DNA of 64,000 bases, taken from assembly GCA_900317935.1 (NCBI GenBank), contig ONIU01000005.1:1726-65725 (forward strand). Reading direction: 5' to 3'. Position 1 is the stretch's first letter. Each line of letters starts with the position of its first letter. Of the stretch, positions 1 to 64,000 are shown in pieces. The notes below the pieces were generated by a model, which was not told the DNA's origin, ran no database searches, and saw only the letters and a program-made list of their open reading frames with translations. A program made the position numbers and the translations under genes. This stretch comes from an uncultured bacterium. Lineage in GTDB: Bacteria > Muiribacteriota > Ozemobacteria > Ozemobacterales > Ozemobacteraceae.

Positions 1-15
1 AATGTAAGATATAAG

Positions 16-804
16 TTATAGTTTTAGAATTTCTATAGATTGTTCGTGAAGTATTCCGTTGGTTGCCAGAAGCTCTAATGAATCTAATTCCATTTTTGAA
101 CCGTCGTATCTTGTTATCTTACCGCCAGCTTCCTCTAAGAGTAGTTGGCCAGCAGCTATATCCCAAGGCTTGAGGTTCTTTTCCCAATAAATAGAATAAA
201 TACCTTTTGACAGATAACATAGGTCTAGGGCTGCTGAACCGAATCGGCGCACATCCTGGACGTGCATAAGCATATTTTTCAGTCTGGTTGTTATTTCATC
301 TATGTGTTCTCTTCTGTTATAAGGGAAACCAGTTACCGCTAATGCATTATTTATATCGCTTGTATTGCTGACATGAATTTTTTCTTCATTACAGAAGGCT
401 CCGCCTTCTTTTATGCTGTAATAGGTTTCATTATTTATTGGATTTTTTATAACTCCAACTAACGGAACACCATCATGGCATAAAGCGATTGAAATAGAGA
501 AATGAGGTAGGCGGTTAGCGAAGTTAGTGGTTCCGTCTATTGGGTCAACAATCCAGAAATCGCCATTTCTCCAATCTTCTCCGCCGCCTTCTTCACCATA
601 AAACTTAATTTCAGGGAAAGACTTAGTCAATTCTTCCTTTAATATTTTTTCAGATGCTAAATCTACTTCAGTAACAAGATCTACTGTTCCTTTATGAACA
701 ATATTATGTTTATTATAAAAATTTTTCTTTATCATTTCTGAAGAGATATTTGCTGCTTTTTGTGCACCATCTAAGTATTTTGACAATTCTTGCATAATTT
801 TCAC
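16..804 (-). CDS. suhB: Inositol monophosphatase family protein (SuhB-like)
   Basis: 262-aa ORF with IMPase-family motifs VTEVDLASE, FWIVDPIDGTTNF and WDIAAGQLLLEEAGG. Confidence 0.85.
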   Translation of the reverse strand: MKIMQELSKYLDGAQKAANISSEMIKKNFYNKHNIVHKGTVDLVTEVDLASEKILKEELTKSFPEIKFYGEEGGGEDWRNGDFWIVDPIDGTTNFANRLPHFSISIALCHDGVPLVGVIKNPINNETYYSIKEGGAFCNEEKIHVSNTSDINNALAVTGFPYNRREHIDEITTRLKNMLMHVQDVRRFGSAALDLCYLSKGIYSIYWEKNLKPWDIAAGQLLLEEAGGKITRYDGSKMELDSLELLATNGILHEQSIEILKL

Positions 805-874
805 CCGAAACTTGATTTGAGATTATTTGTTAATGATGATAAAATGCTTTTACGGAAAACTCAAGGAGAACTGT

Positions 875-2260
875 ATGAAAATTACAGGCAAATTACTAAG
901 TATATTTGTTTTATATAGTATTTTTGCAGTATCTGCTAATGCAGAGACTATTCAATTCGGCAAAAAAAGAAATAACAAAAAAGAAAGTAATATTAATGCA
1001 GCACAAATAAAAGAAGATGAAACTGGAGTAGCTTCGGCATCATTTAGTAATTTACCTAAAAACGAAGTTATCAATACTTTTTATGCAGACCCTCTTTCAG
1101 ACGAATTTATGGGAAAAGACAGTTCTATCCATGATGCTGAACGAAACCGTTCTACTAAAGACCTATTATCTGAGTTTAACGGTCAGGTAAAAGTAATTAA
1201 TGACAATACAGAAATTCCAGATGAAGATGAATTGGTCGACGTGCACTCAAAAGATGATAGAGCCCGAATTGAAGCTCGTGCTGATCAACTATTGAAAGAA
1301 GCTGCTATTGAAGAATCAAAGAATAATACTGGAGAAGCTCTTTTAGAAAATTCAGCAGATAAAATTTCTGAAAAACTGAAAGAAAGAGATAATAGTAAAC
1401 AAATAGCTTCTTTTACTGATTTATATAAAGAAAATGCTTCTGAAACAATTGATATTAGTGAGAATAAATCTTCTGATGAAAAAGGCGAAGCTTCAAAATT
1501 AGCCGTAGATATGCCTGAAGAAGATCCAGAATTTTCTAATAAAACAGTTGGTGAAGAAGTTGTAATTGTTGAAGAAAAAGATACTGAAGAAAAAATAGAT
1601 GTTCCAGATTATGAAAAATTAAAAGGTATAGTTTCTGCTGATGAAATAGAAGATGATTCCTCTTCTAAGAAAAAAAAGAAAAGAAAAGAAGAAGAAAAAG
1701 AATCTAAAACGGCTAAGACTTCCAAAAAAAATATAAAGCTAAGAAAGATGTCTGAACCCATGGAACCTGTTTTGTTAACAGATGGCAAACCAAAGTCATT
1801 AGACGATGAAAGTGAGAAGGTTTATACTTACTCTGGTTTGTTGATACCAGAAAAACAGCCATTGGGGCGAAAAAAACATATGTTAAGATGGGTTTTAAAG
1901 CTTGATGACGGAACGAGAATTCCACTTAAATCTAATTTAAAGCTTATGCAGGAAGTTAGGAAAGAAAACAATCTGGATGATTTTGTTACAATAAGTGGTA
2001 AAATCCGCACTTCTGCTATGGAAAAAGAACTAAGATATCTAGTTCCTGATAGTATAGTAAAAGGCGGCAAACCTAATGTTTCAAAAGATACAGAAAAAAA
2101 TAAGAATGAAGCAGATATTAAGGCTGATGAAAATCAGAAAATAGAATCAGAAAATAAGATAGTAAATGAAACATTACAAGAAACTGCTAGTGATACTATT
2201 GATTTAAAAGAAGTTTCACAGTTGCCAGAAGAGAATAAATCTCTCCAAACAGCAAAATGA
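875..2260 (+). CDS. Secreted acidic low-complexity protein, function unknown
   Basis: ORF track gives 827..2260; start moved to ATG 875, 6 nt after GGAG. Signal peptide MKITGKLLSIFVLYSIFAVSANA. Long D/E/K/S-rich middle with a K/R/E run. Stop overlaps the uvrC start (ATGA). Confidence 0.6.
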   Translation: MKITGKLLSIFVLYSIFAVSANAETIQFGKKRNNKKESNINAAQIKEDETGVASASFSNLPKNEVINTFYADPLSDEFMGKDSSIHDAERNRSTKDLLSEFNGQVKVINDNTEIPDEDELVDVHSKDDRARIEARADQLLKEAAIEESKNNTGEALLENSADKISEKLKERDNSKQIASFTDLYKENASETIDISENKSSDEKGEASKLAVDMPEEDPEFSNKTVGEEVVIVEEKDTEEKIDVPDYEKLKGIVSADEIEDDSSSKKKKKRKEEEKESKTAKTSKKNIKLRKMSEPMEPVLLTDGKPKSLDDESEKVYTYSGLLIPEKQPLGRKKHMLRWVLKLDDGTRIPLKSNLKLMQEVRKENNLDDFVTISGKIRTSAMEKELRYLVPDSIVKGGKPNVSKDTEKNKNEADIKADENQKIESENKIVNETLQETASDTIDLKEVSQLPEENKSLQTAK

Positions 2261-4056
2261 CTAGTGAAAAAATAGAAAAAAAATTAGCATTGCTTCCGAT
2301 GAATCCAGGTGTTTACCTGATGAAAAATTCTGTCGGAACAGTAATTTATGTTGGTAAATCCAGATGTTTAAAAAAGCGCGTAAATTCATATTTTAATAGA
2401 CATCATGACAGCAATAAAACTAATGCTTTAGTTGCTGCCATAGATGATTTCGAATATATAATCACAAATACAGAAGTTGAAGCTTTAATTCTGGAAAATA
2501 ATTTAATAAAGAAGCATAACCCTCATTACAACATACTTTTAAAAGATAACAAAACATATCCATATATTAAAGTTACGATGAAAGACCGTTTCCCACGACT
2601 TGAAAAAGTAAGAAAAGTTGCTTACCGTGATGGAAACCTTTATTATGGACCTTTCCCAAGCGGTTATGATTTATCTAGAATTATAGATATGCTGTCTAGA
2701 ACTTTCAGGCTTTGTACCTCAAAAAAAGCTGTGGGAAACGATGGGAAAAAGAAAAGGCCCTGTTTAAACTATCATCTCGGTTTGTGCCAAGGTGTTTGTC
2801 AGGGCAATATTTCCCCCGAAGAATATGCTGTTTCTGTAAATAAGACTGTTGATGTGCTTTCTGGAAAAGTCCCACCTGATTTTACAGGCTTAGAAAAGCA
2901 ACTTAAAGAGCTTTCAGCCAAATTTCTTTTTGAAGAAGCGGCAGAGGTCAGAGATACTTTGACTGCTCTTAGAAAGTTCTTTGAAAGTCAGAAAGTAGAG
3001 TTTCTAAAACCAATAGATATTGATTTCTGGGGAATAGCAGAAGCTGGTTTAAGAGTGATTTTCTCTGTTTTTTCTATCAGAGGCGGTAAGTTGCTAGGTA
3101 ACCGAATAATTGATTTTGAAAGATATGATGACATGTCTTTGGCTGAAGCCTTAACAGAAGTAATAAACCGTCATTACGATATAGATTTGATTCCTGCTTT
3201 CTTATATTCATCTTTGATGCCTGATGGTGATGATTCATTGTTGGAAATGCTTTCAGCCAAAGCTGACCGCAAAGTTTCTTTTCATGTTCCTCAAAAAGGA
3301 CAGTTTCTGACTTTGCTGGAAATGGCAAATAATAACGCAAGAGAATTTCTGAGAAATAGTGAAACCAAAGGCAAAGAACGTTTGGATGATTCTGTAATTG
3401 ATTTACAGACAAGATTAGGTTTGAAAAAGCCGCCTATACATATTGAGTGTACCGATATTGCTCACATTCAAGGTGTAGACCCTGTAGCCTCTGTTGTTGT
3501 AAGTGAAAACGGCAAACCTAAGAAAAGCGAATATCGACTATTTCATATAAAAGAAGCTATGGGTGGCGATGACCCTGCTTCAATAGGGGAAATTGTAAGA
3601 AGACGTTTCTCTAGACTTTTGGCAGAACAAAGACCCTTACCTGACTTGTTTATTGTTGATGGTGGTATTACTCAGCTTCATTCTGCTATGCATGAATTGG
3701 AATTATTGGGAATTCATGATCAGCAGATAATGGGGCTTGCAAAGAAAGAAGAATTACTTGTTCAGACAGATGGACGTGAAATAAAACTTCCTTTTTCCAG
3801 CCCTGGTATGAGGGTTATAATTAAGCTTAGAAATGAAGCTCATAGATTCTGCCATACCTTCCAAAGTAAAACCCATACCCAGAGAACTCTACGTTCTTCT
3901 TTGCTGAATTTGCCAGGGGTAGGGCCAGTTATCTTAAAGAAACTTATTTTAGAATTTGGTTCTATAGAAAATGTAGTAAAAGCAACTGCGGAAGAAATAG
4001 TTGAACGTTGCCATATTCCATTAAAAACAGCTGAATTGATAATTAATTCAGTGTAA
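2257..4056 (+). CDS. uvrC: Excinuclease ABC subunit C
   Basis: 599 aa. N-terminal GIY-YIG motif (GVYLMKN..GTVIYVGKSRCLKKRVNSYF), UvrBC-interaction region, and C-terminal helix-hairpin-helix (LLNLPGVGPVILKKLILEFGS). Confidence 0.95.
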   Translation: MTSEKIEKKLALLPMNPGVYLMKNSVGTVIYVGKSRCLKKRVNSYFNRHHDSNKTNALVAAIDDFEYIITNTEVEALILENNLIKKHNPHYNILLKDNKTYPYIKVTMKDRFPRLEKVRKVAYRDGNLYYGPFPSGYDLSRIIDMLSRTFRLCTSKKAVGNDGKKKRPCLNYHLGLCQGVCQGNISPEEYAVSVNKTVDVLSGKVPPDFTGLEKQLKELSAKFLFEEAAEVRDTLTALRKFFESQKVEFLKPIDIDFWGIAEAGLRVIFSVFSIRGGKLLGNRIIDFERYDDMSLAEALTEVINRHYDIDLIPAFLYSSLMPDGDDSLLEMLSAKADRKVSFHVPQKGQFLTLLEMANNNAREFLRNSETKGKERLDDSVIDLQTRLGLKKPPIHIECTDIAHIQGVDPVASVVVSENGKPKKSEYRLFHIKEAMGGDDPASIGEIVRRRFSRLLAEQRPLPDLFIVDGGITQLHSAMHELELLGIHDQQIMGLAKKEELLVQTDGREIKLPFSSPGMRVIIKLRNEAHRFCHTFQSKTHTQRTLRSSLLNLPGVGPVILKKLILEFGSIENVVKATAEEIVERCHIPLKTAELIINSV

Positions 4057-4107
4057 TGTTTTATTATTTATTTCTTAATAAGGCTTATAATGTTGCTTAA
4101 TACAATA

Positions 4108-4368
4108 TTATAAAAAATCAAAGGGGTCGATTTCGTCTCGACCTTCTTTTTTTTCTCTTTCGTTAAGTTCTTCAAGAGAACTGCAAGAGCCAAAAGTGGA
4201 GATAAAAACAATCAGGTCGATGAAAATAAAAACTAAGTCTAATGCTCTTTCTGGGCAAGTAAGAATAAAAACATCCATACTTAAAAAGAGCATACCAAAA
4301 CCAATTAATAGACTAAGTAAAATTTTTGGTAAAACTGTAACAAAAAAGAACAAAAATGTATTTAACAT
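4108..4368 (-). CDS. Hypothetical small membrane protein (weak call)
   Basis: 86-aa ORF with two hydrophobic helices. No clear RBS, and the 3' end overlaps the putative uvrC terminator hairpin. Confidence 0.3.
   Translation of the reverse strand: MLNTFLFFFVTVLPKILLSLLIGFGMLFLSMDVFILTCPERALDLVFIFIDLIVFISTFGSCSSLEELNEREKKEGRDEIDPFDFL
4125..4154 (+). terminator. Putative rho-independent terminator after uvrC
   Basis: GGTCGA-TTTCGTC-TCGACC hairpin followed by TTCTTTTTTTT. Confidence 0.5.
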
Positions 4369-4514
4369 TTTTTGCCTCGAACAAATATCTCTAGTCTTTT
4401 ATTATACATCAAATTCAAATATAAAACATTGAAAAATGTAAAATATTTTATTTCTTTCTATTTCTAATAAATATATAATGATTTATTGTAATATTTTGGA
4501 AGAGCAAATAGTAT

Positions 4515-4718
4515 ATGAATACAGATCTTTTAGTGCTAATTATTCAAATTTTAATGTTATTAATCGGTCTTGGTTTTATTTTTCTAATGATAAGAAAGGT
4601 AAATAAAATAAAAGATGAAACGGAAAAAGATTTGGATTATATAAATAAAACAATAAGGGAAACTAATGAAAAACTAGGTGTGACTATTGACGAAGATGAT
4701 TTGAAAAATGACAAATAA
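4515..4718 (+). CDS. Hypothetical small single-pass membrane protein
   Basis: 67-aa ORF with an N-terminal TM helix (LLVLIIQILMLLIGLGFIFLMI) and a charged tail. GGAAG lies upstream. Confidence 0.4.
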   Translation: MNTDLLVLIIQILMLLIGLGFIFLMIRKVNKIKDETEKDLDYINKTIRETNEKLGVTIDEDDLKNDK

Positions 4719-4783
4719 CTTTATTAACTAAGAATATCTATATTTTACGCTTTTCTGTATATATTTAAAAGATTGGAGAAAAA

Positions 4784-7642
4784 ATGAAGAAGCTTATATT
4801 TGGATTAATCTTTTTATTTGGTATTTCACCTATTTGTTTTGCCGAAGATAGATTTAAACTTGAAGGCTATAACGATATAACTGATAATATTAAAAGTTAT
4901 CAGATTACAAAAGCTGATATAACTATATTAGGGGTTGAGTTTTATAAAAACGGCTGTTATTCTTTTAAACATTGCTATAAACCAATGATTTTAAATCCTG
5001 ATACAGCTAACAGTTTTGCTATAGTTTTTTCTGGTTCTTCTAATTGGCATAATGATACTAGAAGAGAATACTTTGAAAATGAATTTAATATTTCTGTATC
5101 TTTTGACTTGCAATTATGGCCTGCTACTGACGGCAGAATCTATGGAGCAAAATTTATTCCTACTAAAATTTCTAATTCAAAAACTACTTTTCAAGGTAAA
5201 TTAATACAATATAATTATCCAACAAACTCTGCTTATGGTGACTATATAACGAGAAAAGAAATTCCAGAATCAACTGTTGGTCCTTATGAAATGAAGGAAG
5301 TTGATTATAAAAAAGGTTTTGAAGCTAAGTGTGATAGCAGTGCAAAGTATCACGATATTCCTATGGTTTTAAAGCCTTATGCTCAGAATATCATCTCTTT
5401 AGAAGACAGATATTTAAGTGAAAAGTCTATGTATTTCCCTTGTATTATTGTAGATGAAGATGGTAATAAAACAAATCAATCAACTAGCCAAGAATCTATT
5501 GATTATACTATTTATGCTGTTGTTAATTCTTTAACTTTTACAGATGGAACTACAAAGACTTTTAATACAGAAAAAATTGATGAAAAATCCTGGGTTGAAC
5601 AAAACAATAAATATGAAAAGAAAATGCCTTGGGAAGGCAAAGGAACCAGTGATAGCCCATTCCTTATAAAAGATCTTAATGATTTGATTGCTTTAAATAC
5701 AGAGTATAAATATTTAGACGGTGGCTACTATTTTAAGCAGGAAGCAGATATAAGTATTTCTAATAATGAATTTTGGGGAAAGCCACAAGATAATCTGCTG
5801 CTTTATTATTATGAAAAACCCTTTATTGGTCACTATGATGGAAACGGAAAAAGTATTACAGGTTTGAAAATTGTTACATCAGATAAAGAGCTTACGACAG
5901 TTCCAAAATGTCCATATAATGATTTTCATGGATTGTTCCACAGAGTTAGAAATGCAGAAATCAAGAATCTTACAGTAAACTGTGAAATTGATATAGGTGA
6001 AAACGATAAAGCTGGTGCCTTAGCAGGTGAAGCTATTAATGCTACTTTTACAAATATTATAGTTAATTCAAAAGTAAAAGGAAAAGAATCAATAGGTGGT
6101 CTAATAGGTGAGGGCACCAACCTAAGTTTTAAAGATATTGTAGTTAATTTAAATAATGTTACAGGTAAAAAGTTTGTTGGTGGTATTCTAGGAAAGGGTG
6201 AAAGAATATCGGCTGACAATCTGACTTTAAAAGATTCATCTGTTAACGGTGAAGAACTCGTTGGCGGTGCATTCGGTAATTTAGAACAATACTGCAAAAT
6301 AAGTAATGTAAAAGCTGATGTAAATGTTACTGCAAAAAAGGTTTGCGGTGGTGTAATCGGCAGTATAAAAGAATATTGTAGCGCAAACAATATTAGTGTT
6401 TCTGGAAAAGTTACTTCTGATAGCTATGCTGGAGGAATTTTCGGTCTAATCTATGGAAATAAAAAGAAAGAAGATAAACAGGATATCTACACTGATTTTG
6501 TTTCAAAAGCAGAAGTGACATCTAAAGGAAATGCAGGTGGCATTGTAAGTGAAATATCTGAAAACGCATCATTGTCTGACTGTGTAAATTTTGGAACAGT
6601 AGTAGGAATAAGCATAGGTGGAATTGCTTCTTCCATTGGTGTGTTTGATAGAAATGCTGTTTGGAAAGTAACAACTGTTGCAAGATGCGAAAATCACGGG
6701 CAGTTAAAATCTACAAACGAGATAAAAGCTTATAAAAGTGGCGGAATAGCTGCTAACCTGAGAATGGAAAATACAATTAAAGATTGCTACAATGACGCTA
6801 ATATTGAAGCGAAGCAAGAATGTGGCGGTATTGTGGGTTATAACGATAGAGGATACATTGAAAACTGTTATGCAATAGGGGAATTTAAAACCGAATACTA
6901 TGATTCTAAAGTCGGTGGTATTTCTGGCATGTTTTTCTCTCCTATAGGACCGACAAAATCAAATCTGCATTCAACCATCAAAAATTGCTTTATAACAAAT
7001 GATACTAAGTTCTCTTTTAAAGGCAAACCAAGTGAAAGCAAAAACTCTACTTTTAAATGCTGCAGCGAAGAACCTACATATAAAGAATCTTATTCTAATC
7101 TTCAAAGATTCAATTCTGTTTCTGACATAAAACTAGATTCTTCTTGGAATCCAGAAGTCTGGGAAATAAAATCAGGTGCTTATCCAAAGTTAAAGATGGC
7201 TTCTAAGGTTTCAAACAATTCAGCTTCTAATAATCAACCAAAAGTTGAAACTCCAAAAGAAGAAAAACCGGCCGTTAAAGAAAGTGTTCCTGAATCAAAA
7301 TCAGTAGAGACTAAGCCTGTTGAACAAAAACCTGCAGAAGTTAAACCAGCAGATGAAAAACCTGCTGAACAACCAGCTGAACAACCAGCCAAAGCTGAAG
7401 CTCCAGTGGTAAAAACTTCAGAGCAACCTGGCAAAGTAGATGCTTCAGTAGTAAAACCTGTTGAAGTTAAACCAGCAGAAGGCAAAGCTGTTGAAGAAAA
7501 GATTCCTGAAAAAGTTGAAACTAAGATAGAATCTGTAACTAAACCATCAGTTGATACAAAAGAGTATAAACCTGTTGAATTAAAGCCTTTCCAGACTCAT
7601 CCAAAGGTTGTTGTTCCAGAAGAACTTGAGCTTGAGCCTTGA
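4784..7642 (+). CDS. Secreted GLUG-motif repeat surface protein with Pro/Glu/Lys-rich C-terminal tail
   Basis: 952 aa. GGAG RBS and signal peptide MKKLIFGLIFLFGISPICFA. About 10 spaced G-G-[ILVA]-x-[GS] repeats (GGLIG, GGILG, GGAFG, GGVIG, GGIFG and others). KP[AV]E/EQPA low-complexity tail. Confidence 0.75.
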   Translation: MKKLIFGLIFLFGISPICFAEDRFKLEGYNDITDNIKSYQITKADITILGVEFYKNGCYSFKHCYKPMILNPDTANSFAIVFSGSSNWHNDTRREYFENEFNISVSFDLQLWPATDGRIYGAKFIPTKISNSKTTFQGKLIQYNYPTNSAYGDYITRKEIPESTVGPYEMKEVDYKKGFEAKCDSSAKYHDIPMVLKPYAQNIISLEDRYLSEKSMYFPCIIVDEDGNKTNQSTSQESIDYTIYAVVNSLTFTDGTTKTFNTEKIDEKSWVEQNNKYEKKMPWEGKGTSDSPFLIKDLNDLIALNTEYKYLDGGYYFKQEADISISNNEFWGKPQDNLLLYYYEKPFIGHYDGNGKSITGLKIVTSDKELTTVPKCPYNDFHGLFHRVRNAEIKNLTVNCEIDIGENDKAGALAGEAINATFTNIIVNSKVKGKESIGGLIGEGTNLSFKDIVVNLNNVTGKKFVGGILGKGERISADNLTLKDSSVNGEELVGGAFGNLEQYCKISNVKADVNVTAKKVCGGVIGSIKEYCSANNISVSGKVTSDSYAGGIFGLIYGNKKKEDKQDIYTDFVSKAEVTSKGNAGGIVSEISENASLSDCVNFGTVVGISIGGIASSIGVFDRNAVWKVTTVARCENHGQLKSTNEIKAYKSGGIAANLRMENTIKDCYNDANIEAKQECGGIVGYNDRGYIENCYAIGEFKTEYYDSKVGGISGMFFSPIGPTKSNLHSTIKNCFITNDTKFSFKGKPSESKNSTFKCCSEEPTYKESYSNLQRFNSVSDIKLDSSWNPEVWEIKSGAYPKLKMASKVSNNSASNNQPKVETPKEEKPAVKESVPESKSVETKPVEQKPAEVKPADEKPAEQPAEQPAKAEAPVVKTSEQPGKVDASVVKPVEVKPAEGKAVEEKIPEKVETKIESVTKPSVDTKEYKPVELKPFQTHPKVVVPEELELEP

Positions 7643-7724
7643 TAAGAGCAACAGAGCTTAGAGCATAGAGCAGCAGAGCATAGAGCAGCAGAGCAACAGA
7701 GCAATAGAGCTTAGAGCTTTTAGA
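7643..7724. repeat. Degenerate 7-8 bp AGAGC(A/T)N tandem tract
   Basis: About 11 consecutive AGAGC-containing units directly after the stop codon at 7642. Confidence 0.8.
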
Positions 7725-7726
7725 GT

Positions 7727-7862
7727 AAGACCCCTTTCGTCTGCCTTACGGCAGCCACTTCCCCCACCTACGTGGGGGAAGTTCTTCAAGAAGCGCCCCC
7801 AGAATTTTGAAAAAATTGCTGGGGGAGGAGCTGGCGAGCGATAGCGAGACTTAGGGGGTCTT
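7727..7862 (+). repeat. Intergenic structured module M1 (AAGACCCC...GGGGTCTT), copy 1
   Basis: Complementary ends at 7727-7734 and 7855-7862. Internal hairpins CTGCC/GGCAG (7741-7754), CCCCCAC/GTGGGGG (7761-7778) and CCCCCAG/CTGGGGG (7796-7825). Shares the GAAGCGCCCCCAG and GGGGGTCTT cores with the copies near 41.6, 44.5 and 51.0 kb. Confidence 0.8.
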
Positions 7863-7878
7863 TTAGAAATATGAGAGC

Positions 7879-7907
7879 GCCAAGCTTTGCTTGGCATGGT
7901 TGTTTTT
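7879..7907 (+). terminator. Possible terminator hairpin downstream of the GLUG gene
   Basis: GCCAAGC-TTT-GCTTGGC 7-bp stem, followed after 6 nt by a T-run. Confidence 0.4.
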
Positions 7908-7956
7908 ATATATAAAATAGGTTAGTATGTTTAAAAATAAAAAATAGGAGAGATAG

Positions 7957-8748
7957 ATGTTTTGCCCTAATTGTGGTGCTCAAACTGTCGATGGTGCTGC
8001 ATTCTGTGTAAAGTGTGGGAAGCCACTTCCAAATACAATTCCTAATAACACTGTTGCTCAAACTAATGCAATCGCAGGTGGCACAGTTCAGATAAATCAA
8101 CAAGTGGTTCAGCCGATTCCTCAAGCATCTAACTTATTTGTTACTCCTCCTCCTCAGATGGTTTCAAGAATAGGCTATTCAAATGCCATAAATGATCCGA
8201 GATTTGCAAGTAAAAAACGAACACAGGGGTGTGCATCATTCATTTTTAGTCTCATAGTAATTCCAATGCCTTTGATAGGTTTTGCAATTTATGGATATTA
8301 TTTTCAAGATAAAATGCCAATGAAAGAGGTTTTTTTAACTGGAGCTGGTGTTTCTGGTATTTTCTTATTGTTTTATGTAGTTTTCTGGTTAAAGAAACTT
8401 TTCAGCAGTGATTGGGAAGGGGTTGTTACTGCTTTAACGGAAGAAGAACACTTATATCATCGAAATAATTCTAATAGAACCTATACAGACCGAGTTGAAT
8501 ACTATTATATGTATGTTGTTAAAATTCAAACTACTTCTGGGAAGATAAAAAAGATTGAAAATAAAAGCCAAAATTCCTTTTATTACAATTATTTTAAAGT
8601 TGGTGACAGAGTTAAATATCACCATGATATAGATTATTATGAAAAATATGACAAAACGTATGACACTCATATTCTTTGTCCGTTTTGCGCAAGAGTTAAT
8701 CCTATAACAGATGATGTTTGCAAGTGCGGGGCACCGATTGTGAAATGA
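7957..8748 (+). CDS. Membrane protein with N- and C-terminal zinc-ribbon motifs
   Basis: 263 aa with AGGAGA RBS. CPNCG..x..CVKCG at the N-terminus, a P/Q-rich linker, two TM helices, a beta-rich domain, and a C-terminal CPFC..CKCG. Confidence 0.7.
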   Translation: MFCPNCGAQTVDGAAFCVKCGKPLPNTIPNNTVAQTNAIAGGTVQINQQVVQPIPQASNLFVTPPPQMVSRIGYSNAINDPRFASKKRTQGCASFIFSLIVIPMPLIGFAIYGYYFQDKMPMKEVFLTGAGVSGIFLLFYVVFWLKKLFSSDWEGVVTALTEEEHLYHRNNSNRTYTDRVEYYYMYVVKIQTTSGKIKKIENKSQNSFYYNYFKVGDRVKYHHDIDYYEKYDKTYDTHILCPFCARVNPITDDVCKCGAPIVK

Positions 8749-8830
8749 GAGATTAGAGGTAGGTGATGAGTGATAGGTAATTTGGGTTGGTGGTTGGTGG
8801 TAGGTGATAGGTTGTAAGCCATGATAGGAG
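8749..8830. repeat. Degenerate GGT(G/T)(A/G)-rich short tandem tract
   Basis: GGTAGGTGATGAGTGATAGGT..GGTTGGTGGTTGGTGGTAGGTGATAGGT. This is the reverse complement of the CACCTACCACCAACC tracts at 53721-53765 and 51040-51060. Confidence 0.7.
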
Positions 8831-8833
8831 AAT

Positions 8834-9526
8834 ATGATGTTAACTAGAATATTCTGGTTTTTAGTAGCCTTAGTTTGTTTACTTTGTAGTTTGGTAGGTA
8901 TTGTTCCAATTGTTGGTAAATCCACTGAAGCACTTGTTACAGAAAACTCTAGCAGAACTGTTAATGTTAGACGAGGTGGAAGACAGGTATATGTTAATAA
9001 AAACGGCTACGAAGTTCAGAAAACCAGAACTGAATACACTTATTCATATGAATTTTTTGTTAATGGTGAAAAATATACTGGAAGTTTTTCTGAATATGAG
9101 CAAATTCATAAAAAAGGCGGTAAGGTCACCGTTTATTATCTTCCTTTTTACCCCAAGATTCATTCTTCAATGAATCCTTATCTTCTTTATTTTTTATCTG
9201 GAATATGCTTCCTAAGCGGTATAGTATTAATGCGATCATCTATTAGTGGTAGGAGACCTGAAATAAATATTGGTGGCCGTAATAATGTCTTTACTTCTGG
9301 TCCAAAATATCCTAGTAATAATGCTGTTCAAAGTGTTTTGCAGAACCAGAACCCTCAGCCTATGCAGCAATTTGTTCCTATTCAACCGCAAATAGTTCCA
9401 CAAACTCAGCAATTTCAACAAATACCGAGTAATTCAAATACAAATGGCTATGCATTTTGTCCTAAATGTGGTTCTCCATTGGGCGCAGGATACGCATTTT
9501 GTCCAAAGTGCGGTTGTAAATGCTGA
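8834..9526 (+). CDS. DUF3592-like membrane protein with C-terminal double zinc ribbon
   Basis: 230 aa with AGGAG RBS. Layout is TM, beta domain (TEYTYSYEFFVNGEKYTGSF...GGKVTVYYLPFYP), TM, Q/P-rich linker, then CPKCG..CPKCG. Confidence 0.65.
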   Translation: MMLTRIFWFLVALVCLLCSLVGIVPIVGKSTEALVTENSSRTVNVRRGGRQVYVNKNGYEVQKTRTEYTYSYEFFVNGEKYTGSFSEYEQIHKKGGKVTVYYLPFYPKIHSSMNPYLLYFLSGICFLSGIVLMRSSISGRRPEINIGGRNNVFTSGPKYPSNNAVQSVLQNQNPQPMQQFVPIQPQIVPQTQQFQQIPSNSNTNGYAFCPKCGSPLGAGYAFCPKCGCKC

Positions 9527-9646
9527 AACTTAAGAAATATTAATAATAGATATTGTTTAAAGAATAATAATCTGGAAAACTTGATATTAAAAAGCATAAT
9601 AATTATATATAAAAAGAATATTTTTAAGCATGCAAATTAAAAGAAT

Positions 9647-10864
9647 ATGAATTATAAGATACAATATAAATTTAACTTGTTTTTCAGATTAGTCTTTATC
9701 TCATTGGGCTTAATTGCTTTTCTTATTGGCTTTTTTGTTGATGGTATTAAACTCTTTGGAACAACGACCAATAAGGGTGCTTTTAAGCCGATAAAAGTAG
9801 GCATCTACAAAAGTATGATGGATAAAAGATTTAGATACCGATGGAAAGTTAAATACGAGTTTTTTATTAATAAAACAAAATATATTGGCAGCAAGTTTTT
9901 CAGAGGCGGTCCAGATAATATTGATTTTAAAAAAGAGATAGGTTATTTGGCTATTTACCCTAAAATTAACTGGTTAGAAACAGATGAGCCAAAAGGCATT
10001 AACCTGATATTGGGTTTTATTATAGGACAATTTTTTGTCTGGTTTGCATTCAGAAAAAAACTAATATATTCCCATGATTTATCTGTGGTAATTAATGGGG
10101 TTTACTTCAATAATACCGGTATTTTACCTGTAAGAGGCTTAGGTCCTTTAGCATATATATCTTTCATTTTTGAAGAAATAAAAAAAGGCTTTAAGAGAGT
10201 AATAAATATTAGAGTAATATTTATATTAGTCTATTTATTAGCTGTTTGGTATATCATTCTTTGGGCTAAAACCCAACAGTCTTATTCATCCTTGGCAGTA
10301 GTTCTTTCGTTCTTTTCTTATGCACAAGCCGGGGCACATGGAAATATAATAAATATTGCTGGTGGGTTAATAGGAAAAGTCTTTTTAATTTCTTTTCTTC
10401 TATATCCTGCTATTGAAGCAAGATATGAGACAAATTATCTTATTAGCCAACCGCCAAAAACTCTTTCTTTATTTGGCTTGATATCAAGTTTTGGTGCATT
10501 TATCCTAGGTATTGGAGCTTCTCTGATCTTTTTTAATTTTATGAGTTCTGGGTTTTGCAGAGAAGATTCTATAATCGGATTAATCATGTTTTTTATCTGT
10601 TATAAAGCTCATAAGAATATTAATAATCCTGTAATTGGTTTTATTAATTCTTTTGAAAAAGGCAATCCTCAGAATCCTAATGCCGCAAGAAAAATTTTAT
10701 TGGGGGCTTCCCTAGGTTTTTTGCTAGGTTTTTGTGTTATTTGGACTTCTTACACTTATTTAATTAATTATTTATTTGCTTCTTTAATATTTGGATGTGG
10801 TTTCTCTATTGTCTTAATCAGCTTTTTATTTAGAAATAATGATAATTCTGAGGAAATGATATGA
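9647..10864 (+). CDS. Polytopic membrane protein with N-terminal DUF3592-like beta domain
   Basis: 405 aa. TM, then RYRWKVKYEFFINKTKYIGSKF...IGYLAIYPKINW, then roughly 8 hydrophobic helices. Confidence 0.6.
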   Translation: MNYKIQYKFNLFFRLVFISLGLIAFLIGFFVDGIKLFGTTTNKGAFKPIKVGIYKSMMDKRFRYRWKVKYEFFINKTKYIGSKFFRGGPDNIDFKKEIGYLAIYPKINWLETDEPKGINLILGFIIGQFFVWFAFRKKLIYSHDLSVVINGVYFNNTGILPVRGLGPLAYISFIFEEIKKGFKRVINIRVIFILVYLLAVWYIILWAKTQQSYSSLAVVLSFFSYAQAGAHGNIINIAGGLIGKVFLISFLLYPAIEARYETNYLISQPPKTLSLFGLISSFGAFILGIGASLIFFNFMSSGFCREDSIIGLIMFFICYKAHKNINNPVIGFINSFEKGNPQNPNAARKILLGASLGFLLGFCVIWTSYTYLINYLFASLIFGCGFSIVLISFLFRNNDNSEEMI

Positions 10865-11883
10865 AAAAAATAAACTTTTTCTTATTAATTTTTATTTTTA
10901 TCTTTGTTTCTATTGCTTGTTTTGCCAGAGATGGACAAATTGATATTGAAGAATTAATAAAAAGAAAAGAAGCTGAAAATCAAAGCTTAGAAAAGATTTC
11001 TTCAGCTTTAAATCAAATTACAGAAAAAGATAAAAATGAATTAACAAAAAAAATTAATCCTTTTTTAAGAAATGAAGATGATGAAATTGTTAAATTTGAT
11101 GATTCAAATGATGAAATAAGTTTGGAATATTTTATAAATATATTTAATGATAATGTGGTTCGTAAAGCTGTTATTGATTCTATCAATAAAGCCTCTGAAT
11201 ATATTAAAAATAAAACAGAACAAACTAATGAGATAGAATTGCCTTATTCCATCATTCCATTTATTATCAGTATTTTTGCATCCTTGTTTATTTGTTCTAT
11301 TTCTACTGTTTCTGGGAAAGAGGCTTCTGTTTTTCCAATGGTAATCAAAGATGCTGTACCTGATTGGAAGTCTGTTGATAAAAAATTGAATAATCTAGTA
11401 AAAAATAAGATAATTCCACTAAAGGTAAAAAAATATAGACAAGATAAGGATACTAATAATTTAAGTACAATTGCTGATACTTTAGAAGCTACATATGGAT
11501 ATGATTACGATTCATGGATGAATGCAGGCCAACAAGCCTTGTTTAATTTGGAAAGTTTTTCTAATAATAATGAATTTAAAAATGTTTATAATCACTTTAA
11601 GAAAAAAAGAGTTGTTTATGGCCGCATTTTAGATGAAGCTTTGGCTGAAGCAGATGATGCTGATAAAGTTCTGATTGATATAGAAGATAAAAATAATTCC
11701 TTGTTGAGTTTGTTAATTAAAAGTCGACTGACAAATAAGGTTGCCGGAGACGATATAAATGCTAATAACTCTATGTTGGAGCAGACAGATTTAGCATATA
11801 TAACTGTTTTTTCAGATAATACAGAAATTGGTCAGAATGCAGATAATGCAAATGATTTCTGGGCTGGGCACGCTTGGGTTTAA
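10861..11883 (+). CDS. Hypothetical membrane-anchored coiled-coil protein
   Basis: 340 aa. ATGA overlap with the upstream gene. Signal/anchor sequence, charged coiled-coil region, one internal TM helix, and no recognised domain. Confidence 0.6.
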   Translation: MKKINFFLLIFIFIFVSIACFARDGQIDIEELIKRKEAENQSLEKISSALNQITEKDKNELTKKINPFLRNEDDEIVKFDDSNDEISLEYFINIFNDNVVRKAVIDSINKASEYIKNKTEQTNEIELPYSIIPFIISIFASLFICSISTVSGKEASVFPMVIKDAVPDWKSVDKKLNNLVKNKIIPLKVKKYRQDKDTNNLSTIADTLEATYGYDYDSWMNAGQQALFNLESFSNNNEFKNVYNHFKKKRVVYGRILDEALAEADDADKVLIDIEDKNNSLLSLLIKSRLTNKVAGDDINANNSMLEQTDLAYITVFSDNTEIGQNADNANDFWAGHAWV

Positions 11884-11898
11884 TTGGAGTTTTATTTA

Positions 11899-12801
11899 AT
11901 GACTATGAATTTTTATAGATTGAGCTTGGATAGTTATAAGTTATTTCTCTCAGCATCTGGTTTTTTACCCACTAAGTTGTCTGCAGCATATGTAGAAACA
12001 AATGAAATCTCTAATGCAGAAGATTTGAAGCAGGCTGAAGAAAATGGTTTGTTACAGGATGGAAAGATTACTAATGAAGGTTCTTTAATTGCTTCGATTA
12101 TATCAAATCCAGAAAAAACTGTAATAGCATCAAACAGTAGTTTCGGAAGGGTTCCATTATGCTTCTTCTGTTTTAAAGAAGGTTTCTGGGCTTTTGTTTC
12201 AATGGATTACACTAATAAGTTTGTGAGTTTATTAGCACCTATAGAAAGTAAAGATATAATATCAATAGCAAAAGATGCTTTAATTGGTAAACTTCAGATT
12301 ACTAATTATTCTCCTTTCTCAATTTCTTTGTCTAATGATGAATTAATGATTTATAACATGGTTTTAATGTTAATGGGGAAGAGATCAAAAGAAAAATCAG
12401 AGCCTCTGTTGCCACTAGATTGTCGTTTCAATTATGAAGAATTAATAATTAATAGAGATTTTGCGAAGCAGGTTCTTGCAGGAGAGGTTTTATCTGAAAA
12501 CTCAGAAGTTTTAACTCTTATTAAAGACCCTGAAAGATGCAAAAATGCTGTAAATAAATTAATAGAAAAGCAGATATTGGCAAAAAGCCAGATAAAAGGT
12601 TATTTGCAACCTGGTATTACTATGTTTTACAGATTGGCTCCTCAAAAGGGAATGTTCATTTTATCTTATTCAGATTTAGAGACAAAAAAAGGGAAAAAAT
12701 ACTATGTTTTTCCTAATTCAATAATTGAAGTTACTGCTGATAGAAATTCACTTACTTTTTCTGCCGCTCAGGATATTGACTATTCACTTTGGAAAGTATA
12801 A
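11899..12801 (+). CDS. Hypothetical cytoplasmic protein
   Basis: ORF track starts at TTG 11884, directly after the upstream stop. I prefer ATG 11899, 9 nt after GGAG (11886-11889). No recognised domain. Confidence 0.55.
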   Translation: MTMNFYRLSLDSYKLFLSASGFLPTKLSAAYVETNEISNAEDLKQAEENGLLQDGKITNEGSLIASIISNPEKTVIASNSSFGRVPLCFFCFKEGFWAFVSMDYTNKFVSLLAPIESKDIISIAKDALIGKLQITNYSPFSISLSNDELMIYNMVLMLMGKRSKEKSEPLLPLDCRFNYEELIINRDFAKQVLAGEVLSENSEVLTLIKDPERCKNAVNKLIEKQILAKSQIKGYLQPGITMFYRLAPQKGMFILSYSDLETKKGKKYYVFPNSIIEVTADRNSLTFSAAQDIDYSLWKV

Positions 12802-12803
12802 AA

Positions 12804-12831
12804 AACGCCAAGTTATACTTGACGTTTTTTT
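12804..12831. terminator. Bidirectional rho-independent terminator
   Basis: AACGCCAAGT-TATA-CTTGACGTT hairpin flanked by an A-run and a T-run, between the convergent 11899..12801(+) and speA(-). Confidence 0.7.
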
Positions 12832-12877
12832 ATCTAATTTCTAAGTTTCTCTGTCTGCTATATTAAATAGCAACAGG

Positions 12878-14782
12878 TTATTCCAGATAAGTGTAGCCGT
12901 AGAGGCCGGAACAGTATATAGCCAGAAATTCTTTTCCTTCTTTGTTGGTAATCTTACCTTCTTTTATTGCTGCAGAAACCCAGGTTTCAATAGTTCTTAC
13001 AAGTTTCTTTGAATCATACTGAACGTAGTCAAGAACGTCTGAAACTGTTTCACCGGCAATTATTTCTTCAATGTTATAAGTGCCGTCTTCGTTTATTGTA
13101 ACGTGAACTGTATTCGTATCACCGAAGAGGTTATGCATGTCACCAAGGATTTCCTGGTAAGCACCTACCATAAATACACCAATATAGTAGTTTTCATACA
13201 TTTTTAATGAATGTAGAGTTAAAGTTGGATTGTAACTGCGATTCCCAATAAAGCGTTCAATCTTTCCGTCAGAATCACAGGTGATATCCTGCAGATTTGC
13301 TCTATGAGTTGGTTTTTCATCTAATCTATGAAGAGGCATTACTGGGAATAGTTGGTCGATTGCCCAATGGTCAGGTAATGACTGGAACATAGAGAAGTTA
13401 CAGAAATATTTTTCAGCAAGAATCTTATCTAAGTCGGTTAAATCTTCGAGACCATGTTTTGATTCTTTTGCCAAATCAGCGATTTCATGAGCTATAGTCC
13501 AGAAAATCTTTTCGACTTTTGCACGATTCTTAAGGTCTAAGAGACCAAGACCGAATAAATCTAAAGATTCTTCGCGAAGCTGCAAAGCATCATGCCAGCA
13601 TTCTATCATCGTTAAATCTGTAATAGAATCAAGAACAGTAAACATGTCTCGAACTAATTCGTGGTCTTCTTTAGTTATGCTATTTTTAAGTTCTTCAATA
13701 GTAGATCTTGGAGGACAAGTGCTTTCAAGAACATTGAAAACAAGCATTGAGTGGTGTGCTGTTAATGCTCTACCAGATTCTGTTATTAGATTTGGGTGAT
13801 TAAGATTGTTTTTATCTGCTGCTTCCTGAAGAGCTGACACAGCGTCATTTGCATATTCCTGAATAGAATAATTTATACTGCTGGATATAGTTGTGCGGGT
13901 GCCGTCATAGTCAACACCTAAACCGCCGCCTATATCAACATATTCAATGTTACATCCCATTTTGCTTAACTGAACAAAGAATTGAGAAGATTCTTTCAAA
14001 CCATGCTTAATTTTGCGGATATTTGTAATCTGGCTGCCGAGATGTGCATGAATAAGCTTTATGCTGTCTAGCATATCTTCGCTTTTCATGTATTCTACAG
14101 CTTCGACTATTTCCATTGGTGTTAAACCGAATTTGCTCTTGTCGCCACCAGATTCTTCCCATTTACCACTGCCGAATGCAGCTAATTTAATTCTGATTCC
14201 AATATTGGGCTTAACATTATGTTCTTTGGAAAGCTTGGCCATTAGTTTCAGTTCATTAAGTTTTTCTGCAACTATAAAGATTTTTTTGCCCATTTTTGTT
14301 GCTAAAAGAGCTAATTCTATGAATTCTTTATCCTTATAGCCATTGCAGACTATTATGGTATCTGGGTTTTCTGTCATGCCCAAAACAGCATGAAGTTCTG
14401 GCTTAGAGCCAGCTTCCATACCTATATTGAATTTCTGTCCATATTTGACAATTTCATCAACAACAGGCTGCATTTGATTAACTTTTATTGGATAAACGGT
14501 ATGATACTGTCCTTTAAAATTATATTCTTCAGAGGCTTTTTTAAAACATTCTGCTAGTGTCTCAATGCGTTCGTCAAGTATATCAGGAAATCTTAATAAT
14601 ACTGGACAGGAAACGTCTTTGTTTGATAAATCATCAAGAAGTTCTTTTATATCTATGGCTTTATTTGGATCACGATGGGGCATAACAGTAACGTTGCCTT
14701 TGTCGTTTACACCAAAATAGCCGATTCCCCAGCCATCGATATTATACAACTCTACAGAATCTTCAATACGCCATTTACGCAT
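12878..14782 (-). CDS. speA: Biosynthetic arginine decarboxylase
   Basis: 634 aa. Typical SpeA N-terminus (W.IEDS..LYNIDGWG.GYFGVN..GNV) and PLP-lysine context VYPIKVNQ. GGAGG RBS. Confidence 0.95.
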   Translation of the reverse strand: MRKWRIEDSVELYNIDGWGIGYFGVNDKGNVTVMPHRDPNKAIDIKELLDDLSNKDVSCPVLLRFPDILDERIETLAECFKKASEEYNFKGQYHTVYPIKVNQMQPVVDEIVKYGQKFNIGMEAGSKPELHAVLGMTENPDTIIVCNGYKDKEFIELALLATKMGKKIFIVAEKLNELKLMAKLSKEHNVKPNIGIRIKLAAFGSGKWEESGGDKSKFGLTPMEIVEAVEYMKSEDMLDSIKLIHAHLGSQITNIRKIKHGLKESSQFFVQLSKMGCNIEYVDIGGGLGVDYDGTRTTISSSINYSIQEYANDAVSALQEAADKNNLNHPNLITESGRALTAHHSMLVFNVLESTCPPRSTIEELKNSITKEDHELVRDMFTVLDSITDLTMIECWHDALQLREESLDLFGLGLLDLKNRAKVEKIFWTIAHEIADLAKESKHGLEDLTDLDKILAEKYFCNFSMFQSLPDHWAIDQLFPVMPLHRLDEKPTHRANLQDITCDSDGKIERFIGNRSYNPTLTLHSLKMYENYYIGVFMVGAYQEILGDMHNLFGDTNTVHVTINEDGTYNIEEIIAGETVSDVLDYVQYDSKKLVRTIETWVSAAIKEGKITNKEGKEFLAIYCSGLYGYTYLE

Positions 14783-14967
14783 TTCTTAACCTCCGAGAAT
14801 GTCATTGAAGGTACATACTAATATTAAAATTCGCTTTTTACAAGTTTTTTTAATCTGTAGTTCCCTTTTGAATATGACTTATTTTTTTAGTAATAAAGAA
14901 TAACAAAATTGACTTTAAGAAAGTCTTTGATAAAATAAAAACAAATTATTATATATGAGAAAACATA

Positions 14968-15645
14968 ATGTTGATAGCTATTTATTTTTTTCATGCTTTT
15001 GCGTTTATTATTTGTATTCTTTATTTACTACCATCTACAAAAAGATGTGATAATTATTATAGAGAATTATTTCGCAAGAATTTTCCGACTTTTTATCCTT
15101 TGAGTTTTTGGGTGTTTATAATCGTATTCTTTTATTTCCTTATTGATGTTTTATCAAAGGGTTGGATTGGTGTTAATTACATTGATTCTTTTGATACTAA
15201 AAAATGTTATATAATTATGGCTGTTTATGCTGTAATCATATTTAAACTTTTGTTGAGTAAAGTAAGAAATGAGATTTTAAATGTTAGCCAAGAATTAAAA
15301 AATCGAAGAATTTGGGCGGTACCTTTTTCATATATTATTTTATATACTTCTTCCGTATTACTTAGTGTAGTATTCTTTCATTTTACGAATCATTTCCTTG
15401 ATTTCTCATTTGGAGAAGAACATGTAGTCACAGTTACTACTAGTTCTAGGAATACTGTAGGCAACAGAAGAAAAGGGCATACAGTTTTTGAAATATCCTT
15501 TAGACCAAGTGTTTATAAACTTCATAAACTTGAAGTTTCAAGAGTAACTCAGGGCCTTATTAGCAGTGGAAATAAAATTAAGATTTATGTTTACAAAGGT
15601 TTGTATGGTGTCAGGTATGTGAGTAATAGAATAGATTTGAAATAA
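14968..15645 (+). CDS. 4-TM membrane protein with conserved C-terminal beta domain, paralog 1
   Basis: 225 aa. Shares architecture and the motifs NHFLD ... V.V ... P..(Y/C)(K/G)L ..EVS ... G..(I/L)K..V.KGL.G.(R/K)Y with 15658, 16412 and 18412(-). Confidence 0.65.
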   Translation: MLIAIYFFHAFAFIICILYLLPSTKRCDNYYRELFRKNFPTFYPLSFWVFIIVFFYFLIDVLSKGWIGVNYIDSFDTKKCYIIMAVYAVIIFKLLLSKVRNEILNVSQELKNRRIWAVPFSYIILYTSSVLLSVVFFHFTNHFLDFSFGEEHVVTVTTSSRNTVGNRRKGHTVFEISFRPSVYKLHKLEVSRVTQGLISSGNKIKIYVYKGLYGVRYVSNRIDLK

Positions 15646-15657
15646 AGGGGAAAAGAA

Positions 15658-16335
15658 ATGGGTATTAATATTGTAATTATTCATATTGTAATTGCCGTTA
15701 TTACTTTTCTTTACTATATACCTAAAAGAACAGATATTTATGGCGATTTCTATTATGAAAGCGAGTTTAACGAAAATTTCCCAATATTTAGTAAAACCGG
15801 TTATTGGTTTTTTGTCCTACTATTAATATATATTATTGTAGATCATCTTTGGTTAAACTATTTTTACATAGATTATTTTGAGGATTCATTTTTTATAATA
15901 ATAGTTGCAGTTTTAGCTCTTCCTATTTTCGGAATTTTATATAGGTTTTATTTTCAAGAAATATACTTTGTCAGTGACAAATTCAAGAAAAAGAGGAAAT
16001 TCGTTGTTGAAACTATTTTTCTTTATTTATACTCTGTATCTGTATTAATTAGTTGTGCATTAATATATAATGCTAATCATTTCTTAGATAATTCTGCCCC
16101 TATTGAACACAAAGTAAAAGTATTAGAAGCAAGAACTTATGTTACTGGTTCTGGAAAAAGCCGTACTCGTCACTATGATTTAACTGTTGAACCACCTATT
16201 TGTGGTCTAAAAATTGTCGAGGTTCCAAAGGAAAATTTTAGACTCTGTCATAAAGGTATCAACGTAAAACTATATGTTGGTAATGGATTATTTGGACAAA
16301 GATATTTAACTAAAAAAATGGTTGTTATAAAATAA
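15658..16335 (+). CDS. 4-TM membrane protein family, paralog 2
   Basis: 225 aa with AAGGGGA RBS. Same architecture, with C-terminus EHKVKVLEAR...LTVEPPICGLKIVEVP...NVKLYVGNGLFGQRY. Confidence 0.65.
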   Translation: MGINIVIIHIVIAVITFLYYIPKRTDIYGDFYYESEFNENFPIFSKTGYWFFVLLLIYIIVDHLWLNYFYIDYFEDSFFIIIVAVLALPIFGILYRFYFQEIYFVSDKFKKKRKFVVETIFLYLYSVSVLISCALIYNANHFLDNSAPIEHKVKVLEARTYVTGSGKSRTRHYDLTVEPPICGLKIVEVPKENFRLCHKGINVKLYVGNGLFGQRYLTKKMVVIK

Positions 16336-16411
16336 ATAAGTATGTTTATTTATTAAATTAGTTATTGCTTTATTATATAAATATATATTTGAGTTTTTCG
16401 GAGATAATAAT

Positions 16412-17068
16412 GTGTTTTCGTATTATTTTTTAGTATTTCATGTAATTCTACTTTTTCTTTCACTTGTTTATTTTACTCCCAAAAAAGATGATAATGGTTA
16501 TACTGTTTTATTTGAAGAGAGTTTCCCTGTTTTTTATCAGGTATACTTTTGGTTTATACTAATCGACGTTTTTTATGTAATGGCCAATCTATGGTTTATA
16601 TATTATATTTATATAGATCAATTTAATGACTTGCTTAGCATTATGCTTATTATGATTTTAGCAGCAGTTATTTTTTTCTTAATATATAGTAAGTTTAAAG
16701 GTGAAATACTTTACCCAACTGATGAAGTTAAAAATAGAAAAAAACATATCGTTGTTTCCATTATTCTGTATATATATGCGGCCTCTGTTTTATTCAGTAT
16801 TATGATATTACATTCGGTAAATCATTTTTTGGATTTTCGACCTAAAACTGAGTACAAAGTAACTGTTCAAGATTTCTATTACCAAAGAGGTAATAAAAGA
16901 GGTTATTTTATGTTTTTAATAGATCCTCCTGTTTGTGGACTTAATAAAATTGAAGTTTCTAATACAATTTATAATGAAGCTGAAAAAGGAAAAACTCTGA
17001 AGCTCTTTGTTTGTAAGGGACTATTAGGGCAAAAATATTTCAGTAAAAAAATGGAATGGGTAAAATAA
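16412..17068 (+). CDS. 4-TM membrane protein family, paralog 3
   Basis: 218 aa. GTG start 8 nt after GGAG. C-terminus EYKVTVQDF...LIDPPVCGLNKIEVS...LKLFVCKGLLGQKY. Confidence 0.6.
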   Translation: MFSYYFLVFHVILLFLSLVYFTPKKDDNGYTVLFEESFPVFYQVYFWFILIDVFYVMANLWFIYYIYIDQFNDLLSIMLIMILAAVIFFLIYSKFKGEILYPTDEVKNRKKHIVVSIILYIYAASVLFSIMILHSVNHFLDFRPKTEYKVTVQDFYYQRGNKRGYFMFLIDPPVCGLNKIEVSNTIYNEAEKGKTLKLFVCKGLLGQKYFSKKMEWVK

Positions 17069-17073
17069 GTTTT

Positions 17074-17670
17074 TTACTTATACAATTTGGTAAACATAAG
17101 TTTTTCCAATCTGTCTTTGGCATAGTTATTCAGCGGTGATTCAAATACAAAACCCAGAGTATTTTTTCTGGTTAAGCCAATTATAGTAGGAATATCATAT
17201 TCGATTTTTAAACTTCTTCCAACTATTGCGTGATTGTCTATAACTACTGGTATAGCGATACTGAATTCACGTAATGCTTTTTCGTTTCGTTCTCGGTGGT
17301 CTGCAAACTCTGTGCTGTCAGGATTAAACACCCAGATAATATCACAAAAATTATTGTATTTATGAGCAAGATAATGGGCCCATTTCTTTATATCATGTCT
17401 TAAAGCCCATTTGCCAGTAATAATGAGCAGTGGTCTACTTAAACCATAACGATTAGTCCACTGTCTTCCATTAAGGTCAGTAAAATCGAAAACATTGAAG
17501 TCTTCATAGGTTCTAACTTTTCTAAGACTGTAAGGGGGCAGGGGCTTTTTGTCTATATCAAGTTCGGGGTCATCATCAACGAACTGAGCATAGCAAAGAT
17601 TATTTGCTAGAAATAATGCTAGTAGTATAGATGATAGTATTTCTTTTCTCATTAACTTAGAGGTTTCCAA
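17074..17670 (-). CDS. Hypothetical secreted protein
   Basis: 198 aa with an N-terminal signal-like helix (ILSSILLALFLANNLCYA). No recognised catalytic motif. Confidence 0.6.
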   Translation of the reverse strand: METSKLMRKEILSSILLALFLANNLCYAQFVDDDPELDIDKKPLPPYSLRKVRTYEDFNVFDFTDLNGRQWTNRYGLSRPLLIITGKWALRHDIKKWAHYLAHKYNNFCDIIWVFNPDSTEFADHRERNEKALREFSIAIPVVIDNHAIVGRSLKIEYDIPTIIGLTRKNTLGFVFESPLNNYAKDRLEKLMFTKLYK

Positions 17671-17758
17671 TCATGATTTATAAATTTATCGTCACCCTAG
17701 ATTAAAAGAATTATTAATAAAATGGTATATCAATCCAAATTTCTGTTATTATATAATT

Positions 17759-18397
17759 ATGAAGATTAAAAATATGAAACTAAATTTTAATCGAAAAGGC
17801 TCATGCTTAACAGTCTTAGGTATTGGTATTATTATAATAAATACATTAATTAATATGGCTGTACCTAATTTCCCTCGTACTCGATATTCTGCTAGATTAA
17901 AGGCATGTTTTTCAAACCAGAGAATTATACAAGGTGCTGTAGAAATGTATAATATGGATAATACGATTCCTATAGAAACGGCATTGCCTGGCCAAGCTTT
18001 TGAACAATGTGAAGAACTTCTGGTTAAAGAAAGATATTTAAAAAATTATATTGATTTAATCGAGCCGGAATGTTCTTATGGTTTTTTTGATATAGTTGGT
18101 TCTGGAACTATTTTCTGTAAGAAACATGGGAGTTGTGAACTATATTACCAAAAACATAATAGTGACGATATAGCTATGCCTTCATACGACAATTCTCTTG
18201 AAATTCCTTTTTCGCATCAATATCTTGAAAAAAGGAATAAAAGAATAAAAGAAAAAGAAATGCGTGATTTTTCCAATAGAGTATATTCTAATATTTTTAA
18301 TGTTTTATTTTCGCCAGTAACAGGCTTGTTGCTGGGAGTTATTTTAGTAGCTGCAGATATAATAAAAAGTAGCAAAAATGAAGATATTGCTGAATAA
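17759..18397 (+). CDS. Pilin-like membrane protein (GspG/type IV pilin-type N-terminal helix motif), C-terminal TM
   Basis: 212 aa. Hydrophobic N-terminal helix followed by ARLKACFSNQRIIQGAVEMYNMDN, resembling the pilin alpha1 continuation. There is no canonical G|F..E cleavage motif, and a second TM lies near the C-terminus. Confidence 0.45.
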   Translation: MKIKNMKLNFNRKGSCLTVLGIGIIIINTLINMAVPNFPRTRYSARLKACFSNQRIIQGAVEMYNMDNTIPIETALPGQAFEQCEELLVKERYLKNYIDLIEPECSYGFFDIVGSGTIFCKKHGSCELYYQKHNSDDIAMPSYDNSLEIPFSHQYLEKRNKRIKEKEMRDFSNRVYSNIFNVLFSPVTGLLLGVILVAADIIKSSKNEDIAE

Positions 18398-18411
18398 TAA
18401 AACTTTTATTG

Positions 18412-19188
18412 TTATTTAAGCAGTATTTCTTCTTTTTCAATAAATCTTGCTCCAAATAAGCCTTTCTTTATTGTTGCTTTTAATTTATTACCTTTTCGAG
18501 CTTTATTCAAGGTTTCATCTGATACAGAAATAAATCTATCGCCGTAAATGGCAGGTTCTACTACCAAAACATTGTAGTGTTTTCTTTCAAACAGACCTGA
18601 ATGTTCATACAAAACTTTAGTAACGTCTTTTATTTTTACTATTTTTTCTTCTGACTCCGGATCAGGCATATTGTAGTTTAAAAAACAGACAACAGAAGCG
18701 GTAATAAGAAAAGAAGAACAATAAACAAATAGTATTAAAGCAGGTTGAAAGTAAGTTCGGAAAGAATTTATCTGTTCAGAGACATTTTTATATTCAGGGT
18801 ATATAAAATATAAATAATAAGCGACTTCAACAAGAACAGATACCATGATTATAGGAATTGTCTGGTAATTTAAAATAGAGTCTATACATTCTCGGATACT
18901 AAATCTCATGTATCCAAATAAGAGTATTGCTATAATATAGTTAAGAATAACAAAAACGCTGATTATTTTAAACTTATGGAAAGTTTCATCAAAAAGCGCT
19001 TTATAAGCTACATTGTCGATATATTTTTGACTATGTTCATAATCTTCTTTTTTACAGATTCCTGTTTTATCTTGAAACCATTTAAAAAAGTTTTCATTAC
19101 GAATAAGCTTTACATCGTAATATAAATAAGCATAGCAGGCAATTCCAAAAATATGTAGAAAAAACAATATATTAAAAAAATAAGTCAT
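18412..19188 (-). CDS. 4-TM membrane protein family, divergent paralog 4
   Basis: 258 aa. Longer N-terminus but the same C-terminal pattern EKIVKIKDV...LVVEPAIYGDRFISVS...LKATIKKGLFGARF. Confidence 0.6.
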   Translation of the reverse strand: MTYFFNILFFLHIFGIACYAYLYYDVKLIRNENFFKWFQDKTGICKKEDYEHSQKYIDNVAYKALFDETFHKFKIISVFVILNYIIAILLFGYMRFSIRECIDSILNYQTIPIIMVSVLVEVAYYLYFIYPEYKNVSEQINSFRTYFQPALILFVYCSSFLITASVVCFLNYNMPDPESEEKIVKIKDVTKVLYEHSGLFERKHYNVLVVEPAIYGDRFISVSDETLNKARKGNKLKATIKKGLFGARFIEKEEILLK

Positions 19189-19221
19189 AAATAACTCTTT
19201 TCAATTTTTGTTCTAATTATA

Positions 19222-20076
19222 TTAAACTAACTTTTTCCCAACCATACATTGTTTTTTAAGAATGCAATCAGCACATAATTCAGGATTCTTGCCGTAGGTA
19301 CATTTACCACCAATTCCTAAATGGCAGATGGCAAAATCGTATTTTATCGGGTCTTCAGGGCAACATTCTTTTAATTTATTTGTAATTTCTATAGCTGTTT
19401 TTAAATCATCGTTTTTTCTGGTAGTTAATCCGAGATTTCTGCTGATTTTACTAATATGTGTATCTAGGGGAATAATAAGTTTTGAAGGTGGTATTTCCTT
19501 CCATATTCCTATATCAACTCCGTCATTCTTTCTAACCATCCATCTTAAAAACATGTGCCAGCGTTTACAGCAACCGCCTGCTGTCGGATCTGGCAGAAGA
19601 TGCTTGATTCCATGGGGAACGGGGTTAATAAACTTTTCAGCTTCTTCGAAAATTGCGTTTCTTAGAGCAGATAAGCCCTCAATTATTTCATTATTTTTCT
19701 TATATCCAGAAAGAAAAACTTCTTTTATACTGCCGAATTTGTTAATTACATTACCGATTGAATAAGCAAATATTGATATTTCTTTTGCAGTGCTCATTCT
19801 ATAGCCAATCCAGGGGAAATTAGAGTCTGGTTCGTTGGTTATAAGTTTTAAAAATTCTTTATTACAGCTGTTTATAATTGCTGCAATTTTTTTTGTAAAT
19901 TGCGCTGCAGAACCATATGAAAGCATTGCCGAAAAGAGTGCTACTGCTTCTACTTCTTTTTGGCTTTTTCCTTCATCGAAAAAACGTCTTTGAAATTGAA
20001 CCGGATCAGCACTAACTCTGTCTTTAGGGGGAAATTCTTTTAAAACTTTGTCTAAGTAAATCTTTAAATCCTTCAT
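19222..20076 (-). CDS. TIGR02757/DUF2400-like protein (HhH-GPD superfamily-like, Cys-rich C-terminus)
   Basis: ORF track starts at TTG 20109; I prefer ATG 20076 (MKDLKIYLDK). Motifs DPVQF, DTHISKISRNLGLT and a terminal Cys cluster C..C..C. The family assignment is from memory. Confidence 0.55.
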   Translation of the reverse strand: MKDLKIYLDKVLKEFPPKDRVSADPVQFQRRFFDEGKSQKEVEAVALFSAMLSYGSAAQFTKKIAAIINSCNKEFLKLITNEPDSNFPWIGYRMSTAKEISIFAYSIGNVINKFGSIKEVFLSGYKKNNEIIEGLSALRNAIFEEAEKFINPVPHGIKHLLPDPTAGGCCKRWHMFLRWMVRKNDGVDIGIWKEIPPSKLIIPLDTHISKISRNLGLTTRKNDDLKTAIEITNKLKECCPEDPIKYDFAICHLGIGGKCTYGKNPELCADCILKKQCMVGKKLV

Positions 20077-20102
20077 ATTTATATCATAGATAAAAAAATA
20101 AA

Positions 20103-20159
20103 ATTCCAAAAAGACTAGATTGCCACGCTAACGCTCGCAATGACGAGCCTTTTTGGAAT
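20103..20159. repeat. 11-bp inverted repeat enclosing a GC-richer 35-nt loop
   Basis: ATTCCAAAAAG ... CTTTTTGGAAT, with an inner GCTCG-CAATGA-CGAGC hairpin. Confidence 0.6.
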
Positions 20160-20173
20160 TAATTATTAAATTA

Positions 20174-20201
20174 TCAGTTTTCAGTTTTCAACTTTCAATT
20201 T
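20174..20201. repeat. Heptamer tandem tract (TCAGTTT/TCAACTT)x4
   Basis: tcagttt tcagttt tcaactt tcaattt, immediately downstream of the stop of the gene at 20205(-). Confidence 0.6.
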
Positions 20202-20204
20202 AAA

Positions 20205-21914
20205 TCAGTATTGGAACGAACTGCCACCGATGAATTCACGAAGAATTGATGTAGGCGGAACTTCTTCAACCATCTTAGGATCTAATGGACAGAAGTAGGA
20301 GAGAGTTCTTAGAATCTGTCGAGCCTGACTATAGCATGGACTATCTGGAGTAATATCCATAAATAGCTTTTCTGCAATTGGTCTTAAAACAGCCCATTCG
20401 TAAGGAACAGCAGAATTGAAGACTGCGTCAGCACATTCCTGGAATGGGAATATGTTCTGAACTTCACCACGATTTACTGATGGCCAACGCATAATAGTAG
20501 ATTCTGCAGAATAACTTCTATACTTAGCATCTCTGACGGTTCTTCTGATTAAGCGTGTATCTGTTGTGCTAATTCTGTTATAGTCATCGATAACCAATGG
20601 AGTCAAAGCACTGATATAAATCTTGAATTTACATTCCGGTGGAATAGATTCTGTAAGTCTTGGATTTAGACCATGAATACCTTCAATAATAACAATCTGG
20701 TCTTCATTGATTCTCATTGGAATAGTCTTTTCTTTTCTGCTGCCGGTATGGAAGTCATATTCCGGTATCTGAGCAGTTTTGCCTTCAAGAAGTTCAAGCA
20801 TATTTTTGTTGAACAAGGGTAGGTCTAAAGCTTCAATTGCTTCGAAATCATATTCGCCGTCTTCGTCTAAAGGAGTTTTGTCTCTACCAACAAAGTAATT
20901 GTCTAATGAAAGGGTAATTGGTCTTAAACCATTAACTTTTAGGCTTGTGCAAAGACGCTTACTGAAAGTTGTTTTGCCAGAACTTGAAGGCCCTGCTATT
21001 AAAACTATTCTTACAGAACTGTGACTGCTAATTTGGTCTGCGATAACCTGAATCTTTTTCTGGTGAAGTGCTTCTGAAGTTTTGATAAAATCAGAAATAG
21101 AACCATCTTTTATGATTTCATTTAAACGACCTACATTGTTTACTTCAAGAATTCTACCCCATTCTTTACTTTCACGATATGCAGCAAATATCTTAGGTTG
21201 TCTTTTGGGTTGAGATGGAATTGAAGGATTATCAAAATCTGGGAACAAAAGAACAAAACCAGAAGCATACTGCTTAACATCAAATACTTTTAAATAACCT
21301 GTAGATGGAACCATTGGCCCCATGTCAAGGTCTACATACTTCCAGCAAGAAACTATATCTACTCTGTCAGCATTAATATTTTTGAGTAATCTGGCTTTTT
21401 CAGGATAGCCTTCTTTTTCGAATAAATCTTTGGCTTCACCACGAGTTAAAGTAGTTTTTTGGAAAGGTTCATCCTTTTCAACTATACTGTTCATTCTCTT
21501 TTTTACTTGTTCCAAAAGTCTATCAGATACTGGAACATCAGTGAATAGATCGTAATAGAAGCCGTTCCCAATAGCATGGTCTATAACTAATCTGGCATTA
21601 CGGTATAATTCAAGAATTGTTCTAGCAAGAACAAAAGCGAGACTTCTTTTATAGCAGTCTCTTCCGAAGCTAGATTTGTAAGTTAAAAATTCAATTTTAC
21701 AATCCATTGCTGGAGTAAAATCAAGTCCTAATACTTCGTTGTTAACCTTAGCGCAGATATATGGGAGATTATCCGGACCTAATTCTAAGGTTTTAGCTAA
21801 TTCGATTATTGGTTTTCCTCTCTCAAGTTCATGGGTTGACCCATTGTTTGCAACCGTTATTTTTATGGTCTGCGGTTCTTTGTTTTCTTTGTTTATAATC
21901 TTTTCTTCACTCAT
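20205..21914 (-). CDS. Uridine kinase/PRK-family P-loop kinase with long N-terminal TGS/ThrRS-like extension
   Basis: 569 aa. Walker A LIAGPSSSGKTTFSKRL and IIEGIHGLNP in the C-terminal half. The roughly 290-aa N-terminal region resembles the threonyl-tRNA-synthetase-like N-terminus seen in long 'uridine kinase' homologs. Confidence 0.65.
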   Translation of the reverse strand: MSEEKIINKENKEPQTIKITVANNGSTHELERGKPIIELAKTLELGPDNLPYICAKVNNEVLGLDFTPAMDCKIEFLTYKSSFGRDCYKRSLAFVLARTILELYRNARLVIDHAIGNGFYYDLFTDVPVSDRLLEQVKKRMNSIVEKDEPFQKTTLTRGEAKDLFEKEGYPEKARLLKNINADRVDIVSCWKYVDLDMGPMVPSTGYLKVFDVKQYASGFVLLFPDFDNPSIPSQPKRQPKIFAAYRESKEWGRILEVNNVGRLNEIIKDGSISDFIKTSEALHQKKIQVIADQISSHSSVRIVLIAGPSSSGKTTFSKRLCTSLKVNGLRPITLSLDNYFVGRDKTPLDEDGEYDFEAIEALDLPLFNKNMLELLEGKTAQIPEYDFHTGSRKEKTIPMRINEDQIVIIEGIHGLNPRLTESIPPECKFKIYISALTPLVIDDYNRISTTDTRLIRRTVRDAKYRSYSAESTIMRWPSVNRGEVQNIFPFQECADAVFNSAVPYEWAVLRPIAEKLFMDITPDSPCYSQARQILRTLSYFCPLDPKMVEEVPPTSILREFIGGSSFQY

Positions 21915-22142
21915 TCTTTCATTAAACCTTCTTGATTTGTTCTAAAATAGGGATAACACCCCAATTTATATCATTATTACCACTCTTTAAACTTTTCTGT
22001 CAATAATCTTTAATAAGAAAATCAAAAAGTGAATATATTAATTATTTCTCATAAATATTAATTATTTTTCTTTTTTCCTCTATCGGTACAGTGAATTTTT
22101 TGCTATAATACGATTATAACTAAACAAATTCGAGGTGTATCT

Positions 22143-23546
22143 ATGAAAAAGCATTGGTTATACTTAATTTTAGGTTTGGCATTAATTATAAACAGTAGTT
22201 GTGCTGTTAATGCCCAGGATGATGAAGGCGGCTGGTGGGATGTTAGTTCCGAAAGTGATGTAACAATAGATGAAGCATTAGAAACTAAGCCTACAAGCAC
22301 TTCAGAAAGCTCTGAAGAAGCTAAAGATACTGAAAAATCTGAAGAAACAGAAAATAAAGAAGAAGAAAAACAGGTTATAACTTATACTGTAGTTCCAGGT
22401 GATACCCTTTGTTCTATAGCTTTAAGATATCTTGGAAGTGCAAGTAGATATCCTGAAATAGCTGCTCTTAATCCAGAACTTATTTCTGACCCAAATGTTA
22501 TTCTTACAGGTTGGAATTTAAAAATTCAATTGGATGGCGCTGCTCCTGCTGAAGAAGCTGCCGCTGCTGATCCAGAACCTGAAGTTGAAGTTACAGATGA
22601 ATCTTCTGAAAGCAGCGAAGTTGCTGAACCAGAAGAAGAAAAGACAAATGCAGAAAAAATAGCTGAACTTCAGAAAGTTTTAGATGAAGCAAATGGTAAA
22701 TTACCAGAAGGTTTTGGACTTGTAGATTTCAATGGTAATACTGTTAAATATTTAGTAGAAAAAGGTATTATTTCTAAGGAAGAATTAGCTGCTCTTAGTC
22801 CAGCAGATGAACATACCTGGAGAATTAATAACGGTAAGATTGAACTTGTTAATGCGAAAAATGTAGCTTTAACTCCAGAAGAAATTGCTGCATTAGATGC
22901 TGCAAATGCTGCCAAGAAAAATGGTGAAGAAGACGCTGAAAAGATGGGACTTGCCCAAAGAATTGGTAAAATGATTGATGAAGGCGTCGAAAAAGTTGGC
23001 GAAGGCCTTAAGAAAGGCGTCGAAGGCCTTAAGAAAGGCGTCGAAACCGTTGGTGAAGGAATTAAGAAAGGCGTCGAAACCGTTGGTGAAGGAATTAAGA
23101 AAGGCGTCGAAACCGTTGGTGAAGGTGTTAAGAAAGGTGTCGAAACAGTTGGAAAAGGTCTTAAGACTTTCGGTAATTGGCTAAATGATCGTATTGAATA
23201 TAATAGAGTTACAAGAGTCGCCAGAGCTCAGAATGCTTTAGATACTCTTGTTACTACTGGTAAGGTTGTAACTGCACCAGTTAGAGCTCTTGGTAGCGGG
23301 CTTGTAAGTGGAATTAAGGGATTCTTTGTTGGTGGCGAAGATAACGGTTTTGTAAACGGAGCAAAAAAAGTATTTGATGACACTATAGAATCTGCAGCTG
23401 GATTAAAAGATCGTCGTCAGGAAAGAATTGATAATGCATTAGAAAAAGCAAATTATGGTGGTTCTACTACTCACACTAGTTCTAGTGGCACAACTCATGG
23501 CGGCAGCGGTCGTTCATTCGGCGGTGGCGGTGGACATCGTTTTTAA
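22143..23546 (+). CDS. Secreted LysM-domain protein with 11-aa tandem repeats and Gly-rich C-terminus
   Basis: 467 aa with GAGGTG RBS and a signal peptide. LysM motif (YTVVPGDTLCSIALRYLG...YPEIAALNP). GVETVGEGIKK repeats. Terminal GGSGRSFGGGGGHRF. Confidence 0.8.
   Translation: MKKHWLYLILGLALIINSSCAVNAQDDEGGWWDVSSESDVTIDEALETKPTSTSESSEEAKDTEKSEETENKEEEKQVITYTVVPGDTLCSIALRYLGSASRYPEIAALNPELISDPNVILTGWNLKIQLDGAAPAEEAAAADPEPEVEVTDESSESSEVAEPEEEKTNAEKIAELQKVLDEANGKLPEGFGLVDFNGNTVKYLVEKGIISKEELAALSPADEHTWRINNGKIELVNAKNVALTPEEIAALDAANAAKKNGEEDAEKMGLAQRIGKMIDEGVEKVGEGLKKGVEGLKKGVETVGEGIKKGVETVGEGIKKGVETVGEGVKKGVETVGKGLKTFGNWLNDRIEYNRVTRVARAQNALDTLVTTGKVVTAPVRALGSGLVSGIKGFFVGGEDNGFVNGAKKVFDDTIESAAGLKDRRQERIDNALEKANYGGSTTHTSSSGTTHGGSGRSFGGGGGHRF
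22983..23168 (+). repeat. In-frame 33-bp tandem repeat inside the LysM gene
   Basis: Units start at 22983, (21-bp partial) 23016, 23037, 23070, 23103 and 23136. Units 23037-23069 and 23070-23102 are identical. Confidence 0.85.
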
Positions 23547-23600
23547 TTAAATAAAAATATTAAAAACTGGTTTACACCTCATTTAATATAATGTATATAC

Positions 23601-23642
23601 AGGTCAGGATATATATTAGATTTATCCTGACCTTATTTTTTG
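23601..23642 (+). terminator. Rho-independent terminator after the LysM gene
   Basis: AGGTCAGGATA ... TATCCTGACCT stem followed by TATTTTTT. Confidence 0.7.
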
Positions 23643-23655
23643 AAGGAGTTTATCT

Positions 23656-24513
23656 ATGAAAAAACTTATTAATTTAATTGCTATAGCTATGTTCGTATTC
23701 TTATCTAGTCATCTTTTTGCTGCAGATGCTTTAAATTTAAAGAATAAAATTTTATTCGTAAATAAAGCAAAAGAAGGTGGAACTTATCTTTCTGTTATTG
23801 ATCCTAATGGGAAAAATAAAGTCAGACTTACTCCAACTCTATTTAATATAATACTTCCAAAGAATAATCCCGTTACTGGAGAAATAGCTTTTACTAATCA
23901 GACAGAAAATATGACTTCAGAAATCTATATTTTAGATAATACAGGAAAACATTTAAAGAAAATTTTAACTAACGCTTGTTTTCAAGATTTTTCTCCTGAT
24001 GGTAAAACAATACTTTACACTACAACTGGAGGTAATCCCGAACTTTTTGTATATGATATAAATAAGAAAAAGGCATATAAAGTATCTCAGAGTTTAAAGG
24101 TTTGTTCTGCTAACTATTCTCCAGATGGTGAATGGATTGTTGTTTCAGATTTAAGCAGTGACGGTTCTATGGATATGCATATGATTTCTTGCTATGGCAG
24201 AGGTATTATTCCTTTAGTTAATACTCCAAAAGTTAATGAAGCTTATCCTGTATTTTGTTTAGATAATAAAAAAATCGCTTATTACACTAACCGTAATAAT
24301 GCAATGTATGAAATTGAAATACTAGGTGTTGGTCTTAATGAAGAAGGGGTATTCGATTTAAATAGAACAAATCTTAAGGGAACTAATCCTAGCTTTTCTC
24401 CAAATGGTGAATTTATTGTTTTTCAAAATAATTTTGATATTATGATTGGTGATACTAATGGTAAAGAAACTTTAAAATTAGTTGAAGGAAGATTCCCATA
24501 CTGGACTAAATAA
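23656..24513 (+). CDS. Secreted TolB-like beta-propeller (PD40 repeat) protein
   Basis: 285 aa with AAGGAG RBS and a signal peptide. Repeated FSPDGKTILYT, YSPDGEWIVVS and FSPNGEFIVF motifs. Confidence 0.75.
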   Translation: MKKLINLIAIAMFVFLSSHLFAADALNLKNKILFVNKAKEGGTYLSVIDPNGKNKVRLTPTLFNIILPKNNPVTGEIAFTNQTENMTSEIYILDNTGKHLKKILTNACFQDFSPDGKTILYTTTGGNPELFVYDINKKKAYKVSQSLKVCSANYSPDGEWIVVSDLSSDGSMDMHMISCYGRGIIPLVNTPKVNEAYPVFCLDNKKIAYYTNRNNAMYEIEILGVGLNEEGVFDLNRTNLKGTNPSFSPNGEFIVFQNNFDIMIGDTNGKETLKLVEGRFPYWTK

Positions 24514-24535
24514 AGAATAAATATTAATAAAAAAA

Positions 24536-24564
24536 CTCAGGCATTTATGCTTGAGTTTTTTTTT
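24536..24564. terminator. Bidirectional rho-independent terminator
   Basis: CTCAGGCA-TTTA-TGCTTGAG hairpin flanked by A6 and T9, between convergent genes. Confidence 0.7.
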
Positions 24565-24578
24565 ATGTTTTTTTATGT

Positions 24579-25226
24579 TTAATAATAAACCTGATAGGGT
24601 TCAGGATCATTTCGCGGTGGTGGAGTTCTTGAATCACTATATGTTTTTATTATTACATCCTCTGTATTTTTTAAATAGTCATTAGAAGATATAAATGAAT
24701 TTTTTTTAGGAACAATAACTTCTTTTTTTCTTTCGATAACTTCCTGTTCTGGGATTTCGATTTCATTTTCAGAATTTTTTTCCAACTCTAATATACTTTC
24801 TAAGGTTCTAGCAGATTTGTTATCATCTATATTTTTCCATCCTATTTTGGCTAGTCTGCCTGTTTGTGGATAATGGTCATAAAATCCTTCTCTTAGGGAA
24901 TCACCCCAATAATAACCTTTTGCTAATTTTAGGTCGCCAGAAACTTCAGCAATGACACCAAGTCTGTAATATGCCCATGTTGTTCTTTCTTCGTTTACCT
25001 TTTTAGCTTTGTTTTCGTTTTTGTATATTAAAGAATAGTAATTTCTTGCTTTAATAAATTTTTTTGCTATTAGTGCTTCTTCACCTCTTTTTCTACAGTT
25101 ATAATAACTATATTGAGGAGAACAACACCCAGTTAAAAAAAGAAAGCATAAAGAAATAACAAAAGCAGAACATTTTATAGTTATTTGTTTATGCAGTTTT
25201 ATTATCATAAAATCGCCTTTCAACAT
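24579..25226 (-). CDS. Putative lipoprotein (TPR-like helical region)
   Basis: 215 aa with lipobox-like FLTGC. Last gene of the minus-strand pseudopilin operon. Confidence 0.55.
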   Translation of the reverse strand: MLKGDFMIIKLHKQITIKCSAFVISLCFLFLTGCCSPQYSYYNCRKRGEEALIAKKFIKARNYYSLIYKNENKAKKVNEERTTWAYYRLGVIAEVSGDLKLAKGYYWGDSLREGFYDHYPQTGRLAKIGWKNIDDNKSARTLESILELEKNSENEIEIPEQEVIERKKEVIVPKKNSFISSNDYLKNTEDVIIKTYSDSRTPPPRNDPEPYQVYY

Positions 25227-25252
25227 AAATCCTTGTTATTTTTAAGTTTTTA

Positions 25253-25846
25253 TTAATTTGAAGGATTATCTATCGTAGAAACCCAATAATTATCTTTTTT
25301 ATTAGGTAAATTTGGATAAATTGTTGCAGACCATATTAGGTCTTGTTTGCCACTAGAAGTTTTATTCGGGTTTTTCATATTAATATTAACCTTAAAAGAG
25401 ATAATATTGTTTTCGACTTTCTTTGTTACTGACATACTGGTCAAATATTCATCTCCAAATTTTTGTATTGGCGTTTCTTTAGGTTCATAAGCAACGTGTT
25501 CATTTGATCTTGTATATTTTCTTACGAAAGTTTTGGTATTTCCATTATTTTCTAACTGATAAGAAGCCTTACCGCCTTCTATATATACTTCAAACTTTGA
25601 TGTTCCATCCCATGTGTCGTTTGAGCCTTCAAAATTAATGTGCTCTAAGTCAGAATGAGAAAAATCATCTCTGATTGTTGAGATTATCCAGAATGCCTGA
25701 TTTGCTGCTAAAGCATTGAAACTGCCTTTCTGAACATTTGATGCACCTCTGGTCATCATTATCAAGACAATTCCCATAACCATAACAACAATAACGATGG
25801 CTATTATTAGTTCTACAACTGTGAAAGCTTTCTTAGTTTTTAACAC
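25253..25846 (-). CDS. Prepilin-type N-terminal domain protein (pseudopilin)
   Basis: 197 aa. KKAFTVVELIIAIVIVVMVMGIV with Glu at +5 of the predicted mature end. 14-nt overlap with the upstream gene. Confidence 0.7.
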   Translation of the reverse strand: MLKTKKAFTVVELIIAIVIVVMVMGIVLIMMTRGASNVQKGSFNALAANQAFWIISTIRDDFSHSDLEHINFEGSNDTWDGTSKFEVYIEGGKASYQLENNGNTKTFVRKYTRSNEHVAYEPKETPIQKFGDEYLTSMSVTKKVENNIISFKVNINMKNPNKTSSGKQDLIWSATIYPNLPNKKDNYWVSTIDNPSN

Positions 25847-26294
25847 TTACAAAACCTCTTAGTTTATATGTCAGACTTTTTCCTTCTTTGCTTTTGTATC
25901 TCATTTCAAGTGTTATTATTCTTCCAATAGTTTTTTCTGGTAAAAATTTGTTTTTTACTACTTCTGAACTGATTGTCAGTTCAGGAGCAAGGTAAGTTTC
26001 AAATGTACCAACATTTACTGTTAGAGCAGAAGTCTGGTTCCCTATATTTATTGCAGAACCTGGAGTCAGTGTAAAATGATAAGTGTCGTTATCGCCAGAA
26101 AATACATTAATGGCATGTGAGTTCTTTATTTGTTCCAATATTTCTACGGTTAACTGACTAGCTACTATTTCTTCGGAAAATCTTACAACCTGTTGTGTTG
26201 ATGTTCCCATCAACCCCCATAAAGGGACCATTGATGCCAAAAATATCAGGATAGATACCATTATTTCTACGAGGCTCATGCCGTGTTTTGTCAT
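25833..26294 (-). CDS. Prepilin-type N-terminal domain protein (pseudopilin)
   Basis: 153 aa. TKHGMSLVEIMVSILIFLA (G|MSLVE). 4-nt overlap with the upstream gene. Confidence 0.7.
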   Translation of the reverse strand: MTKHGMSLVEIMVSILIFLASMVPLWGLMGTSTQQVVRFSEEIVASQLTVEILEQIKNSHAINVFSGDNDTYHFTLTPGSAINIGNQTSALTVNVGTFETYLAPELTISSEVVKNKFLPEKTIGRIITLEMRYKSKEGKSLTYKLRGFVSVKN

Positions 26295-28504
26295 AGTTGG
26301 CCTCCTCTAGGACCTAGAGCTATCCCGGCATATTTACTAAATTCATTTTTTGTAGGGTCTAAACTTAAATTGTAATCCAAGCATCCACCTGCATTTGGTA
26401 AATTATTTACATCAAATTGTTTTATTGCTACACCGCCTTTTATAAGGAGTTTTTCATTAGGATTTTTTGCTATTACGGAACCATTTTCTCCTAAAGCAAT
26501 GAGGTAGGCTCTTACTAAATTACTATTTGAATTATTAATATATATTTGCCCTTCTTTTGATAGAATAAGTAATGGAGATTCATCTGAATTACTTGCTTGA
26601 GGAAAGTTTCCAAGAGTTATTGAAGAGTTGCTGTATATTGCTCCTGCAGTTTTTGCATTTAGAATACCTAAGCTTACATCTTCTGAATTAATTTCGTAGA
26701 CTAGATTATTTAGATATAATCCATCTGAAAGACTAAAATAATTTAAAAAATCTTCTGATGAATTTATTTGATAGCATTTTCTTAATTGTAAACCTAAAGT
26801 TTTATCTCCAACTTCTGAAATATCTGGAATTTTCATTTTCTTTACTTTATCAGGTTCAGGCATAATACCTGTATTTAAACCACTACCACTATAAGTGAGA
26901 TTAGAAGGTTCAAAAGTGTTATCGTTTACTGATGGGGCTGAGACATTAGGAGGCAATTTTATGGCGCTGCCGCTATTGTAATTGACTATAGTCTTATATG
27001 TTTCGTCATAAGTTTGAGAAGTTGATTTACTCATTATTGTTTTATAGTTAATTTTACTAGAATTATTACTATTATATCTAATATGATTTTGGAATAGGTC
27101 TAAATAGGAATCCCATTCCGTATTGTGTTCCGAATATCTGTAATTGCCTTTAAACAGGAAGAAACTCTTATAAAAAGTTACTCCTTGTTGTAATACTAGG
27201 CTTCCACCTTCAAAACCATATTGATTTGTAAGGTCAAGTTTATCTTCTGGAGTTATAGAATCTGATGGTCTTAGCCAAAAATCGTAAACATTTTGAGAAG
27301 GACAGTTTTTAACTGCAGCTAGTAGACTGTCGTTTTTAAATAAATAGCCTAATTCAAGGAATCGGTCGTAAACTTTGCCGGTAATTCTTGTTATTGACGG
27401 GACAGGGGCAGAAGATGAATTGGAATTGCTTATGAGGTTGCTATCACTGAATAAATGCAGGCATGAACTTTTCCATAACTCTGGTTTTTCATCGGCGCCA
27501 TTATGTTTGTCGTATTCACCTTTAAATATTTGTCTCCAATTGCTTGGACCATCAGGATTCATATGAGATTCGGTAAAACCCCAATATGAAGTTCTGAAGG
27601 AGAATCCTTGAGGTAGGTTATCTGTATTGCTTAATTTCATAGTTATAGGCTTATCTGAGTTATAAGAATAAAAAAGCTGTCCAAACTTTTTACTTCCATT
27701 TGAGTGATTTAGAACTAATTCTCTACCTCCGATATAAATCCAGCCTCGGTCAACCCAGACTGTTTCTTCTCGGTTACTTCCGATTGAAGAACCATTATCA
27801 AATATAAATGGGACTTTTCCTTCTTTGACATTTCCACTTGCATTAATAACAGAAGTGTTGAAACTATAAGGATTGCCAGAAACCCCATTTTTCCAATAAA
27901 AATTGAATTTTGTAATCGGCATAGGGAAGGGGAAGACAACTTTGAAAGGTCTTGTTTCCTGCCATATTTCGCGAGTATGACCAATTTGAACTGTAACTTC
28001 TATTGTTATTCTTCCTACTTTTTCGGAATCTAAGAATAATATGTCATCAGCTCCTCTCGAAGATTTTATGCTGTTTAATGTTGTTATATCAATAAACCCA
28101 AATCTTACGTAACAGTCTTTGGTTTTGTTGGGTGCAGTATCAGCAACTAATTTATCAAATAAAGTTTTACAATCTATATCTTTTAGCCATTTTGCTTTTA
28201 AATCGCTTTCTAGTGTATCTGGATCGTTACTGTTTAGAAAAATAGTCTGAAGTTTTGTCAGTCCTTCAGAATTTGAATTTTGTAAATCGCTAATGAAGTG
28301 GGTCAATATGTAATTATGAACAGATTGAGCACAATAAGAAGCACGAACATGTTCTAGTATTTCACGGCTTTCATTAAATTTTCCTTTAACTAAATAATTA
28401 TAAGAAAATACCAGAGTCCCTAACACAAAGATAGTGCCTAATACTACAAAGATAACGATACCTTTGCGGTTGTTTTGTCTCTTTTGGTTGAAGATTATAG
28501 TCAT
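26291..28504 (-). CDS. Large N-terminally anchored protein in pseudopilin operon (GspK/PilX-like position)
   Basis: 737 aa with one N-terminal TM (GIVIFVVLGTIFVLGTLVF) and an Asn/Ser-rich beta-type remainder. Only the operon context suggests a pilus-tip or minor-pilin role. Confidence 0.55.
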   Translation of the reverse strand: MTIIFNQKRQNNRKGIVIFVVLGTIFVLGTLVFSYNYLVKGKFNESREILEHVRASYCAQSVHNYILTHFISDLQNSNSEGLTKLQTIFLNSNDPDTLESDLKAKWLKDIDCKTLFDKLVADTAPNKTKDCYVRFGFIDITTLNSIKSSRGADDILFLDSEKVGRITIEVTVQIGHTREIWQETRPFKVVFPFPMPITKFNFYWKNGVSGNPYSFNTSVINASGNVKEGKVPFIFDNGSSIGSNREETVWVDRGWIYIGGRELVLNHSNGSKKFGQLFYSYNSDKPITMKLSNTDNLPQGFSFRTSYWGFTESHMNPDGPSNWRQIFKGEYDKHNGADEKPELWKSSCLHLFSDSNLISNSNSSSAPVPSITRITGKVYDRFLELGYLFKNDSLLAAVKNCPSQNVYDFWLRPSDSITPEDKLDLTNQYGFEGGSLVLQQGVTFYKSFFLFKGNYRYSEHNTEWDSYLDLFQNHIRYNSNNSSKINYKTIMSKSTSQTYDETYKTIVNYNSGSAIKLPPNVSAPSVNDNTFEPSNLTYSGSGLNTGIMPEPDKVKKMKIPDISEVGDKTLGLQLRKCYQINSSEDFLNYFSLSDGLYLNNLVYEINSEDVSLGILNAKTAGAIYSNSSITLGNFPQASNSDESPLLILSKEGQIYINNSNSNLVRAYLIALGENGSVIAKNPNEKLLIKGGVAIKQFDVNNLPNAGGCLDYNLSLDPTKNEFSKYAGIALGPRGGQL

Positions 28505-28505
28505 T

Positions 28506-29537
28506 TTATTTTTTTATCTCTTTTAACCTTTTTTCTAACCATCTTTTAGTGCCTTCATGAAGAGGAACATTTGTGTTTTCCAATATTTTAACAACTTCAT
28601 GAATATCAGAAGGAACTGTTTCAAAAGCTTTGAAACGATTCTTCAATCTTGTGCATGCGTTTATTAATAAATCGACAAATAATTCAACAAGTTCTGGCGG
28701 AACATCTGAAGTAGAAATCATAACATTAGGTAATGCAAAAGTATTGATTTCTGGTTGATTGTCATCATAAAAACCTGCAGGAATTTTGAAATCAATATAA
28801 GTTGATACATTTTTTCTAATCAACTGAAGTTGTTCGTCTGAAAAGCTATAAAGACCGCATCGATAATATACTATAGCGTTAGAAACGGTATTATTGGGTA
28901 TACCCGCTTGTATCATTGCAAATCCTAGTTTACCGTAAGAGAGTTTATCTATAACGCTGTCTGTTTGAATATTGGGATTTGTCTTCAATTTTATGTTTAA
29001 GGCAGAGAGTATTTCTTTTGATGTTCTTTCTGTAGAAGAATTCTTTTGCCCTAGGAAAGCAACATTTGAACCTGGGAAAACATAGTCTTTCATTACTTCC
29101 TTAGGTGGTTTTACTATTTGAACAATATCATACCATAATGGCCAGACAACCCTGATGCTATTGTTCATGCAATAGGCTTCTTTGGCAATACGAGATTCTG
29201 CCATTCCAAATTGAATAAGCCTTTTTTGTAATAAAGTAATATTATCTATAGAGCCATTGGTTTGGTAAGCTAAAAATCCGCCTTTTTTATTTTCTATATT
29301 ATCATTAAACCAATTTGCTAATATTTGACCGGCAGGGAAATAGGTTCCTAGTTTATTACCTGTTCCTATAATATATTGCGACGAAGAATAGAGGTTAGGA
29401 GGTAATAGAATCTCTGTTTCTTCATCATCACTTAATTCGTTGAAATAAGTGATATAAATGGAAAAAGCAATAGCACCTAAGACAACAAGTACTATTATTG
29501 AGATAAGGGTTATTTTTTTAGTATTTTTAGCTTCCAT
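28506..29537 (-). CDS. Membrane-anchored TAXI-family (TRAP-type) solute-binding protein homolog
   Basis: 343 aa with an N-terminal TM anchor. IGTGNKLGTYFPAGQILA...YQTNGSIDNITLL...GMAESRIAKEAY matches the TAXI/NMT1-like signature (GTGG.GGTYYP.G ... T.GS..N ... A). Confidence 0.65.
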   Translation of the reverse strand: MEAKNTKKITLISIIVLVVLGAIAFSIYITYFNELSDDEETEILLPPNLYSSSQYIIGTGNKLGTYFPAGQILANWFNDNIENKKGGFLAYQTNGSIDNITLLQKRLIQFGMAESRIAKEAYCMNNSIRVVWPLWYDIVQIVKPPKEVMKDYVFPGSNVAFLGQKNSSTERTSKEILSALNIKLKTNPNIQTDSVIDKLSYGKLGFAMIQAGIPNNTVSNAIVYYRCGLYSFSDEQLQLIRKNVSTYIDFKIPAGFYDDNQPEINTFALPNVMISTSDVPPELVELFVDLLINACTRLKNRFKAFETVPSDIHEVVKILENTNVPLHEGTKRWLEKRLKEIKK

Positions 29538-29702
29538 AAATATAAACCTTATCTATTTTATCAGCTTTAATCTACTATTATCAACTATTTATATTCTAAA
29601 AAAGCAGTTTTTTTAGATTTTTTGATATTTGTTTTATTCCTTTGATATTTTGATATGGTTAAAATCTTTGCTAAAGATTCATTATTGTGGTAAATTGAAT
29701 TT

Positions 29703-31172
29703 ATGAATGAATGTGTATCAATATCTTATATTTTAAGTTCATATATTTCTTTGACGAGAACCTGTTGTCAGGAATGCGGCTTTTGCAGCTTCTTTAAACA
29801 GGATTCACCTCTGCTTGAACCAGAAGATTTACAGAACGAATTAAAACAGCTTTCTAAAGCAGGAGCAACAGAAGTAGTTTTTGTTGCGGGTGAAAATCCT
29901 TCTGATTTTCCACACATAATGATTCAATTGGCAAAATTTGGTTATACTTCTTTTGCTGAATATGTAAATATGGCAATAAAAGAAGCTTTGGCTTTGAATC
30001 TAATTCCTGTATTGGAAATAGGCTATCTTAATTCCTTCACCTTAGAAAGATTTTATAAGTCCGGCTGTTCTATCAGAGCTAATCTGGTTTGTTCAAATCT
30101 TTCTGAAGAAGGGCAGGCTCTGCAAAATTCCAAGAATAGAAATCCTGCAAATGGTAAAGCTTTTGTAGAAGCTCTTCACCAGAATCAGATTCCTTATACT
30201 CTCTGTTTTTCCATAGGAATTGGCGAAACAGAAACTGAAAGACTTGAATTCCTTAGAGAAATCGGAAGATTCTGTTCGTCTGACCCATTCCTTCAAGATA
30301 TAAGAATTATACCTTTCCAGCCGTCACAAGGCTGTAAGATGTTTAACAGACCTCCTTTACCATTTGATGCTGTTGCTAAAATGGTTGAAGTTGCTAGAGA
30401 AGCTTTCCCCGTTCATCATATCTCGGTTCCAGCTAACTTATTTAGCAGATTCCCTGATTTAATAGAACATGGACTTAATGACTTGGGCTCTTTGCCAGTT
30501 TTTTCTGGTGATATTTTCAATCCCTCTTTTCAAATTCCTAATGTAGAAACCATTAAGGCTAGACTTAGAGAAAAGAATTGTCATTTGTATGAAAGAGGGA
30601 CGCTTTCTACTCCAGCTGTATTGAATAGACCTGAATGCTATAATGCAGTATCCTATACCAGAGCATTGATAGAAAAGCGTAATTCTTCAATAATATCACT
30701 GATAGACAATAATCATTGCTTTGTTTGTGGAAAGAACAATCCATTTGGTTTGCATATTCCAGTAAAAACATACATTAAAGGAAATACAGTTACATTTAAC
30801 TGGGTTCCAGGGCCGAATCATCAGAGTTACGCCGGGATAGTTCATGGAGGAATTCTTGCCACGCTTCTAGACGAAGCTATGGGCTATGCTGTTATGGGTG
30901 AAGGTATTACCAGAAGAATAGTAACTTTGGAATATACCCTTAATTATAGACACCCGACCCCAGTGGGATTGCCATTAAAGGTTATTGCTACTATGGGGCC
31001 TCAGCGTCGTCAGATCATCATGGCAAGGGGCTCTATTGTTGCTCCGGATGGAACAATATTGGTCGAAGCTACCGGCAAGTTCTATGAAATTATTAAAGAT
31101 GCGCCAACATCGGTTAATGCAGAAAATATTCAGAAGGATAACAATAATGAAGATAACGAATCAGCGAACTAA
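29703..31172 (+). CDS. Radical SAM enzyme (CofG/CofH/MqnC/E-like branch) fused to PaaI-type hotdog thioesterase
   Basis: 489 aa. CQECGFC (CxxxCxxC) near the N-terminus, plus FVAGENP and GIGETETERLEFL. The C-terminal roughly 150 aa carry CFVCGKNNPFGLHI...GIVHGGILATLLDEAMGYA. Confidence 0.7.
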   Translation: MNECVSISYILSSYISLTRTCCQECGFCSFFKQDSPLLEPEDLQNELKQLSKAGATEVVFVAGENPSDFPHIMIQLAKFGYTSFAEYVNMAIKEALALNLIPVLEIGYLNSFTLERFYKSGCSIRANLVCSNLSEEGQALQNSKNRNPANGKAFVEALHQNQIPYTLCFSIGIGETETERLEFLREIGRFCSSDPFLQDIRIIPFQPSQGCKMFNRPPLPFDAVAKMVEVAREAFPVHHISVPANLFSRFPDLIEHGLNDLGSLPVFSGDIFNPSFQIPNVETIKARLREKNCHLYERGTLSTPAVLNRPECYNAVSYTRALIEKRNSSIISLIDNNHCFVCGKNNPFGLHIPVKTYIKGNTVTFNWVPGPNHQSYAGIVHGGILATLLDEAMGYAVMGEGITRRIVTLEYTLNYRHPTPVGLPLKVIATMGPQRRQIIMARGSIVAPDGTILVEATGKFYEIIKDAPTSVNAENIQKDNNNEDNESAN

Positions 31173-31392
31173 GATTGTTGCTTATACTAATTCCTTAAAA
31201 ATCGAAGGTGTAATAAATTTTGTTGAAGATAGTCGTCTAACCGACGTTCTTAATTCAAAGAATTTCAATAAAGAATTTCTGCCGATAAATGACGCTTCTG
31301 TTACATATTTAAAAACAGGTGAAGTTACGAAAGTTGCTTTTTTATCTTTAAATAAAAACAGTATTGAAGTAATATATGAAGAAGATAACTAA
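31147..31392 (+). CDS. Hypothetical small protein
   Basis: 81 aa from ATG 31147 (ORF track gives 30985, which lies inside the previous gene). Overlaps both neighbours by 26 and 17 nt. No recognised domain. Confidence 0.4.
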   Translation: MKITNQRTKIVAYTNSLKIEGVINFVEDSRLTDVLNSKNFNKEFLPINDASVTYLKTGEVTKVAFLSLNKNSIEVIYEEDN

Positions 31393-33055
31393 TAGGATAG
31401 GACAAGGAATGTTTAATAATATCATTAAAAAATCGTCATCACTTATACTGGCTGGTCTGTTTGGTTTAATGGTTTCTGCTAATGCCAACGCTGCTGAGTT
31501 TGTAATTTTCCATACAAGTGACGTTCATGGTTCTATAAATGCTCATGATGACCCAGCAGCGAAAGGTGATTTCAAACCTCTCATGGGTGGTTATGCAGTT
31601 TTGCAGAACCTTATAAATCAGACAAAAAAGAAAGCCGAATTTAAAGGCGCTCGTTTCATGTATTTTGACAGTGGTGACTTTTTCCAGGGAACTCCAATAG
31701 TTGACCGCACTAAGGGTGGGGTTATGGTTGATATGTTGAATACTCTTGGAGCAAATGGGACAACCCTTGGTAATCATGAATTTGACTATTCCTATGAAAA
31801 TCTTCAAAAGCAGATGAAAAATAAAAAGTTCCCGGTTCTTTGCTGTAATGCATTTGATAAAAGAACTGGCGAACTGCTTTCTTTTGCTACTGAATATGCT
31901 GTTTTTGCGCATGATGGTATTAAAATTGGTGTTATAGGCGTTGATACACCAGAAACAAAATGGATATCTTTTGAAAAGAATGTAGAAAATATTGAATTTA
32001 AAGATCCTGTTCCTATTGTCACTGAATTAGCAAAAAAACTTAAGAGAAATGGCTGCGATTTTATAATTATGCTTTCTCACTTAGGTCTCAATGCTGATAT
32101 TGAATTCCTTAAAAAGGCTGAAGGTGTAGATTTGATTCTGGGTGGGCATACTCATGTTGTAAAAAAAGATTTTGTTTATGCAGGTCCAAATAATACACCA
32201 ATAGTCCACAGCGGTTGTTCCTGTGAACATGCTTCTGTCGTAACATTAGACATAGATGGTGTTTCTAAGCCTAAACTTACAATTAATTCTGTTCCTTTAT
32301 ATGAAAAAGAAATTGGTGAAGACAACAAAATAAAGGATTTAAGCGAAGAATACCTTAAAGATTTAAGAGCAGAAATGACTAAGGTAATCTGTGAAAATAA
32401 AGTTAATCTTTATAGAGGTGTTGCTGGTGGTAATTCTCCTGCTGGTTTCCTTGTTGCAGATGCAATGAGAACTGTTGGAAAGGCTGACGTAGCATTCCTT
32501 AATTTTGGCGGATGCAGAAGAAGCATTTATAAAGGTAAGATTACTGTTGAAGATATTTTCCTTGTTCAGCCTTTTGAAAATGCCATCGAAATCGTTCAAA
32601 TGACTGGCGCAGAATTAAAGCATGTCTACGAATTAAGTCTTTCTGTTCCTGTTGTAAAAATAGGTCAGGATGATAAAACTGCTGCAATGGAACAGTTCAA
32701 CACTGTTATTGATGGTACAAGACTTGAAGTAGGTGCTGGTTATGGTTTCCTTATTCCTTCTGGTGTAAAGATTTATTTTGATCTTTCTAAGCCAAGTATG
32801 CATCGTATTACAAAAATGACTGATATGAGCGGCAAAGAAATAGATGATAATAAAACCTATAAAGTAGCCTTTAACGATTTCCTCGTAGATGGTGGCGATG
32901 GTTTTGCAATATTGAAGACTTTCACCAAAAAGGAAAAAACAGATATTCTTGTTAGAGATGCAGTAATTAGATATATAGAAGAACTTAAAGTTATTGAAAA
33001 AGTTCCTGAAAATCGTATTTTTAATGCTTCCTTAACAGAACAGCCTCTTGAATAA
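31376..33055 (+). CDS. Secreted bifunctional metallophosphatase/5'-nucleotidase (UshA-like)
   Basis: 559 aa with a signal peptide. Motifs FHTSDVHG, DSGDFFQGT, GNHEFD, LSHLG and GGHTH. An alternative start exists at ATG 31409. Confidence 0.9.
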   Translation: MKKITNRIGQGMFNNIIKKSSSLILAGLFGLMVSANANAAEFVIFHTSDVHGSINAHDDPAAKGDFKPLMGGYAVLQNLINQTKKKAEFKGARFMYFDSGDFFQGTPIVDRTKGGVMVDMLNTLGANGTTLGNHEFDYSYENLQKQMKNKKFPVLCCNAFDKRTGELLSFATEYAVFAHDGIKIGVIGVDTPETKWISFEKNVENIEFKDPVPIVTELAKKLKRNGCDFIIMLSHLGLNADIEFLKKAEGVDLILGGHTHVVKKDFVYAGPNNTPIVHSGCSCEHASVVTLDIDGVSKPKLTINSVPLYEKEIGEDNKIKDLSEEYLKDLRAEMTKVICENKVNLYRGVAGGNSPAGFLVADAMRTVGKADVAFLNFGGCRRSIYKGKITVEDIFLVQPFENAIEIVQMTGAELKHVYELSLSVPVVKIGQDDKTAAMEQFNTVIDGTRLEVGAGYGFLIPSGVKIYFDLSKPSMHRITKMTDMSGKEIDDNKTYKVAFNDFLVDGGDGFAILKTFTKKEKTDILVRDAVIRYIEELKVIEKVPENRIFNASLTEQPLE

Positions 33056-33672
33056 TGTCTAACAAAGCTTGGTTTCAAAATAGACTGAATGATCATTATC
33101 TGTTAAAATCCAGAGCGGACGCTTATAGGTCTCGTGCAGCCTATAAACTTGAAGAATTAGACCAGAAGTATAAGCTTATCAAACCTGGTGCTAAAATACT
33201 TGATTTAGGTGCTGCTCCAGGTAGCTGGTCTCAGTATGCTTTGAGAAAAACTGGCGGTAAAGCTAAAATTATCGCTATTGATTTGCTTGATATTGAACCA
33301 ATAGAAAATGTTATTATTATAAAAGGCGATATTAGAGACCCTGAAAATCAGGCTAAGATTTTGGAACTAGCCCCAAAAGGTCTTGATTTCATTATGAGCG
33401 ATATGGCTCCAGATACTACTGGAGTTCATTTTGCTGATACAGAAAACTCTGTTATGCTTGTTAATCTTGCTTTGGATATTGCAGAAAAACTTCTTAAGCC
33501 AAAAGGTAATTTTGTAGCTAAAGTATTTGAAGGCGCAGAATATAATTCTTTGTTAAAGCGAACTAGAAGTATGTTTGATTTCGCTAAGTCCTGTAATCCA
33601 AAAGCCTCTCTAAATAGAAGCCGTGAACTCTTTATGGTTGCTCAGGGCTTTAAAGGGGCACCCAAAGCCTAA
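33055..33672 (+). CDS. rlmE: 23S rRNA 2'-O-ribose (U2552) methyltransferase RlmE/FtsJ
   Basis: 205 aa with a TAATG overlap. Motifs SRAAYKLEELDQKY and ILDLGAAPGSWSQY. Confidence 0.9.
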   Translation: MSNKAWFQNRLNDHYLLKSRADAYRSRAAYKLEELDQKYKLIKPGAKILDLGAAPGSWSQYALRKTGGKAKIIAIDLLDIEPIENVIIIKGDIRDPENQAKILELAPKGLDFIMSDMAPDTTGVHFADTENSVMLVNLALDIAEKLLKPKGNFVAKVFEGAEYNSLLKRTRSMFDFAKSCNPKASLNRSRELFMVAQGFKGAPKA

Positions 33673-33699
33673 TCTTTTGTTATTATCCCTCTTTTGAAT

Positions 33700-34281
33700 A
33701 TGAAATTATTATTAGAACTATTTTTATGTTTTTTCAAAATAGGGTTATTCACTTTTGGCGGTGGTTATGCCATGATTGCTCTTATAGAAAATGCCTGTGT
33801 TGAAGCAAAAAAATGGATAACCCATGATGAAATGATGAATATAACTGTTATTGCAGAATCAACACCTGGGCCAATAGCTATAAACTGTGCAACCTTTGTC
33901 GGTTATAAACAAAAAGGTTTCTGGGGAGCAGTTGCTGCTACTTTGGGGGTTGTACTGCCTTCATTTATAATAATTTATCTAATAGCTTTATATTTTAATA
34001 AATTCATTGAGATATCATTGATATCACATGCTTTTCAAGGCATAAAAATAGCTGTTGGCATCTTAATTCTTGATGCCGGAATTAATATGTTTAAAAAGAT
34101 GAAGAATAAAAGCTTATTCTCATACACAATACTGCTGATAAATTTTATATTGATGCTTTGCATCAATTATTTCAGTTTAAATTTATCGACAGTTGTAATT
34201 ATGCTGGTTTCCGGATTATTAAGTTTGTCTTTGTTCATTTGTAAAGACCATTTTGCGAAAAGGGAAGGGGAATCAAAATGA
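33700..34281 (+). CDS. Chromate transporter (CHR family), first half-size subunit
   Basis: FGGGYAMIALIE and AESTPGPIAIN motifs. ATG 33700 preferred over TTG 33694. Confidence 0.85.
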   Translation: MKLLLELFLCFFKIGLFTFGGGYAMIALIENACVEAKKWITHDEMMNITVIAESTPGPIAINCATFVGYKQKGFWGAVAATLGVVLPSFIIIYLIALYFNKFIEISLISHAFQGIKIAVGILILDAGINMFKKMKNKSLFSYTILLINFILMLCINYFSLNLSTVVIMLVSGLLSLSLFICKDHFAKREGESK

Positions 34282-34841
34282 TTCTGCTGAATCTATTTCT
34301 TGGATTTCTCTATGTGGGCTGTTTTTCCTTTGGTGGAGCCTATGCTGCAATTCCTTTAATAAGAGATGTTGTTTTGCAAAATGGCTGGATAAATGACGAT
34401 AAACTTTCCTATATGATTGCAATCAGCGAAAGCACGCCTGGTCCAATTATGGTCAATTTGGCCACTTATATAGGAACAGATCAGGCTGGAGTTTTAGGCG
34501 CATTAACAGCTACTTTTGCTGTTATTTTGCCAGCTTTTTTAATAATAATTGCTATAATGGTTTTGCTGAAAAATTCATTTGAAAACAAATATATTCAAGC
34601 TATGTTAGGCGGAATGAAACCTTCTATTTCTGGTATAATCATGGGAATCGGTCTTTATATGATTTTCCAGAATTGTAATGTTCTTAAAAGTGTTAATGAT
34701 TTGAATATACGTTCCCTTATAATAACTCTCTTACTTATTGCTATTTATTATGGTTCAAGAAAATTATTCCAAAAAGGCCTTACACCTATTAAGCTTATAA
34801 TTATTTCTGCTATTACTGGAATTATCGCATATTCAATTTGA
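34278..34841 (+). CDS. Chromate transporter (CHR family), second half-size subunit
   Basis: ATGA overlap with the upstream gene. FGGAYAAIPLI and SESTPGPIMVN motifs. Confidence 0.85.
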   Translation: MILLNLFLGFLYVGCFSFGGAYAAIPLIRDVVLQNGWINDDKLSYMIAISESTPGPIMVNLATYIGTDQAGVLGALTATFAVILPAFLIIIAIMVLLKNSFENKYIQAMLGGMKPSISGIIMGIGLYMIFQNCNVLKSVNDLNIRSLIITLLLIAIYYGSRKLFQKGLTPIKLIIISAITGIIAYSI

Positions 34842-34866
34842 TTCGTATATTTAAGACAATAAAAAA

Positions 34867-34895
34867 ACGAGTTTATAAGCATAAACTCGTTTTTT
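34867..34895. terminator. Bidirectional rho-independent terminator
   Basis: ACGAGTTTAT-AAGC-ATAAACTCGT perfect 10-bp stem flanked by A7 and T5. Confidence 0.8.
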
Positions 34896-34915
34896 GTTTT
34901 AGTCTTTACTGATTA

Positions 34916-35518
34916 TTAATCGTAATCAGGGTCATGATCATGCATATGCTGTACTTCATGTGATTTGGGTTTTCTAACCATAACATATACATTATGAGGT
35001 GATGTAATATACCACAGACCATCAGGTTTCTTTTCCGCCATTACATAGCGGATAGAATCTGCTCCAGAACTGATTAAATCAACATAATAATAGTTATCTC
35101 TGCTTTTTCGTATTTTTTCAATATTTAGTTCAAAATTTTCAGGGTCCATCTGGTAGCTATTTTCTACAGAGGTACCAGCTGCAAATGATCTGAATATATA
35201 ATAATAATCAGGGTCATTTAATCTTTCTCTGAATGTGCTGTAATAAATAGAAGTTTCTATGGGAACATCAGAGTAGACTGCATATCTTATCATTTTGCCA
35301 GCATCTTTTTTTAGCTGAGCGTTTTTTGTCTGAACTGCTTTTGTCCAACAGAAAATGCCTTTAAACAGCATTTTTGCAGCACCTTGAGGAGTTGTTGCCA
35401 CGGTTTGATATTCCTGTTTGAATTCAGCCCAGGTTGCAGGAAGTTTTGCTTCAACTACAGAACAGGTAAGAATGGAAAAAACTAATGTTGCTAATAAAGC
35501 TTTTACTGTATTTTTCAT
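34916..35518 (-). CDS. Hypothetical secreted protein
   Basis: 200 aa with signal peptide (LLATLVFSILTCSVVEA) and a His/Asp-rich C-terminus. No recognised domain. Confidence 0.6.
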   Translation of the reverse strand: MKNTVKALLATLVFSILTCSVVEAKLPATWAEFKQEYQTVATTPQGAAKMLFKGIFCWTKAVQTKNAQLKKDAGKMIRYAVYSDVPIETSIYYSTFRERLNDPDYYYIFRSFAAGTSVENSYQMDPENFELNIEKIRKSRDNYYYVDLISSGADSIRYVMAEKKPDGLWYITSPHNVYVMVRKPKSHEVQHMHDHDPDYD

Positions 35519-35603
35519 TATAACCTCCAGATTTTTGTTTATTATACAATATTTGAGAGATATCGCAAGGTTTTTGTTTAATGTTTTAGATGTATGATAT
35601 AAG

Positions 35604-35837
35604 AGTTGGAAGTGTTGGAAGGGTTAGAAGTGTTGGAAGGGTTGGAAGTGTTGGAATGGTTAGATGTCTTAGAAGTGTTGGAAGTGTTGGAAGAGTTAGA
35701 AGAGTTGGAAGGGTTGGAAGTGTTGGAAGGGTTGGAAGAGTTGGAAGTGTTGGAAGGGTTGGAAGTGTTGGAAGGGTTAGAAGTGTTGGAATGGTTAGAA
35801 GTGTTGGAAGGGTTGGAAGGGTAGGAAGGGTTAGAAA
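35604..35837. repeat. 26-unit 9-bp tandem repeat (consensus NGTTGGAAG)
   Basis: Counted unit by unit from 35604. Variants are GTTAGAAG, GTTGGAAT and GTAGGAAG. Flanked by ATAAG on the left and GTAACGCTTTGCTGTG on the right, the same flanks that bracket the 4-5 unit tract inside M2 modules. Confidence 0.9.
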
Positions 35838-35865
35838 TGTAACGCTTTGCTGTGTCTTCTAAAGC

Positions 35866-35883
35866 CCCTCCTTGAGGAGGGGA
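35866..35883. repeat. GC-rich hairpin CCCCTCC-TTGA-GGAGGGG
   Basis: 7-bp perfect stem immediately after the 9-mer tract, 75 nt downstream of the stop of the helicase gene on the opposite strand. Confidence 0.6.
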
Positions 35884-35957
35884 ATAAAAGGGGTGGTGAC
35901 CTAACCATAGTAAACTATAGTTCTTTGAGTAGTTGTTGTAGTTGGTAGTTATTGTAA

Positions 35958-38516
35958 TTATTGTCTAAAAAAGTCCTGGGCACTTTTTAAAAGTAAGCGG
36001 AACTTTCCTTTTATAAAAGGTGATTCAGGAAGTGAATGAAGGAAATAACTGCCGTAAAACTTGTTGATAATTCTGTTATCAAGTATCCAGACAGTGCCTC
36101 TGTCTTTTTTTGAACGTATAAGCCTCCCAAAACCCTGTTTAAGCTTTATGGCCGCCATAGGAAGCTGATAGTCCTTAAATGGGTTACCACCATTTTCTTT
36201 TATTTTTTCGTTCCTTGCTTCAAGAACAGGGTCATTTGGTGAAGCAAAGGGCAGTTTAAGGATAATAAGATTTCTTAAAGATTCTCCAGGAATGTCTACG
36301 CCTTCCCAAAATGAATCTGTTCCAAATAACACTGCGTTTCCGTCTTCTTTGAATAATTCTACAAGATATTGTCTATCGAAGTCGCCCTGCTTATAACAGT
36401 TGATTCCTTGTGCTTCTAGTATAGGGCTAATATTATTATAGAACATATTTAAATGTGAATAAGAAGTGCACAGAACCAATGTACCGCCGAGAGATGATTT
36501 GATTATATCAATAATAGGTTGGGAAGCCTGTTCAATAAACAAGGCACTTGATGGGTCTGGTAAATCTGATGGTACAAACAATCTTGATTGTTCTTTATAA
36601 TCAAAAGGAGATTTATATCTTCCTTCGATTAGATTTGCTGAAATCTCTTCATTTGTTAAACCCAGTCTGGTTTTTAAAAAATTAAAGTTACCGCCAGTTG
36701 TCATTGTTCCAGACACCATTATTGTACATGGAATCTTATCGAAGCAATAATCTATCATCTGCTGAGAAATTGTAATCGGCAAAGAAGAATATGAAGTGTA
36801 TTTCCCCGTTTTGCGAACATTTGAAGTAAAGAAATGTACATAATCAGCTCTGTTTTCTGTTTCTAGCTCAAACATCATTTCAAGTCCGTTAGAAACTTCA
36901 TCTAGTCTGCTCGAATAATTATTTAATTCTGTGAAGGGAACTTCATAAATAGAATTATCTTCTTCAAAATCAGGCACAGAACTGTTTAAACGCCTTGCAA
37001 ATTTTTTCATTGAAGCAGATAAATGTTTTAATTCATCTTTCAGCTTTTTTGCTGTTGCACTTAAGATATTAAACTCATTTGAGGCTTCTTGCTTCGGGGT
37101 GACACGCAATCTGTATTCTCCAAGCTGAGTGCTGTCATTTAAAAGAAAACTTGTTATTGAATCGAATAGAACCTTGGAAATATCAGCTATTTCCATTCTT
37201 GAAGGAACAAGTATATCATTTATATCTTTTAAAAGAAGTTCTCTGTCTGAATCTTCTATATCGCCATGTTTAAAGGCTAGTGCGTTCGTTAACGTATAGA
37301 AGGTTCCGGATTCTTTTCTTCCCCGTTTTTGATAAATTTTGTTCATCAACCTTTGAAGTCCTGTAGCTGTAGTTCTGTAGCCAAAATGCTTAGTAGCTGT
37401 TTCTTCAAGATTATGAGCTTCATCCATTATAATTGCTTTGCAGGCTGGAATTACTGCTGTTTGAGAATATTCTGATGTTTCCGCTCTCAAAGCCAAATCG
37501 GAAAACAATAAAGAATGATTTACTACTAAAATATCGGCTTCAGCTGCTTTTCTTCGAGCATTATAAAAGAAGCATTCATTGTAATCCGGGCATTTTACTC
37601 CGGGGCAACTGTCTTTATCACAACAGACTTTATCCCATAAGCTTTCAGATGGAACCCAGGTTAAATCGCTCAAAGAACCGTCAGTCGTTTTTTCCATCCA
37701 GGCTGCTAATTTTTGAAATTGTGGAAATTCTAGTTCATCAAGAAGAAAGTCTGCATTATCACTTGCTGTAGCTTCTTTAACTCTTCTTAAGCAGATGTAA
37801 TTACTTCTACCTTTTAACAGACAATATTTGAAATCAAAAGGAATTATACTTTCAAGAAAAGGTAAATCTTTATCTATGAGCTGATATTGTAGATTTATGG
37901 TATTTGTAGAAACACAGACTCGGCATCTGTTCTTATGTGAGTAAAATATAGCTGGAATAAGATATGCCATACTTTTGCCTATACCCGTTTCACCCTCTAA
38001 TATTGCATGACAGGGACCATTTAAAGCATCTGTTATTTTTCCCATCAATTCTATCTGACCGTCACGTTGCTCATAATTTTTGAGCTTGGACGCAATTGGG
38101 CCTTCTTTCGAAATGTAGGCTATCATCTCTTTTTTGCTTAACTGCTCTGGTTGTTCTTCTATATAAGGTTCAACAACGACATAAAATTCAGAACAGTCAT
38201 TATTGTGGATTGCAAAACCTATTCCGGATTTCCCACAAATTGAAGCAACGCCCATATCGGCTTCTGAAGGTTTTAAGCGTCCTGATGGGTGATTGTGCAG
38301 AAGAACTTCTCCTGGTCTTAAGCTTTTAATAATCGCAGGAGCAGAATCTATTGTTCCTCTGGATATTACACGAACATCTGTATACTGGTCAGGTGCACAA
38401 CAGACTGCAGCTGAACATACTTCACAGCCGCCAGCCTGTTCTATTTCTTCTTTTAGATATTGTCTGTCATATTCATTTAATGTGACAGGTGAGGCTTTTT
38501 TCTTTCTACCAACCAT
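35958..38516 (-). CDS. dinG: DinG/Rad3-family Fe-S helicase with N-terminal RadC-like JAB/MPN metalloprotease domain
   Basis: 852 aa. JAMM motif HNHPSGRLKPSEAD in the first roughly 120 aa. Walker A GETGIGKS, DEAH box IMDEAHNLE, Cys cluster C..CCDKDSCPGVKCPDYNEC, motif V GTDSFWEGVDIPG and motif VI QGFGRLIRS. Confidence 0.8.
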   Translation of the reverse strand: MVGRKKKASPVTLNEYDRQYLKEEIEQAGGCEVCSAAVCCAPDQYTDVRVISRGTIDSAPAIIKSLRPGEVLLHNHPSGRLKPSEADMGVASICGKSGIGFAIHNNDCSEFYVVVEPYIEEQPEQLSKKEMIAYISKEGPIASKLKNYEQRDGQIELMGKITDALNGPCHAILEGETGIGKSMAYLIPAIFYSHKNRCRVCVSTNTINLQYQLIDKDLPFLESIIPFDFKYCLLKGRSNYICLRRVKEATASDNADFLLDELEFPQFQKLAAWMEKTTDGSLSDLTWVPSESLWDKVCCDKDSCPGVKCPDYNECFFYNARRKAAEADILVVNHSLLFSDLALRAETSEYSQTAVIPACKAIIMDEAHNLEETATKHFGYRTTATGLQRLMNKIYQKRGRKESGTFYTLTNALAFKHGDIEDSDRELLLKDINDILVPSRMEIADISKVLFDSITSFLLNDSTQLGEYRLRVTPKQEASNEFNILSATAKKLKDELKHLSASMKKFARRLNSSVPDFEEDNSIYEVPFTELNNYSSRLDEVSNGLEMMFELETENRADYVHFFTSNVRKTGKYTSYSSLPITISQQMIDYCFDKIPCTIMVSGTMTTGGNFNFLKTRLGLTNEEISANLIEGRYKSPFDYKEQSRLFVPSDLPDPSSALFIEQASQPIIDIIKSSLGGTLVLCTSYSHLNMFYNNISPILEAQGINCYKQGDFDRQYLVELFKEDGNAVLFGTDSFWEGVDIPGESLRNLIILKLPFASPNDPVLEARNEKIKENGGNPFKDYQLPMAAIKLKQGFGRLIRSKKDRGTVWILDNRIINKFYGSYFLHSLPESPFIKGKFRLLLKSAQDFFRQ

Positions 38517-39836
38517 TTAGGCTTTGTTTTCGTTTGTCTGTTCTTTTTTTTCAGGTGCTTTAAGAATTGAAAGTGTTTTGATCATTTCTTCATTCTTCAA
38601 TTCTTCTGCTAATTCAAAAATACTCTTATCTTCTTTGGTTTTGACTGTTATATCTGAACCGGCTGAAATAAGAAGTCTGACTGCTTCGAGGTTATTGCAT
38701 CTGATTGCAGCAAGTAGAGGCGTGTCAAAATTATCGTCACGTCTTTCTAATAAGACTCCATAACCTAATAAGGTAGCAAGAACGTCATACTGCTTTTCTA
38801 CAATAGCCATTTGAAGAGGTGTAAAACCGTATTTGTCGCGTGTTTCCGGGTCTGCGCCATTATCTATCAATATTTTGACTATTTCGTAATGACCCATTTT
38901 TGATGCTTCAAGAATAGGTGAATGACCAGAAATTGTTTCACATCTATGAACGTCAGAGCCTTTTTCCAAAAGCATTTTTACAGCGGGTATATTTCCTATT
39001 TGAGAAGCTGTAAGAAGGAGAGTCATGCCCATTTCGTCATTTTCATCCTTCAAAGACGGGTATTCATCGATTAGTTTTGCAAGTTCATCTATTTTGTTTT
39101 CTAATAATAAATCTTTTGCTTCGTTATATTTGCTTGAAATGGTCATTGATTGTGGAATTTTAGAAACTTCTTCAATATATTCAAGCAATCTGTCTTTGGG
39201 TAAATCTTCGTTCTTTTCATCTAAAAGCTTGGTAACTTCAGGAAGACTATTCATTAAAATAGCTGAAATTGTAAGACTTTTACTTTGTCTATAGTTAGAA
39301 AGTAGGCATTCAAGACCCTGAACATATAAAACAGGAATTTTATTGCTTTTTCCAACCCCAGTAAGAAATCTGGCAAAACTGAAGTTTAAACGAGGCTGTT
39401 TGAGTCTTTCAAAGTAGATACATGCATTTTGGGCTTTTTGAATTCTCATTACATGTTCTTTGTCATGGAATGATGTGGTCCAGGCTAGGTGACTTAACTT
39501 GTTGCAGAGCACTGCGTCACCTTTAGCACAGGCTATTTCTGCACAAACAGAAGTTAAAAAGCTTGTTTGAATATAGTCAAAAACAAAGGGGTGGGGTTCC
39601 TGACCTAAGAATTCATTAAGCGCATCGTCATCTCTATCTAGCTTTAAATAACATATAAAAGTGTAATATTTTTGCCACCCAAGCATAATTGGATCAACAG
39701 GCTTTTCAGCATACATCCTTTGTTTCATTTCAGCACAAAGAGCTAGTGCTTTTTCATAATTCTTATTGGTTATAAGATTCATTATTTCTTTTAGATATAC
39801 ATCGTAAAGTTGTTGTTTTTCCATTTTTGTCTCCAT
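38517..39836 (-). CDS. TPR-like helical / ankyrin-repeat protein
   Basis: ORF track starts at TTG 39887; the first ATG is at 39836, and ATG 39824 has GGAG 6 nt upstream. The C-terminal half has 4-5 ANK repeats (GMTLLLTASQIGNIPAVKMLLEKGSDV, GHSPILEASKMGHYEIVKILIDNGADP and others). Its stop abuts the helicase start (TAAATG). Confidence 0.8.
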   Translation of the reverse strand: METKMEKQQLYDVYLKEIMNLITNKNYEKALALCAEMKQRMYAEKPVDPIMLGWQKYYTFICYLKLDRDDDALNEFLGQEPHPFVFDYIQTSFLTSVCAEIACAKGDAVLCNKLSHLAWTTSFHDKEHVMRIQKAQNACIYFERLKQPRLNFSFARFLTGVGKSNKIPVLYVQGLECLLSNYRQSKSLTISAILMNSLPEVTKLLDEKNEDLPKDRLLEYIEEVSKIPQSMTISSKYNEAKDLLLENKIDELAKLIDEYPSLKDENDEMGMTLLLTASQIGNIPAVKMLLEKGSDVHRCETISGHSPILEASKMGHYEIVKILIDNGADPETRDKYGFTPLQMAIVEKQYDVLATLLGYGVLLERRDDNFDTPLLAAIRCNNLEAVRLLISAGSDITVKTKEDKSIFELAEELKNEEMIKTLSILKAPEKKEQTNENKA

Positions 39837-39960
39837 ATTTGGGTGCAATATATTTATTGAGCAGATATCATACCTTTTATTTCTCAATAAAACAATAGTC
39901 TAGGAAAATTTGTTTTGGATGTTTTTTGTAAAAGTTTCACTGTTTTGTTATTAAAATCCC

Positions 39961-40420
39961 GCTTAATCCCCATTTAAGAAAGGGGTAATTATAACAGCTG
40001 ACTGACGACCAACAGGATGTTGGGAGTGCAAGCGAGCGCCAGGATGTCAAGCGAGTCGTAGGGGGCATAAAGCTTCGCAGTGTTACGCTTCTCTGTGGGA
40101 CTCTTCGTTGTGGGACAGCAGCATAACGACTTGTGGGAATTGTTATAAGGGTGAGAAGGGTTGGAAGGGTTGGAAGGGTTAGAAGTGGAACGCTGCGGTG
40201 TGGTACACTTCGTTGTGGGACGTTTCACTGTGGTTATTGTCGAACAACTCCCACAGGCAGCGTTAGCTGCAGTCTCACAAGTTGTGTTAGCAACAGTCCC
40301 ACAGAGGCTTTAGCCTCGTTCCACCAACCACCAATATCTCCATCTTAGGTCTTGTGTCTCAAGTTCTGGTCTTATATCTCCATCTTTGGTCTTGTATCTC
40401 AATTTTAATGGCTCTTGATT
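39961..40420 (+). repeat. Composite intergenic repeat locus R4 (degenerate M1 + M2 + short tandem tracts)
   Basis: Direct repeat AGGATGT..CAAGCGAG x2 (40014-40056). M2 at 40069-40325, nearly identical to 41735-42006. Then a CCACCAACCACC / GGTCTTGT(A/G)TCTC tract to about 40410. Confidence 0.85.
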
Positions 40421-40467
40421 TTAACTTTACAAAATAATAGAATAACAATAATTAAGGAGAGCAAATC

Positions 40468-41514
40468 ATGGGTTTCACTTCAAAAATAATATATAAAGCA
40501 TTGGAAACAGGTTTTATTCCAGACAGAATCACTAAACTCTGGATGAAATATCTATGTTATAGAACAATAAAGAACGCAAAACTAGATAATATTGAAGCTA
40601 GAAATTCTGTGTTCAGACAAATAAGAAGCGATTTGCTAAATGGCTCAGAAATTAGAAAATATTATTTTACCGAAAGAAACTCTATTGATTTCCCCCTTAC
40701 TTTTTACGATTATTTTTTGGGGAAAAATCTCAGTCTTACTTGTGGTTATTTCTCTACTGGTGCAGAAGACCTCAATGAGGCTGAAGATACTGCTTTATGG
40801 CTTGCCTCTGAACACGCAAGAATCAGAGAAGGTATGAGTATTTTAGAAATCGGTTGCGGAGCAGGTGCATTCTCTTTCTGGCTTGCGAATAAATATCCTA
40901 GCTGCAAGATAACTGCGTTAACTCCTTCCCCCAAAATGCTTTCCAATCTCAGAAAAAAAGCTCAAGAACTTGATATTAACAATATTAACTTTATCAGTCA
41001 GGAAATTAAAGATTTTACTGATGCAGATAAATTCGATAGAGTAATCTGTCTTGAAAGATTCGACTTATTAGCTTCTCTTGGTAATTGGGAAAAAAGGGTA
41101 AAGAAGCTCTTAAATAAAGACGGAATGTTTTTCATGACCGCCAGAGTTCATTCTTCTACTGCATTTTATGAAGATTCCACTGGTTTTGATAATATGCCCG
41201 GAAATAACGTAATTGAAGATGTTATTATTCCTTCTGTAAAAAGCTTGATGTTGACTACACCAGATTTACATCTTGTTGATATGTGGGAAATCAGCGGACT
41301 TCATTATAAGCAGACTGCCGATAAATGGTTCAGAAAATTTACTTTTAATAAAGAACCTATTTTAAGGGCCTTAGAAAAAGCTTACGGTAGTGATAAAGCT
41401 CATAGCTGGTATAACAAAATGAGACTTTACATATTAAGTCTATACGAAAGATATGGTTATAATCATGGGCAGGAATGGATAACCGCCCAGTATCTCTATT
41501 CGCCTTCTAAGTAA
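40468..41514 (+). CDS. Cyclopropane-fatty-acyl-phospholipid synthase-like SAM methyltransferase
   Basis: 348 aa with AAGGAGA RBS. CMAS-type region FYDYFLGKNLSLTCGYF...LNEAEDTAL and SAM motif ILEIGCGAGAFSFWLA. Confidence 0.75.
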   Translation: MGFTSKIIYKALETGFIPDRITKLWMKYLCYRTIKNAKLDNIEARNSVFRQIRSDLLNGSEIRKYYFTERNSIDFPLTFYDYFLGKNLSLTCGYFSTGAEDLNEAEDTALWLASEHARIREGMSILEIGCGAGAFSFWLANKYPSCKITALTPSPKMLSNLRKKAQELDINNINFISQEIKDFTDADKFDRVICLERFDLLASLGNWEKRVKKLLNKDGMFFMTARVHSSTAFYEDSTGFDNMPGNNVIEDVIIPSVKSLMLTTPDLHLVDMWEISGLHYKQTADKWFRKFTFNKEPILRALEKAYGSDKAHSWYNKMRLYILSLYERYGYNHGQEWITAQYLYSPSK

Positions 41515-41540
41515 CCCACCACACTATGCTGGCTACGCCA

Positions 41541-41734
41541 GTAAGACCCCTTTCGGTTCCTGTGGAACCACTTTCCCAGCAATGCTATCGCATTCTGGGG
41601 GCAGATCGTTTTCTCAAAGAAGCGCCCCCAGTTTTGCAATTAGAGATGGCGACGTAGTGATCATCCATCCCGATGCTCCCCCAGAGTTTGAAAAACTGCT
41701 GGGGGAGCTGTCACGAAGTGACTGAGGGGGTCTT
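41541..41734 (+). repeat. Intergenic structured module M1, long copy
   Basis: Complementary AAGACCCC (41543-41550) and GGGGTCTT (41727-41734). Hairpins GGTTCC/GGAACC (41555-41569), AATGC/GCATT (41581-41594) and GTCAC/GTGAC (41710-41722). GAAGCGCCCCCAG core with a duplicated CCCCCAG. Confidence 0.85.
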
Positions 41735-42006
41735 AAAGCTTCGCAGTGTTACGCTTCGTTGTGGGACAGCAGCATAACTACTTGTGGGAATTGTTATAAG
41801 AGTGAGAAGGGTTGGAAGGGTTGGAAGGGTTAGAAGTGGAACGCTGCGCTGTGGGACACTTCGTTGTGGGACGGCTGTTTACAGCCTGTGGTAATAGTCA
41901 ACAACAAACACAGGCAGCGTTAGCTGCCGTCTCACAAGTTGTGTTAGCGACAGTCTCACAAGTTGCGTCAGCAACAGTCCCACAGAGGCTTTAGCCTCGT
42001 CCCACC
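41735..42006 (+). repeat. Intergenic palindromic module M2 (TGTGGGAC iterons / GTCYCACA + hairpins), full copy
   Basis: Left arm has YTGTGGGA(C/A) x5 around a 4-unit GGTTGGAAG tract. Right arm has GTCTCACA, GTCTCACA, GTCCCACA, each followed by a 5-6 bp stem hairpin (GGCAGC/GCTGCC, GTTGC/GCAAC, GAGGC/GCCTC). Confidence 0.9.
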
Positions 42007-42012
42007 TACTTC

Positions 42013-42630
42013 TCACCTGCTAGGTGGTTTATCAATATACATCAGGCCGCTTGAATATAAATCTTTGAAGGTAACGATACCTTTTCCTTTTAAAACATCA
42101 AAGAAGTTCAGCAGTAGAACTTTGACTGCTTCTGTATCGTTCATAGCTCTATGAGCATCAACAAGATTATAGCCAAAATATTTTGCAGAATTTTCAAGCT
42201 TGTTTGACGGTAGTTTTAAAAGTTTCCTAGATAAATTAAGTGTGCAGAGCGATGGCGATTTATAGTCGATTCCAAGACATTCTTTAAAGAAATATTCAAA
42301 AAAAGACCAGTCGAAAGGCACATTATGAGATACAAATATATTGTTTTTCAGCATATTATGAAGAACAGGTGCTAATTCGCTGATAGTTGGAGAATCCTTA
42401 ACCATTTCGTCTGTTATATGCGTTATGTTTGTTATTTCTTCAGGAATATGACATTCAGGGTTTACAAAGGATTCAAATCTTTCTTCTTTTCCATCTTCGT
42501 ATAGAATTATTGCAACTTCTGTTATTTTTGCCGGTCCTGGTTTGAAGCCGGTGGTTTCTAAGTCTAATATAGCATAAGGAAGTTTTGAAATTTCGGTGTT
42601 TATATACTTATCAATAAAAGAGTTATTCAT
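42013..42630 (-). CDS. DnaQ-like 3'-5' exonuclease (DEDDh family)
   Basis: 205 aa. Exo I AILDLETTG, Exo II FVSHNVPFDWSF and Exo III HRAMNDTEA. Confidence 0.8.
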   Translation of the reverse strand: MNNSFIDKYINTEISKLPYAILDLETTGFKPGPAKITEVAIILYEDGKEERFESFVNPECHIPEEITNITHITDEMVKDSPTISELAPVLHNMLKNNIFVSHNVPFDWSFFEYFFKECLGIDYKSPSLCTLNLSRKLLKLPSNKLENSAKYFGYNLVDAHRAMNDTEAVKVLLLNFFDVLKGKGIVTFKDLYSSGLMYIDKPPSR

Positions 42631-42751
42631 TGGTGCCTGCTTTAATCTTGTTTAATTTACTCCATTATAACATAATGTAATATAAAAAGATTCTTTTATT
42701 ACGAAGAATAATTATCTGTTATAAAAGTTTCTAATGATGAGAATTTACTAA

Positions 42752-44107
42752 CTAATTGTTGGATATAGATCCTAGTTTACCTTTTTTCTTAAGAATAAAG
42801 CAAAGAATGGCGATGGCAAAAGCGGTAATAGCTAAGCTTACCGGGTATGATTGCATTATTGTTGTAAAAGTAGGAGACTTTTTGAAGATTGTATTAACCC
42901 AGGCTATTCTAATTCCACATATACATATTAGACTTATTAATGCGGGGCCTAGTGATTGACCAAATCCTCTAAGCAGACCAGATAAAATATCCTGAATGAT
43001 TGAGAAAATAAATGCAAAAGCTAACCAATAAAGCCTGATATAGCCTATTTCTATTACTTCAGCATCTTTGCAGAATAAACCAAGAAGTTCTTTGTAATAT
43101 ATAAGCATTAAACTTGCTGCAATTGTTGTGAATAAATAACTGTAGCCCATGCAGATATACATTGATTTTCGGCATCTATCATATTTATGTGCTCCATTAT
43201 TCTGCCCTACAAAGGTGGTGCAGGTCTGCCCGAAGGAAGATAGAACAAAGAATGCAAATATTTCTACATTTAGAGCTGCTGCAGAACCAGCCATAACAGT
43301 TGCCCCAAGACTATTTATAGATGATTGAATAACAAGATTTGATAATGCAAACATCATAGACTGTATTCCTGCTGGAATACCTATTCTCAATATACGTATA
43401 AGAGTAGGTTTAGTTATTTTAAGCTGTCCAAAATCAACATGAACATCGGAATCAGACTTTGCTAAACCATTAAGTAAATAGAGTGAACTGATTATATTAG
43501 CAGTTACTGTTGCAATAGCTACTCCGTCAACACTCATTCCACCACCGCAAACAAGGGCAATATTAAGAATCACATTTGTTATTCCAGATATAACTAAGGC
43601 TGTTAATGGAGTTTTTGTGTCGCCAATCGCTCTGTATATTGCAGCTTCAAAGTTATAAAGCAATATAACTGGCATTCCAAGTAGATAAATTCTTAAATAA
43701 AGAGTGGCAAGTTTTAAACATTCTTCTGGAACAGACATCCAGTTTAAAATATAACCCGCTGCGAATTCTCCAAAAATGGCTAGAAGAACACCGCAAATAG
43801 CAGAGGTATATATGGAAGTATGAACACATTTTCTTATTCGGCTTTCATCTTTAGCGCCTATGGCATTGGCTAATACAACGTTTGTTCCAAGAGAGATTCC
43901 GATGAAAAGGTTAATTAAAAGGCTTATTACAGGAGCGTTGCTTCCAACCGCAGCCATAGCATGAGGGCCTCTGAATTGGCCGACTACTGCTAAGTCTGCT
44001 GCATTGAAAAGCTGTTGCAGTATTCCTGTTATGGCTAATGGAATGGCATAAAAAAGAATTTTATCCCACAGAGAGCCGTTAAGCATGTCTATTTTTTTGC
44101 CAGCCAT
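42752..44107 (-). CDS. MATE family efflux transporter
   Basis: 451 aa with 12 predicted TM helices and a typical MATE N-terminus (LWDKILFYAIPLAITGILQQLFNAADLAVVG). Confidence 0.9.
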   Translation of the reverse strand: MAGKKIDMLNGSLWDKILFYAIPLAITGILQQLFNAADLAVVGQFRGPHAMAAVGSNAPVISLLINLFIGISLGTNVVLANAIGAKDESRIRKCVHTSIYTSAICGVLLAIFGEFAAGYILNWMSVPEECLKLATLYLRIYLLGMPVILLYNFEAAIYRAIGDTKTPLTALVISGITNVILNIALVCGGGMSVDGVAIATVTANIISSLYLLNGLAKSDSDVHVDFGQLKITKPTLIRILRIGIPAGIQSMMFALSNLVIQSSINSLGATVMAGSAAALNVEIFAFFVLSSFGQTCTTFVGQNNGAHKYDRCRKSMYICMGYSYLFTTIAASLMLIYYKELLGLFCKDAEVIEIGYIRLYWLAFAFIFSIIQDILSGLLRGFGQSLGPALISLICICGIRIAWVNTIFKKSPTFTTIMQSYPVSLAITAFAIAILCFILKKKGKLGSISNN

Positions 44108-44171
44108 TTTTTTACCTTTAAAAATTTAGTAGTTATTTTATTAAGCCGTTTATTCGTAATTGTCAAGATTT

Positions 44172-44556
44172 CTAAAAGAAGAAGCGCCCAAAGCGAGACT
44201 GAGATGGCTTTAAAGTAGTGGAATGCTTTGCTGTGATACACTTCGTTGTGTGACAGCAGCATAACTGCTTGTGGGAATTGTTATAAGAGTTAGAAGGGTT
44301 GGAAGGGTTTAAAAGAATGAAGTGTAACGCTGCGCTGTGGGACACTTCGTTGTGGGACGGCTGTTTACAGCCTGTGGTAATAGTCAACAACAAACACAGG
44401 CAGCGTTAGCTGCCGTCTCTCAATTTGCGTCAGCAACAGTCCCACAGAGGCTTTAGCCTCGTCTCACCATCTGACAACCGAGGGCAGATCGTTTTTCCCC
44501 GAAGCGCCCCCAGTTTAGCAATTTGAGCTGTCAGCTTGCTGACTGAGGGGGTCTTC
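44172..44556 (+). repeat. Composite intergenic repeat locus R6 (degenerate M1 - M2 - short M1)
   Basis: GAAGAAGCGCCC at 44178. M2 at 44212-44468. Short M1 at 44480-44555 with a GTCAG/CTGAC hairpin (44530-44543) and a GAGGGGGTCTT end. Lies in the divergent promoter region between the MATE gene and the first channel gene. Confidence 0.85.
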
Positions 44557-44646
44557 TCTTTATCCAAATAAATAACTTAAATTTCTGAGCAAAATAATAT
44601 ACAATACTGACAAATTTATAATTCATACTCATAAAAGGAAATTGCT

Positions 44647-46389
44647 ATGAAAAATATCAAGTCAAACTTAGTTTTAATCATTATTTTCGTTGAAATTTTC
44701 CTCGTTATGGGTATTACCTTTATCGTTAAAACTCTAAATTATGAAGATTATACCGAGAAAAAATTTATAGATAAAACTACTCAGGTTTTGAAAGAAACGG
44801 CTTCAGGTAAAGATGTTGATGCAATTATAGAAGAGGGTGGGGCTAAATTTAATAAACTTCTTACAACTCTTGATATTGCTCAAAACAGTTTTGCTTTTGC
44901 TATAGACTCAAATCTTAAAATTAAGATGTATAACAAAACTAAGGAAGAATTCAGCAAAGCTCTTGATATTTCCATGTTTCCTCAATTAAAGGAAGTAAAC
45001 ACATTAGCTTTTTATGTTTCTAAACGCCAATCAAGTAATTTTGAGTATTTTTCCGAATCTAGCAAAGAAAAACTAATATACTTTGTAGAGCCTGTTCCGA
45101 ACTCTAAGTGGGTATTGGTTGTCAGTGTCTTAAAAGACAGCATTGTCATGAAAACGGTTACAGAAAAAAGATACTTTTTTTGTGGTATAGCATGCTGTAT
45201 TTTTGCTTTAACAATGACTGCCGCTTTCTTCGGTTGGGTTCTTCCTAAGGATATAAAAAATAAATTCTGGTATTCAGCTTCTTTTATTTCTTTAGGTCTT
45301 TCTGTTGGAATTAGTATTTTATGCGTTTTCAGCAATAAGTATCATGATTACGAAAACCCAGAAGAAATTTCTTTGACTGACCAGAACATAATTGATGGCT
45401 TTCTAGATAAGTTTGATAATCAACTTGTTGAAGAAGGAAACAGCAGAATAAACAGAGTCAGAGTAGGGGTTTTCTTAAAAAATCTTGATTTTGAATCCAG
45501 CACAAAGGTTAATTTTTCCGGTTATTTGTGGCAAAAATTAGATAAAGACCAGTTGGGAAAGATAAAAGAAGGCTTTTATTTTGCTGACTCCTTTAAAAGC
45601 AAGTTTCATAAACTTCATGAAAAAGAAAATTCTGATGGAAGCAAGATATTTGTCTGGTATTTTACTTGTCTTGTGAGCTGTGATTTGGCTGAGAACAAAC
45701 TTTATCCATTTGATGTAGAATCAGTAAGTTTAAGACTGAGTTCTTCTGATTTTGGGAATAATGTAATACTTGTTCCTGATATTAGAGATTATGTTGATAT
45801 TGAGCCTTATTCGAAACCAGGAATCTATAATAACCTTACTATACCAGGCTGGAATGTTTCTGAAAGTTATTTCACTTATTTAAAGGAAAACTATAACTCT
45901 ACTTTTGGGGTTTTTCAGTCTCATACTGGCGGGTCACTTAATAACGAACTTTATTTTAAAGTAATTCTCAGAAGGTCTTTCTTAGGTTCTTTCATAAGTA
46001 TATTCCTGCCAATATTCGTTACAATGGTCATGATGTTTATTCTTCTATTAACTTGTTCCAGCGATGAAGAAAGATCAAAGAAACTTGGTTTCTCTGCAGG
46101 GGCTATATTAGCCAGCACTGCCGCGTTATTCTTTGTTGTTATCGTTGCTCAGATTGACTTAAGAGACAAGGTTGCTGCTAATGGGCTTATATATATGGAT
46201 ATTTACTATTTCGTAACCTATTTGATGTTTATGATAGTTAGCATTGATTCAATTCTGCTTTGCTGGCCTGATAAATTCAAATGGATAATCTGGGAAGACA
46301 ATATTATTGTTAAAAGCCTGTTCTGGCCAGTTGCTACTTCTATTATTTTCCTGTCTACCTTGGTTTATTATTTCCCAAGCGGTATATGA
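44647..46389 (+). CDS. Pentameric ligand-gated ion channel (pLGIC/Cys-loop superfamily) homolog with N-terminal TM-sensor-TM module, paralog 1
   Basis: 580 aa. The C-terminal roughly 350 aa show VRVGVFLKNLDFESSTKVNFSGYLWQKL (beta1-2), LYPFDVESVSLRL (Cys-loop-equivalent YPFD), ILRRSFLGSFISIFLPIFV (M1), ERSKKLGFSAGAILASTAALFFVV (M2), YMDIYYFVTY (M3) and a C-terminal M4. The N-terminal roughly 230 aa are TM, a roughly 150-aa extracytoplasmic domain, then two TM helices. Confidence 0.75.
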   Translation: MKNIKSNLVLIIIFVEIFLVMGITFIVKTLNYEDYTEKKFIDKTTQVLKETASGKDVDAIIEEGGAKFNKLLTTLDIAQNSFAFAIDSNLKIKMYNKTKEEFSKALDISMFPQLKEVNTLAFYVSKRQSSNFEYFSESSKEKLIYFVEPVPNSKWVLVVSVLKDSIVMKTVTEKRYFFCGIACCIFALTMTAAFFGWVLPKDIKNKFWYSASFISLGLSVGISILCVFSNKYHDYENPEEISLTDQNIIDGFLDKFDNQLVEEGNSRINRVRVGVFLKNLDFESSTKVNFSGYLWQKLDKDQLGKIKEGFYFADSFKSKFHKLHEKENSDGSKIFVWYFTCLVSCDLAENKLYPFDVESVSLRLSSSDFGNNVILVPDIRDYVDIEPYSKPGIYNNLTIPGWNVSESYFTYLKENYNSTFGVFQSHTGGSLNNELYFKVILRRSFLGSFISIFLPIFVTMVMMFILLLTCSSDEERSKKLGFSAGAILASTAALFFVVIVAQIDLRDKVAANGLIYMDIYYFVTYLMFMIVSIDSILLCWPDKFKWIIWEDNIIVKSLFWPVATSIIFLSTLVYYFPSGI

Positions 46390-46489
46390 CAATAATGAAT
46401 TAACTTGAAAAATACCTTATCTGGTTTATATTTGAGTAATAGTTTGTATATGGCTTATGTCAAAAGCAATAAATGAAAAGAAATAAATT

Positions 46490-48229
46490 ATGAAAAATAT
46501 TAAAACCAGTATTGCTATACCAATTATTTTTATCTGGTTGTTTCTTGTTCTTGGAATAACCCTGATAGTAAAAACTGTTAATTATGAAAGTTATACAGAA
46601 TTAAAGTTTATAGATAAAACTACTAAAACTTTACAGAAAACTGTTTCTGAAAAAGGCTTAAATGAAATCATCGACGAAGGCGGAGCTAAATTCAATAAGC
46701 TTTTGACAAAGCTTGATATAGCGCAGAACTCTTTTGCATTAGCTATTGATTCTGATAAAAAGATTAAAATCTATAATAAAACCAAGGCAGAAGTCAGTGA
46801 ATCCCTGGATATTTCAATATTCCCTCATTTAAAAGATAACAAAGAACTAATTGATCTGGTAACTAAACATCAATCCGGGCACTTTGAATTCATTTCAAAT
46901 ACAAGCAAGGAAAAATTATATTGTTTTGTAGAAGCTGTTCCGAGCTCTAAATGGTGCTTAGTAGTTACTGTTTTAAAAGATAGTATTGTTATGAAGACAA
47001 TTAAGGAAAAACGATACTATTTTTCTGGTATAGCCTGCTGCATTATATCTTTTACTATGTTGATTACATTGCTGGGTTGGCTTTTCCCTAAAAATATAAA
47101 AAATAAATTCTGGTATTCTTCCTCATTGTTTTCTATAGTTCTTGCTTTGGGAATAAGCATGCTTTGTGTTTTCAGCAACAAATTTAATGACTATGAAAGC
47201 CCTCAGGAAATCTCTTTAACAGACCAGAACATTATCGAAGGTTTCCTTGATAAATATGACAATCAGTTGGCTGAAGAAGGTAATGGACAAATAAATAGAG
47301 TTAAAGTAGGTATTTTCCTTAAGAATATTGATTTCGAATCAAGCACAAAGGTAAATTATAGCGGTTATCTTTGGGAAAAGCTTACCAAAGAACAGGTTGG
47401 AAACATAGAACCTGGTTTATATTTTTCTGATTCATTTAAAAGTAAATTTCAGCAGTTATATGAAAAGGATAATCCTGACGGCAGCAAAGTCTACGTCTGG
47501 TATTTTGAGTGCCGTCTAAGCGCTGACTTGCAGGAGAAAAAGCTTTATCCTTTTGATGTAGAAGCAGTAAAAGTCAGACTTCGCTCAAGGGATTTCGGAA
47601 ACAATGTTATTCTTGTGCCTGATACCAAGGATTATGTTGATGTAGAACCTCATGCAAAACCTGGAATATATAACCAGATGACAATTCCAGGCTGGAATAT
47701 TTCTGAAAGCTTTTTTACTTATTTAAAAGAACAATATGATTCAACTTTTGGTGTGTTCCACTCTCATACAGGAAGTATAGTTTATACTGAACTCTATTTT
47801 AACGTTATATTGAGACGTTCATTTTTAGGTTCATTTATTAGTATATTCCTGCCTATATTCGTAACTTTAGTCATGATTTTTATTCTGCTTCTCACCTGTT
47901 CCAATGATGAGGAAAGGTCGAAGCATCTTGGTTTCTCTGCAGGAGCTATATTAGCCAGCACAGCTGCATTATTCTTCGTTGTAATCGTAGCTCAGATTGA
48001 TTTAAGAGATAAAGTGGCGGCCGATGGCCTGATTTACATGGATATTTATTATTTTGTAACTTACTTTGAATTTATGCTTGTCAGCATTAACTCTATTTTG
48101 ATGTGCTGGCCAGATAAGTTTAAATGGGTTGCCTGGGAAGACAATATCTTGGTAAAAAGCACTTTCTGGCCAATAGTTACATCTATAATATTTATAGCTA
48201 CGCTATTTTATTACTTCCCAAGAATCTAG
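46490..48229 (+). CDS. pLGIC homolog with N-terminal TM-sensor-TM module, paralog 2
   Basis: 579 aa, colinear with 44647..46389 over the full length. The pore region is nearly identical and the N-terminal sensor region is more diverged. Confidence 0.75.
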   Translation: MKNIKTSIAIPIIFIWLFLVLGITLIVKTVNYESYTELKFIDKTTKTLQKTVSEKGLNEIIDEGGAKFNKLLTKLDIAQNSFALAIDSDKKIKIYNKTKAEVSESLDISIFPHLKDNKELIDLVTKHQSGHFEFISNTSKEKLYCFVEAVPSSKWCLVVTVLKDSIVMKTIKEKRYYFSGIACCIISFTMLITLLGWLFPKNIKNKFWYSSSLFSIVLALGISMLCVFSNKFNDYESPQEISLTDQNIIEGFLDKYDNQLAEEGNGQINRVKVGIFLKNIDFESSTKVNYSGYLWEKLTKEQVGNIEPGLYFSDSFKSKFQQLYEKDNPDGSKVYVWYFECRLSADLQEKKLYPFDVEAVKVRLRSRDFGNNVILVPDTKDYVDVEPHAKPGIYNQMTIPGWNISESFFTYLKEQYDSTFGVFHSHTGSIVYTELYFNVILRRSFLGSFISIFLPIFVTLVMIFILLLTCSNDEERSKHLGFSAGAILASTAALFFVVIVAQIDLRDKVAADGLIYMDIYYFVTYFEFMLVSINSILMCWPDKFKWVAWEDNILVKSTFWPIVTSIIFIATLFYYFPRI

Positions 48230-48377
48230 CATTATTCTTCCCGATCTACCAATTGTTTAGCTAGGGTAGTTGTTATACTACGGATAGCAAGCCTGCCGTT
48301 CAATATATTGTGAATGGACGCCAAGCGAAGATTTGCGTTTAGCTAATTAGAATCAACACAATTAGACGTAAAACTAA

Positions 48378-48410
48378 AAGCGCCCCTTATTAGAGGCGCT
48401 TTAATCTTTA
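48378..48410. terminator. Possible bidirectional terminator
   Basis: AAGCGCC-10 nt-GGCGCTT stem between convergent genes. The T-tract is interrupted (TTAATCTTTA). Confidence 0.4.
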
Positions 48411-48428
48411 TGCTTATAACTCTAAAGG

Positions 48429-49217
48429 TTATTTCTTTTCGAAAATGCTGCAGTTATACTTACTAGATTTATATAATCTATTGTAGCTCTTGGGTGTATT
48501 TTTATACATTCCATTGCATTCAATAATTTTTTTATTTCTATATTTCAAAGCAAGATAAACTGATTTTAATACATCTGATTTAGCTTCTTTGTACCCTTTA
48601 TTAATATTCTTTTGTGAATAATAGTTTGAGTCACCTTTATGTTTCGGGTCCCAACCCTGCATTTTCTTTATAGTAGTTTTCTGGTTAAGCATAGCACTTG
48701 CCCAGCCGTAGTGAAGATATGGGTCTTTGAAATAACCTTCTCTTTGTGTTGTTCCAATTAATATTATTACATAATCTTTTGATACGCCGATAGATGCAGC
48801 GAGTTCTATAATTTCTTCTCTTGTCGGCGTTTTCATACTTTTCAATTCTTTATTAAAGTCTTCAGGAGAAATACCTTTATTTACTGATTTTACGGTTTCT
48901 TTAGTCTTTTTACTGTCTGAATCTGTAATTGTAGAATCTGCAGTCTTAGCTTCTTTATTGTCATCTAGTTTCTTGGGAGTTTCAGGCTTTGTATCTGTTG
49001 GATTTTTTGTGACAACATCATTTTTTATATCTTTTTCTGTTGTAAGATATTCACCTTCCCAAATTGGAGTTGTATCTAATTCATTATTAGCTACATCTTT
49101 TTTTATTTTAATTTCATTGTCTTCGAAAGGATTATCAGCATAAAGGTTTTGACCGAATAGTGCTGAAATACTTAAGGCCAGAATCAAACTCTTTTTAATC
49201 ATATTAATTCTCTCCAT
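48429..49217 (-). CDS. Secreted protein, possible cell-wall hydrolase-like C-terminal domain
   Basis: 262 aa with a signal peptide and a T/K/D-rich linker. The C-terminal region (IGTTQREGYF..WASAMLNQ) faintly resembles SleB/CwlJ-type Hydrolase_2, but this functional guess is weak. Confidence 0.5.
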   Translation of the reverse strand: MERINMIKKSLILALSISALFGQNLYADNPFEDNEIKIKKDVANNELDTTPIWEGEYLTTEKDIKNDVVTKNPTDTKPETPKKLDDNKEAKTADSTITDSDSKKTKETVKSVNKGISPEDFNKELKSMKTPTREEIIELAASIGVSKDYVIILIGTTQREGYFKDPYLHYGWASAMLNQKTTIKKMQGWDPKHKGDSNYYSQKNINKGYKEAKSDVLKSVYLALKYRNKKIIECNGMYKNTPKSYNRLYKSSKYNCSIFEKK

Positions 49218-49409
49218 AAAAAACTATATGTTAATATATATATACATTATAAATGAAAAAAAGTTTATATTTGTTTTCTGTTTTTTGAACTGCATTGTAT
49301 TGTTTACAAAGCCTTATTTATGTGTAATAATAAATGCGCTGCATAGCGCAATAAAACATACTTAACATAAAAGATAAAATCAAAATTTATGACTTTTCTT
49401 TAATATTAT

Positions 49410-50747
49410 ATGAATAGAAAAAATTTGATTAAAGCTGAACCAGAACTAATAAAGTTTTTCAAATCTCTTTGGCCCTTTGAAATACAAACAGAAAAAGAAA
49501 GCTTAAATATTGAAATAGGCCAAAATAAAAGAGAGATTTGGGCTTTTCCTCTATCTGGCGGAAGTGAATATATAGATGATGCAATTCATGCAATGGAAGA
49601 ACATCGCAAAGTTATTCCGGCTGCCTTGAACCGCTGTATTGATAAAATTGATGGCGCTTTCCTGGTTGGTTATTATGCAAAAAAAGTCAAAGAAGATGAA
49701 TATGAACATGGGTTGGTTATTATACCAGCAAATAGAGGTTCTAAGGAATTAAATTCCAGACTTTTAACTGATTTTTGTTTTGAGCGAAACTCTCTCTATG
49801 AGAATATGCTATCTGAAGAATATTTTTCTCAGATTAACTGTTTTTTAAATGCTTATAAGTCAGTTTGTAAAAAATATTGGATTCAGGATACAAAACTTAT
49901 TAATACCTCTTTTGTTAAGAGGCCAGAAATCATTGACGATGAGCTTTTCCCGGAACAGGCGGCTATTTCTACATGGCATACAGAAGTTTACCCAGATTTT
50001 ATGCGACCTGTGAGCATGATAGGTGATATTTATATTGATTTTATGATTTGTGATCATAAGCTTATTTGCCTGATGAACGAAATAGAAGATGATGATACAA
50101 TCTGGAATTTTTTTGAGGAAGAATGTATAAAAAAGATTTATACTTTGCCAGCTTCTATCTCGAACAATTCAGCAAATATAAATTTAAAAGGCTGGTGTGA
50201 AACTACATCATTTGAATTATCAGAAAGAAAAGATTTAAATTATAAAACTATCTATGATATTGCTGTTCCAGGATTAAAAGGGGCTCTTATTGATCAAGGT
50301 TATTCTATTGGCTGGTGTGGGAAGATAGCTTTTATTTGTATTGGAATTGATAAACCTTTGTACGTTTCTCCTGAATTAGTTGTACAACTCTCTGATATAT
50401 TTGATTTTGAGCAGGCAGGCAACGATAATAAAGCTTTTTGGAGAAATAGAGATATTGAATATAGAAGAAGATTTGGAAATCATAATCTGGTTAAAGTTTG
50501 CGACGACCTCATGACTGAAGAAATCGCTAAAGAAAAGCTTTTTGAAGCTTGTAAAAAAGTTTTGCAAAGTTGCAAAAATCCTTTAAAACCAATTCAAAAG
50601 GGAATAACAAAATATGTTCTACGCTATTTAAAAGGATTAGCTCGTGGGTCATATGAAAAACAAGCTTCTGAACTTATTGTTAAAATCAATTCTGACCAGA
50701 TTTGTGCTGACTTACAAGAAACCATCTATTCTATCTTGAATCTTTAA
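49410..50747 (+). CDS. Hypothetical cytoplasmic protein
   Basis: 445-aa ORF with no TM helix, no signal peptide and no recognised motif. Confidence 0.6.
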   Translation: MNRKNLIKAEPELIKFFKSLWPFEIQTEKESLNIEIGQNKREIWAFPLSGGSEYIDDAIHAMEEHRKVIPAALNRCIDKIDGAFLVGYYAKKVKEDEYEHGLVIIPANRGSKELNSRLLTDFCFERNSLYENMLSEEYFSQINCFLNAYKSVCKKYWIQDTKLINTSFVKRPEIIDDELFPEQAAISTWHTEVYPDFMRPVSMIGDIYIDFMICDHKLICLMNEIEDDDTIWNFFEEECIKKIYTLPASISNNSANINLKGWCETTSFELSERKDLNYKTIYDIAVPGLKGALIDQGYSIGWCGKIAFICIGIDKPLYVSPELVVQLSDIFDFEQAGNDNKAFWRNRDIEYRRRFGNHNLVKVCDDLMTEEIAKEKLFEACKKVLQSCKNPLKPIQKGITKYVLRYLKGLARGSYEKQASELIVKINSDQICADLQETIYSILNL

Positions 50748-51110
50748 TCTTCTAACTTGAAACTCGTAACTTGTAACTAAGTGTTACGCTTCGCTGTGGG
50801 ACACTTCGTTGTGAGACAGCTGTTTACAGCCTGTGGAAATAGACAACAATAAACACGGACAGCTTTAGCTGCCGTCTCACAGATTGCTCGCAATCGTCTC
50901 ACAGAGGCTTTAGCCTCGTTCCACTGTCTAAATATCGAGGTCAGAACTTTTTACTCGAAGAAGCGCCCCTAAAATGCCTTCGGCATTGCTGGGGGAGCTG
51001 TCACGTAGTGACTGAGGGGGTCTTTAAGATAATTCTAAATTCTCACTCACTACCTATCACCCACCACTAAACTTGTAACTTGTAACTTAAAACTTAAAAC
51101 TTATATCTAA
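50748..51110 (+). repeat. Composite intergenic repeat locus R7 (heptamer tract - short M2 - short M1 - tracts)
   Basis: CTTGTAAC-type tract at 50748-50780. M2 without the 9-mer tract at 50781-50924. M1 at 50937-51024 with AATGCC/GGCATT (50973-50987) and GTCAC/GTGAC (51000-51012). CACC and AACTTGT/AACTTAA tracts extend to about 51110. Confidence 0.85.
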
Positions 51111-51211
51111 AAAAATATTAATTTATGGTTATAAAATTTTAGACATTAACCGAAAACAAAGTACACACCGTAGTTAATAAATATATAAGGGTACAGGGTG
51201 GAGTTTGGTTA

Positions 51212-51739
51212 ATGAATAATTTTTTTCACGGTTTAAAGGATTGGTTTGGCGACTTCGTTAAAGCACTAATTTTCTTTTTGTTGCTTCAGACTTATGTTGC
51301 ACAAGGTTTCGTAATTGAAGGTTCATGTATGGAACCCGAACTGCATTCACACGAGAAAATAATGGTTAATAAGATGATTTATCGTGTGAAAGAACCAGAG
51401 GTTGGGGAAATTGTAGTTTTCAGATATCCATATGAGCCTGGCAAAGATTTTGTAAAGCGTGTAGTTGGCGTTCCTGGAGATGTAATAGCTATAAAAGACG
51501 GCTATTTATACAGAAATGGCAAAAAAATGAATGAATCATTCGTCAAGGAATACGTTTTCGGAACCTATGGTCCTTTGAAAGTTCCCGATGGCAAATTATG
51601 CGTTATGGGAGATAATAGAAATAATTCTCATGACAGCAGAGCCTGGGGTTTACTTGATAGAAATATGGTAAAAGGTAGAGCCGACATTCGTTTTTGGCCC
51701 GTTAAGCAAATAGGTTTAATTCCCGTAAGAAAAGACTGA
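51212..51739 (+). CDS. lepB: Signal peptidase I
   Basis: 175 aa. GSCMEPEL (Ser box), KRVVGVPGD (Lys box) and GDNRNNSHDSR (box E). GGTGGAG RBS. Confidence 0.9.
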   Translation: MNNFFHGLKDWFGDFVKALIFFLLLQTYVAQGFVIEGSCMEPELHSHEKIMVNKMIYRVKEPEVGEIVVFRYPYEPGKDFVKRVVGVPGDVIAIKDGYLYRNGKKMNESFVKEYVFGTYGPLKVPDGKLCVMGDNRNNSHDSRAWGLLDRNMVKGRADIRFWPVKQIGLIPVRKD

Positions 51740-51746
51740 TTAGTAA

Positions 51747-51893
51747 GATATAAGATTTAAGATATAAGATATAAGAAATAAGATATAAGATTTAAGATAT
51801 AAGATATAAGAAATAAGATATAAGATTTAAGATATAAGATATAAGATGTAAGAAATAAGTTTGAAGAAGATAGATAAGCTTTAAGCTATAAGC
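51747..51893. repeat. Heptamer tandem array (GATATAA family), 35-bp higher-order period
   Basis: 16 clean units at 51747-51858 in the pattern [GATATAA GATTTAA GATATAA GATATAA GAAATAA] x3.2, then 5 degenerate units to 51893. Starts 8 nt after the lepB stop. Confidence 0.9.
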
Positions 51894-52011
51894 CAAAAAA
51901 TCGTTTTTATTTGATTGGTTTTGAGCATAAAGCTTTTTTCTATCTGATTAAAAAATTAAACACTTGTAATTAAGCTTAGGTAATAGTATTATATCAAGCT
52001 TGGAGTTAAAC

Positions 52012-52665
52012 GTGACTACTAATTATAAAACTGAATCATTTACCTGTCCATGCTGTGGTAAAGAATTTGAAAGCAAAATCGTGACCATGATTACTCATGA
52101 AGGTCAGGATTCCGATTTCTTGCCACATTTTGTTGGGGCTAATCCTTTACCTTTTTATTTAGCAAAATGTTCATATTGTAATTATGTAGGATATCCAGAA
52201 GATTATTCTGTAGAAAATTCTCATAAGTATTCTATTAACCCATCACAAATTAAGAAAATTCTTAGTATGCCTCTTGCTAAGAAAATACCAAACGAAGCAA
52301 TAGATTTTTTTGTTGCTGGTAAAATCTATGAAGAGCAGAAAAAGAATCCTTATTTTACAGGAAATCTATATTTGCGTGGTGCTTGGTGCTGTAGATTAAT
52401 AGAGAATCGGAAAGCAGAAATAGAACTTCAACAGCTTGCAATCAGGTTTTTTAAATTGGCTCTTGATAAATCAACAATTTCAAATCCTGATACTGTTTCT
52501 GTTGTAACATATCTTGTAGGTGAATTATATAGAAGGTTGGAAGACCGTAAATCAGCAAGAGAATGGTTTGAAGCAACCGTTGAAACTATTATTGATCCTG
52601 AACAGCAATGGCTTTTGGAATTAACTCAAAAACAAGCTGAATTAAATGAATATTTAATTAATTAA
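52012..52665 (+). CDS. DUF2225-like protein (N-terminal zinc ribbon, helical C-terminus)
   Basis: ORF track starts at TTG 52000; GTG 52012 lies 6 nt after GGAG. Motifs CPCCGKEF...CSYCNY. The family name is from memory. Confidence 0.55.
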   Translation: MTTNYKTESFTCPCCGKEFESKIVTMITHEGQDSDFLPHFVGANPLPFYLAKCSYCNYVGYPEDYSVENSHKYSINPSQIKKILSMPLAKKIPNEAIDFFVAGKIYEEQKKNPYFTGNLYLRGAWCCRLIENRKAEIELQQLAIRFFKLALDKSTISNPDTVSVVTYLVGELYRRLEDRKSAREWFEATVETIIDPEQQWLLELTQKQAELNEYLIN

Positions 52666-52681
52666 TTTAAGGAGTTTCTTT

Positions 52682-53110
52682 ATGAACAAAAAGGCTGAAA
52701 AATTTGAAAAAATGCTGAAAGATAACAAAATTGAATGCTTTCAGAAAGAAGAAGTAAAAGACGAACTGAATTCTGTTCTTTTCAGAAGTTTCATGGAAAT
52801 TGAAGGACTTCAACTTCCTGTTGTTGTAATTCTTGATGATAGTATTTATAGTATTTTCAGAACACTAGTTATTGGAAAAGGTGTTAATGAAAAGAACAAA
52901 AATGATGTTGTTAATGTAGTAAATACTTTAAATTCTACTTATAAATCTTTCAAATATATTGTTTCTGAAAATGGTGAAATTATTCTTGATGTTTGTGTTC
53001 CATGCACTGATGATAATTTTGATCCAAATTTAATCAGAGTTATGATTGATGTTGCCATTAAGAATCTTAATGAAAACTATCGCAAAATTGTTAAAACTGT
53101 TTGGGAATGA
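52682..53110 (+). CDS. Hypothetical protein (possibly YbjN-like fold)
   Basis: 142 aa with AAGGAG RBS, 16 nt after the upstream gene. The fold guess is weak. Confidence 0.5.
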   Translation: MNKKAEKFEKMLKDNKIECFQKEEVKDELNSVLFRSFMEIEGLQLPVVVILDDSIYSIFRTLVIGKGVNEKNKNDVVNVVNTLNSTYKSFKYIVSENGEIILDVCVPCTDDNFDPNLIRVMIDVAIKNLNENYRKIVKTVWE

Positions 53111-53141
53111 TCTTAAAGCTCTAGATTATAAATCCTAAAAA

Positions 53142-53195
53142 TATAAGTCGCAAACCAGGTAACTTATTTATCTGTTTTGCGACTTATACTTTTTT
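53142..53195 (+). terminator. Rho-independent terminator
   Basis: TATAAGTCGCAAA ... TTTGCGACTTATA 13-bp stem followed by CTTTTTT. Confidence 0.75.
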
Positions 53196-53765
53196 AGATT
53201 AAGTTACAAGACACAAGTTATAAGATTCAAGTTACAGATTAAAATCTTATGTCTCCATCTATGGACTTGTATCTCAATTTTTGGTCTTAAATATTACAAC
53301 AACTAACACGGGCAGCTTTACCTGCCGTCTCACAGATTGCGTTTGCAATCGTCCCACAGAGGCCTTAGCCTCGTATCACCTTCATCTTATAATCTTGTAT
53401 CTTGTAACTTATGACTTGTAACTTATAACTTATAACTAAAGGTCTCTCGTCAGCTGTCCTTAAAATTCACAACTACCACTACTCACTTATATCACTAATC
53501 ACTAATCACTTATCACTTATCACTAATCTTATATCTTCTATCTTATATCTTGTAACTTGTAACTTGTAACTTGTAACTAAGTGTTACGCTTCGCTGTGGG
53601 ACACTTCGTTGTGGGACGTTTCACTGTGGTAATAGTCAACAACTAACACGGGCAGCTTTAGTTGCCGTCTCACAGATTGCGTCAGCAATCGTCCAACAGA
53701 GGCTTTAGCCTCGTATCACCTACCACCAACCACTCACCACTTACCACTTACCACTTACCACCTAC
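53196..53765 (+). repeat. Composite intergenic repeat locus R9 (tracts - M2 right half - about 200 bp heptamer tracts - short M2 - CCACTTA tract)
   Basis: M2 right half at 53293-53380. Heptamer tracts at 53381-53580 (CTTGTAA, CTTATAA, ATCACTA/ATCACTT, CTTATAT). Short M2 at 53581-53720. (CCACTTA)n tract at 53721-53765. Confidence 0.85.
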
Positions 53766-53786
53766 TAGTCATTTGTTAACTAAAAG

Positions 53787-55274
53787 TTATGAGATAAGTT
53801 CACCTAGTAAAAACATTTTTGTGACTTTTAGGTCTTTTATTCTTCTTTTGAATGTTTTAAACGGGTCGGTATCTAAACAGATGAAATCAGCTCTTTCTCC
53901 AATTCTTAGATGACCTCTCTTTTCAAAGTTGCCAACGGCTCTGTGAGGTTCGTTTATGAATATACAGAATGCCTGATTTAAGCTGATTTGTTCGTCAGAA
54001 TTTGTGTGATTAACCAATGAGTGAATGCCTAAAATTGGGTCTATTGGAGTTACGGGACTATCAGACCCGCCAATTAATGCAATACCTGAGTCAGCTAATG
54101 TTTTGTAGGGGTTGCAGTTAATTGCTCGTTCAATTCCAAGTCTTTGAGCATACAAACCGTTCTTACCACCCCAATAATAGTCATAAGCAGGCTGAATTCC
54201 TATTATGGCATTTGATTTTCTAGCGTTGCGTATTGATTTGTTGTTTGGAAGAATAAAATGTTCTATTCGATTAGGAAGGTCTGTTTTGCCAAATGTTTCT
54301 TCTGCCCACATGTAACTTGAAGACACAATTTCACAGGCAACATCACCTATTGAATGCAATGCCAATTGTAGATTATTCTTTTTGGCTGTTTTGGTAATAG
54401 CCATTACTGCATCACTATTAAGGTATAAATCTCCCTTGGTTTTTTCATCATAATAGTCATCAAACATGGCTGCTGTTCTAGAACCTATTGAACCATCAAC
54501 AAGAATACAGCCACCCATTTGTTTCCATTTATTTTTTAAAGGAATAGACGGGTTCGATGATTGATTATAAATATATGATTCCAGTTTACTGCTTTTAAAA
54601 AACTTATCTACAAGAAGCGCTTCGTAAGGATTATCTTCGGTGCCTTCTAGTGCGTGAACTGTCGCAACACCTTTTTTTATACAGTGATTTTCAACTTTTT
54701 TAAGGCTTGTTAATTTGTATGATTCAGATAATAAGTCATTAATTTTATAACAGAGGGAGTTATAAGCTTCTCCGGTAATTAGACCGTTATTATCTTTTAA
54801 AGAAGGGTAGTTTTTTTTCGCCCACTTTAAAGCTTCGGTATTTGCAGCACACATATGCAAGTCTTTGCTGACTATCCATATGAAATTCTTAGAGCTGATT
54901 TTATCTAATTCTGATACAGTTGGAAATCGCTTTTCTTTTATTAAATCTAAATCAAAATTCCAGCCTAGAACTATTTTATTCTTTTTACATTCATTTGAAA
55001 CTATTTCAAATACATCCTTCAGGTTATCAACATCATCGAACTGACAACCTGAATTGACTATTCCTGTCTGCAAAAAATGAGTATGAGAATCTACAAATGG
55101 AGGTAATATTATTGCTCCTTCTAAATCTACCGCTGGAGTTTTTACAAAAGGCTTAGTTATTCCAAACCCACAATTTATTATATAGCCATCGGATACAATC
55201 ATTGTATCAAAAGCAGTTTCTGAATAATCCGGGTAGGTTCTGGCAGAAAAATTGTAGAAATAAGTTACAGACAT
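53787..55274 (-). CDS. Amidohydrolase family protein (Amidohydro_3/YtcJ-like metal-dependent hydrolase)
   Basis: 495 aa with FVDSHTHFLQTG, HSIGD and GGSDSPV motifs. Confidence 0.85.
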   Translation of the reverse strand: MSVTYFYNFSARTYPDYSETAFDTMIVSDGYIINCGFGITKPFVKTPAVDLEGAIILPPFVDSHTHFLQTGIVNSGCQFDDVDNLKDVFEIVSNECKKNKIVLGWNFDLDLIKEKRFPTVSELDKISSKNFIWIVSKDLHMCAANTEALKWAKKNYPSLKDNNGLITGEAYNSLCYKINDLLSESYKLTSLKKVENHCIKKGVATVHALEGTEDNPYEALLVDKFFKSSKLESYIYNQSSNPSIPLKNKWKQMGGCILVDGSIGSRTAAMFDDYYDEKTKGDLYLNSDAVMAITKTAKKNNLQLALHSIGDVACEIVSSSYMWAEETFGKTDLPNRIEHFILPNNKSIRNARKSNAIIGIQPAYDYYWGGKNGLYAQRLGIERAINCNPYKTLADSGIALIGGSDSPVTPIDPILGIHSLVNHTNSDEQISLNQAFCIFINEPHRAVGNFEKRGHLRIGERADFICLDTDPFKTFKRRIKDLKVTKMFLLGELIS

Positions 55275-55278
55275 TTAA

Positions 55279-55614
55279 TTAAAATGGCAGTTTTCTTAAA
55301 AATTGAATAGTTGCTGCAAAACAAGTAGCTAGCCATTCCATAGGTATTATTAAAATCATTGCTATTGGATAACAAAGCTTAGAAAGTCTTGTTAAGCGAA
55401 GTAACCAGAATATGACTAAATATAATAATAGAATAAACAAAAGAATAGCGGTATAAAAATACCAGATTCCCTTTGCTTCAGCCTGCTCACAAAGTTTATT
55501 TAACTGGCAGGGACTGTTCTTATTGCCTAAAAGACGGCAAATTATCTGACTTGGAAAATCTTTTGCCACCTTACGACTAGAACATATTTTATTTAATTCA
55601 TTCATTAAAACCAT
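55279..55614 (-). CDS. Hypothetical membrane protein
   Basis: 111-aa ORF with 2 TM helices, ending 4 nt upstream of the amidohydrolase start. Confidence 0.45.
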   Translation of the reverse strand: MVLMNELNKICSSRKVAKDFPSQIICRLLGNKNSPCQLNKLCEQAEAKGIWYFYTAILLFILLLYLVIFWLLRLTRLSKLCYPIAMILIIPMEWLATCFAATIQFLRKLPF

Positions 55615-55705
55615 ATAAAAATTATATCACAATCTCTATATGTTTTTAAATATTTTTAATTAGATTGAAGAAAAAAGATTGAATGGTGATGAGTGGCGGG
55701 GTGTA

Positions 55706-55734
55706 TTGATTTTTAATTTTAGTTGTGTTAATAT
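55706..55734 (+). promoter_or_regulatory. Putative sigma70-type promoter of fadD-like gene 1
   Basis: TTGATT (55706-55711), 17 nt, TAATAT (55729-55734), with TG at -15/-14. The -10 block TTGTGTTAA(T/C)ATC is conserved upstream of the paralog. Confidence 0.45.
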
Positions 55735-55759
55735 CCAACCACTTTTGTTAGGAGATTTT

Positions 55760-57382
55760 ATGGAAAAATTTTGGTACAAAAACTATGACAAGGGTGTAAA
55801 TCCAGAAATTAACTTTTCTGAGTTGCCTATGACTTTTACCGATGTGATAAAAAAAGCTGCTGGCTTATATGAAAATCATATTGCATTAAAAGACGATAAT
55901 GTTAAGTATACATATAAAGAATTAGACAATATTACTTCTAAAATAGCAGGAAATTTGAGACTATTTGGGATTGAAAAGCAAGACAAAGTTTGTGTTATTC
56001 TTCCTAATTGTATAGAAACAGTTCTTTCTTTTTGGAGTATTGCTAGAGCTGGAATAGTCGGGGTAATGACTAATCCTCTTTATTCAGAAACTGAATTGAC
56101 TCACCAAATAAACGATTCTGATGCGAAAACAATTATTACAAATGACTTTATCTTACCGAAGATTAAAGCAGTTCTTTCACGATTAGCAATAAAAAAAGTT
56201 TTTGTTGTAAAAGTAAAAGATTCTGTGAATGAAGTTATTTATGATAAGGTTATTCGTCCTTGGGAAGAATTATTAGTAAATAATCGTGGTTATGATTGTG
56301 ATTCTATAGACCCTTATAATGATTTGGCTTTGTTACAGTATACAGGCGGAACTACCGGTATATCTAAAGGCTGTATGCTTACCCCCAGCAATCTAATATG
56401 TAATGCCTATCAATATGAACAGATATTCATGGGCATTTTGAAATATGGTGAAGAAAAGATAGTCGGTGTTCTTCCATGGTTTCATATTTATGGTTTACAG
56501 ATGGCTGTATTGTTCCCAATTATTATAGGTGCTACTATATATCCAATGATTAGATTTTCACCAAGAAGTCTTTTAAGTCTGATTCAGAATGAAAAGATAA
56601 CCTGTATGCCTTCGGCACCTTCTATTTTTAGTGCTTGTTTAGGGCAAAAAGAAATCGATAGCTACGATTTAACAAGCATAAAACTTGTTATTTCTGGTTC
56701 TGCTCCTTTGCCATTAGCTTTAATTGAATCATTTGAAAAACGCACTGGTGCAACAATATCCGAAGGTTATGGTTTAAGTGAAGCATCTCCTGTTACACAC
56801 TTTTCTCCATTGTTCCCAAAAGAAAGAAAGCTTGGTTCAATTGGGCTTCCATTGCCTTCAACTGATTCTAAGATTGTTGACGTTGAATATGGTGTTAAAG
56901 AACTTGGCGTAGGTCAAAATGGTGAACTTTGTATTCGTGGACCTCAGGTTATGAAAGGCTACTATAAACAGCCTACAGCTACTGAAGAAGTTTTGGTTGA
57001 TGGTTGGTTACATACTGGCGATATCGCTTATTACGATAAAGAAGGCTATGTATATATAACCGATAGAAAGAAAGATCTGATTATTTGTGGTGGTTATAAC
57101 GTATATCCTCGTGAAGTTGAAGAAGTTCTTTATAAGCACCCATTGGTTAGTGAAGCTTGTGTTGTTGGTATAAATGAGCAAATTAGAGGTGAAGCCGTCA
57201 AAGCTTTCATAGTTACTAAAGAAAATCAGAAAGTCGATAAGAAAGACATTATTAGTTTCTGTAGAAAGAATCTTGCTACTTATAAGATTCCTAGAGATAT
57301 TGAATTCTTGGATGCTTTACCAAAATCTGCTGTAGGTAAGATATTAAGAAGAGAACTTCGCGATAGAACTAATAAGAAGTAA
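55760..57382 (+). CDS. fadD: Long-chain-fatty-acid--CoA ligase (AMP-binding enzyme), copy 1
   Basis: Start moved from 55679 to ATG 55760 (AGGAG RBS; matches the paralog N-terminus MEKFWYKNYDKGV). Motifs YTGGTTGISKG, GYGLSE, GWLHTGD and PKSAVGKILRREL. Confidence 0.9.
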   Translation: MEKFWYKNYDKGVNPEINFSELPMTFTDVIKKAAGLYENHIALKDDNVKYTYKELDNITSKIAGNLRLFGIEKQDKVCVILPNCIETVLSFWSIARAGIVGVMTNPLYSETELTHQINDSDAKTIITNDFILPKIKAVLSRLAIKKVFVVKVKDSVNEVIYDKVIRPWEELLVNNRGYDCDSIDPYNDLALLQYTGGTTGISKGCMLTPSNLICNAYQYEQIFMGILKYGEEKIVGVLPWFHIYGLQMAVLFPIIIGATIYPMIRFSPRSLLSLIQNEKITCMPSAPSIFSACLGQKEIDSYDLTSIKLVISGSAPLPLALIESFEKRTGATISEGYGLSEASPVTHFSPLFPKERKLGSIGLPLPSTDSKIVDVEYGVKELGVGQNGELCIRGPQVMKGYYKQPTATEEVLVDGWLHTGDIAYYDKEGYVYITDRKKDLIICGGYNVYPREVEEVLYKHPLVSEACVVGINEQIRGEAVKAFIVTKENQKVDKKDIISFCRKNLATYKIPRDIEFLDALPKSAVGKILRRELRDRTNKK

Positions 57383-57435
57383 GATAGAAGCCTCTTATCT
57401 TTATTCTCTCATCTCTTCTTTATATGTTAGTGTTA

Positions 57436-57464
57436 TTGTTTTTTTTTCTTACTTGTGTTAACAT
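57436..57464 (+). promoter_or_regulatory. Putative sigma70-type promoter of fadD-like gene 2
   Basis: TTGTTT (57436-57441), 17 nt, TAACAT (57459-57464), with TG upstream. Same spacing to the ATG as in copy 1. Confidence 0.4.
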
Positions 57465-57489
57465 CACAAAACTTCAATGAGGAGATTAT

Positions 57490-59106
57490 ATGGAAAAATT
57501 TTGGTATAAAAACTATGACAAGGGCGTTAATCCAGAAATTAACTTTTCTGAATTGCCTATGACTTTCCCTGACGTCTTAAGAAAAGCCGTCTCTGAATAT
57601 GGTGATAAAATAGCTGTAAAAAGTGATAATACTCAAATTACATATAAAGAATTTGATAGACTTACATCTAAAATTGCTGGAAATTTAAGACTTTTCGGTA
57701 TTGATAAACAAGAAAAGGTTTGTATTTTTCTTCCTAACTGTTTTGAAACTGTTTTGTCTTTCTGGAGTGTAGAAAGAGCTGGTATCTGTGGTGTAATGAC
57801 CAACCCGCTTTATTCTGAATCAGAACTTATTCATCAAATTACAGATTCTGATGCTAAGGCTGTTATTACTTCAGATACTTTACTTGCAAAAATTAAAGCA
57901 ATACTTCCTTCTGTTTCTTTAAAACATGTTTTTGTTGTTCCCCTTGGTGACATTAAAATTGATTTTGACAATGTAATTCATCCTTGGGAAGATTTATTGG
58001 CTGAAAACCGTGGCTTTGAAGCAGATAACATCGACCCATACAATGATTTGGCACTTTTGCAGTATACAGGCGGAACTACTGGTATATCAAAGGGCTGTAT
58101 GCTTACACAAAGCAATTTGATTTGCAATGCCTATCAATATAAAGAAATGTTTATGGTTATATTGAAATATGGTGAAGAAAAAATTGCTGGTGTTTTACCC
58201 TGGTTCCATATTTATGGCTTACAGTTGGGTGTTATACTCCCATTTATTATTGGTGCTACAATTTATCCATTGATTCGTTTTACTCCTAGAGCTTTGCTTT
58301 CTATGATTAATGACGAAAAGATAACTTGTATGCCTTCTGCTCCTTCTATTTTCAGTGCTTGTCTTGCTCAAAAGGAAATAGACTCTTATGATTTAACCAG
58401 TTTGAAACTTTTGATTTCTGGTTCTGCTCCTTTACCATTAGCTTTAATAGAAGCTTTTGAAAAGAAAACTGGGGCAAAGATTTCTGAAGGTTATGGTTTA
58501 AGTGAAGCTTCACCAGTTACTCATTTCTCACCAGTATTCCCTAAAGAAAGAAAACTTGGTTCAATCGGTTTGGCAATACCATCAACTGATATTAAAATTG
58601 TTGATGTTGAATATGGTGTTAAAGAATTGGGCGTTGGTCAGAATGGTGAACTTTGCATACGTGGTCCTCAGGTAATGAAAGGTTATTATAAACAGCCTGC
58701 AGCTACTGAAGATGTTCTTGTAGATGGTTGGTTACATACTGGTGATATAGCAAACTATGACAAAGATGGTTATGTCTATATTACCGACAGAAAGAAAGAC
58801 CTCATTATTTGCGGTGGATATAACGTTTACCCAAGAGAAGTTGAAGAAGTTCTTTACAAACATCCTATGGTTGCAGAAGCCTGTGTTGTTGGCGTAAAAG
58901 ATGCTGTTCGCGGTGAAGCAGTAAAAGCTTATATTGTAACCAAAGAAAATCAGGAAGTAGATAAGAAGGATATCGTAGGTTTCTGTCGTAAAAATCTTGC
59001 TAACTACAAGATTCCTAAAGATATCGAATTCCTTGATGCTTTGCCGAAATCAGCTGTAGGTAAAATATTGAGAAGAGAACTTCGCGATAGAGCAAATAAA
59101 CAATAA
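57490..59106 (+). CDS. fadD: Long-chain-fatty-acid--CoA ligase (AMP-binding enzyme), copy 2
   Basis: 538 aa, colinear and highly similar to copy 1, with GAGGAG RBS. Confidence 0.9.
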   Translation: MEKFWYKNYDKGVNPEINFSELPMTFPDVLRKAVSEYGDKIAVKSDNTQITYKEFDRLTSKIAGNLRLFGIDKQEKVCIFLPNCFETVLSFWSVERAGICGVMTNPLYSESELIHQITDSDAKAVITSDTLLAKIKAILPSVSLKHVFVVPLGDIKIDFDNVIHPWEDLLAENRGFEADNIDPYNDLALLQYTGGTTGISKGCMLTQSNLICNAYQYKEMFMVILKYGEEKIAGVLPWFHIYGLQLGVILPFIIGATIYPLIRFTPRALLSMINDEKITCMPSAPSIFSACLAQKEIDSYDLTSLKLLISGSAPLPLALIEAFEKKTGAKISEGYGLSEASPVTHFSPVFPKERKLGSIGLAIPSTDIKIVDVEYGVKELGVGQNGELCIRGPQVMKGYYKQPAATEDVLVDGWLHTGDIANYDKDGYVYITDRKKDLIICGGYNVYPREVEEVLYKHPMVAEACVVGVKDAVRGEAVKAYIVTKENQEVDKKDIVGFCRKNLANYKIPKDIEFLDALPKSAVGKILRRELRDRANKQ

Positions 59107-59130
59107 TCTGAAATAATAATAAATAAAACT

Positions 59131-59165
59131 CTGAGTCTGTCTCTTGTAACAGACTCAGTTTTTTT
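59131..59165 (+). terminator. Rho-independent terminator
   Basis: CTGAGTCTGT-8 nt-ACAGACTCAG perfect 10-bp stem followed by T7. Confidence 0.8.
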
Positions 59166-59238
59166 ATATAATTCTTGAAACTTTTTTTTATATATAATGT
59201 CTAAGAAATAAAAAAAATAATTGGAAGGCGGCAAATCT

Positions 59239-60186
59239 GTGATTGAGCTTAACAATCTAACGAAATATTATGATAATTTTCGTGCCTTGGATAATATAAA
59301 TCTTAAGGTTGATAAAGGTGAAATATTAGGGCTGTTAGGGCCAAATGGAGCAGGGAAAACAACTGCAATGAGGATTTTGTCCTGTTTTATTCCTGCTACT
59401 TCAGGAACAGCTAAGGTTGCTGGTTTTGATGTTTTTGAAGACTCTATTGAAGTAAGAAGAAGATTAGGCTATTTACCTGAAACTCCACCTCTTTATTTGG
59501 ATATGACAGTAGGTTCTTATCTTGATTTTGTTGGTAAAATCAGAGAAATCAGCTATAAAGATAGAAAAAAAAGTATTGATTCTGTTACTGAAAGATTAGG
59601 CCTTCAGGATTACAGAGACAGAATTATCAGCACTCTTTCAAAAGGATATCGACAAAGAGTTGGGCTAGCACAGGCAATGATTCATAATCCTGAAGTTTTG
59701 ATTCTGGATGAACCTACTGTTGGCTTAGATCCTAATCAAATAATAGAAATCAGGGAATTAATTAAAAGTTTGGCTCAGCAGCATACTGTTATTCTTTCAA
59801 CTCACATTTTGTCTGAAGTCAGTGCAAGCTGTAACCGCGTTGTAATAATTAATGAAGGTCAGATTGTAGCAGAAGATTCTGTTGATAACTTGGAAAACCG
59901 AACAATTGGTAAACCAGGTTGGCATATTTCCCTTAAAGCACCGAAAGAACTTGATTGGAAAGATTTAATTAAGAAAATTGATGGTGCAGAAATTGCTGAT
60001 GAACAGGAAAGCAATGGTATTAACAATTTCAATTTAAAGCTTTCTTCAAAAGATGATTTTGATGCTTTCTTCTCTGGGCTTGCGTCTAAAGGAGCTGTAT
60101 TTAAAGAGATTACACCAATTAAAGCTACTCTTGAAGATGTATTTATGAAGTTGACTTCTAATGAAGAAGGGAAGGAAGATAAATGA
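59239..60186 (+). CDS. ABC transporter ATP-binding protein (ABC-2/GldA-like)
   Basis: ORF track starts at TTG 59221; GTG 59239 gives the typical VIELNNLTKYY N-terminus. Walker A GPNGAGKTT, signature LSKGYRQRV and Walker B ILDEPTVGLD. Confidence 0.9.
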   Translation: MIELNNLTKYYDNFRALDNINLKVDKGEILGLLGPNGAGKTTAMRILSCFIPATSGTAKVAGFDVFEDSIEVRRRLGYLPETPPLYLDMTVGSYLDFVGKIREISYKDRKKSIDSVTERLGLQDYRDRIISTLSKGYRQRVGLAQAMIHNPEVLILDEPTVGLDPNQIIEIRELIKSLAQQHTVILSTHILSEVSASCNRVVIINEGQIVAEDSVDNLENRTIGKPGWHISLKAPKELDWKDLIKKIDGAEIADEQESNGINNFNLKLSSKDDFDAFFSGLASKGAVFKEITPIKATLEDVFMKLTSNEEGKEDK

Positions 60187-60893
60187 AAATTTTAGCTATA
60201 ATAAAAAAAGAACTACAGTCTTATTTCTTTTCACCTGTAGCTTACATAGTTTTCTCAGCATTCTTATTGGTTATGGGGTATTTTTTCTGGGTTTTCTTGT
60301 TATCTAGCCAAATAGCCAGTCTTACCCCAATTCTTTCTAATTCAGCTTTTATTTTGCTCGTTGTTTCTCCAATCTTAACAATGAGATTGATTAGTGAAGA
60401 AAAGAAGAATAAAACAATAGAACTGCTTTTAACTTCTCCAATTTCTCCTACTGAAATTATAATTGGTAAGTTTATAGCTTCTTTATTGCTTTACTGCTTA
60501 CTGTTTTTATTTACATTAGAATTTCCATTCATTATTTACCATTATTCGCCTGAATTTGACTGGGGTCCAGTATATACCGGATATCTTGGATTGGTTCTTA
60601 TGGGAAGTGCTTTTATTTCAGTCGGTTTATTTGCCAGTACTATAAGTGAAAATCAAATAATCTCGGCAATGGCCTGCTTTGGAATTCTTTTATTGTTCTG
60701 GTTTTTCGGCTGGTCTAAAGATATCTTTGAAAATGCTTTTGGTCAGATATTGTCCAATCTATCGCTATTCGATAGATTTTCTGACTTTTTAAGAGGAATA
60801 ATAGACAGTGGCAATGTAATTTTCTTTATTGTTTTCACATTTATCTGGTTGTTCCTTGCTACTAGAGTTCTAGAATCAGATAGATGGAGGTAA
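60183..60893 (+). CDS. ABC-2 family permease (GldF-like)
   Basis: 236 aa with 6 TM helices and an ATGA overlap with the ATPase gene. Confidence 0.8.
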   Translation: MKILAIIKKELQSYFFSPVAYIVFSAFLLVMGYFFWVFLLSSQIASLTPILSNSAFILLVVSPILTMRLISEEKKNKTIELLLTSPISPTEIIIGKFIASLLLYCLLFLFTLEFPFIIYHYSPEFDWGPVYTGYLGLVLMGSAFISVGLFASTISENQIISAMACFGILLLFWFFGWSKDIFENAFGQILSNLSLFDRFSDFLRGIIDSGNVIFFIVFTFIWLFLATRVLESDRWR

Positions 60894-60897
60894 TGCT

Positions 60898-62505
60898 ATG
60901 TCAGATAAACGAAGAGAAAAAATTCCATTTTATCCATATGTATTTTTAATTCTTTCTTTTGCGCTGCTTCTAACAGCAGGGGGATTTTATATAAATTATC
61001 CTGAACAGGTAAAAGCTGTTTATTGTTTACTTGGCACCTGTCTCGTTTTTGCTCTTGCAGCTTTTATAAGCCGACCTTCAATATTTAAGGAACTATTTTT
61101 AAATAAAAAGACAGTTCTTTGGGTAAACGATATTATATTGGTTCTCCTTGTTATTGGTATAGGTGTTCTGCTTTCTCATATTGCTTTTAGACGCAATTAC
61201 AGATTTGATTTAACCAAGAACAAGAATTATTCTCTTTCTGAATTAACAATAAAGACAATTAGAGAATTAGATAAAAAAGTTACAATTTATGGTTTCTTCT
61301 CTAAGGGCAGTCTTATAGATGTATATATGACTGACCTTTTTAATGAATACAAACGTCATAGCGAAAAACTTCAATGGGTAATTGTCGACCCTCAAAGAGA
61401 TCCGGTTACCACAAGAAGACTAAATGTTACTGCTATGAATTCAATTGTTGTAGAATGTGAAGCAAATAGACAAAATGTTCTTCCCAGCGATTTATTTATA
61501 AGGTCAATGGAACCAACAGCCAATGAAATGAATTCTACACCTCTATTTACTGGTGAACAGGCTATTACATCTGCGATTCATAATGTTATTCATGGCGACA
61601 AGACTGTTGTTTGTGTAATTACTGGTCATGAAGAACCTTCTATATATAAATATGGACAAAGTGATATTGGCGGACTTAATCAACTTCTAACCAGTGAAAA
61701 CCTTGAAGTTGTTGAAAAGTCTTTAATTAGTGATGAAATTGATCCCAGAGCAAGTGTGGTTTTGGTTCTGACACCTAAAATAGACTATATGCCTGCCGAA
61801 ATTGAAAAACTAAAGAGATATGTTGAAAGCAAAAAAGGAAACATGATTTTTGCTTTTGATCCAAATCCAAACTTAAAAAATTTAAATGATTTTGTATTTA
61901 AGGAATATGCGGTATCAACTAACTACGATATAGTTGTTGATCCTCGAGGTATGTCTCAAAAATATTGGACTTTGTCTCCGTCGTTAGCCAAGCACGATAT
62001 TACTGCTCCTTTAATTAATAAAAACCTATATGGAATTATGTTTCATTGCTGTAGTTTAACAAAAGAAGCCAGAGCAGACGTCAACCATACTGTTCTTATG
62101 AAGTCTATTGATTATTCATGGGCTAAGAGAGGCTTAGAATCAGCAAAATATATTGACGTTCAATTAGATAAATCAAAAGACGTAATGGGGCCGTTTGATA
62201 TTGGTGTGATTGCTCAGAAAACTAATACTGCTAGTGGTTCAAAAGCTATTATTATAGGCGATGCAGATTTTCTTACTAATGGATACATTTCTTTCTCTGG
62301 AAACAGAGATTTAATCATTAACTCAATCAACTGGTTAGCTGGGAATCATAAATTATTGTCAATCAGACCAAGAACTCTTGAAATTCCTAGAATTATGTTC
62401 TCCGGTAATGATTCATCTAAAATTTTTACTTTCTGCGTAGTCGCTATTCCGCTATTTATTATTATGATTGGTGGAATTGTTTTCCTGTATAGAAGGAGAG
62501 TATAA
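60898..62505 (+). CDS. GldG-like ABC-transport auxiliary component (ABC_transp_aux family)
   Basis: 535 aa with N-terminal TM helices, a large extracytoplasmic domain and a C-terminal TM. The conserved position after the GldA/GldF-like genes supports the call; the family assignment is by context and overall architecture. Confidence 0.65.
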   Translation: MSDKRREKIPFYPYVFLILSFALLLTAGGFYINYPEQVKAVYCLLGTCLVFALAAFISRPSIFKELFLNKKTVLWVNDIILVLLVIGIGVLLSHIAFRRNYRFDLTKNKNYSLSELTIKTIRELDKKVTIYGFFSKGSLIDVYMTDLFNEYKRHSEKLQWVIVDPQRDPVTTRRLNVTAMNSIVVECEANRQNVLPSDLFIRSMEPTANEMNSTPLFTGEQAITSAIHNVIHGDKTVVCVITGHEEPSIYKYGQSDIGGLNQLLTSENLEVVEKSLISDEIDPRASVVLVLTPKIDYMPAEIEKLKRYVESKKGNMIFAFDPNPNLKNLNDFVFKEYAVSTNYDIVVDPRGMSQKYWTLSPSLAKHDITAPLINKNLYGIMFHCCSLTKEARADVNHTVLMKSIDYSWAKRGLESAKYIDVQLDKSKDVMGPFDIGVIAQKTNTASGSKAIIIGDADFLTNGYISFSGNRDLIINSINWLAGNHKLLSIRPRTLEIPRIMFSGNDSSKIFTFCVVAIPLFIIMIGGIVFLYRRRV

Positions 62506-63836
62506 TGAAAAAAAGATTTATTCCAACTCTCATTGCCTTAATTATTCTGGTAGTTTTAGCTGTTTATTCTAATTATTATGAAGTAGATGACGTTCTTGCG
62601 CCAGGTGAAGTAAAATCTGTTTCAATACTAGGTTTTAATGCAAACGATATTAAATCTGTATCATTTGGGAAAAATGGTAAATTTGATTTAAAAGTTGAAT
62701 TAGACAATTCTGATAGTAAAATTGTGCTTCCTCAAGCTTATAAAAGTGATAATGCAGAAGTCTATGGAATTGTAAGACATTTTTCTGAATTAAAATCAGA
62801 TTTTATGTTCCCAAATAACGCTACTGATACTAAGATTTATGGATTAACTCCAGAATCTCCTTCTATAAAATTTGAAACATCATCTCAAACTGTGGAACTT
62901 ACCTTAGGGAATAAAGTAGAAGTTGGTAATTCTCTTTATTTAGCTAAGAAAGGTGATTCTAATATTTATGTTGTTTCTGATAATGTTAAAGGCTTGTTTG
63001 ATAAAAGTCTGGCAGATTTAAGAGACAGAGCTCTATATTATAAGAACTTCGATAAATGCAATGAAATAGAATATACTTGCGGAGAACACCATTTTAAGCT
63101 CATTCTAGACGGAGTGAATTCAGAATGGCTAGTTGCAGATACAAAGTATTCCTGTGACCATATAGAAGTTGCTAATATTATTAACAATATGAGAAACCTC
63201 AGAATTTCTAAATTCCTGGATGATACAAATTTATCTGCTGAAAAATATGGATTAACATCCCCATATTTGCATATAATTATAAAAACAGAAAATAGTGAAG
63301 TTTATGAATTAAAAGCAGGTTCTTTGCAAGGTTCTGATACCTATGTTTCTGTTGATGGTAAAACTGTTCAAATGGCTAATACCATGAAAGTAAATGAACT
63401 AAAACTAACTTTAAATGATGTTAGAGATAAGTTCTTAGAAGTATATCCATTTAAAGAATTAACTGAAATAGAATTAAAAGATGCTACAGGAACGATTAAA
63501 TTATCTTTTATTGATAAAAAATGGAAAATGGGAGAAATTAATATTCCTGAAAGTGATGTAAAAGAATTTATCAATACTCTAGCAAGATCAAAGGTTAATG
63601 AATACTTACCAAAAGAAAAACTTGATCAATATGGATTAGGCACACTTGAATCATGCTCTAAAATAACATTGAAAAGCAATGACAAAGAAAAGATTTACTG
63701 GTTGGGCGAATCTAACGGTGCTTTATTATTCATGACTGATAATGAAGATTTGATTAACATAAATGCTCAGCTATTAGACGGGTTTAAGAAATTTATTCAT
63801 ACCTTAAGAAATGCAGAGGTTTCTGTCTCTAAGTAG
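62505..63836 (+). CDS. DUF4340-like protein, N-terminally anchored
   Basis: 443 aa with a TAATG overlap and one N-terminal TM. It occupies the position typical of DUF4340 proteins after GldG-like genes. Confidence 0.6.
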   Translation: MKKRFIPTLIALIILVVLAVYSNYYEVDDVLAPGEVKSVSILGFNANDIKSVSFGKNGKFDLKVELDNSDSKIVLPQAYKSDNAEVYGIVRHFSELKSDFMFPNNATDTKIYGLTPESPSIKFETSSQTVELTLGNKVEVGNSLYLAKKGDSNIYVVSDNVKGLFDKSLADLRDRALYYKNFDKCNEIEYTCGEHHFKLILDGVNSEWLVADTKYSCDHIEVANIINNMRNLRISKFLDDTNLSAEKYGLTSPYLHIIIKTENSEVYELKAGSLQGSDTYVSVDGKTVQMANTMKVNELKLTLNDVRDKFLEVYPFKELTEIELKDATGTIKLSFIDKKWKMGEINIPESDVKEFINTLARSKVNEYLPKEKLDQYGLGTLESCSKITLKSNDKEKIYWLGESNGALLFMTDNEDLININAQLLDGFKKFIHTLRNAEVSVSK

Positions 63837-63837
63837 G

Positions 63838-64000
63838 TTAATGTTGTGGGACGGCTGTTTACTGCTTGTGGAAATAGTAATCAATTCACACAAGCAGCTA
63901 TGCTGCTGTCCCACAACGTAGTGTCTCACAGCGCAGCGTATCACTTTTAACCCTTCCAACTCTTCTCACCCTTCTAACCCTTCTCACAATTATAACTGAA
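63838..64000 (-). repeat. M2-family module in inverted orientation, rearranged, runs off window
   Basis: GTTGTGGGAC (63843-63852) and GTCCCACAAC (63908-63917) form the outer stem; CTGCTTGTG (63862-63870) and CACAAGCAG (63889-63897) form the inner stem. Then the reverse complement of ACGCTGCGCTGTG.GAC and of a 5-unit GGTT(G/A)GAAG tract. Confidence 0.85.

Follow-up and report, generated by a model that had tools for sequence, protein, structure and literature searches.

The window, a 64,000-nt stretch of DNA analysed here in full, carries seven copies of a repeat, M2, that we read as a lineage-specific, interspersed, non-coding and non-autonomous DNA repeat of the REP, BIME or BOX kind from an uncultured Candidatus Riflebacteria lineage (probability roughly 0.6). 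M2 is abundant, intergenic, recently expanded, variable between strains and absent from sister species. A putative trans-acting protein probably recognises M2 in the form of folded single-stranded DNA. M2 is a new repeat family, which resembles REP/REPIN elements as well as BIME and BOX repeats but lacks some defining features of each.

The 8-nt word at the heart of the repeat, TGTGGGAC, occurs 17 times on the two strands of the window against 0.42 expected, a count that none of 100 shuffles of the window reached. The shorter string TGTGGGA is found 27 times where 4.4 are expected. Every TGTGGGAC occurrence is intergenic and lies between 40.0 and 64.0 kb. All seven of the copies listed in the original prediction were recovered by repeat finding, with nhmmer and with a covariance model. 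They come in long, short, half and variant forms and are unevenly spread: a stretch of 24 kb contains all seven, and the first 38 kb of the window contain none. The window has a GC content of about 33% and its genes are ordinary chromosomal ones, encoding UvrC, SpeA, an ankyrin protein, a SAM methyltransferase, an RNase T-like exonuclease, MatE, a signal peptidase, acyl-CoA ligases and a GldG-like ABC system. The UvrC of the window shares 99% identity with an NCBI protein labelled "MAG: Candidatus Riflebacteria bacterium", and near-identical contigs are present in several ENA and Logan metagenome assemblies.

Three long copies lie on the plus strand, each detected by nhmmer and the covariance model. 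The copy at 41735–42006 (covariance-model match 41834–42006, 140 bits) sits between the convergent 3′ ends of the SAM-methyltransferase gene (40468–41514, plus strand) and the RNase T-like exonuclease gene (42013–42630, minus strand), both assigned with Pfam. Those at 40069–40325 (153 bits) and 44212–44468 (148 bits) occupy divergent spacers, the former between the ankyrin-repeat gene (minus) and the methyltransferase gene (plus), the latter between the MatE gene (minus) and the ORF at 44647 (plus). The long forms carry an additional left block, TGTGGGAC-hairpin-TGTGGGAA, together with a tandem array of 9-mers. Three smaller copies follow on the same strand: a short, core-only copy at 50778–50925 (nhmmer and covariance model), preceded by an (ACTTGTA)n heptamer array; a right half at 53295–53380, consisting of a central-hairpin remnant and the right array (nhmmer model positions 66–151); and a short copy at 53578–53720 (covariance model).

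The seventh copy, at 63838–63996, lies between a DUF4340 gene and the 23S rRNA promoter region just past the window end, and is assigned to neither strand. It has one TGTGGGAC and a central hairpin, followed by a second arm, GTCCCACA-ACGTAGT-GTCTCACA-GCGCAGC-GTATCAC, and an inverted 9-mer array. This copy had been described as inverted. Its second arm corresponds, in reverse complement, to an array of the left-arm type (spacers of 15, 7 and 7 nt) together with the 9-mer array. Its first 56 nt, however, match 41863–41918 in direct orientation (repeat family D14), so that it is a differently assembled variant rather than a plain inversion.

On the plus strand, the copy at 41735–42006 has an outer left array (41760–41790) in which TGTGGGAC (41760–41767) and TGTGGGAA (41783–41790) flank a 15-nt hairpin spacer, AGCAGCATAACTACT, of the class with a 6-bp stem and a TAT loop. 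An internal tandem array of GAGAAGGGT and TGGAAGGGT 9-mer units follows at 41800–41836 (families D1 and D3; inverted pairs I9–I25); the same unit also makes up a large array at 35565–35870. The inner left array (41843–41872) reads GCTGCGC-TGTGGGAC-ACTTCGT-TGTGGGAC, and on the minus strand its 7-nt spacers, GCGCAGC and ACGAAGT, are C-GNA-G mini-hairpins. A hairpin GGCTG-TTTA-CAGCC and then the central hairpin, TGTGG...CACA, occupy 41873–41912. The central hairpin is degenerate in this copy, whereas elsewhere it has an 11–12-bp stem, TGTGGTAATTGT/ACAATTACCACA. The right array (41913–42006) runs GGCAGC-GTTA-GCTGCC, GTCTCACA, AGTTGT-GTTA-GCGACA, GTCTCACA in its first part and AGTTGC-GTCA-GCAACA, GTCCCACA, GAGGC-TTTA-GCCTC, GTCCCACC in its second.

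Measured start to start, the motifs of the right arm are 24, 24 and 22 nt apart and those of the left arm 15 or 23 nt (7- or 15-nt spacers), not the 16–20 bp first proposed for the left arm. Nor are the left-arm spacers the plain linkers they had been taken for; they are minimal hairpins on the opposite strand. The hairpins of the original prediction hold up better: GGCAGC-GTTA-GCTGCC, GTTGC-GTCA-GCAAC and GAGGC-TTTA-GCCTC were all found base by base, as were the pairing of GCCTGTG (41884–41890) with CACAGGC (41909–41915) and the G-T wobble in GGCAGC/GTTGCC (53651–53666). The corresponding stem GCTTGTG/CACAAGC (63864–63870 and 63889–63895) is present too, and its C:G to T:A change, which had been called compensatory, is real but, as a single case, anecdotal.

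An alignment of 23 distinct full-length M2 cores (143 nt, 85% mean identity) gave the consensus AAGTGnnAC-GCTnCGC-TGTGGGAC-ACTTCGT-TGTGGGAC-GTTTCAC-[TGTGGTAATTGT..ACAAyTACCACA]-GGCAGCGTCAGCTGCC-GTCTCACA-GATTGCGnnAGCAATC-GTCCCACA-GAGGCTTTAGCCTC-GTATCACC, in which the outermost 8-mers (AGTGnnAC and GTnnCACC) are the most variable 8-mers. When spacers were read between successive GTCYCACA words (at most one mismatch) in the same orientation on either strand, their lengths proved to be quantised, at 7 nt (144 spacers), 14 nt (18), 15 nt (23) and 16 nt (73), with hardly any others. Each length corresponds to a hairpin: a 2-bp stem with a 3-nt loop (7 nt), a 5-bp stem with a 4-nt loop (14 nt), and a 6-bp stem with a 3-nt or 4-nt loop (15 and 16 nt). 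As all spacer classes form hairpins, M2 can be described as two inverted arrays of "8-mer plus hairpin" units about a central hairpin. Each DNA strand reads 5′-(TGTGGGAC-spacer)n - central hairpin - (hairpin-GTCYCACA)n-3′, and the grammar is the same on both.

Conservation in the loops is highest at the closing C-G pair and at the loop G and A, and variation is highest in the middle bases. On the GTCYCACA strand, C-GNNA-G is found in 28 of 47 distinct 16-nt spacers and its complement, C-TNNC-G, in none; the exact GCGNNAGC core forms the apex of 24 of the 47. The 7-nt class behaves alike: NCGNAGN accounts for 8 of its 16 distinct spacers, and the complement is not among them. Three of the 16 are GCGNAGC itself (GCGAAGC, GCGCAGC, GCGTAGC), ACGAAGT and ACGTAGT share the N-C-GNA-G-N′ form, and in GTGAAAC the inner pair is retained as T-A. 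GCGNAGC and GCGNNAGC are published as extraordinarily stable "mini-hairpin DNA" motifs, known from single-stranded phage and plasmid origins and from priming and promoter sites (PMC13037366). M2 spacers match these motifs, described by Hirao and co-workers, exactly, and the bases that M2 conserves are those used in the published structure, namely the closing C-G and the G...A of the loop, which form a sheared pair (PMC13037366); the likeness is one of motif, and the folding of M2 is predicted. Unlike M2, the published natural examples occur singly, at single-stranded origins of phages or plasmids and at N4 promoters, and do not form a genome-wide repeat family (PMC13037366).

The favourable GNA and GNNA loops lie on the minus strand in the left arm and on the plus strand in the right arm. 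No single transcript therefore holds the favourable loops of both arms, which argues that the folded molecule is DNA rather than RNA. The loop bases agree, as most M2 tetraloops are GNYA and not the RNA-favoured GNRA. These observations bear on the proposal that M2 is a structured non-coding RNA (a cis-regulator, an mRNA stabiliser or terminator, or a small RNA) shaped as a rod of 8-bp helices with side hairpins, which we consider very unlikely. In its favour is the strong predicted fold of the core, −69.7 kcal/mol with z = −7.1 against shuffled sequence, in which RNAalifold places nested 8-bp helices pairing left with right 8-mers, plus the side hairpins. In 19 of the 23 copies, G-U pairs also give the plus strand a slightly better fold than the minus strand. 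The predicted DNA fold of the core, for its part, has z = −8.4 against shuffled sequence.

Covariation separates the two kinds of helix. Scored against an explicit 57-pair structure, the 23-copy alignment has 22 cells with changes on both sides of a pair, compared with 12.4 ± 3.0 in shuffles, and 0 of 500 shuffles reached 22. These changes are located in the three large local hairpins (for example G-C in 13 copies and A-U in 8 at one pair, and A-U in 16 and G-C in 5 at another), the outer terminal helix and a single pair, 41-56. None fell in the two long-range 8-mer helices or the central stem of the same alignment, which speaks against an RNA rod. In the 47 distinct 16-nt spacers, each of stem positions 2–6 is Watson-Crick in at least 94% of cases and shows two or three pair types. 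The hairpins thus appear to be constrained as structures and the 8-mer as sequence, and of the covariation foreseen in the original prediction the part in the local hairpins was borne out by the pair counts against shuffles, and that in the long-range 8-mer stem was not. Some caution applies to these counts, as the copies are drawn from several related strains and are not independent, and in palindromes apparent compensatory changes can come from templated repair or gene conversion without selection. Mismatches within stems (8 G-T, 5 A-C) give no strand signal.

M2 shows no tie to the direction of transcription or of replication. Downstream of genes, M2 lies in the sense direction in 25 cases and antisense in 24, and all four flank configurations occur, as judged from rough ORF-based gene calls; such a lack of orientation bias is not what an RNA element would lead one to expect. 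Orientation relative to contig GC skew (20 versus 13) is uninformative. Rfam gave no window matches at the gathering score and chance-level ones only at E ≤ 1 in 39900–44650, terminator-like and promoter-like sites are at shuffle level, and no T-runs follow the hairpins of M2. The variable number of modules and the absence of M2 from close relatives, described below, count further against an RNA. Between the two possibilities originally raised, DNA arrays of protein sites or REPIN-like units on the one hand and a structured RNA on the other, the DNA repeat is thus supported and the RNA disfavoured.

M2 is not confined to the window. A metagenome scan with a left-arm 23-mer returned 87 loci, nearly all of 31–43% GC and several of them 84–98% identical to the window, and merging overlapping loci left at least 57 distinct genomic regions with M2. 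Many copies stand at contig ends in several assemblies, as expected of repeats that break assemblies. The copies closest in sequence to those of the window (85–91% identity) sit at unrelated loci, which indicates dispersal and not only local duplication. Locus L105, with an 80%-identical methyltransferase, also carries M2. Outside this group the repeat was not encountered: a scan of GTDB species genomes for the 18-mer ACAGAGGCYTTAGCCTCG gave only 10 single chance matches in unrelated taxa, BLAST of plasmid and phage collections with M2 gave no match, and a viral-contig scan gave two chance matches in coding sequence of unrelated contigs (one of about 50% GC), in which the covariance model finds no M2. 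A literature search for the 8-mer returned only unrelated primer sequences.

Comparison of strains and species showed relatives to be polymorphic in the presence of copies and in module number, and to include orthologous sites devoid of M2. At the site orthologous to 41735, the long form of the window corresponds to a short one in locus L016, and L098 and L054 have an additional module; L098 also lacks exactly one 24-nt unit. In L051, 84–89% identical to the window, M2 is missing at 50781 but occurs elsewhere in that spacer, some 300 nt beyond and behind another heptamer array. Loci L106 and L107 keep the helicase-ankyrin-methyltransferase-RNase T synteny, yet their spacers measure 124 and 142 bp without M2, compared with 581 and 499 bp in the window. 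Four more relatives (L115–L122; UvrC 95, 87, 82 and 67% identical; 166 kb) contain no M2 and zero TGTG[GA]GAC, and one of their orthologous spacers is 31 bp long where that of the window is 677 bp. This pattern of strain and species presence, together with the module turnover, indicates a recent expansion in a narrow clade.

The closest comparison is L110, which is 99.97% identical to the window over 10 kb yet lacks the copy at 53578–53720. At that site 245 nt are swapped for 49 nt, and the divergence runs about 45 nt into the amidohydrolase gene, a pattern that suggests an allelic recombination tract more than a clean insertion. Searches with joined left and right flanks likewise found no clean empty site, only short-tandem-repeat matches. 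That the one near-isogenic case of presence and absence is a replacement tract counts against the REP/BIME/BOX-kind reading. It also lends something to the view that no dedicated enzyme serves M2. The repeat would then resemble a minisatellite, arising as a by-product when slippage, template switching and homologous recombination act on a genome with spacers rich in short tandem repeats, and recombination between strains would be its sole means of spread. M2 sits among 7-mer and 9-mer tandem arrays that differ between strains, and its modules change by whole units, as in the L098 copy short of exactly one 24-nt unit. We nevertheless hold this view to be highly improbable: copies 85–91% similar stand at many unrelated loci, and slippage explains neither this dispersal, nor the inverted architecture of two arms, nor why the loop-closing bases are conserved.

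The same comparisons weigh on the suggestion that M2 is protein-binding or structural DNA used by the host and kept as useful rather than mobile, either as a nucleoid, gyrase or IHF-type array in the manner of BIMEs or as single-stranded-DNA initiation or priming sites through SSB-resistant mini-hairpins. The strong conservation of the 8-mer beside varying spacers would suit such a role, as would the many copies between convergent genes and the occurrence of mini-hairpin motifs at known single-stranded-DNA priming and promoter sites (PMC13037366). A useful element would hardly be expected, however, to be missing from sister species with shared gene order, to be present or absent between near-identical strains, to vary so highly in module content, or to crowd seven copies into 24 kb after 38 kb with none, and we regard host use as unlikely.

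As a mobile repeat of the REP, BIME or BOX kind, M2 would depend on a protein acting in trans. The cognate RAYT or HUH protein envisaged in the original prediction was not identified: tblastn with IS200, IS608 and YafM queries gave no credible HUH or RAYT protein in about 600 kb of clade sequence, where the best match (E = 0.037) was a zeta-toxin-like P-loop kinase. This result, which extends to other transposases, counts against the REP/BIME/BOX-kind reading, as do the lack of a target-site duplication and of sharply conserved termini. Across 30 aligned flanks no target-site duplication, which the original prediction had suggested looking for, and no conserved tips were found.

A different mobile origin, in which M2 is a MITE made of collapsed DDE transposon ends with several transposase sites (as in Tn7, Mu and IS21) and mobilised in trans on double-stranded DNA, seems to us improbable. 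Inverted arrays of a conserved 8-mer starting with TGTG do resemble multi-site transposon ends, and the copies are dispersed and polymorphic. Against this, the binding word is merely 8 nt long, the arms are unequally spaced (15 versus 24 nt), the outermost motifs are the least conserved and target-site duplication was not found. Spacers constrained to be hairpins with strand-specific loops are, moreover, unneeded by double-stranded binding sites. In the available contigs we saw neither a full-length element nor a DDE transposase bounded by M2, and the genes that M2 copies bracket are ordinary (for example, a ROK kinase in L033).

Multi-copy proteins encoded near M2 are FGE-sulfatase paralogs and the products of three paralogous Rpn/YhgA-like PD-(D/E)XK genes (PF04754, PF12784), the latter adjoining M2 arrays in L045, L047 and L058/L084. 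This adjacency is only a lead, since the loci were chosen for M2. It bears on a more specific possibility, that M2 is the substrate of an undescribed single-stranded-DNA hairpin system: REP-like, its 8-nt word alternating with GCGNAGC or GCGNNAGC, and handled by a non-RAYT mobiliser or recombiner such as the Rpn/YhgA-like PD-(D/E)XK 'Transposase_31' nucleases. We think this doubtful; if true, mini-hairpin DNA would for the first time underlie a natural repeat family spread through a genome.

The repeat of the REP, BIME or BOX kind that we favour would act at the DNA level, its hairpins forming in single-stranded or extruded DNA. The protein acting in trans, whether it copies M2 or recombines it, may recognise the 8-mer and its hairpin as one unit; by analogy, a HUH/RAYT-like nuclease would be the leading candidate for this protein. 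Unequal recombination or slippage between the repeated 8-mers could then add or remove modules.

Placed beside known systems, M2 resembles in several respects the REP and REPIN elements, which are mobilised by RAYT, an IS200/IS605-like Y1 HUH transposase (PMC3116915, PMC3337134). The cognate RAYT gene is usually single-copy, with REPs on its flanks. Like these elements, M2 consists of multi-copy, intergenic, short imperfect palindromes with a conserved short word beside a hairpin of variable stem; it is lineage-specific and inherited in a narrow clade, and single-stranded-DNA hairpin recognition is presumed. Unlike REPs, its word is GTCYCACA, without GTAG at the 5′ foot of the palindrome, and its hairpins are much smaller (2–6 bp) with GNA or GNNA loops. 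The inverted arrays about a central hairpin recall the inverted pair of REPs in a REPIN, but an M2 arm is made of 2–4 tandem word-plus-hairpin units and not of a single REP.

The enterobacterial BIMEs share with M2 a mosaic of palindromic clusters with few linker types and quantised lengths, in intergenic positions that often lie past gene 3′ ends. In BIMEs, however, the REPs alternate, whereas the units within an M2 arm are co-oriented with a single inversion at the centre, and the sequences are dissimilar. With the BOX element of Streptococcus pneumoniae, boxA-(boxB)n-boxC, M2 has in common internal units that vary in number, outer parts able to fold back on each other by complementarity, and dispersed intergenic positions without a transposase of its own, a likeness of architecture only (PMC3049150). 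BOX modules are 45–59 bp long and not made of an 8-mer and a hairpin, BOX is thought to act partly through transcripts, and its host phylum is unrelated (PMC3049150).

Other repeat classes were set aside on anatomy. An integron attC or CALIN array would have R''/L''...L'/R' boxes with a GTTRRRY core between co-oriented cassettes lacking promoters; the core is missing, and the flanks of M2 are housekeeping genes on both strands whose synteny is kept in M2-less relatives. A CRISPR reading, which would call for identical repeats of 23–50 nt around unique spacers, founders on a repeated word of 8 nt, on 'spacers' that are palindromes of a few classes and on the lack of nearby cas genes. Plasmid-type iterons and DnaA boxes are likewise ruled out by the anatomy of M2.

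Interspersed palindromic repeats such as REP, BIME, BOX and Correia elements shape genome plasticity, mRNA stability and assembly quality. To our knowledge, nearly all work on them has concerned Proteobacteria and Firmicutes. M2 extends them to the candidate phylum Riflebacteria, where it also limits the quality of the metagenome-assembled genomes of the lineage, since it ends their contigs in several assemblies. Its grammar, an 8-nt word and a hairpin of quantised length, is unusually explicit. M2 further provides a natural multi-copy set whose conserved bases are those by which extraordinarily stable DNA mini-hairpins are defined, and with such a data set folded single-stranded DNA as a recognition signal becomes testable.

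In the relatives L117-L120, metagenome contigs without M2 that were compared with window positions 4056-51212, UvrC is directly followed by a 287-aa ORF, SpoU, signal peptidase, DUF2225 and further genes. In the window, UvrC and the 287-aa ORF/SpoU/signal peptidase/DUF2225 block lie ~47 kb apart, which is a large rearrangement or insertion; the M2-rich region is where it ends on the right. The window also holds two tandem gene duplications. One comprises 580- and 579-aa proteins (44647-46389 and 46490-48229; DNA identity 69-76%) with no Pfam match, the other two AMP-binding ligases (55679-57382 and 57490-59106), where L117-L120 carry a single gene. Two ORFs (4784-7642 and 22143-23546) contain the internal 15-nt and 33-nt tandem repeats of families D5 and D6, which encode Lys/Pro/Glu-rich and KKGVE-type repeat proteins.

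Just past window position 64000, as read from L110, a contig 99.97% identical to the window over 10 kb, a strong promoter-like sequence (TTGACT-17-TAAGAT) precedes the 5′ terminus of a 23S rRNA gene (L110 11530-11808), with no 16S gene upstream within the contig. The contig ends of several assemblies fall at this site.

Three paralogous Rpn/YhgA-like genes (‘Transposase_31’/PDDEXK_2) were found on related contigs (L045 696-1583; L047 631-1677; L058 1797-2727, equivalent to L084 1517-2455), each 80-530 nt from an M2 array. On L058, a partial second copy of the gene's C-terminal 68 codons lies just downstream of it.

A large 9-mer tandem array, (GTTGGAAGG)n, occupies 35565-35870 and is built from the unit that also makes up the array within long M2 copies; it is hypervariable, being the source of nearly all differences between the window and L011, a 99.65% identical contig. 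Heptamer arrays of TAAGATA, ACTTGTA/ATCTTAT and CACTTAC flank M2 (51716-51890, 53392-53580 and 53720-53762). Those of the ACTTGTA type come before short M2 copies on the left and those of the TACCACC type after the M2 right edge, the latter looking like repeats of the terminal GTATCACC word without hairpins.

Two further modules occur close to M2. One, the third module (AAGACCCCTTTCGGTTCC...GGAACCACTTTCCC), lies at 41545-41600 and at about 10058-10120 of the related contig L080, where it immediately follows M2; contig L041 shares this M2 and its left flank and is without the third module. Repeat modules seem to insert beside each other. The second, GC-rich module directly adjoins M2 copies (41618-41733, 44476-44553 and 50930-51016) and reads GAAGCGCCCCCAG...CTGGGGGAGCTGTCAC-GAA/GTA-GTGACTGAGGGGGTC. 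Its hairpin, GTCAC-GNA-GTGAC, carries the C-GNA-G triloop seen in M2, and the mini-hairpin design is therefore common to several repeat families in this genome.

Follow-up and report, generated by a model that had tools for sequence, protein, structure and literature searches.

Putative Cache-fused pentameric ligand-gated ion channel subunits encoded by tandem paralogous genes in an uncultured bacterium

Two tandem genes encode paralogous proteins with seven predicted transmembrane segments

The window analyzed here is the whole 64,000-nucleotide stretch of DNA from an uncultured bacterium (GCA_900317935.1 ONIU01000005.1:1726-65725) that probably belongs to Candidatus Riflebacteria; all the features given with coordinates below lie on its plus strand. 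Gene A (44647..46389) is an ORF encoding a 580-aa Cache-fused subunit with seven transmembrane (TM) segments, which matches the family HMM (E 1e-137) and whose Foldseek matches are pLGICs (pentameric ligand-gated ion channels). Gene B (46490..48229) is an ORF encoding a 579-aa subunit with the same seven-TM architecture (family HMM, E 1e-140). The coordinates given for both ORFs in the original prediction are exact, and all the motifs quoted there were found: LYPFDVESVSLRL in A, LYPFDVEAVKVRL in B, ILRRSF, IFLPIF and ERSK(K/H)LGFSAGAILASTAALFFVV. The genes are separated by an AT-rich spacer of 100 nt (46390..46489) that contains one promoter-like site (46405-46432) and no terminator-like site on the plus strand. 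The arrangement, in which a divergent MatE gene on the minus strand is followed by A and then B, is kept in three assemblies, with A-B spacers of 100-255 nt.

The two proteins are 73% identical over 577 aa without any gap. Each is predicted to consist of TM1, an outside domain of ~145 aa, a TM2-TM3 hairpin, a beta-rich domain of ~210 aa and helices M1-M4. Hydropathy delimits seven TM segments in A (residues 9-27, 177-198, 209-228, 446-468, 481-502, 515-537 and 556-576); B has the same pattern, but its M3 falls under a simple threshold.

The C-terminal part belongs to the pLGIC superfamily

The ECD of A (aa 246-440; 45382..45966), which consists of an N-terminal helix and then a beta-sandwich, was delimited from the model strands, Foldseek and hhalign, and that of B (aa 246-440; 47225..47809), with YPFD at aa 353-356, from the ORF, the alignment to A and the HMM. 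In A, the Pro-loop Y353-P354-F355-D356 (45703..45714) aligns to Y119-D122 of GLIC. The channel domain comes directly after: in A, it carries the pre-M1 R443 and M1-M4 (aa 441-577; 45967..46377; hydropathy, profile-profile comparison and BLASTP), and in B it also comprises M1-M4 (aa 441-577; 47810..48220; alignment to A, hydropathy and BLASTP).

The AF2 model of A has beta strands across residues 269-443 (pLDDT 70-86). In a Foldseek search of the PDB with the full-length model, the top matches were all GlyR, GABA-A or GLIC chains (best match: E 7e-11, probability 1.00, ~370 aligned columns; 753 matches at E<=1e-3). Since the pLDDT of the TMD is below 50 in this model, the helical part of the alignment is weak evidence. 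A profile of 109 family sequences was also compared by hhalign with GLIC, whose sequence was checked to be identical to PDB 2xq3/3ehz, giving a probability of 95.6% (E 1.3e-8; reversed and shuffled GLIC controls, <=0.9%). This alignment places YPFD on GLIC 119-122, R443 on R192 and P455 on P204. The ECD alone reached 94% against GLIC, and the beta10-M3 block 91% (E 1e-6) when compared with a 21-sequence profile of canonical pLGICs (column-shuffled controls, <=0.3%). The TMD alone reached a probability of only 0.1% against GLIC and 1.6% against a canonical M1-M3 profile, the latter in the correct register and not significant. The N-terminal half of the ECD has no significant similarity to GLIC or to the canonical pLGIC profile (0.1-1.6% in the TMD and half-ECD tests); sequence similarity between the family and GLIC is detectable from beta6 to M1 only. 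The proposed placement of residues ~240-580 in the pLGIC (Pro-loop) superfamily is thus upheld by Foldseek, by hhalign against GLIC and by the beta10-M3 block.

One of the refutation tests set initially for this placement, hmmscan against PF02931/PF02932, came out negative, with no match for A or B at E<=10. Likewise, the 25 families listed for 67 members include no Neur_chan family. No significant pLGIC match for A or B came from NCBIfam or from phmmer/hmmsearch searches of PDB sequences, and the best GLIC match of a 67-sequence profile against PDB sequences had a non-significant E-value of 2-3.5. The Pfam Neur_chan models were built mostly from metazoan sequences; their failure to match therefore reflects limited model sensitivity, and is not evidence against homology, a match to these models being no biological hallmark of the superfamily.

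These failed searches in Pfam, NCBIfam and PDB sequences, as well as the lack of a significant profile match for the TMD alone, could be put forward in favor of a coincidental resemblance, i.e. an unrelated beta-domain combined with a 4-TM protein and a YPFD arisen by chance. Such a coincidence is extremely unlikely and already effectively refuted: three independent lines (Foldseek, controlled hhalign and published homologues) agree, collinearly from the ECD through M3, and all the landmark residues are in register. Across the 109 members, the Pro-loop P is conserved in 100%, its D in 90%, the pre-M1 R in 90% and the M1 P in 98%. A and B display a beta-sandwich ECD of ~200 aa directly before the channel domain, a Pro-loop [FY]-P-F-D between beta6 and beta7, the pre-M1 Arg, the M1 Pro and four TM helices after the ECD, M2 having a hydrophobic 9' gate.

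A single Cache-like module is tethered through a TM hairpin

TM1 anchors the sensor in the membrane at its N-terminal end (in A, aa 9-27; 44671..44727; hydropathy peak 3.0, helix 6-30 in the models). It is followed by a single Cache/PAS-like module, predicted to be extracytoplasmic and homologous to the membrane-proximal half of dCache (A: aa 29-175; 44731..45171; AF2 model, Foldseek and HMM alignment. B: aa 29-175; 46574..47014; gap-free alignment to A and HMM alignment). The AF2 model of the A N-domain (pLDDT 76) has the topology beta1-beta2-alpha-beta3-beta4-beta5 and superposes on Cache/PDC/PAS structures across one module. Its Foldseek matches include 3li8, 3lib, MkcA, TlpA, Tlp3, alpha2delta and PYP (E 2e-5 to 1e-3, probability 1.00). 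The Cache/PAS-like nature first proposed for this domain is therefore confirmed at the level of the predicted fold, namely an alpha/beta fold of the PAS type flanked by two TM helices. A and B have no direct match among the Pfam Cache models; dCache_1 matches 47 of 67 family members, and the family profile matches dCache crystal structures with an E-value of 1e-25.

The sensor of A and B is short (about 145-157 aa vs a family median of 288) and is not the full MCP-N + Cache (double Cache) domain, only a single Cache-like module being kept. Both proteins align to the HMM of long members only from position 197, ~160 positions including the distal module being missing, and residues 66-175 of A align to positions 197-~310. 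Judging from these alignments, the sensor of this lineage has lost the membrane-distal module of an ancestral double Cache and kept the proximal one. The distal module is the usual ligand binder of dCache domains.

The module is connected to the ECD by a hairpin (aa 176-230) made of TM2, a short basic loop (LPKDIKNKFW in A), predicted to be cytoplasmic, and TM3, located at 45172..45336 in A (hydropathy and models) and at 47015..47179 in B (alignment to A and hydropathy). It was found in 101-104 of the 104 family members tested. On average in the family, its loop contains 2.2 K+R vs 0.8 D+E, which fits the cytoplasmic side. The odd/even count of TM segments, the basic N-terminus and this net-positive loop agree with the initial view that both sensor and ECD are extracytoplasmic, an outside ECD being also predicted from the periplasmic Cache domains to which the sensor is homologous.

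A and B are new members of a family catalogued in 2004

Fusions of the 'MCP-N + Cache + ART-LGIC' type were described by Tasneem, Iyer, Jakobsson and Aravind (Genome Biol 6:R4, 2004/5). The founding members are Chut2789 (Cytophaga hutchinsonii), Meth2754 (Methanosarcina barkeri), MA1624 (M. acetivorans) and Mdeg1480 (Microbulbifer degradans), assigned in 2004 to the superfamily on the basis of PSI-BLAST. When A and B were compared by BLASTP with fragments of Chut2789, Meth2754 and Mdeg1480, the E-values were 1e-25 to 1e-33 from pre-M1 to M4 and of 1e-12 to 1e-17 for the LBD, and these published fragments match the family HMM (E 1e-45 to 1e-74). The founders share with A and B the order sensor, TM hairpin, ECD and four TM helices, as well as the motifs IPTG..F, TGY.WQ, YPFD, VLVPD, PELYFN, FFV...H/Q-I-x-LR, YLEY.YF and DN...K..WP. 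They differ by their size (~700-970 aa vs ~580 aa) and by a sensor of ~290 aa that comprises the full MCP-N+Cache (dCache), whereas A and B have a single module. In their text, Tasneem et al. place extra domains between the signal peptide and the LBD, without discussion of the TM2-TM3 hairpin. They also argue for homopentamers from the single copy found in most genomes; since A and B are tandem copies, unlike the single-copy genes considered there, this argument does not apply at this locus.

The family comprises ~1,556 clusters at 50% identity, distributed among Riflebacteria, Nitrospinota, Verrucomicrobiota, Chloroflexota, cyanobacteria, Bacteroidota, Gammaproteobacteria and Methanosarcina. 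Its members, which are missed by the Pfam Neur_chan models, are labelled in public sources only as 'hypothetical' or 'Cache domain-containing'. The idea that a TM-bounded sensor connected through a membrane hairpin is unusual has to be abandoned, this organization being standard in the family and Cache-fused ART-LGICs having been published in 2004. The architecture is thus not new, since it was catalogued computationally at that time; A and B are real new members of an experimentally uncharacterised family. Particular to their locus are the cut-down sensor and the conserved tandem pair beside a divergent MatE gene.

Compared with other known systems, GLIC (Gloeobacter) and ELIC (Erwinia/Dickeya), whose structures have been solved, have in common with A and B the Pro-loop YPFD, the pre-M1 Arg, the M1 Pro, the 4-TM domain, the short M3-M4 loop, the fold and the 9' Leu, and ELIC also the 16' Phe. 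However, they have neither the N-terminal sensor nor the extra TM helices; in the family, for its part, the M2-M3 loop Pro is missing and the region from M2 to the M2-M3 loop appears ~8 residues longer in hhalign. DeCLIC (Desulfofustis), described in late 2025 as the sole pLGIC with an accessory N-terminal domain even partly characterised, is likewise a prokaryotic pLGIC whose accessory periplasmic domain is thought to modulate gating. This domain consists of two beta-rich jelly-roll lobes joined straight to the ECD without intervening TM segments, whereas A and B have no DeCLIC-type domain and carry an alpha/beta Cache/PAS module between TM1 and TM2, linked by the hairpin. The TM1-sensor-TM2 cassette is shared with dCache_1 sensors of chemoreceptors and histidine kinases (e.g. 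mmHK1S-Z2/Z3 3li8/3lib, TlpA, Tlp3 and PctA). Unlike A and B, which keep only the membrane-proximal module and whose output is a pLGIC channel reached via a third TM helix, these sensors feed cytoplasmic HAMP, kinase or MCP domains.

Pore region, paralog divergence and selection

The M2 helix of A (aa 479-502; 46081..46152) was put in register using the published alignment and hhalign: K479=0', G481=2', G485=6', L488=9', A492=13', F495=16' and I499=20'. Among the 109 members, 2' is G in 86%, 9' is L/V/I in 95% and 16' is F in 79%, and R506 is conserved in 100% of the family. The -1' Glu is absent from A and B, which have no charged selectivity ring at -1', and the canonical M2-M3 loop Pro is absent from the family. 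The predicted pore of A and B has a very hydrophobic lining, with 9' L, 16' F and 17' F.

The near-identity of the pore and the greater divergence of sensor and ECD that had been pointed out between the paralogs are real, but this divergence is only moderate: identity is 72% in the ECD, 67% in the N-domain and 62% in the hairpin, vs 86% in the TMD (M1, 91%; M1-M2 loop plus M2, 94%). Residues 439-459 (pre-M1/M1) and 480-511 (M2 plus M2-M3 loop) are 100% identical, and divergence is greatest within the sensor, in helices TM1-TM3 and at residues 296-313. The dN/dS ratio is 0.05-0.09 where estimable (0.08 in the N-domain) and 0.27 in the hairpin. Both copies are intact, and synonymous sites are close to saturation. 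Together with the low dN/dS, this indicates that A and B are both old and under purifying selection.

Discussion

Our data make it very probable that A and B are paralogous subunits of a prokaryotic pLGIC belonging to the Cache-fused clade of Tasneem et al. Each subunit runs from TM1 to a predicted outside Cache/PAS-like module, then through TM2, a basic loop and TM3 to an N-terminal helix and the ECD with YPFD. It ends with the pre-M1 Arg, M1 with its conserved Pro and the remaining helices through M4, with a short M3-M4 loop. The putative pore would be ringed by five subunits, with M2 contributing its lining (Gly at 2' and 6', Leu at 9', Ala at 13' and Phe at 16') and an ELIC-like hydrophobic gate at 9' and 16'. 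A periplasmic small molecule or ion would open this putative pore via the ECD. The tethered Cache module may tune gating through contact with the ECD or through packing of TM2/TM3 on the lipid-facing M1, M3 or M4. The hairpin probably originated through fusion of a whole TM1-Cache-TM2 cassette of the chemoreceptor/histidine kinase type to the upstream side of a channel, TM3 deriving from the signal anchor of the latter.

Alternatively, the proteins might have kept the pLGIC scaffold and lost ion conduction, acting as membrane receptors or scaffolds in which the Cache remnant is a vestigial tether. The loss of the ligand-binding distal module, the very hydrophobic pore lining devoid of a charged -1' ring and the missing M2-M3 Pro would be compatible with this. 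However, conservation is highest in M2 and the coupling elements (94-100% between paralogs; in the family, 86% for 2' G and 100% for R506), as a working pore and gate predict, ELIC is a functional channel with the same L9'/F16' pattern, and the low dN/dS of the N-domain reveals purifying selection on the supposed vestige. We therefore regard a non-conducting scaffold as highly improbable.

In the channel model, the paralogs would keep an identical pore and coupling interface and would have diverged in the sensor and outer ECD surfaces, a pattern compatible with a mixed pentamer or with a pair of channels that differ in their modulators. To our knowledge, the prokaryotic pLGICs characterised so far are all homomers, so that an obligate A/B heteropentamer, if true, would be the first heteromeric one in prokaryotes. 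Consistent with co-assembly are the A-then-B order and short spacer kept in three assemblies, the lack of a terminator-like site between the genes, the purifying selection on both copies and the inapplicability of the single-copy argument; moreover, the complete identity of pre-M1/M1 and of M2 plus the M2-M3 loop would make a mixed pore symmetric. However, the spacer contains a promoter-like site, and the diverged segments (sensor, TM1-TM3 and residues 296-313) have no demonstrated complementary-face pattern. Furthermore, members of the closest clade with a single copy (P0006-P0011, L001/L002) are 70-75% identical to A and B, i.e. as similar to them as A is to B, and one subunit type is therefore evidently sufficient. 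Obligate heteropentamers appear unlikely, and as a whole the data are neutral toward the initial idea of different ligands or a heteromer.

Still less likely, in our opinion, is a combined scheme in which the Cache sensor gates or biases the pore within the membrane, displacement of TM2 being relayed by the hairpin to the M1, M3 or M4 helices that face the lipid, and in which A and B form this first prokaryotic heteromer, with an identical pore and two sensor faces. Displacement of TM2 is a signalling mode in chemoreceptors and histidine kinases. We know of no pLGIC with a coupling route from such a hairpin to M1, M3 or M4.

GLIC, ELIC, DeCLIC and other bacterial pLGICs are the chief structural models for human neurotransmitter receptors. 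Being compact (~580 aa, the sensor having a single module) and a conserved pair, A and B can be viewed as a practical target for a first structure of a 7-TM pLGIC. They are also a target for studying the coupling between a sensor tethered to the membrane and a pore of the Cys-loop type, and for asking whether bacteria make heteromeric pLGICs.

Organization and divergence of the two paralogs

Two ORFs lie in tandem on the + strand, A (44647-46389; 580 aa) and B (46490-48229; 579 aa), separated by a spacer of 100 nt. Their coordinates in the original prediction are exact and each of the motifs that it quoted is found in them. The two proteins are 73% identical across 577 residues with zero gaps. 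Kyte-Doolittle hydropathy delineates seven hydrophobic segments in A (9-27, 177-198, 209-228, 446-468, 481-502, 515-537 and 556-576); the pattern of B is the same, except that its M3 falls under a simple threshold. Residue numbers are those of A.

Identity between A and B depends on the region: 61% in TM1, 67% in the N-domain, 62% in the TM2-TM3 hairpin, 72% in the extracellular domain (ECD) and 86% in the transmembrane domain (TMD). Inside the TMD, it reaches 91% in M1 and 94% in the M1-M2 loop plus M2, and residues 439-459 (pre-M1 and M1) and 480-511 (M2 and M2-M3 loop) are 100% identical. The greatest differences are found in the sensor (43-64 and 108-139), in TM1-TM3 and in ECD segment 296-313, and the best conserved parts are the Pro-loop, pre-M1 and M2-M3 loop, which are coupling elements in other ligand-gated ion channels of the pentameric type (pLGICs). 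Hence, the near identity of the pores that had been proposed holds, but the sensors described as diverged are still 67% identical and not unrelated. The dN/dS ratio is 0.05-0.09 where estimable, with the exception of the hairpin (0.27), and synonymous sites are close to saturation. Therefore, A and B are both old and under purifying selection.

Membership of the pLGIC superfamily

The original prediction assigned the C-terminal part of both proteins to pLGICs and proposed a search with the Neur_chan profiles. This search was negative: neither Neur_chan_LBD nor Neur_chan_memb from Pfam matched A or B, even at E<=10. NCBIfam gave no match for A or B, and no pLGIC was matched among all PDB sequences by phmmer with a single sequence or with a 17-sequence profile. 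A 67-sequence profile strongly matched dCache structures among PDB sequences and reached GLIC with E 2-3.5 only. The assignment itself is upheld by three more sensitive and independent lines of evidence that agree with each other: structural comparison by Foldseek, comparison of a family profile with GLIC, and profile-profile comparison.

First, the AF2 model of A (mean pLDDT 61; 70-88 for the N-domain and beta-domain, <50 for the TMD) was compared with the PDB using Foldseek. The top matches are all GlyR, GABA-A or GLIC chains (best E 7e-11, probability 1.00, ~370 aligned columns), the helical portion of the match corresponding to the low-confidence region of the model. Second, a profile of the C-terminal 345 residues of 109 family members was aligned by hhalign with the GLIC sequence (identical to PDB 2xq3/3ehz), giving a probability of 95.6% and E 1.3e-8, with YPFD facing Y119-D122 of GLIC, R443 facing R192 and P455 facing P204. 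Controls with reversed GLIC and eight shuffles gave probabilities <=0.9%, and when the alignment threshold is set low, a collinear match spans the entire GLIC sequence (1-317). Third, a canonical profile of 21 pLGICs, built from the published alignment block from beta9 to M3 with the Cache-fused rows left out, matched family residues 429-530 (beta10, pre-M1, M1, M2 and M3) with a probability of 91% and E 1e-6 (column-shuffled controls: <=0.3%). By hhalign, the TMD alone or the N-terminal half of the ECD alone gave no significant match (probability 0.1-1.6%). Even so, the landmark residues are conserved across the 109 members: P (100%) and D (90%) of the Pro-loop, R of pre-M1 (90%), P of M1 (98%) and, in M2, 2' G (86%), 9' L/V/I (95%), 13' A/S (85%) and 16' F (79%).

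A large family described in part in 2004

An exhaustive HMM search detected 1,556 clusters at 50% identity with E<=1e-3, including 1,027 with E<=1e-30, and the 15 close relatives of A and B fall inside this large family. The homolog search with a diverse profile retrieved the same 15 close relatives and unrelated Cache kinases among the matches listed. Under a 'third architectural theme', the survey by Tasneem, Iyer, Jakobsson and Aravind (Genome Biol 6:R4, 2004/5; PMC549065) reports bacterial ART-LGICs from Methanosarcina, Cytophaga and Microbulbifer that bear MCP-N and Cache domains at the N-terminus. Its supplementary alignment includes Chut2789 (709 aa, ligand-binding domain (LBD) from residue 375), Meth2754 (698 aa), MA1624 (696 aa) and Mdeg1480 (966 aa), whose motifs are those of the consensus of our family alignment. 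In BLASTP, the fragments from that alignment hit A and B with E 1e-25 to 1e-33 (pre-M1 to M4) and 1e-12 to 1e-17 (LBD), and they match the family HMM with E 1e-45 to 1e-74. Therefore, A and B belong to a clade whose assignment to the pLGIC superfamily dates back twenty years. Literature searches on pLGICs with Cache domains found nothing beyond Tasneem et al. According to reviews up to November 2025, little is known on the accessory N-terminal domains of pLGICs, DeCLIC being the only characterised one.

The annotation gap is family-wide (P0016-P0164 among the members; for instance P0066 and P0172). In a Pfam scan of 67 members, no Neur_chan model was among the 25 families listed, and public names are 'hypothetical', 'Cache domain-containing' or, for one fusion, 'tetratricopeptide repeat protein' / 'TPR protein'. 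In a Spirulina member (P0066; 1,282 aa), the channel module is preceded by a large TPR array at the N-terminus.

A reduced sensor tethered by a hairpin

Pfam dCache_1 was matched in 47 of the 67 wider-family members, and the family profile matches the dCache sensor crystal structures 3lib, 3li8 and 3lic with E 1e-20 to 1e-25. A and B match an HMM restricted to the 94 family members of at least 640 aa as a single stretch, positions 197-706 corresponding to residues 66-577 (E ~1e-137 to 1e-140). The ~160 HMM positions that are absent from A and B comprise the rest of the long first helix and the membrane-distal Cache module, in place of which stand residues 29-65. The distance from TM1 to TM2 is ~157 aa in the clade of A and B vs a family median of 288 aa. 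Outside this clade (P0001-P0014), similarly short sensors are found only in P0016, P0052, P0121 and P0159 among the cluster representatives listed.

Residues 1-236, modelled separately with AF2 (pLDDT 76), show the PAS/Cache topology beta1-beta2-alpha-beta3-beta4-beta5. The structural matches of this model are MkcA, mmHK1S-Z2/Z3, TlpA, Tlp3, TlpC, the Cache domains of CaV alpha2delta and PYP (E 2e-5 to 1e-3, probability 1.00), over ~100-110 columns that amount to one module of the double-Cache targets. The guess of a 'Cache or PAS-like' sensor was thus right, and the module retained in A and B is the membrane-proximal Cache. In dCache sensors, ligands are usually bound by the distal module.

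The TM-bounded sensor and its hairpin, considered unusual in the original prediction, are the usual arrangement in a large family published in 2004. A hydrophobic peak is present at TM2 in 104/104 and at TM3 in 101/104 of the members covering the region, and the TM2-TM3 loop is short (modal ~16 aligned residues including helix ends) and net positive. From the basic N-terminus and the odd/even helix count, the sensor and the ECD are both predicted to lie outside the cell, the location needed in a pLGIC. If a complete TM1-Cache-TM2 cassette precedes a periplasmic ECD, the hairpin becomes topologically necessary; we infer that TM3 derives from the channel's own signal anchor. The text of Tasneem et al. 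puts the extra domains between a signal peptide and the LBD, with no discussion of the hairpin.

The pore and its putative mechanism

The published supplementary alignment sets the M2 register as K479=0', G481=2', G485=6', L488=9', A492=13', F495=16' and I499=20'. The combination of L9' and F16' is common to A, B and ELIC. A and B carry S-K-K at -2' to 0' and lack both the -1' Glu of cation channels and the P-A-R of anion channels. Family members vary at -1' (E 24%, S 14%, D 13%).

The analysis shows the domain order, homologies, landmark residues, conservation pattern and topology logic. As to function, the subunits would assemble as a pentamer, with a pore probably lined by M2 and a putative hydrophobic gate at 9'/16'. 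A periplasmic ligand or ion may open this pore via the ECD, and the tethered Cache remnant may modulate the channel.

Genomic context and history

The genomic search with the close alignment returned five loci, and the nearest relatives are found in Candidatus Riflebacteria MAGs, obtained from a reindeer gut and other metagenomes. A host from this group is probable, and neither the GC content nor the gene content of the window speaks against it. The order MatE(-) (the divergent gene beside A), A-type, B-type is found again in GCA_016648615.1 (577 and 578 aa) and in ERZ1461885 (580 and 579 aa), indicating that the duplication predates those lineages. Two other loci (L001 and L002) have a single copy, 69-71% identical. 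A, B and the single-copy clade are about equidistant (70-75%), A being slightly more diverged.

The conservation pattern of A and B is the one expected of two channels with the same pore and different modulators or partners. A mixed pentamer of A and B would be equally compatible with this pattern; however, we consider such a heteromer rather unlikely because a single copy suffices in closely related lineages. As to co-transcription, no terminator-like site was found on the + strand between A and B, and the spacer holds one promoter-like match (10 of 12).

BatD lies 3' of the B-type gene in GCA_016648615.1 and ERZ1461885 (the former also has a MoxR-like AAA gene), whereas unrelated ORFs are found 3' of B in the window; synteny thus breaks immediately after B. 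These are a 262-aa ORF with a hydrophobic, signal-peptide-like start (48429-49217, - strand) and, second downstream, a 445-aa ORF (49410-50747, + strand), both without match in Pfam and PADLOC. A role as defence effector was dropped, PADLOC giving no defence-system match for A, B and these two unannotated neighbours. No conserved partner gene was found at A/B, and the genomic context neither backs nor contradicts the role in chemotaxis proposed in 2004.

In two loci of distant Riflebacteria homologs (L003 620-5983 and L005 50-5504), the channel gene, whose product is 31-34% identical to A, lies right behind two large same-strand genes with gaps of 6-61 nt. They encode a ~620-aa protein without Pfam match and a ~1,170-aa NHL-repeat/TIG beta-propeller protein. 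These genes, absent from the window, may be conserved operon partners.

The GC content of the window is ~33%. The 540-nt intergenic region upstream of A (44108-44646) is richer in GC than this background and holds a ~290-nt dispersed repeat with three highly conserved copies in the window, the others at ~40050-40400 and ~41700-42010; short matches occur at 50785-50817, 53585-53617 and 63908-63925 (- strand). Its core motif GACACTTCGTTGTGGGAC has 11 occurrences vs 0 expected and is paired at 104-105 nt spacing in three loci. Rfam returned no credible match for the window or this intergenic region; the repeat could represent an unknown ncRNA family or else an element of the REP or MITE type. The - strand encodes, at 35958-39887, an 852-aa DinG/XPD-type helicase (Helicase_C_2, DEAD_2), whose N-terminus weakly matches a RadC-like JAB domain, and, directly adjoining it, a 456-aa ankyrin-repeat protein (ORF ends 38516 and 38517). 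Such a pairing is unusual for a bacterium.

Significance

A and B are correctly described as pLGICs with an additional sensor bounded by TM segments, but proteins of this kind are not new and would not surprise specialists who know the 2004 survey. Our analysis makes explicit that this family has seven TM segments throughout and that it is missed by current Pfam models. Moreover, the locus adds to it a sub-lineage with a reduced sensor, a tandem pair of paralogs that is conserved and, on an inferred host assignment, what would be a new host phylum. The Cache-fused family remains experimentally untouched, and A and B would be useful as a target for structural biology.
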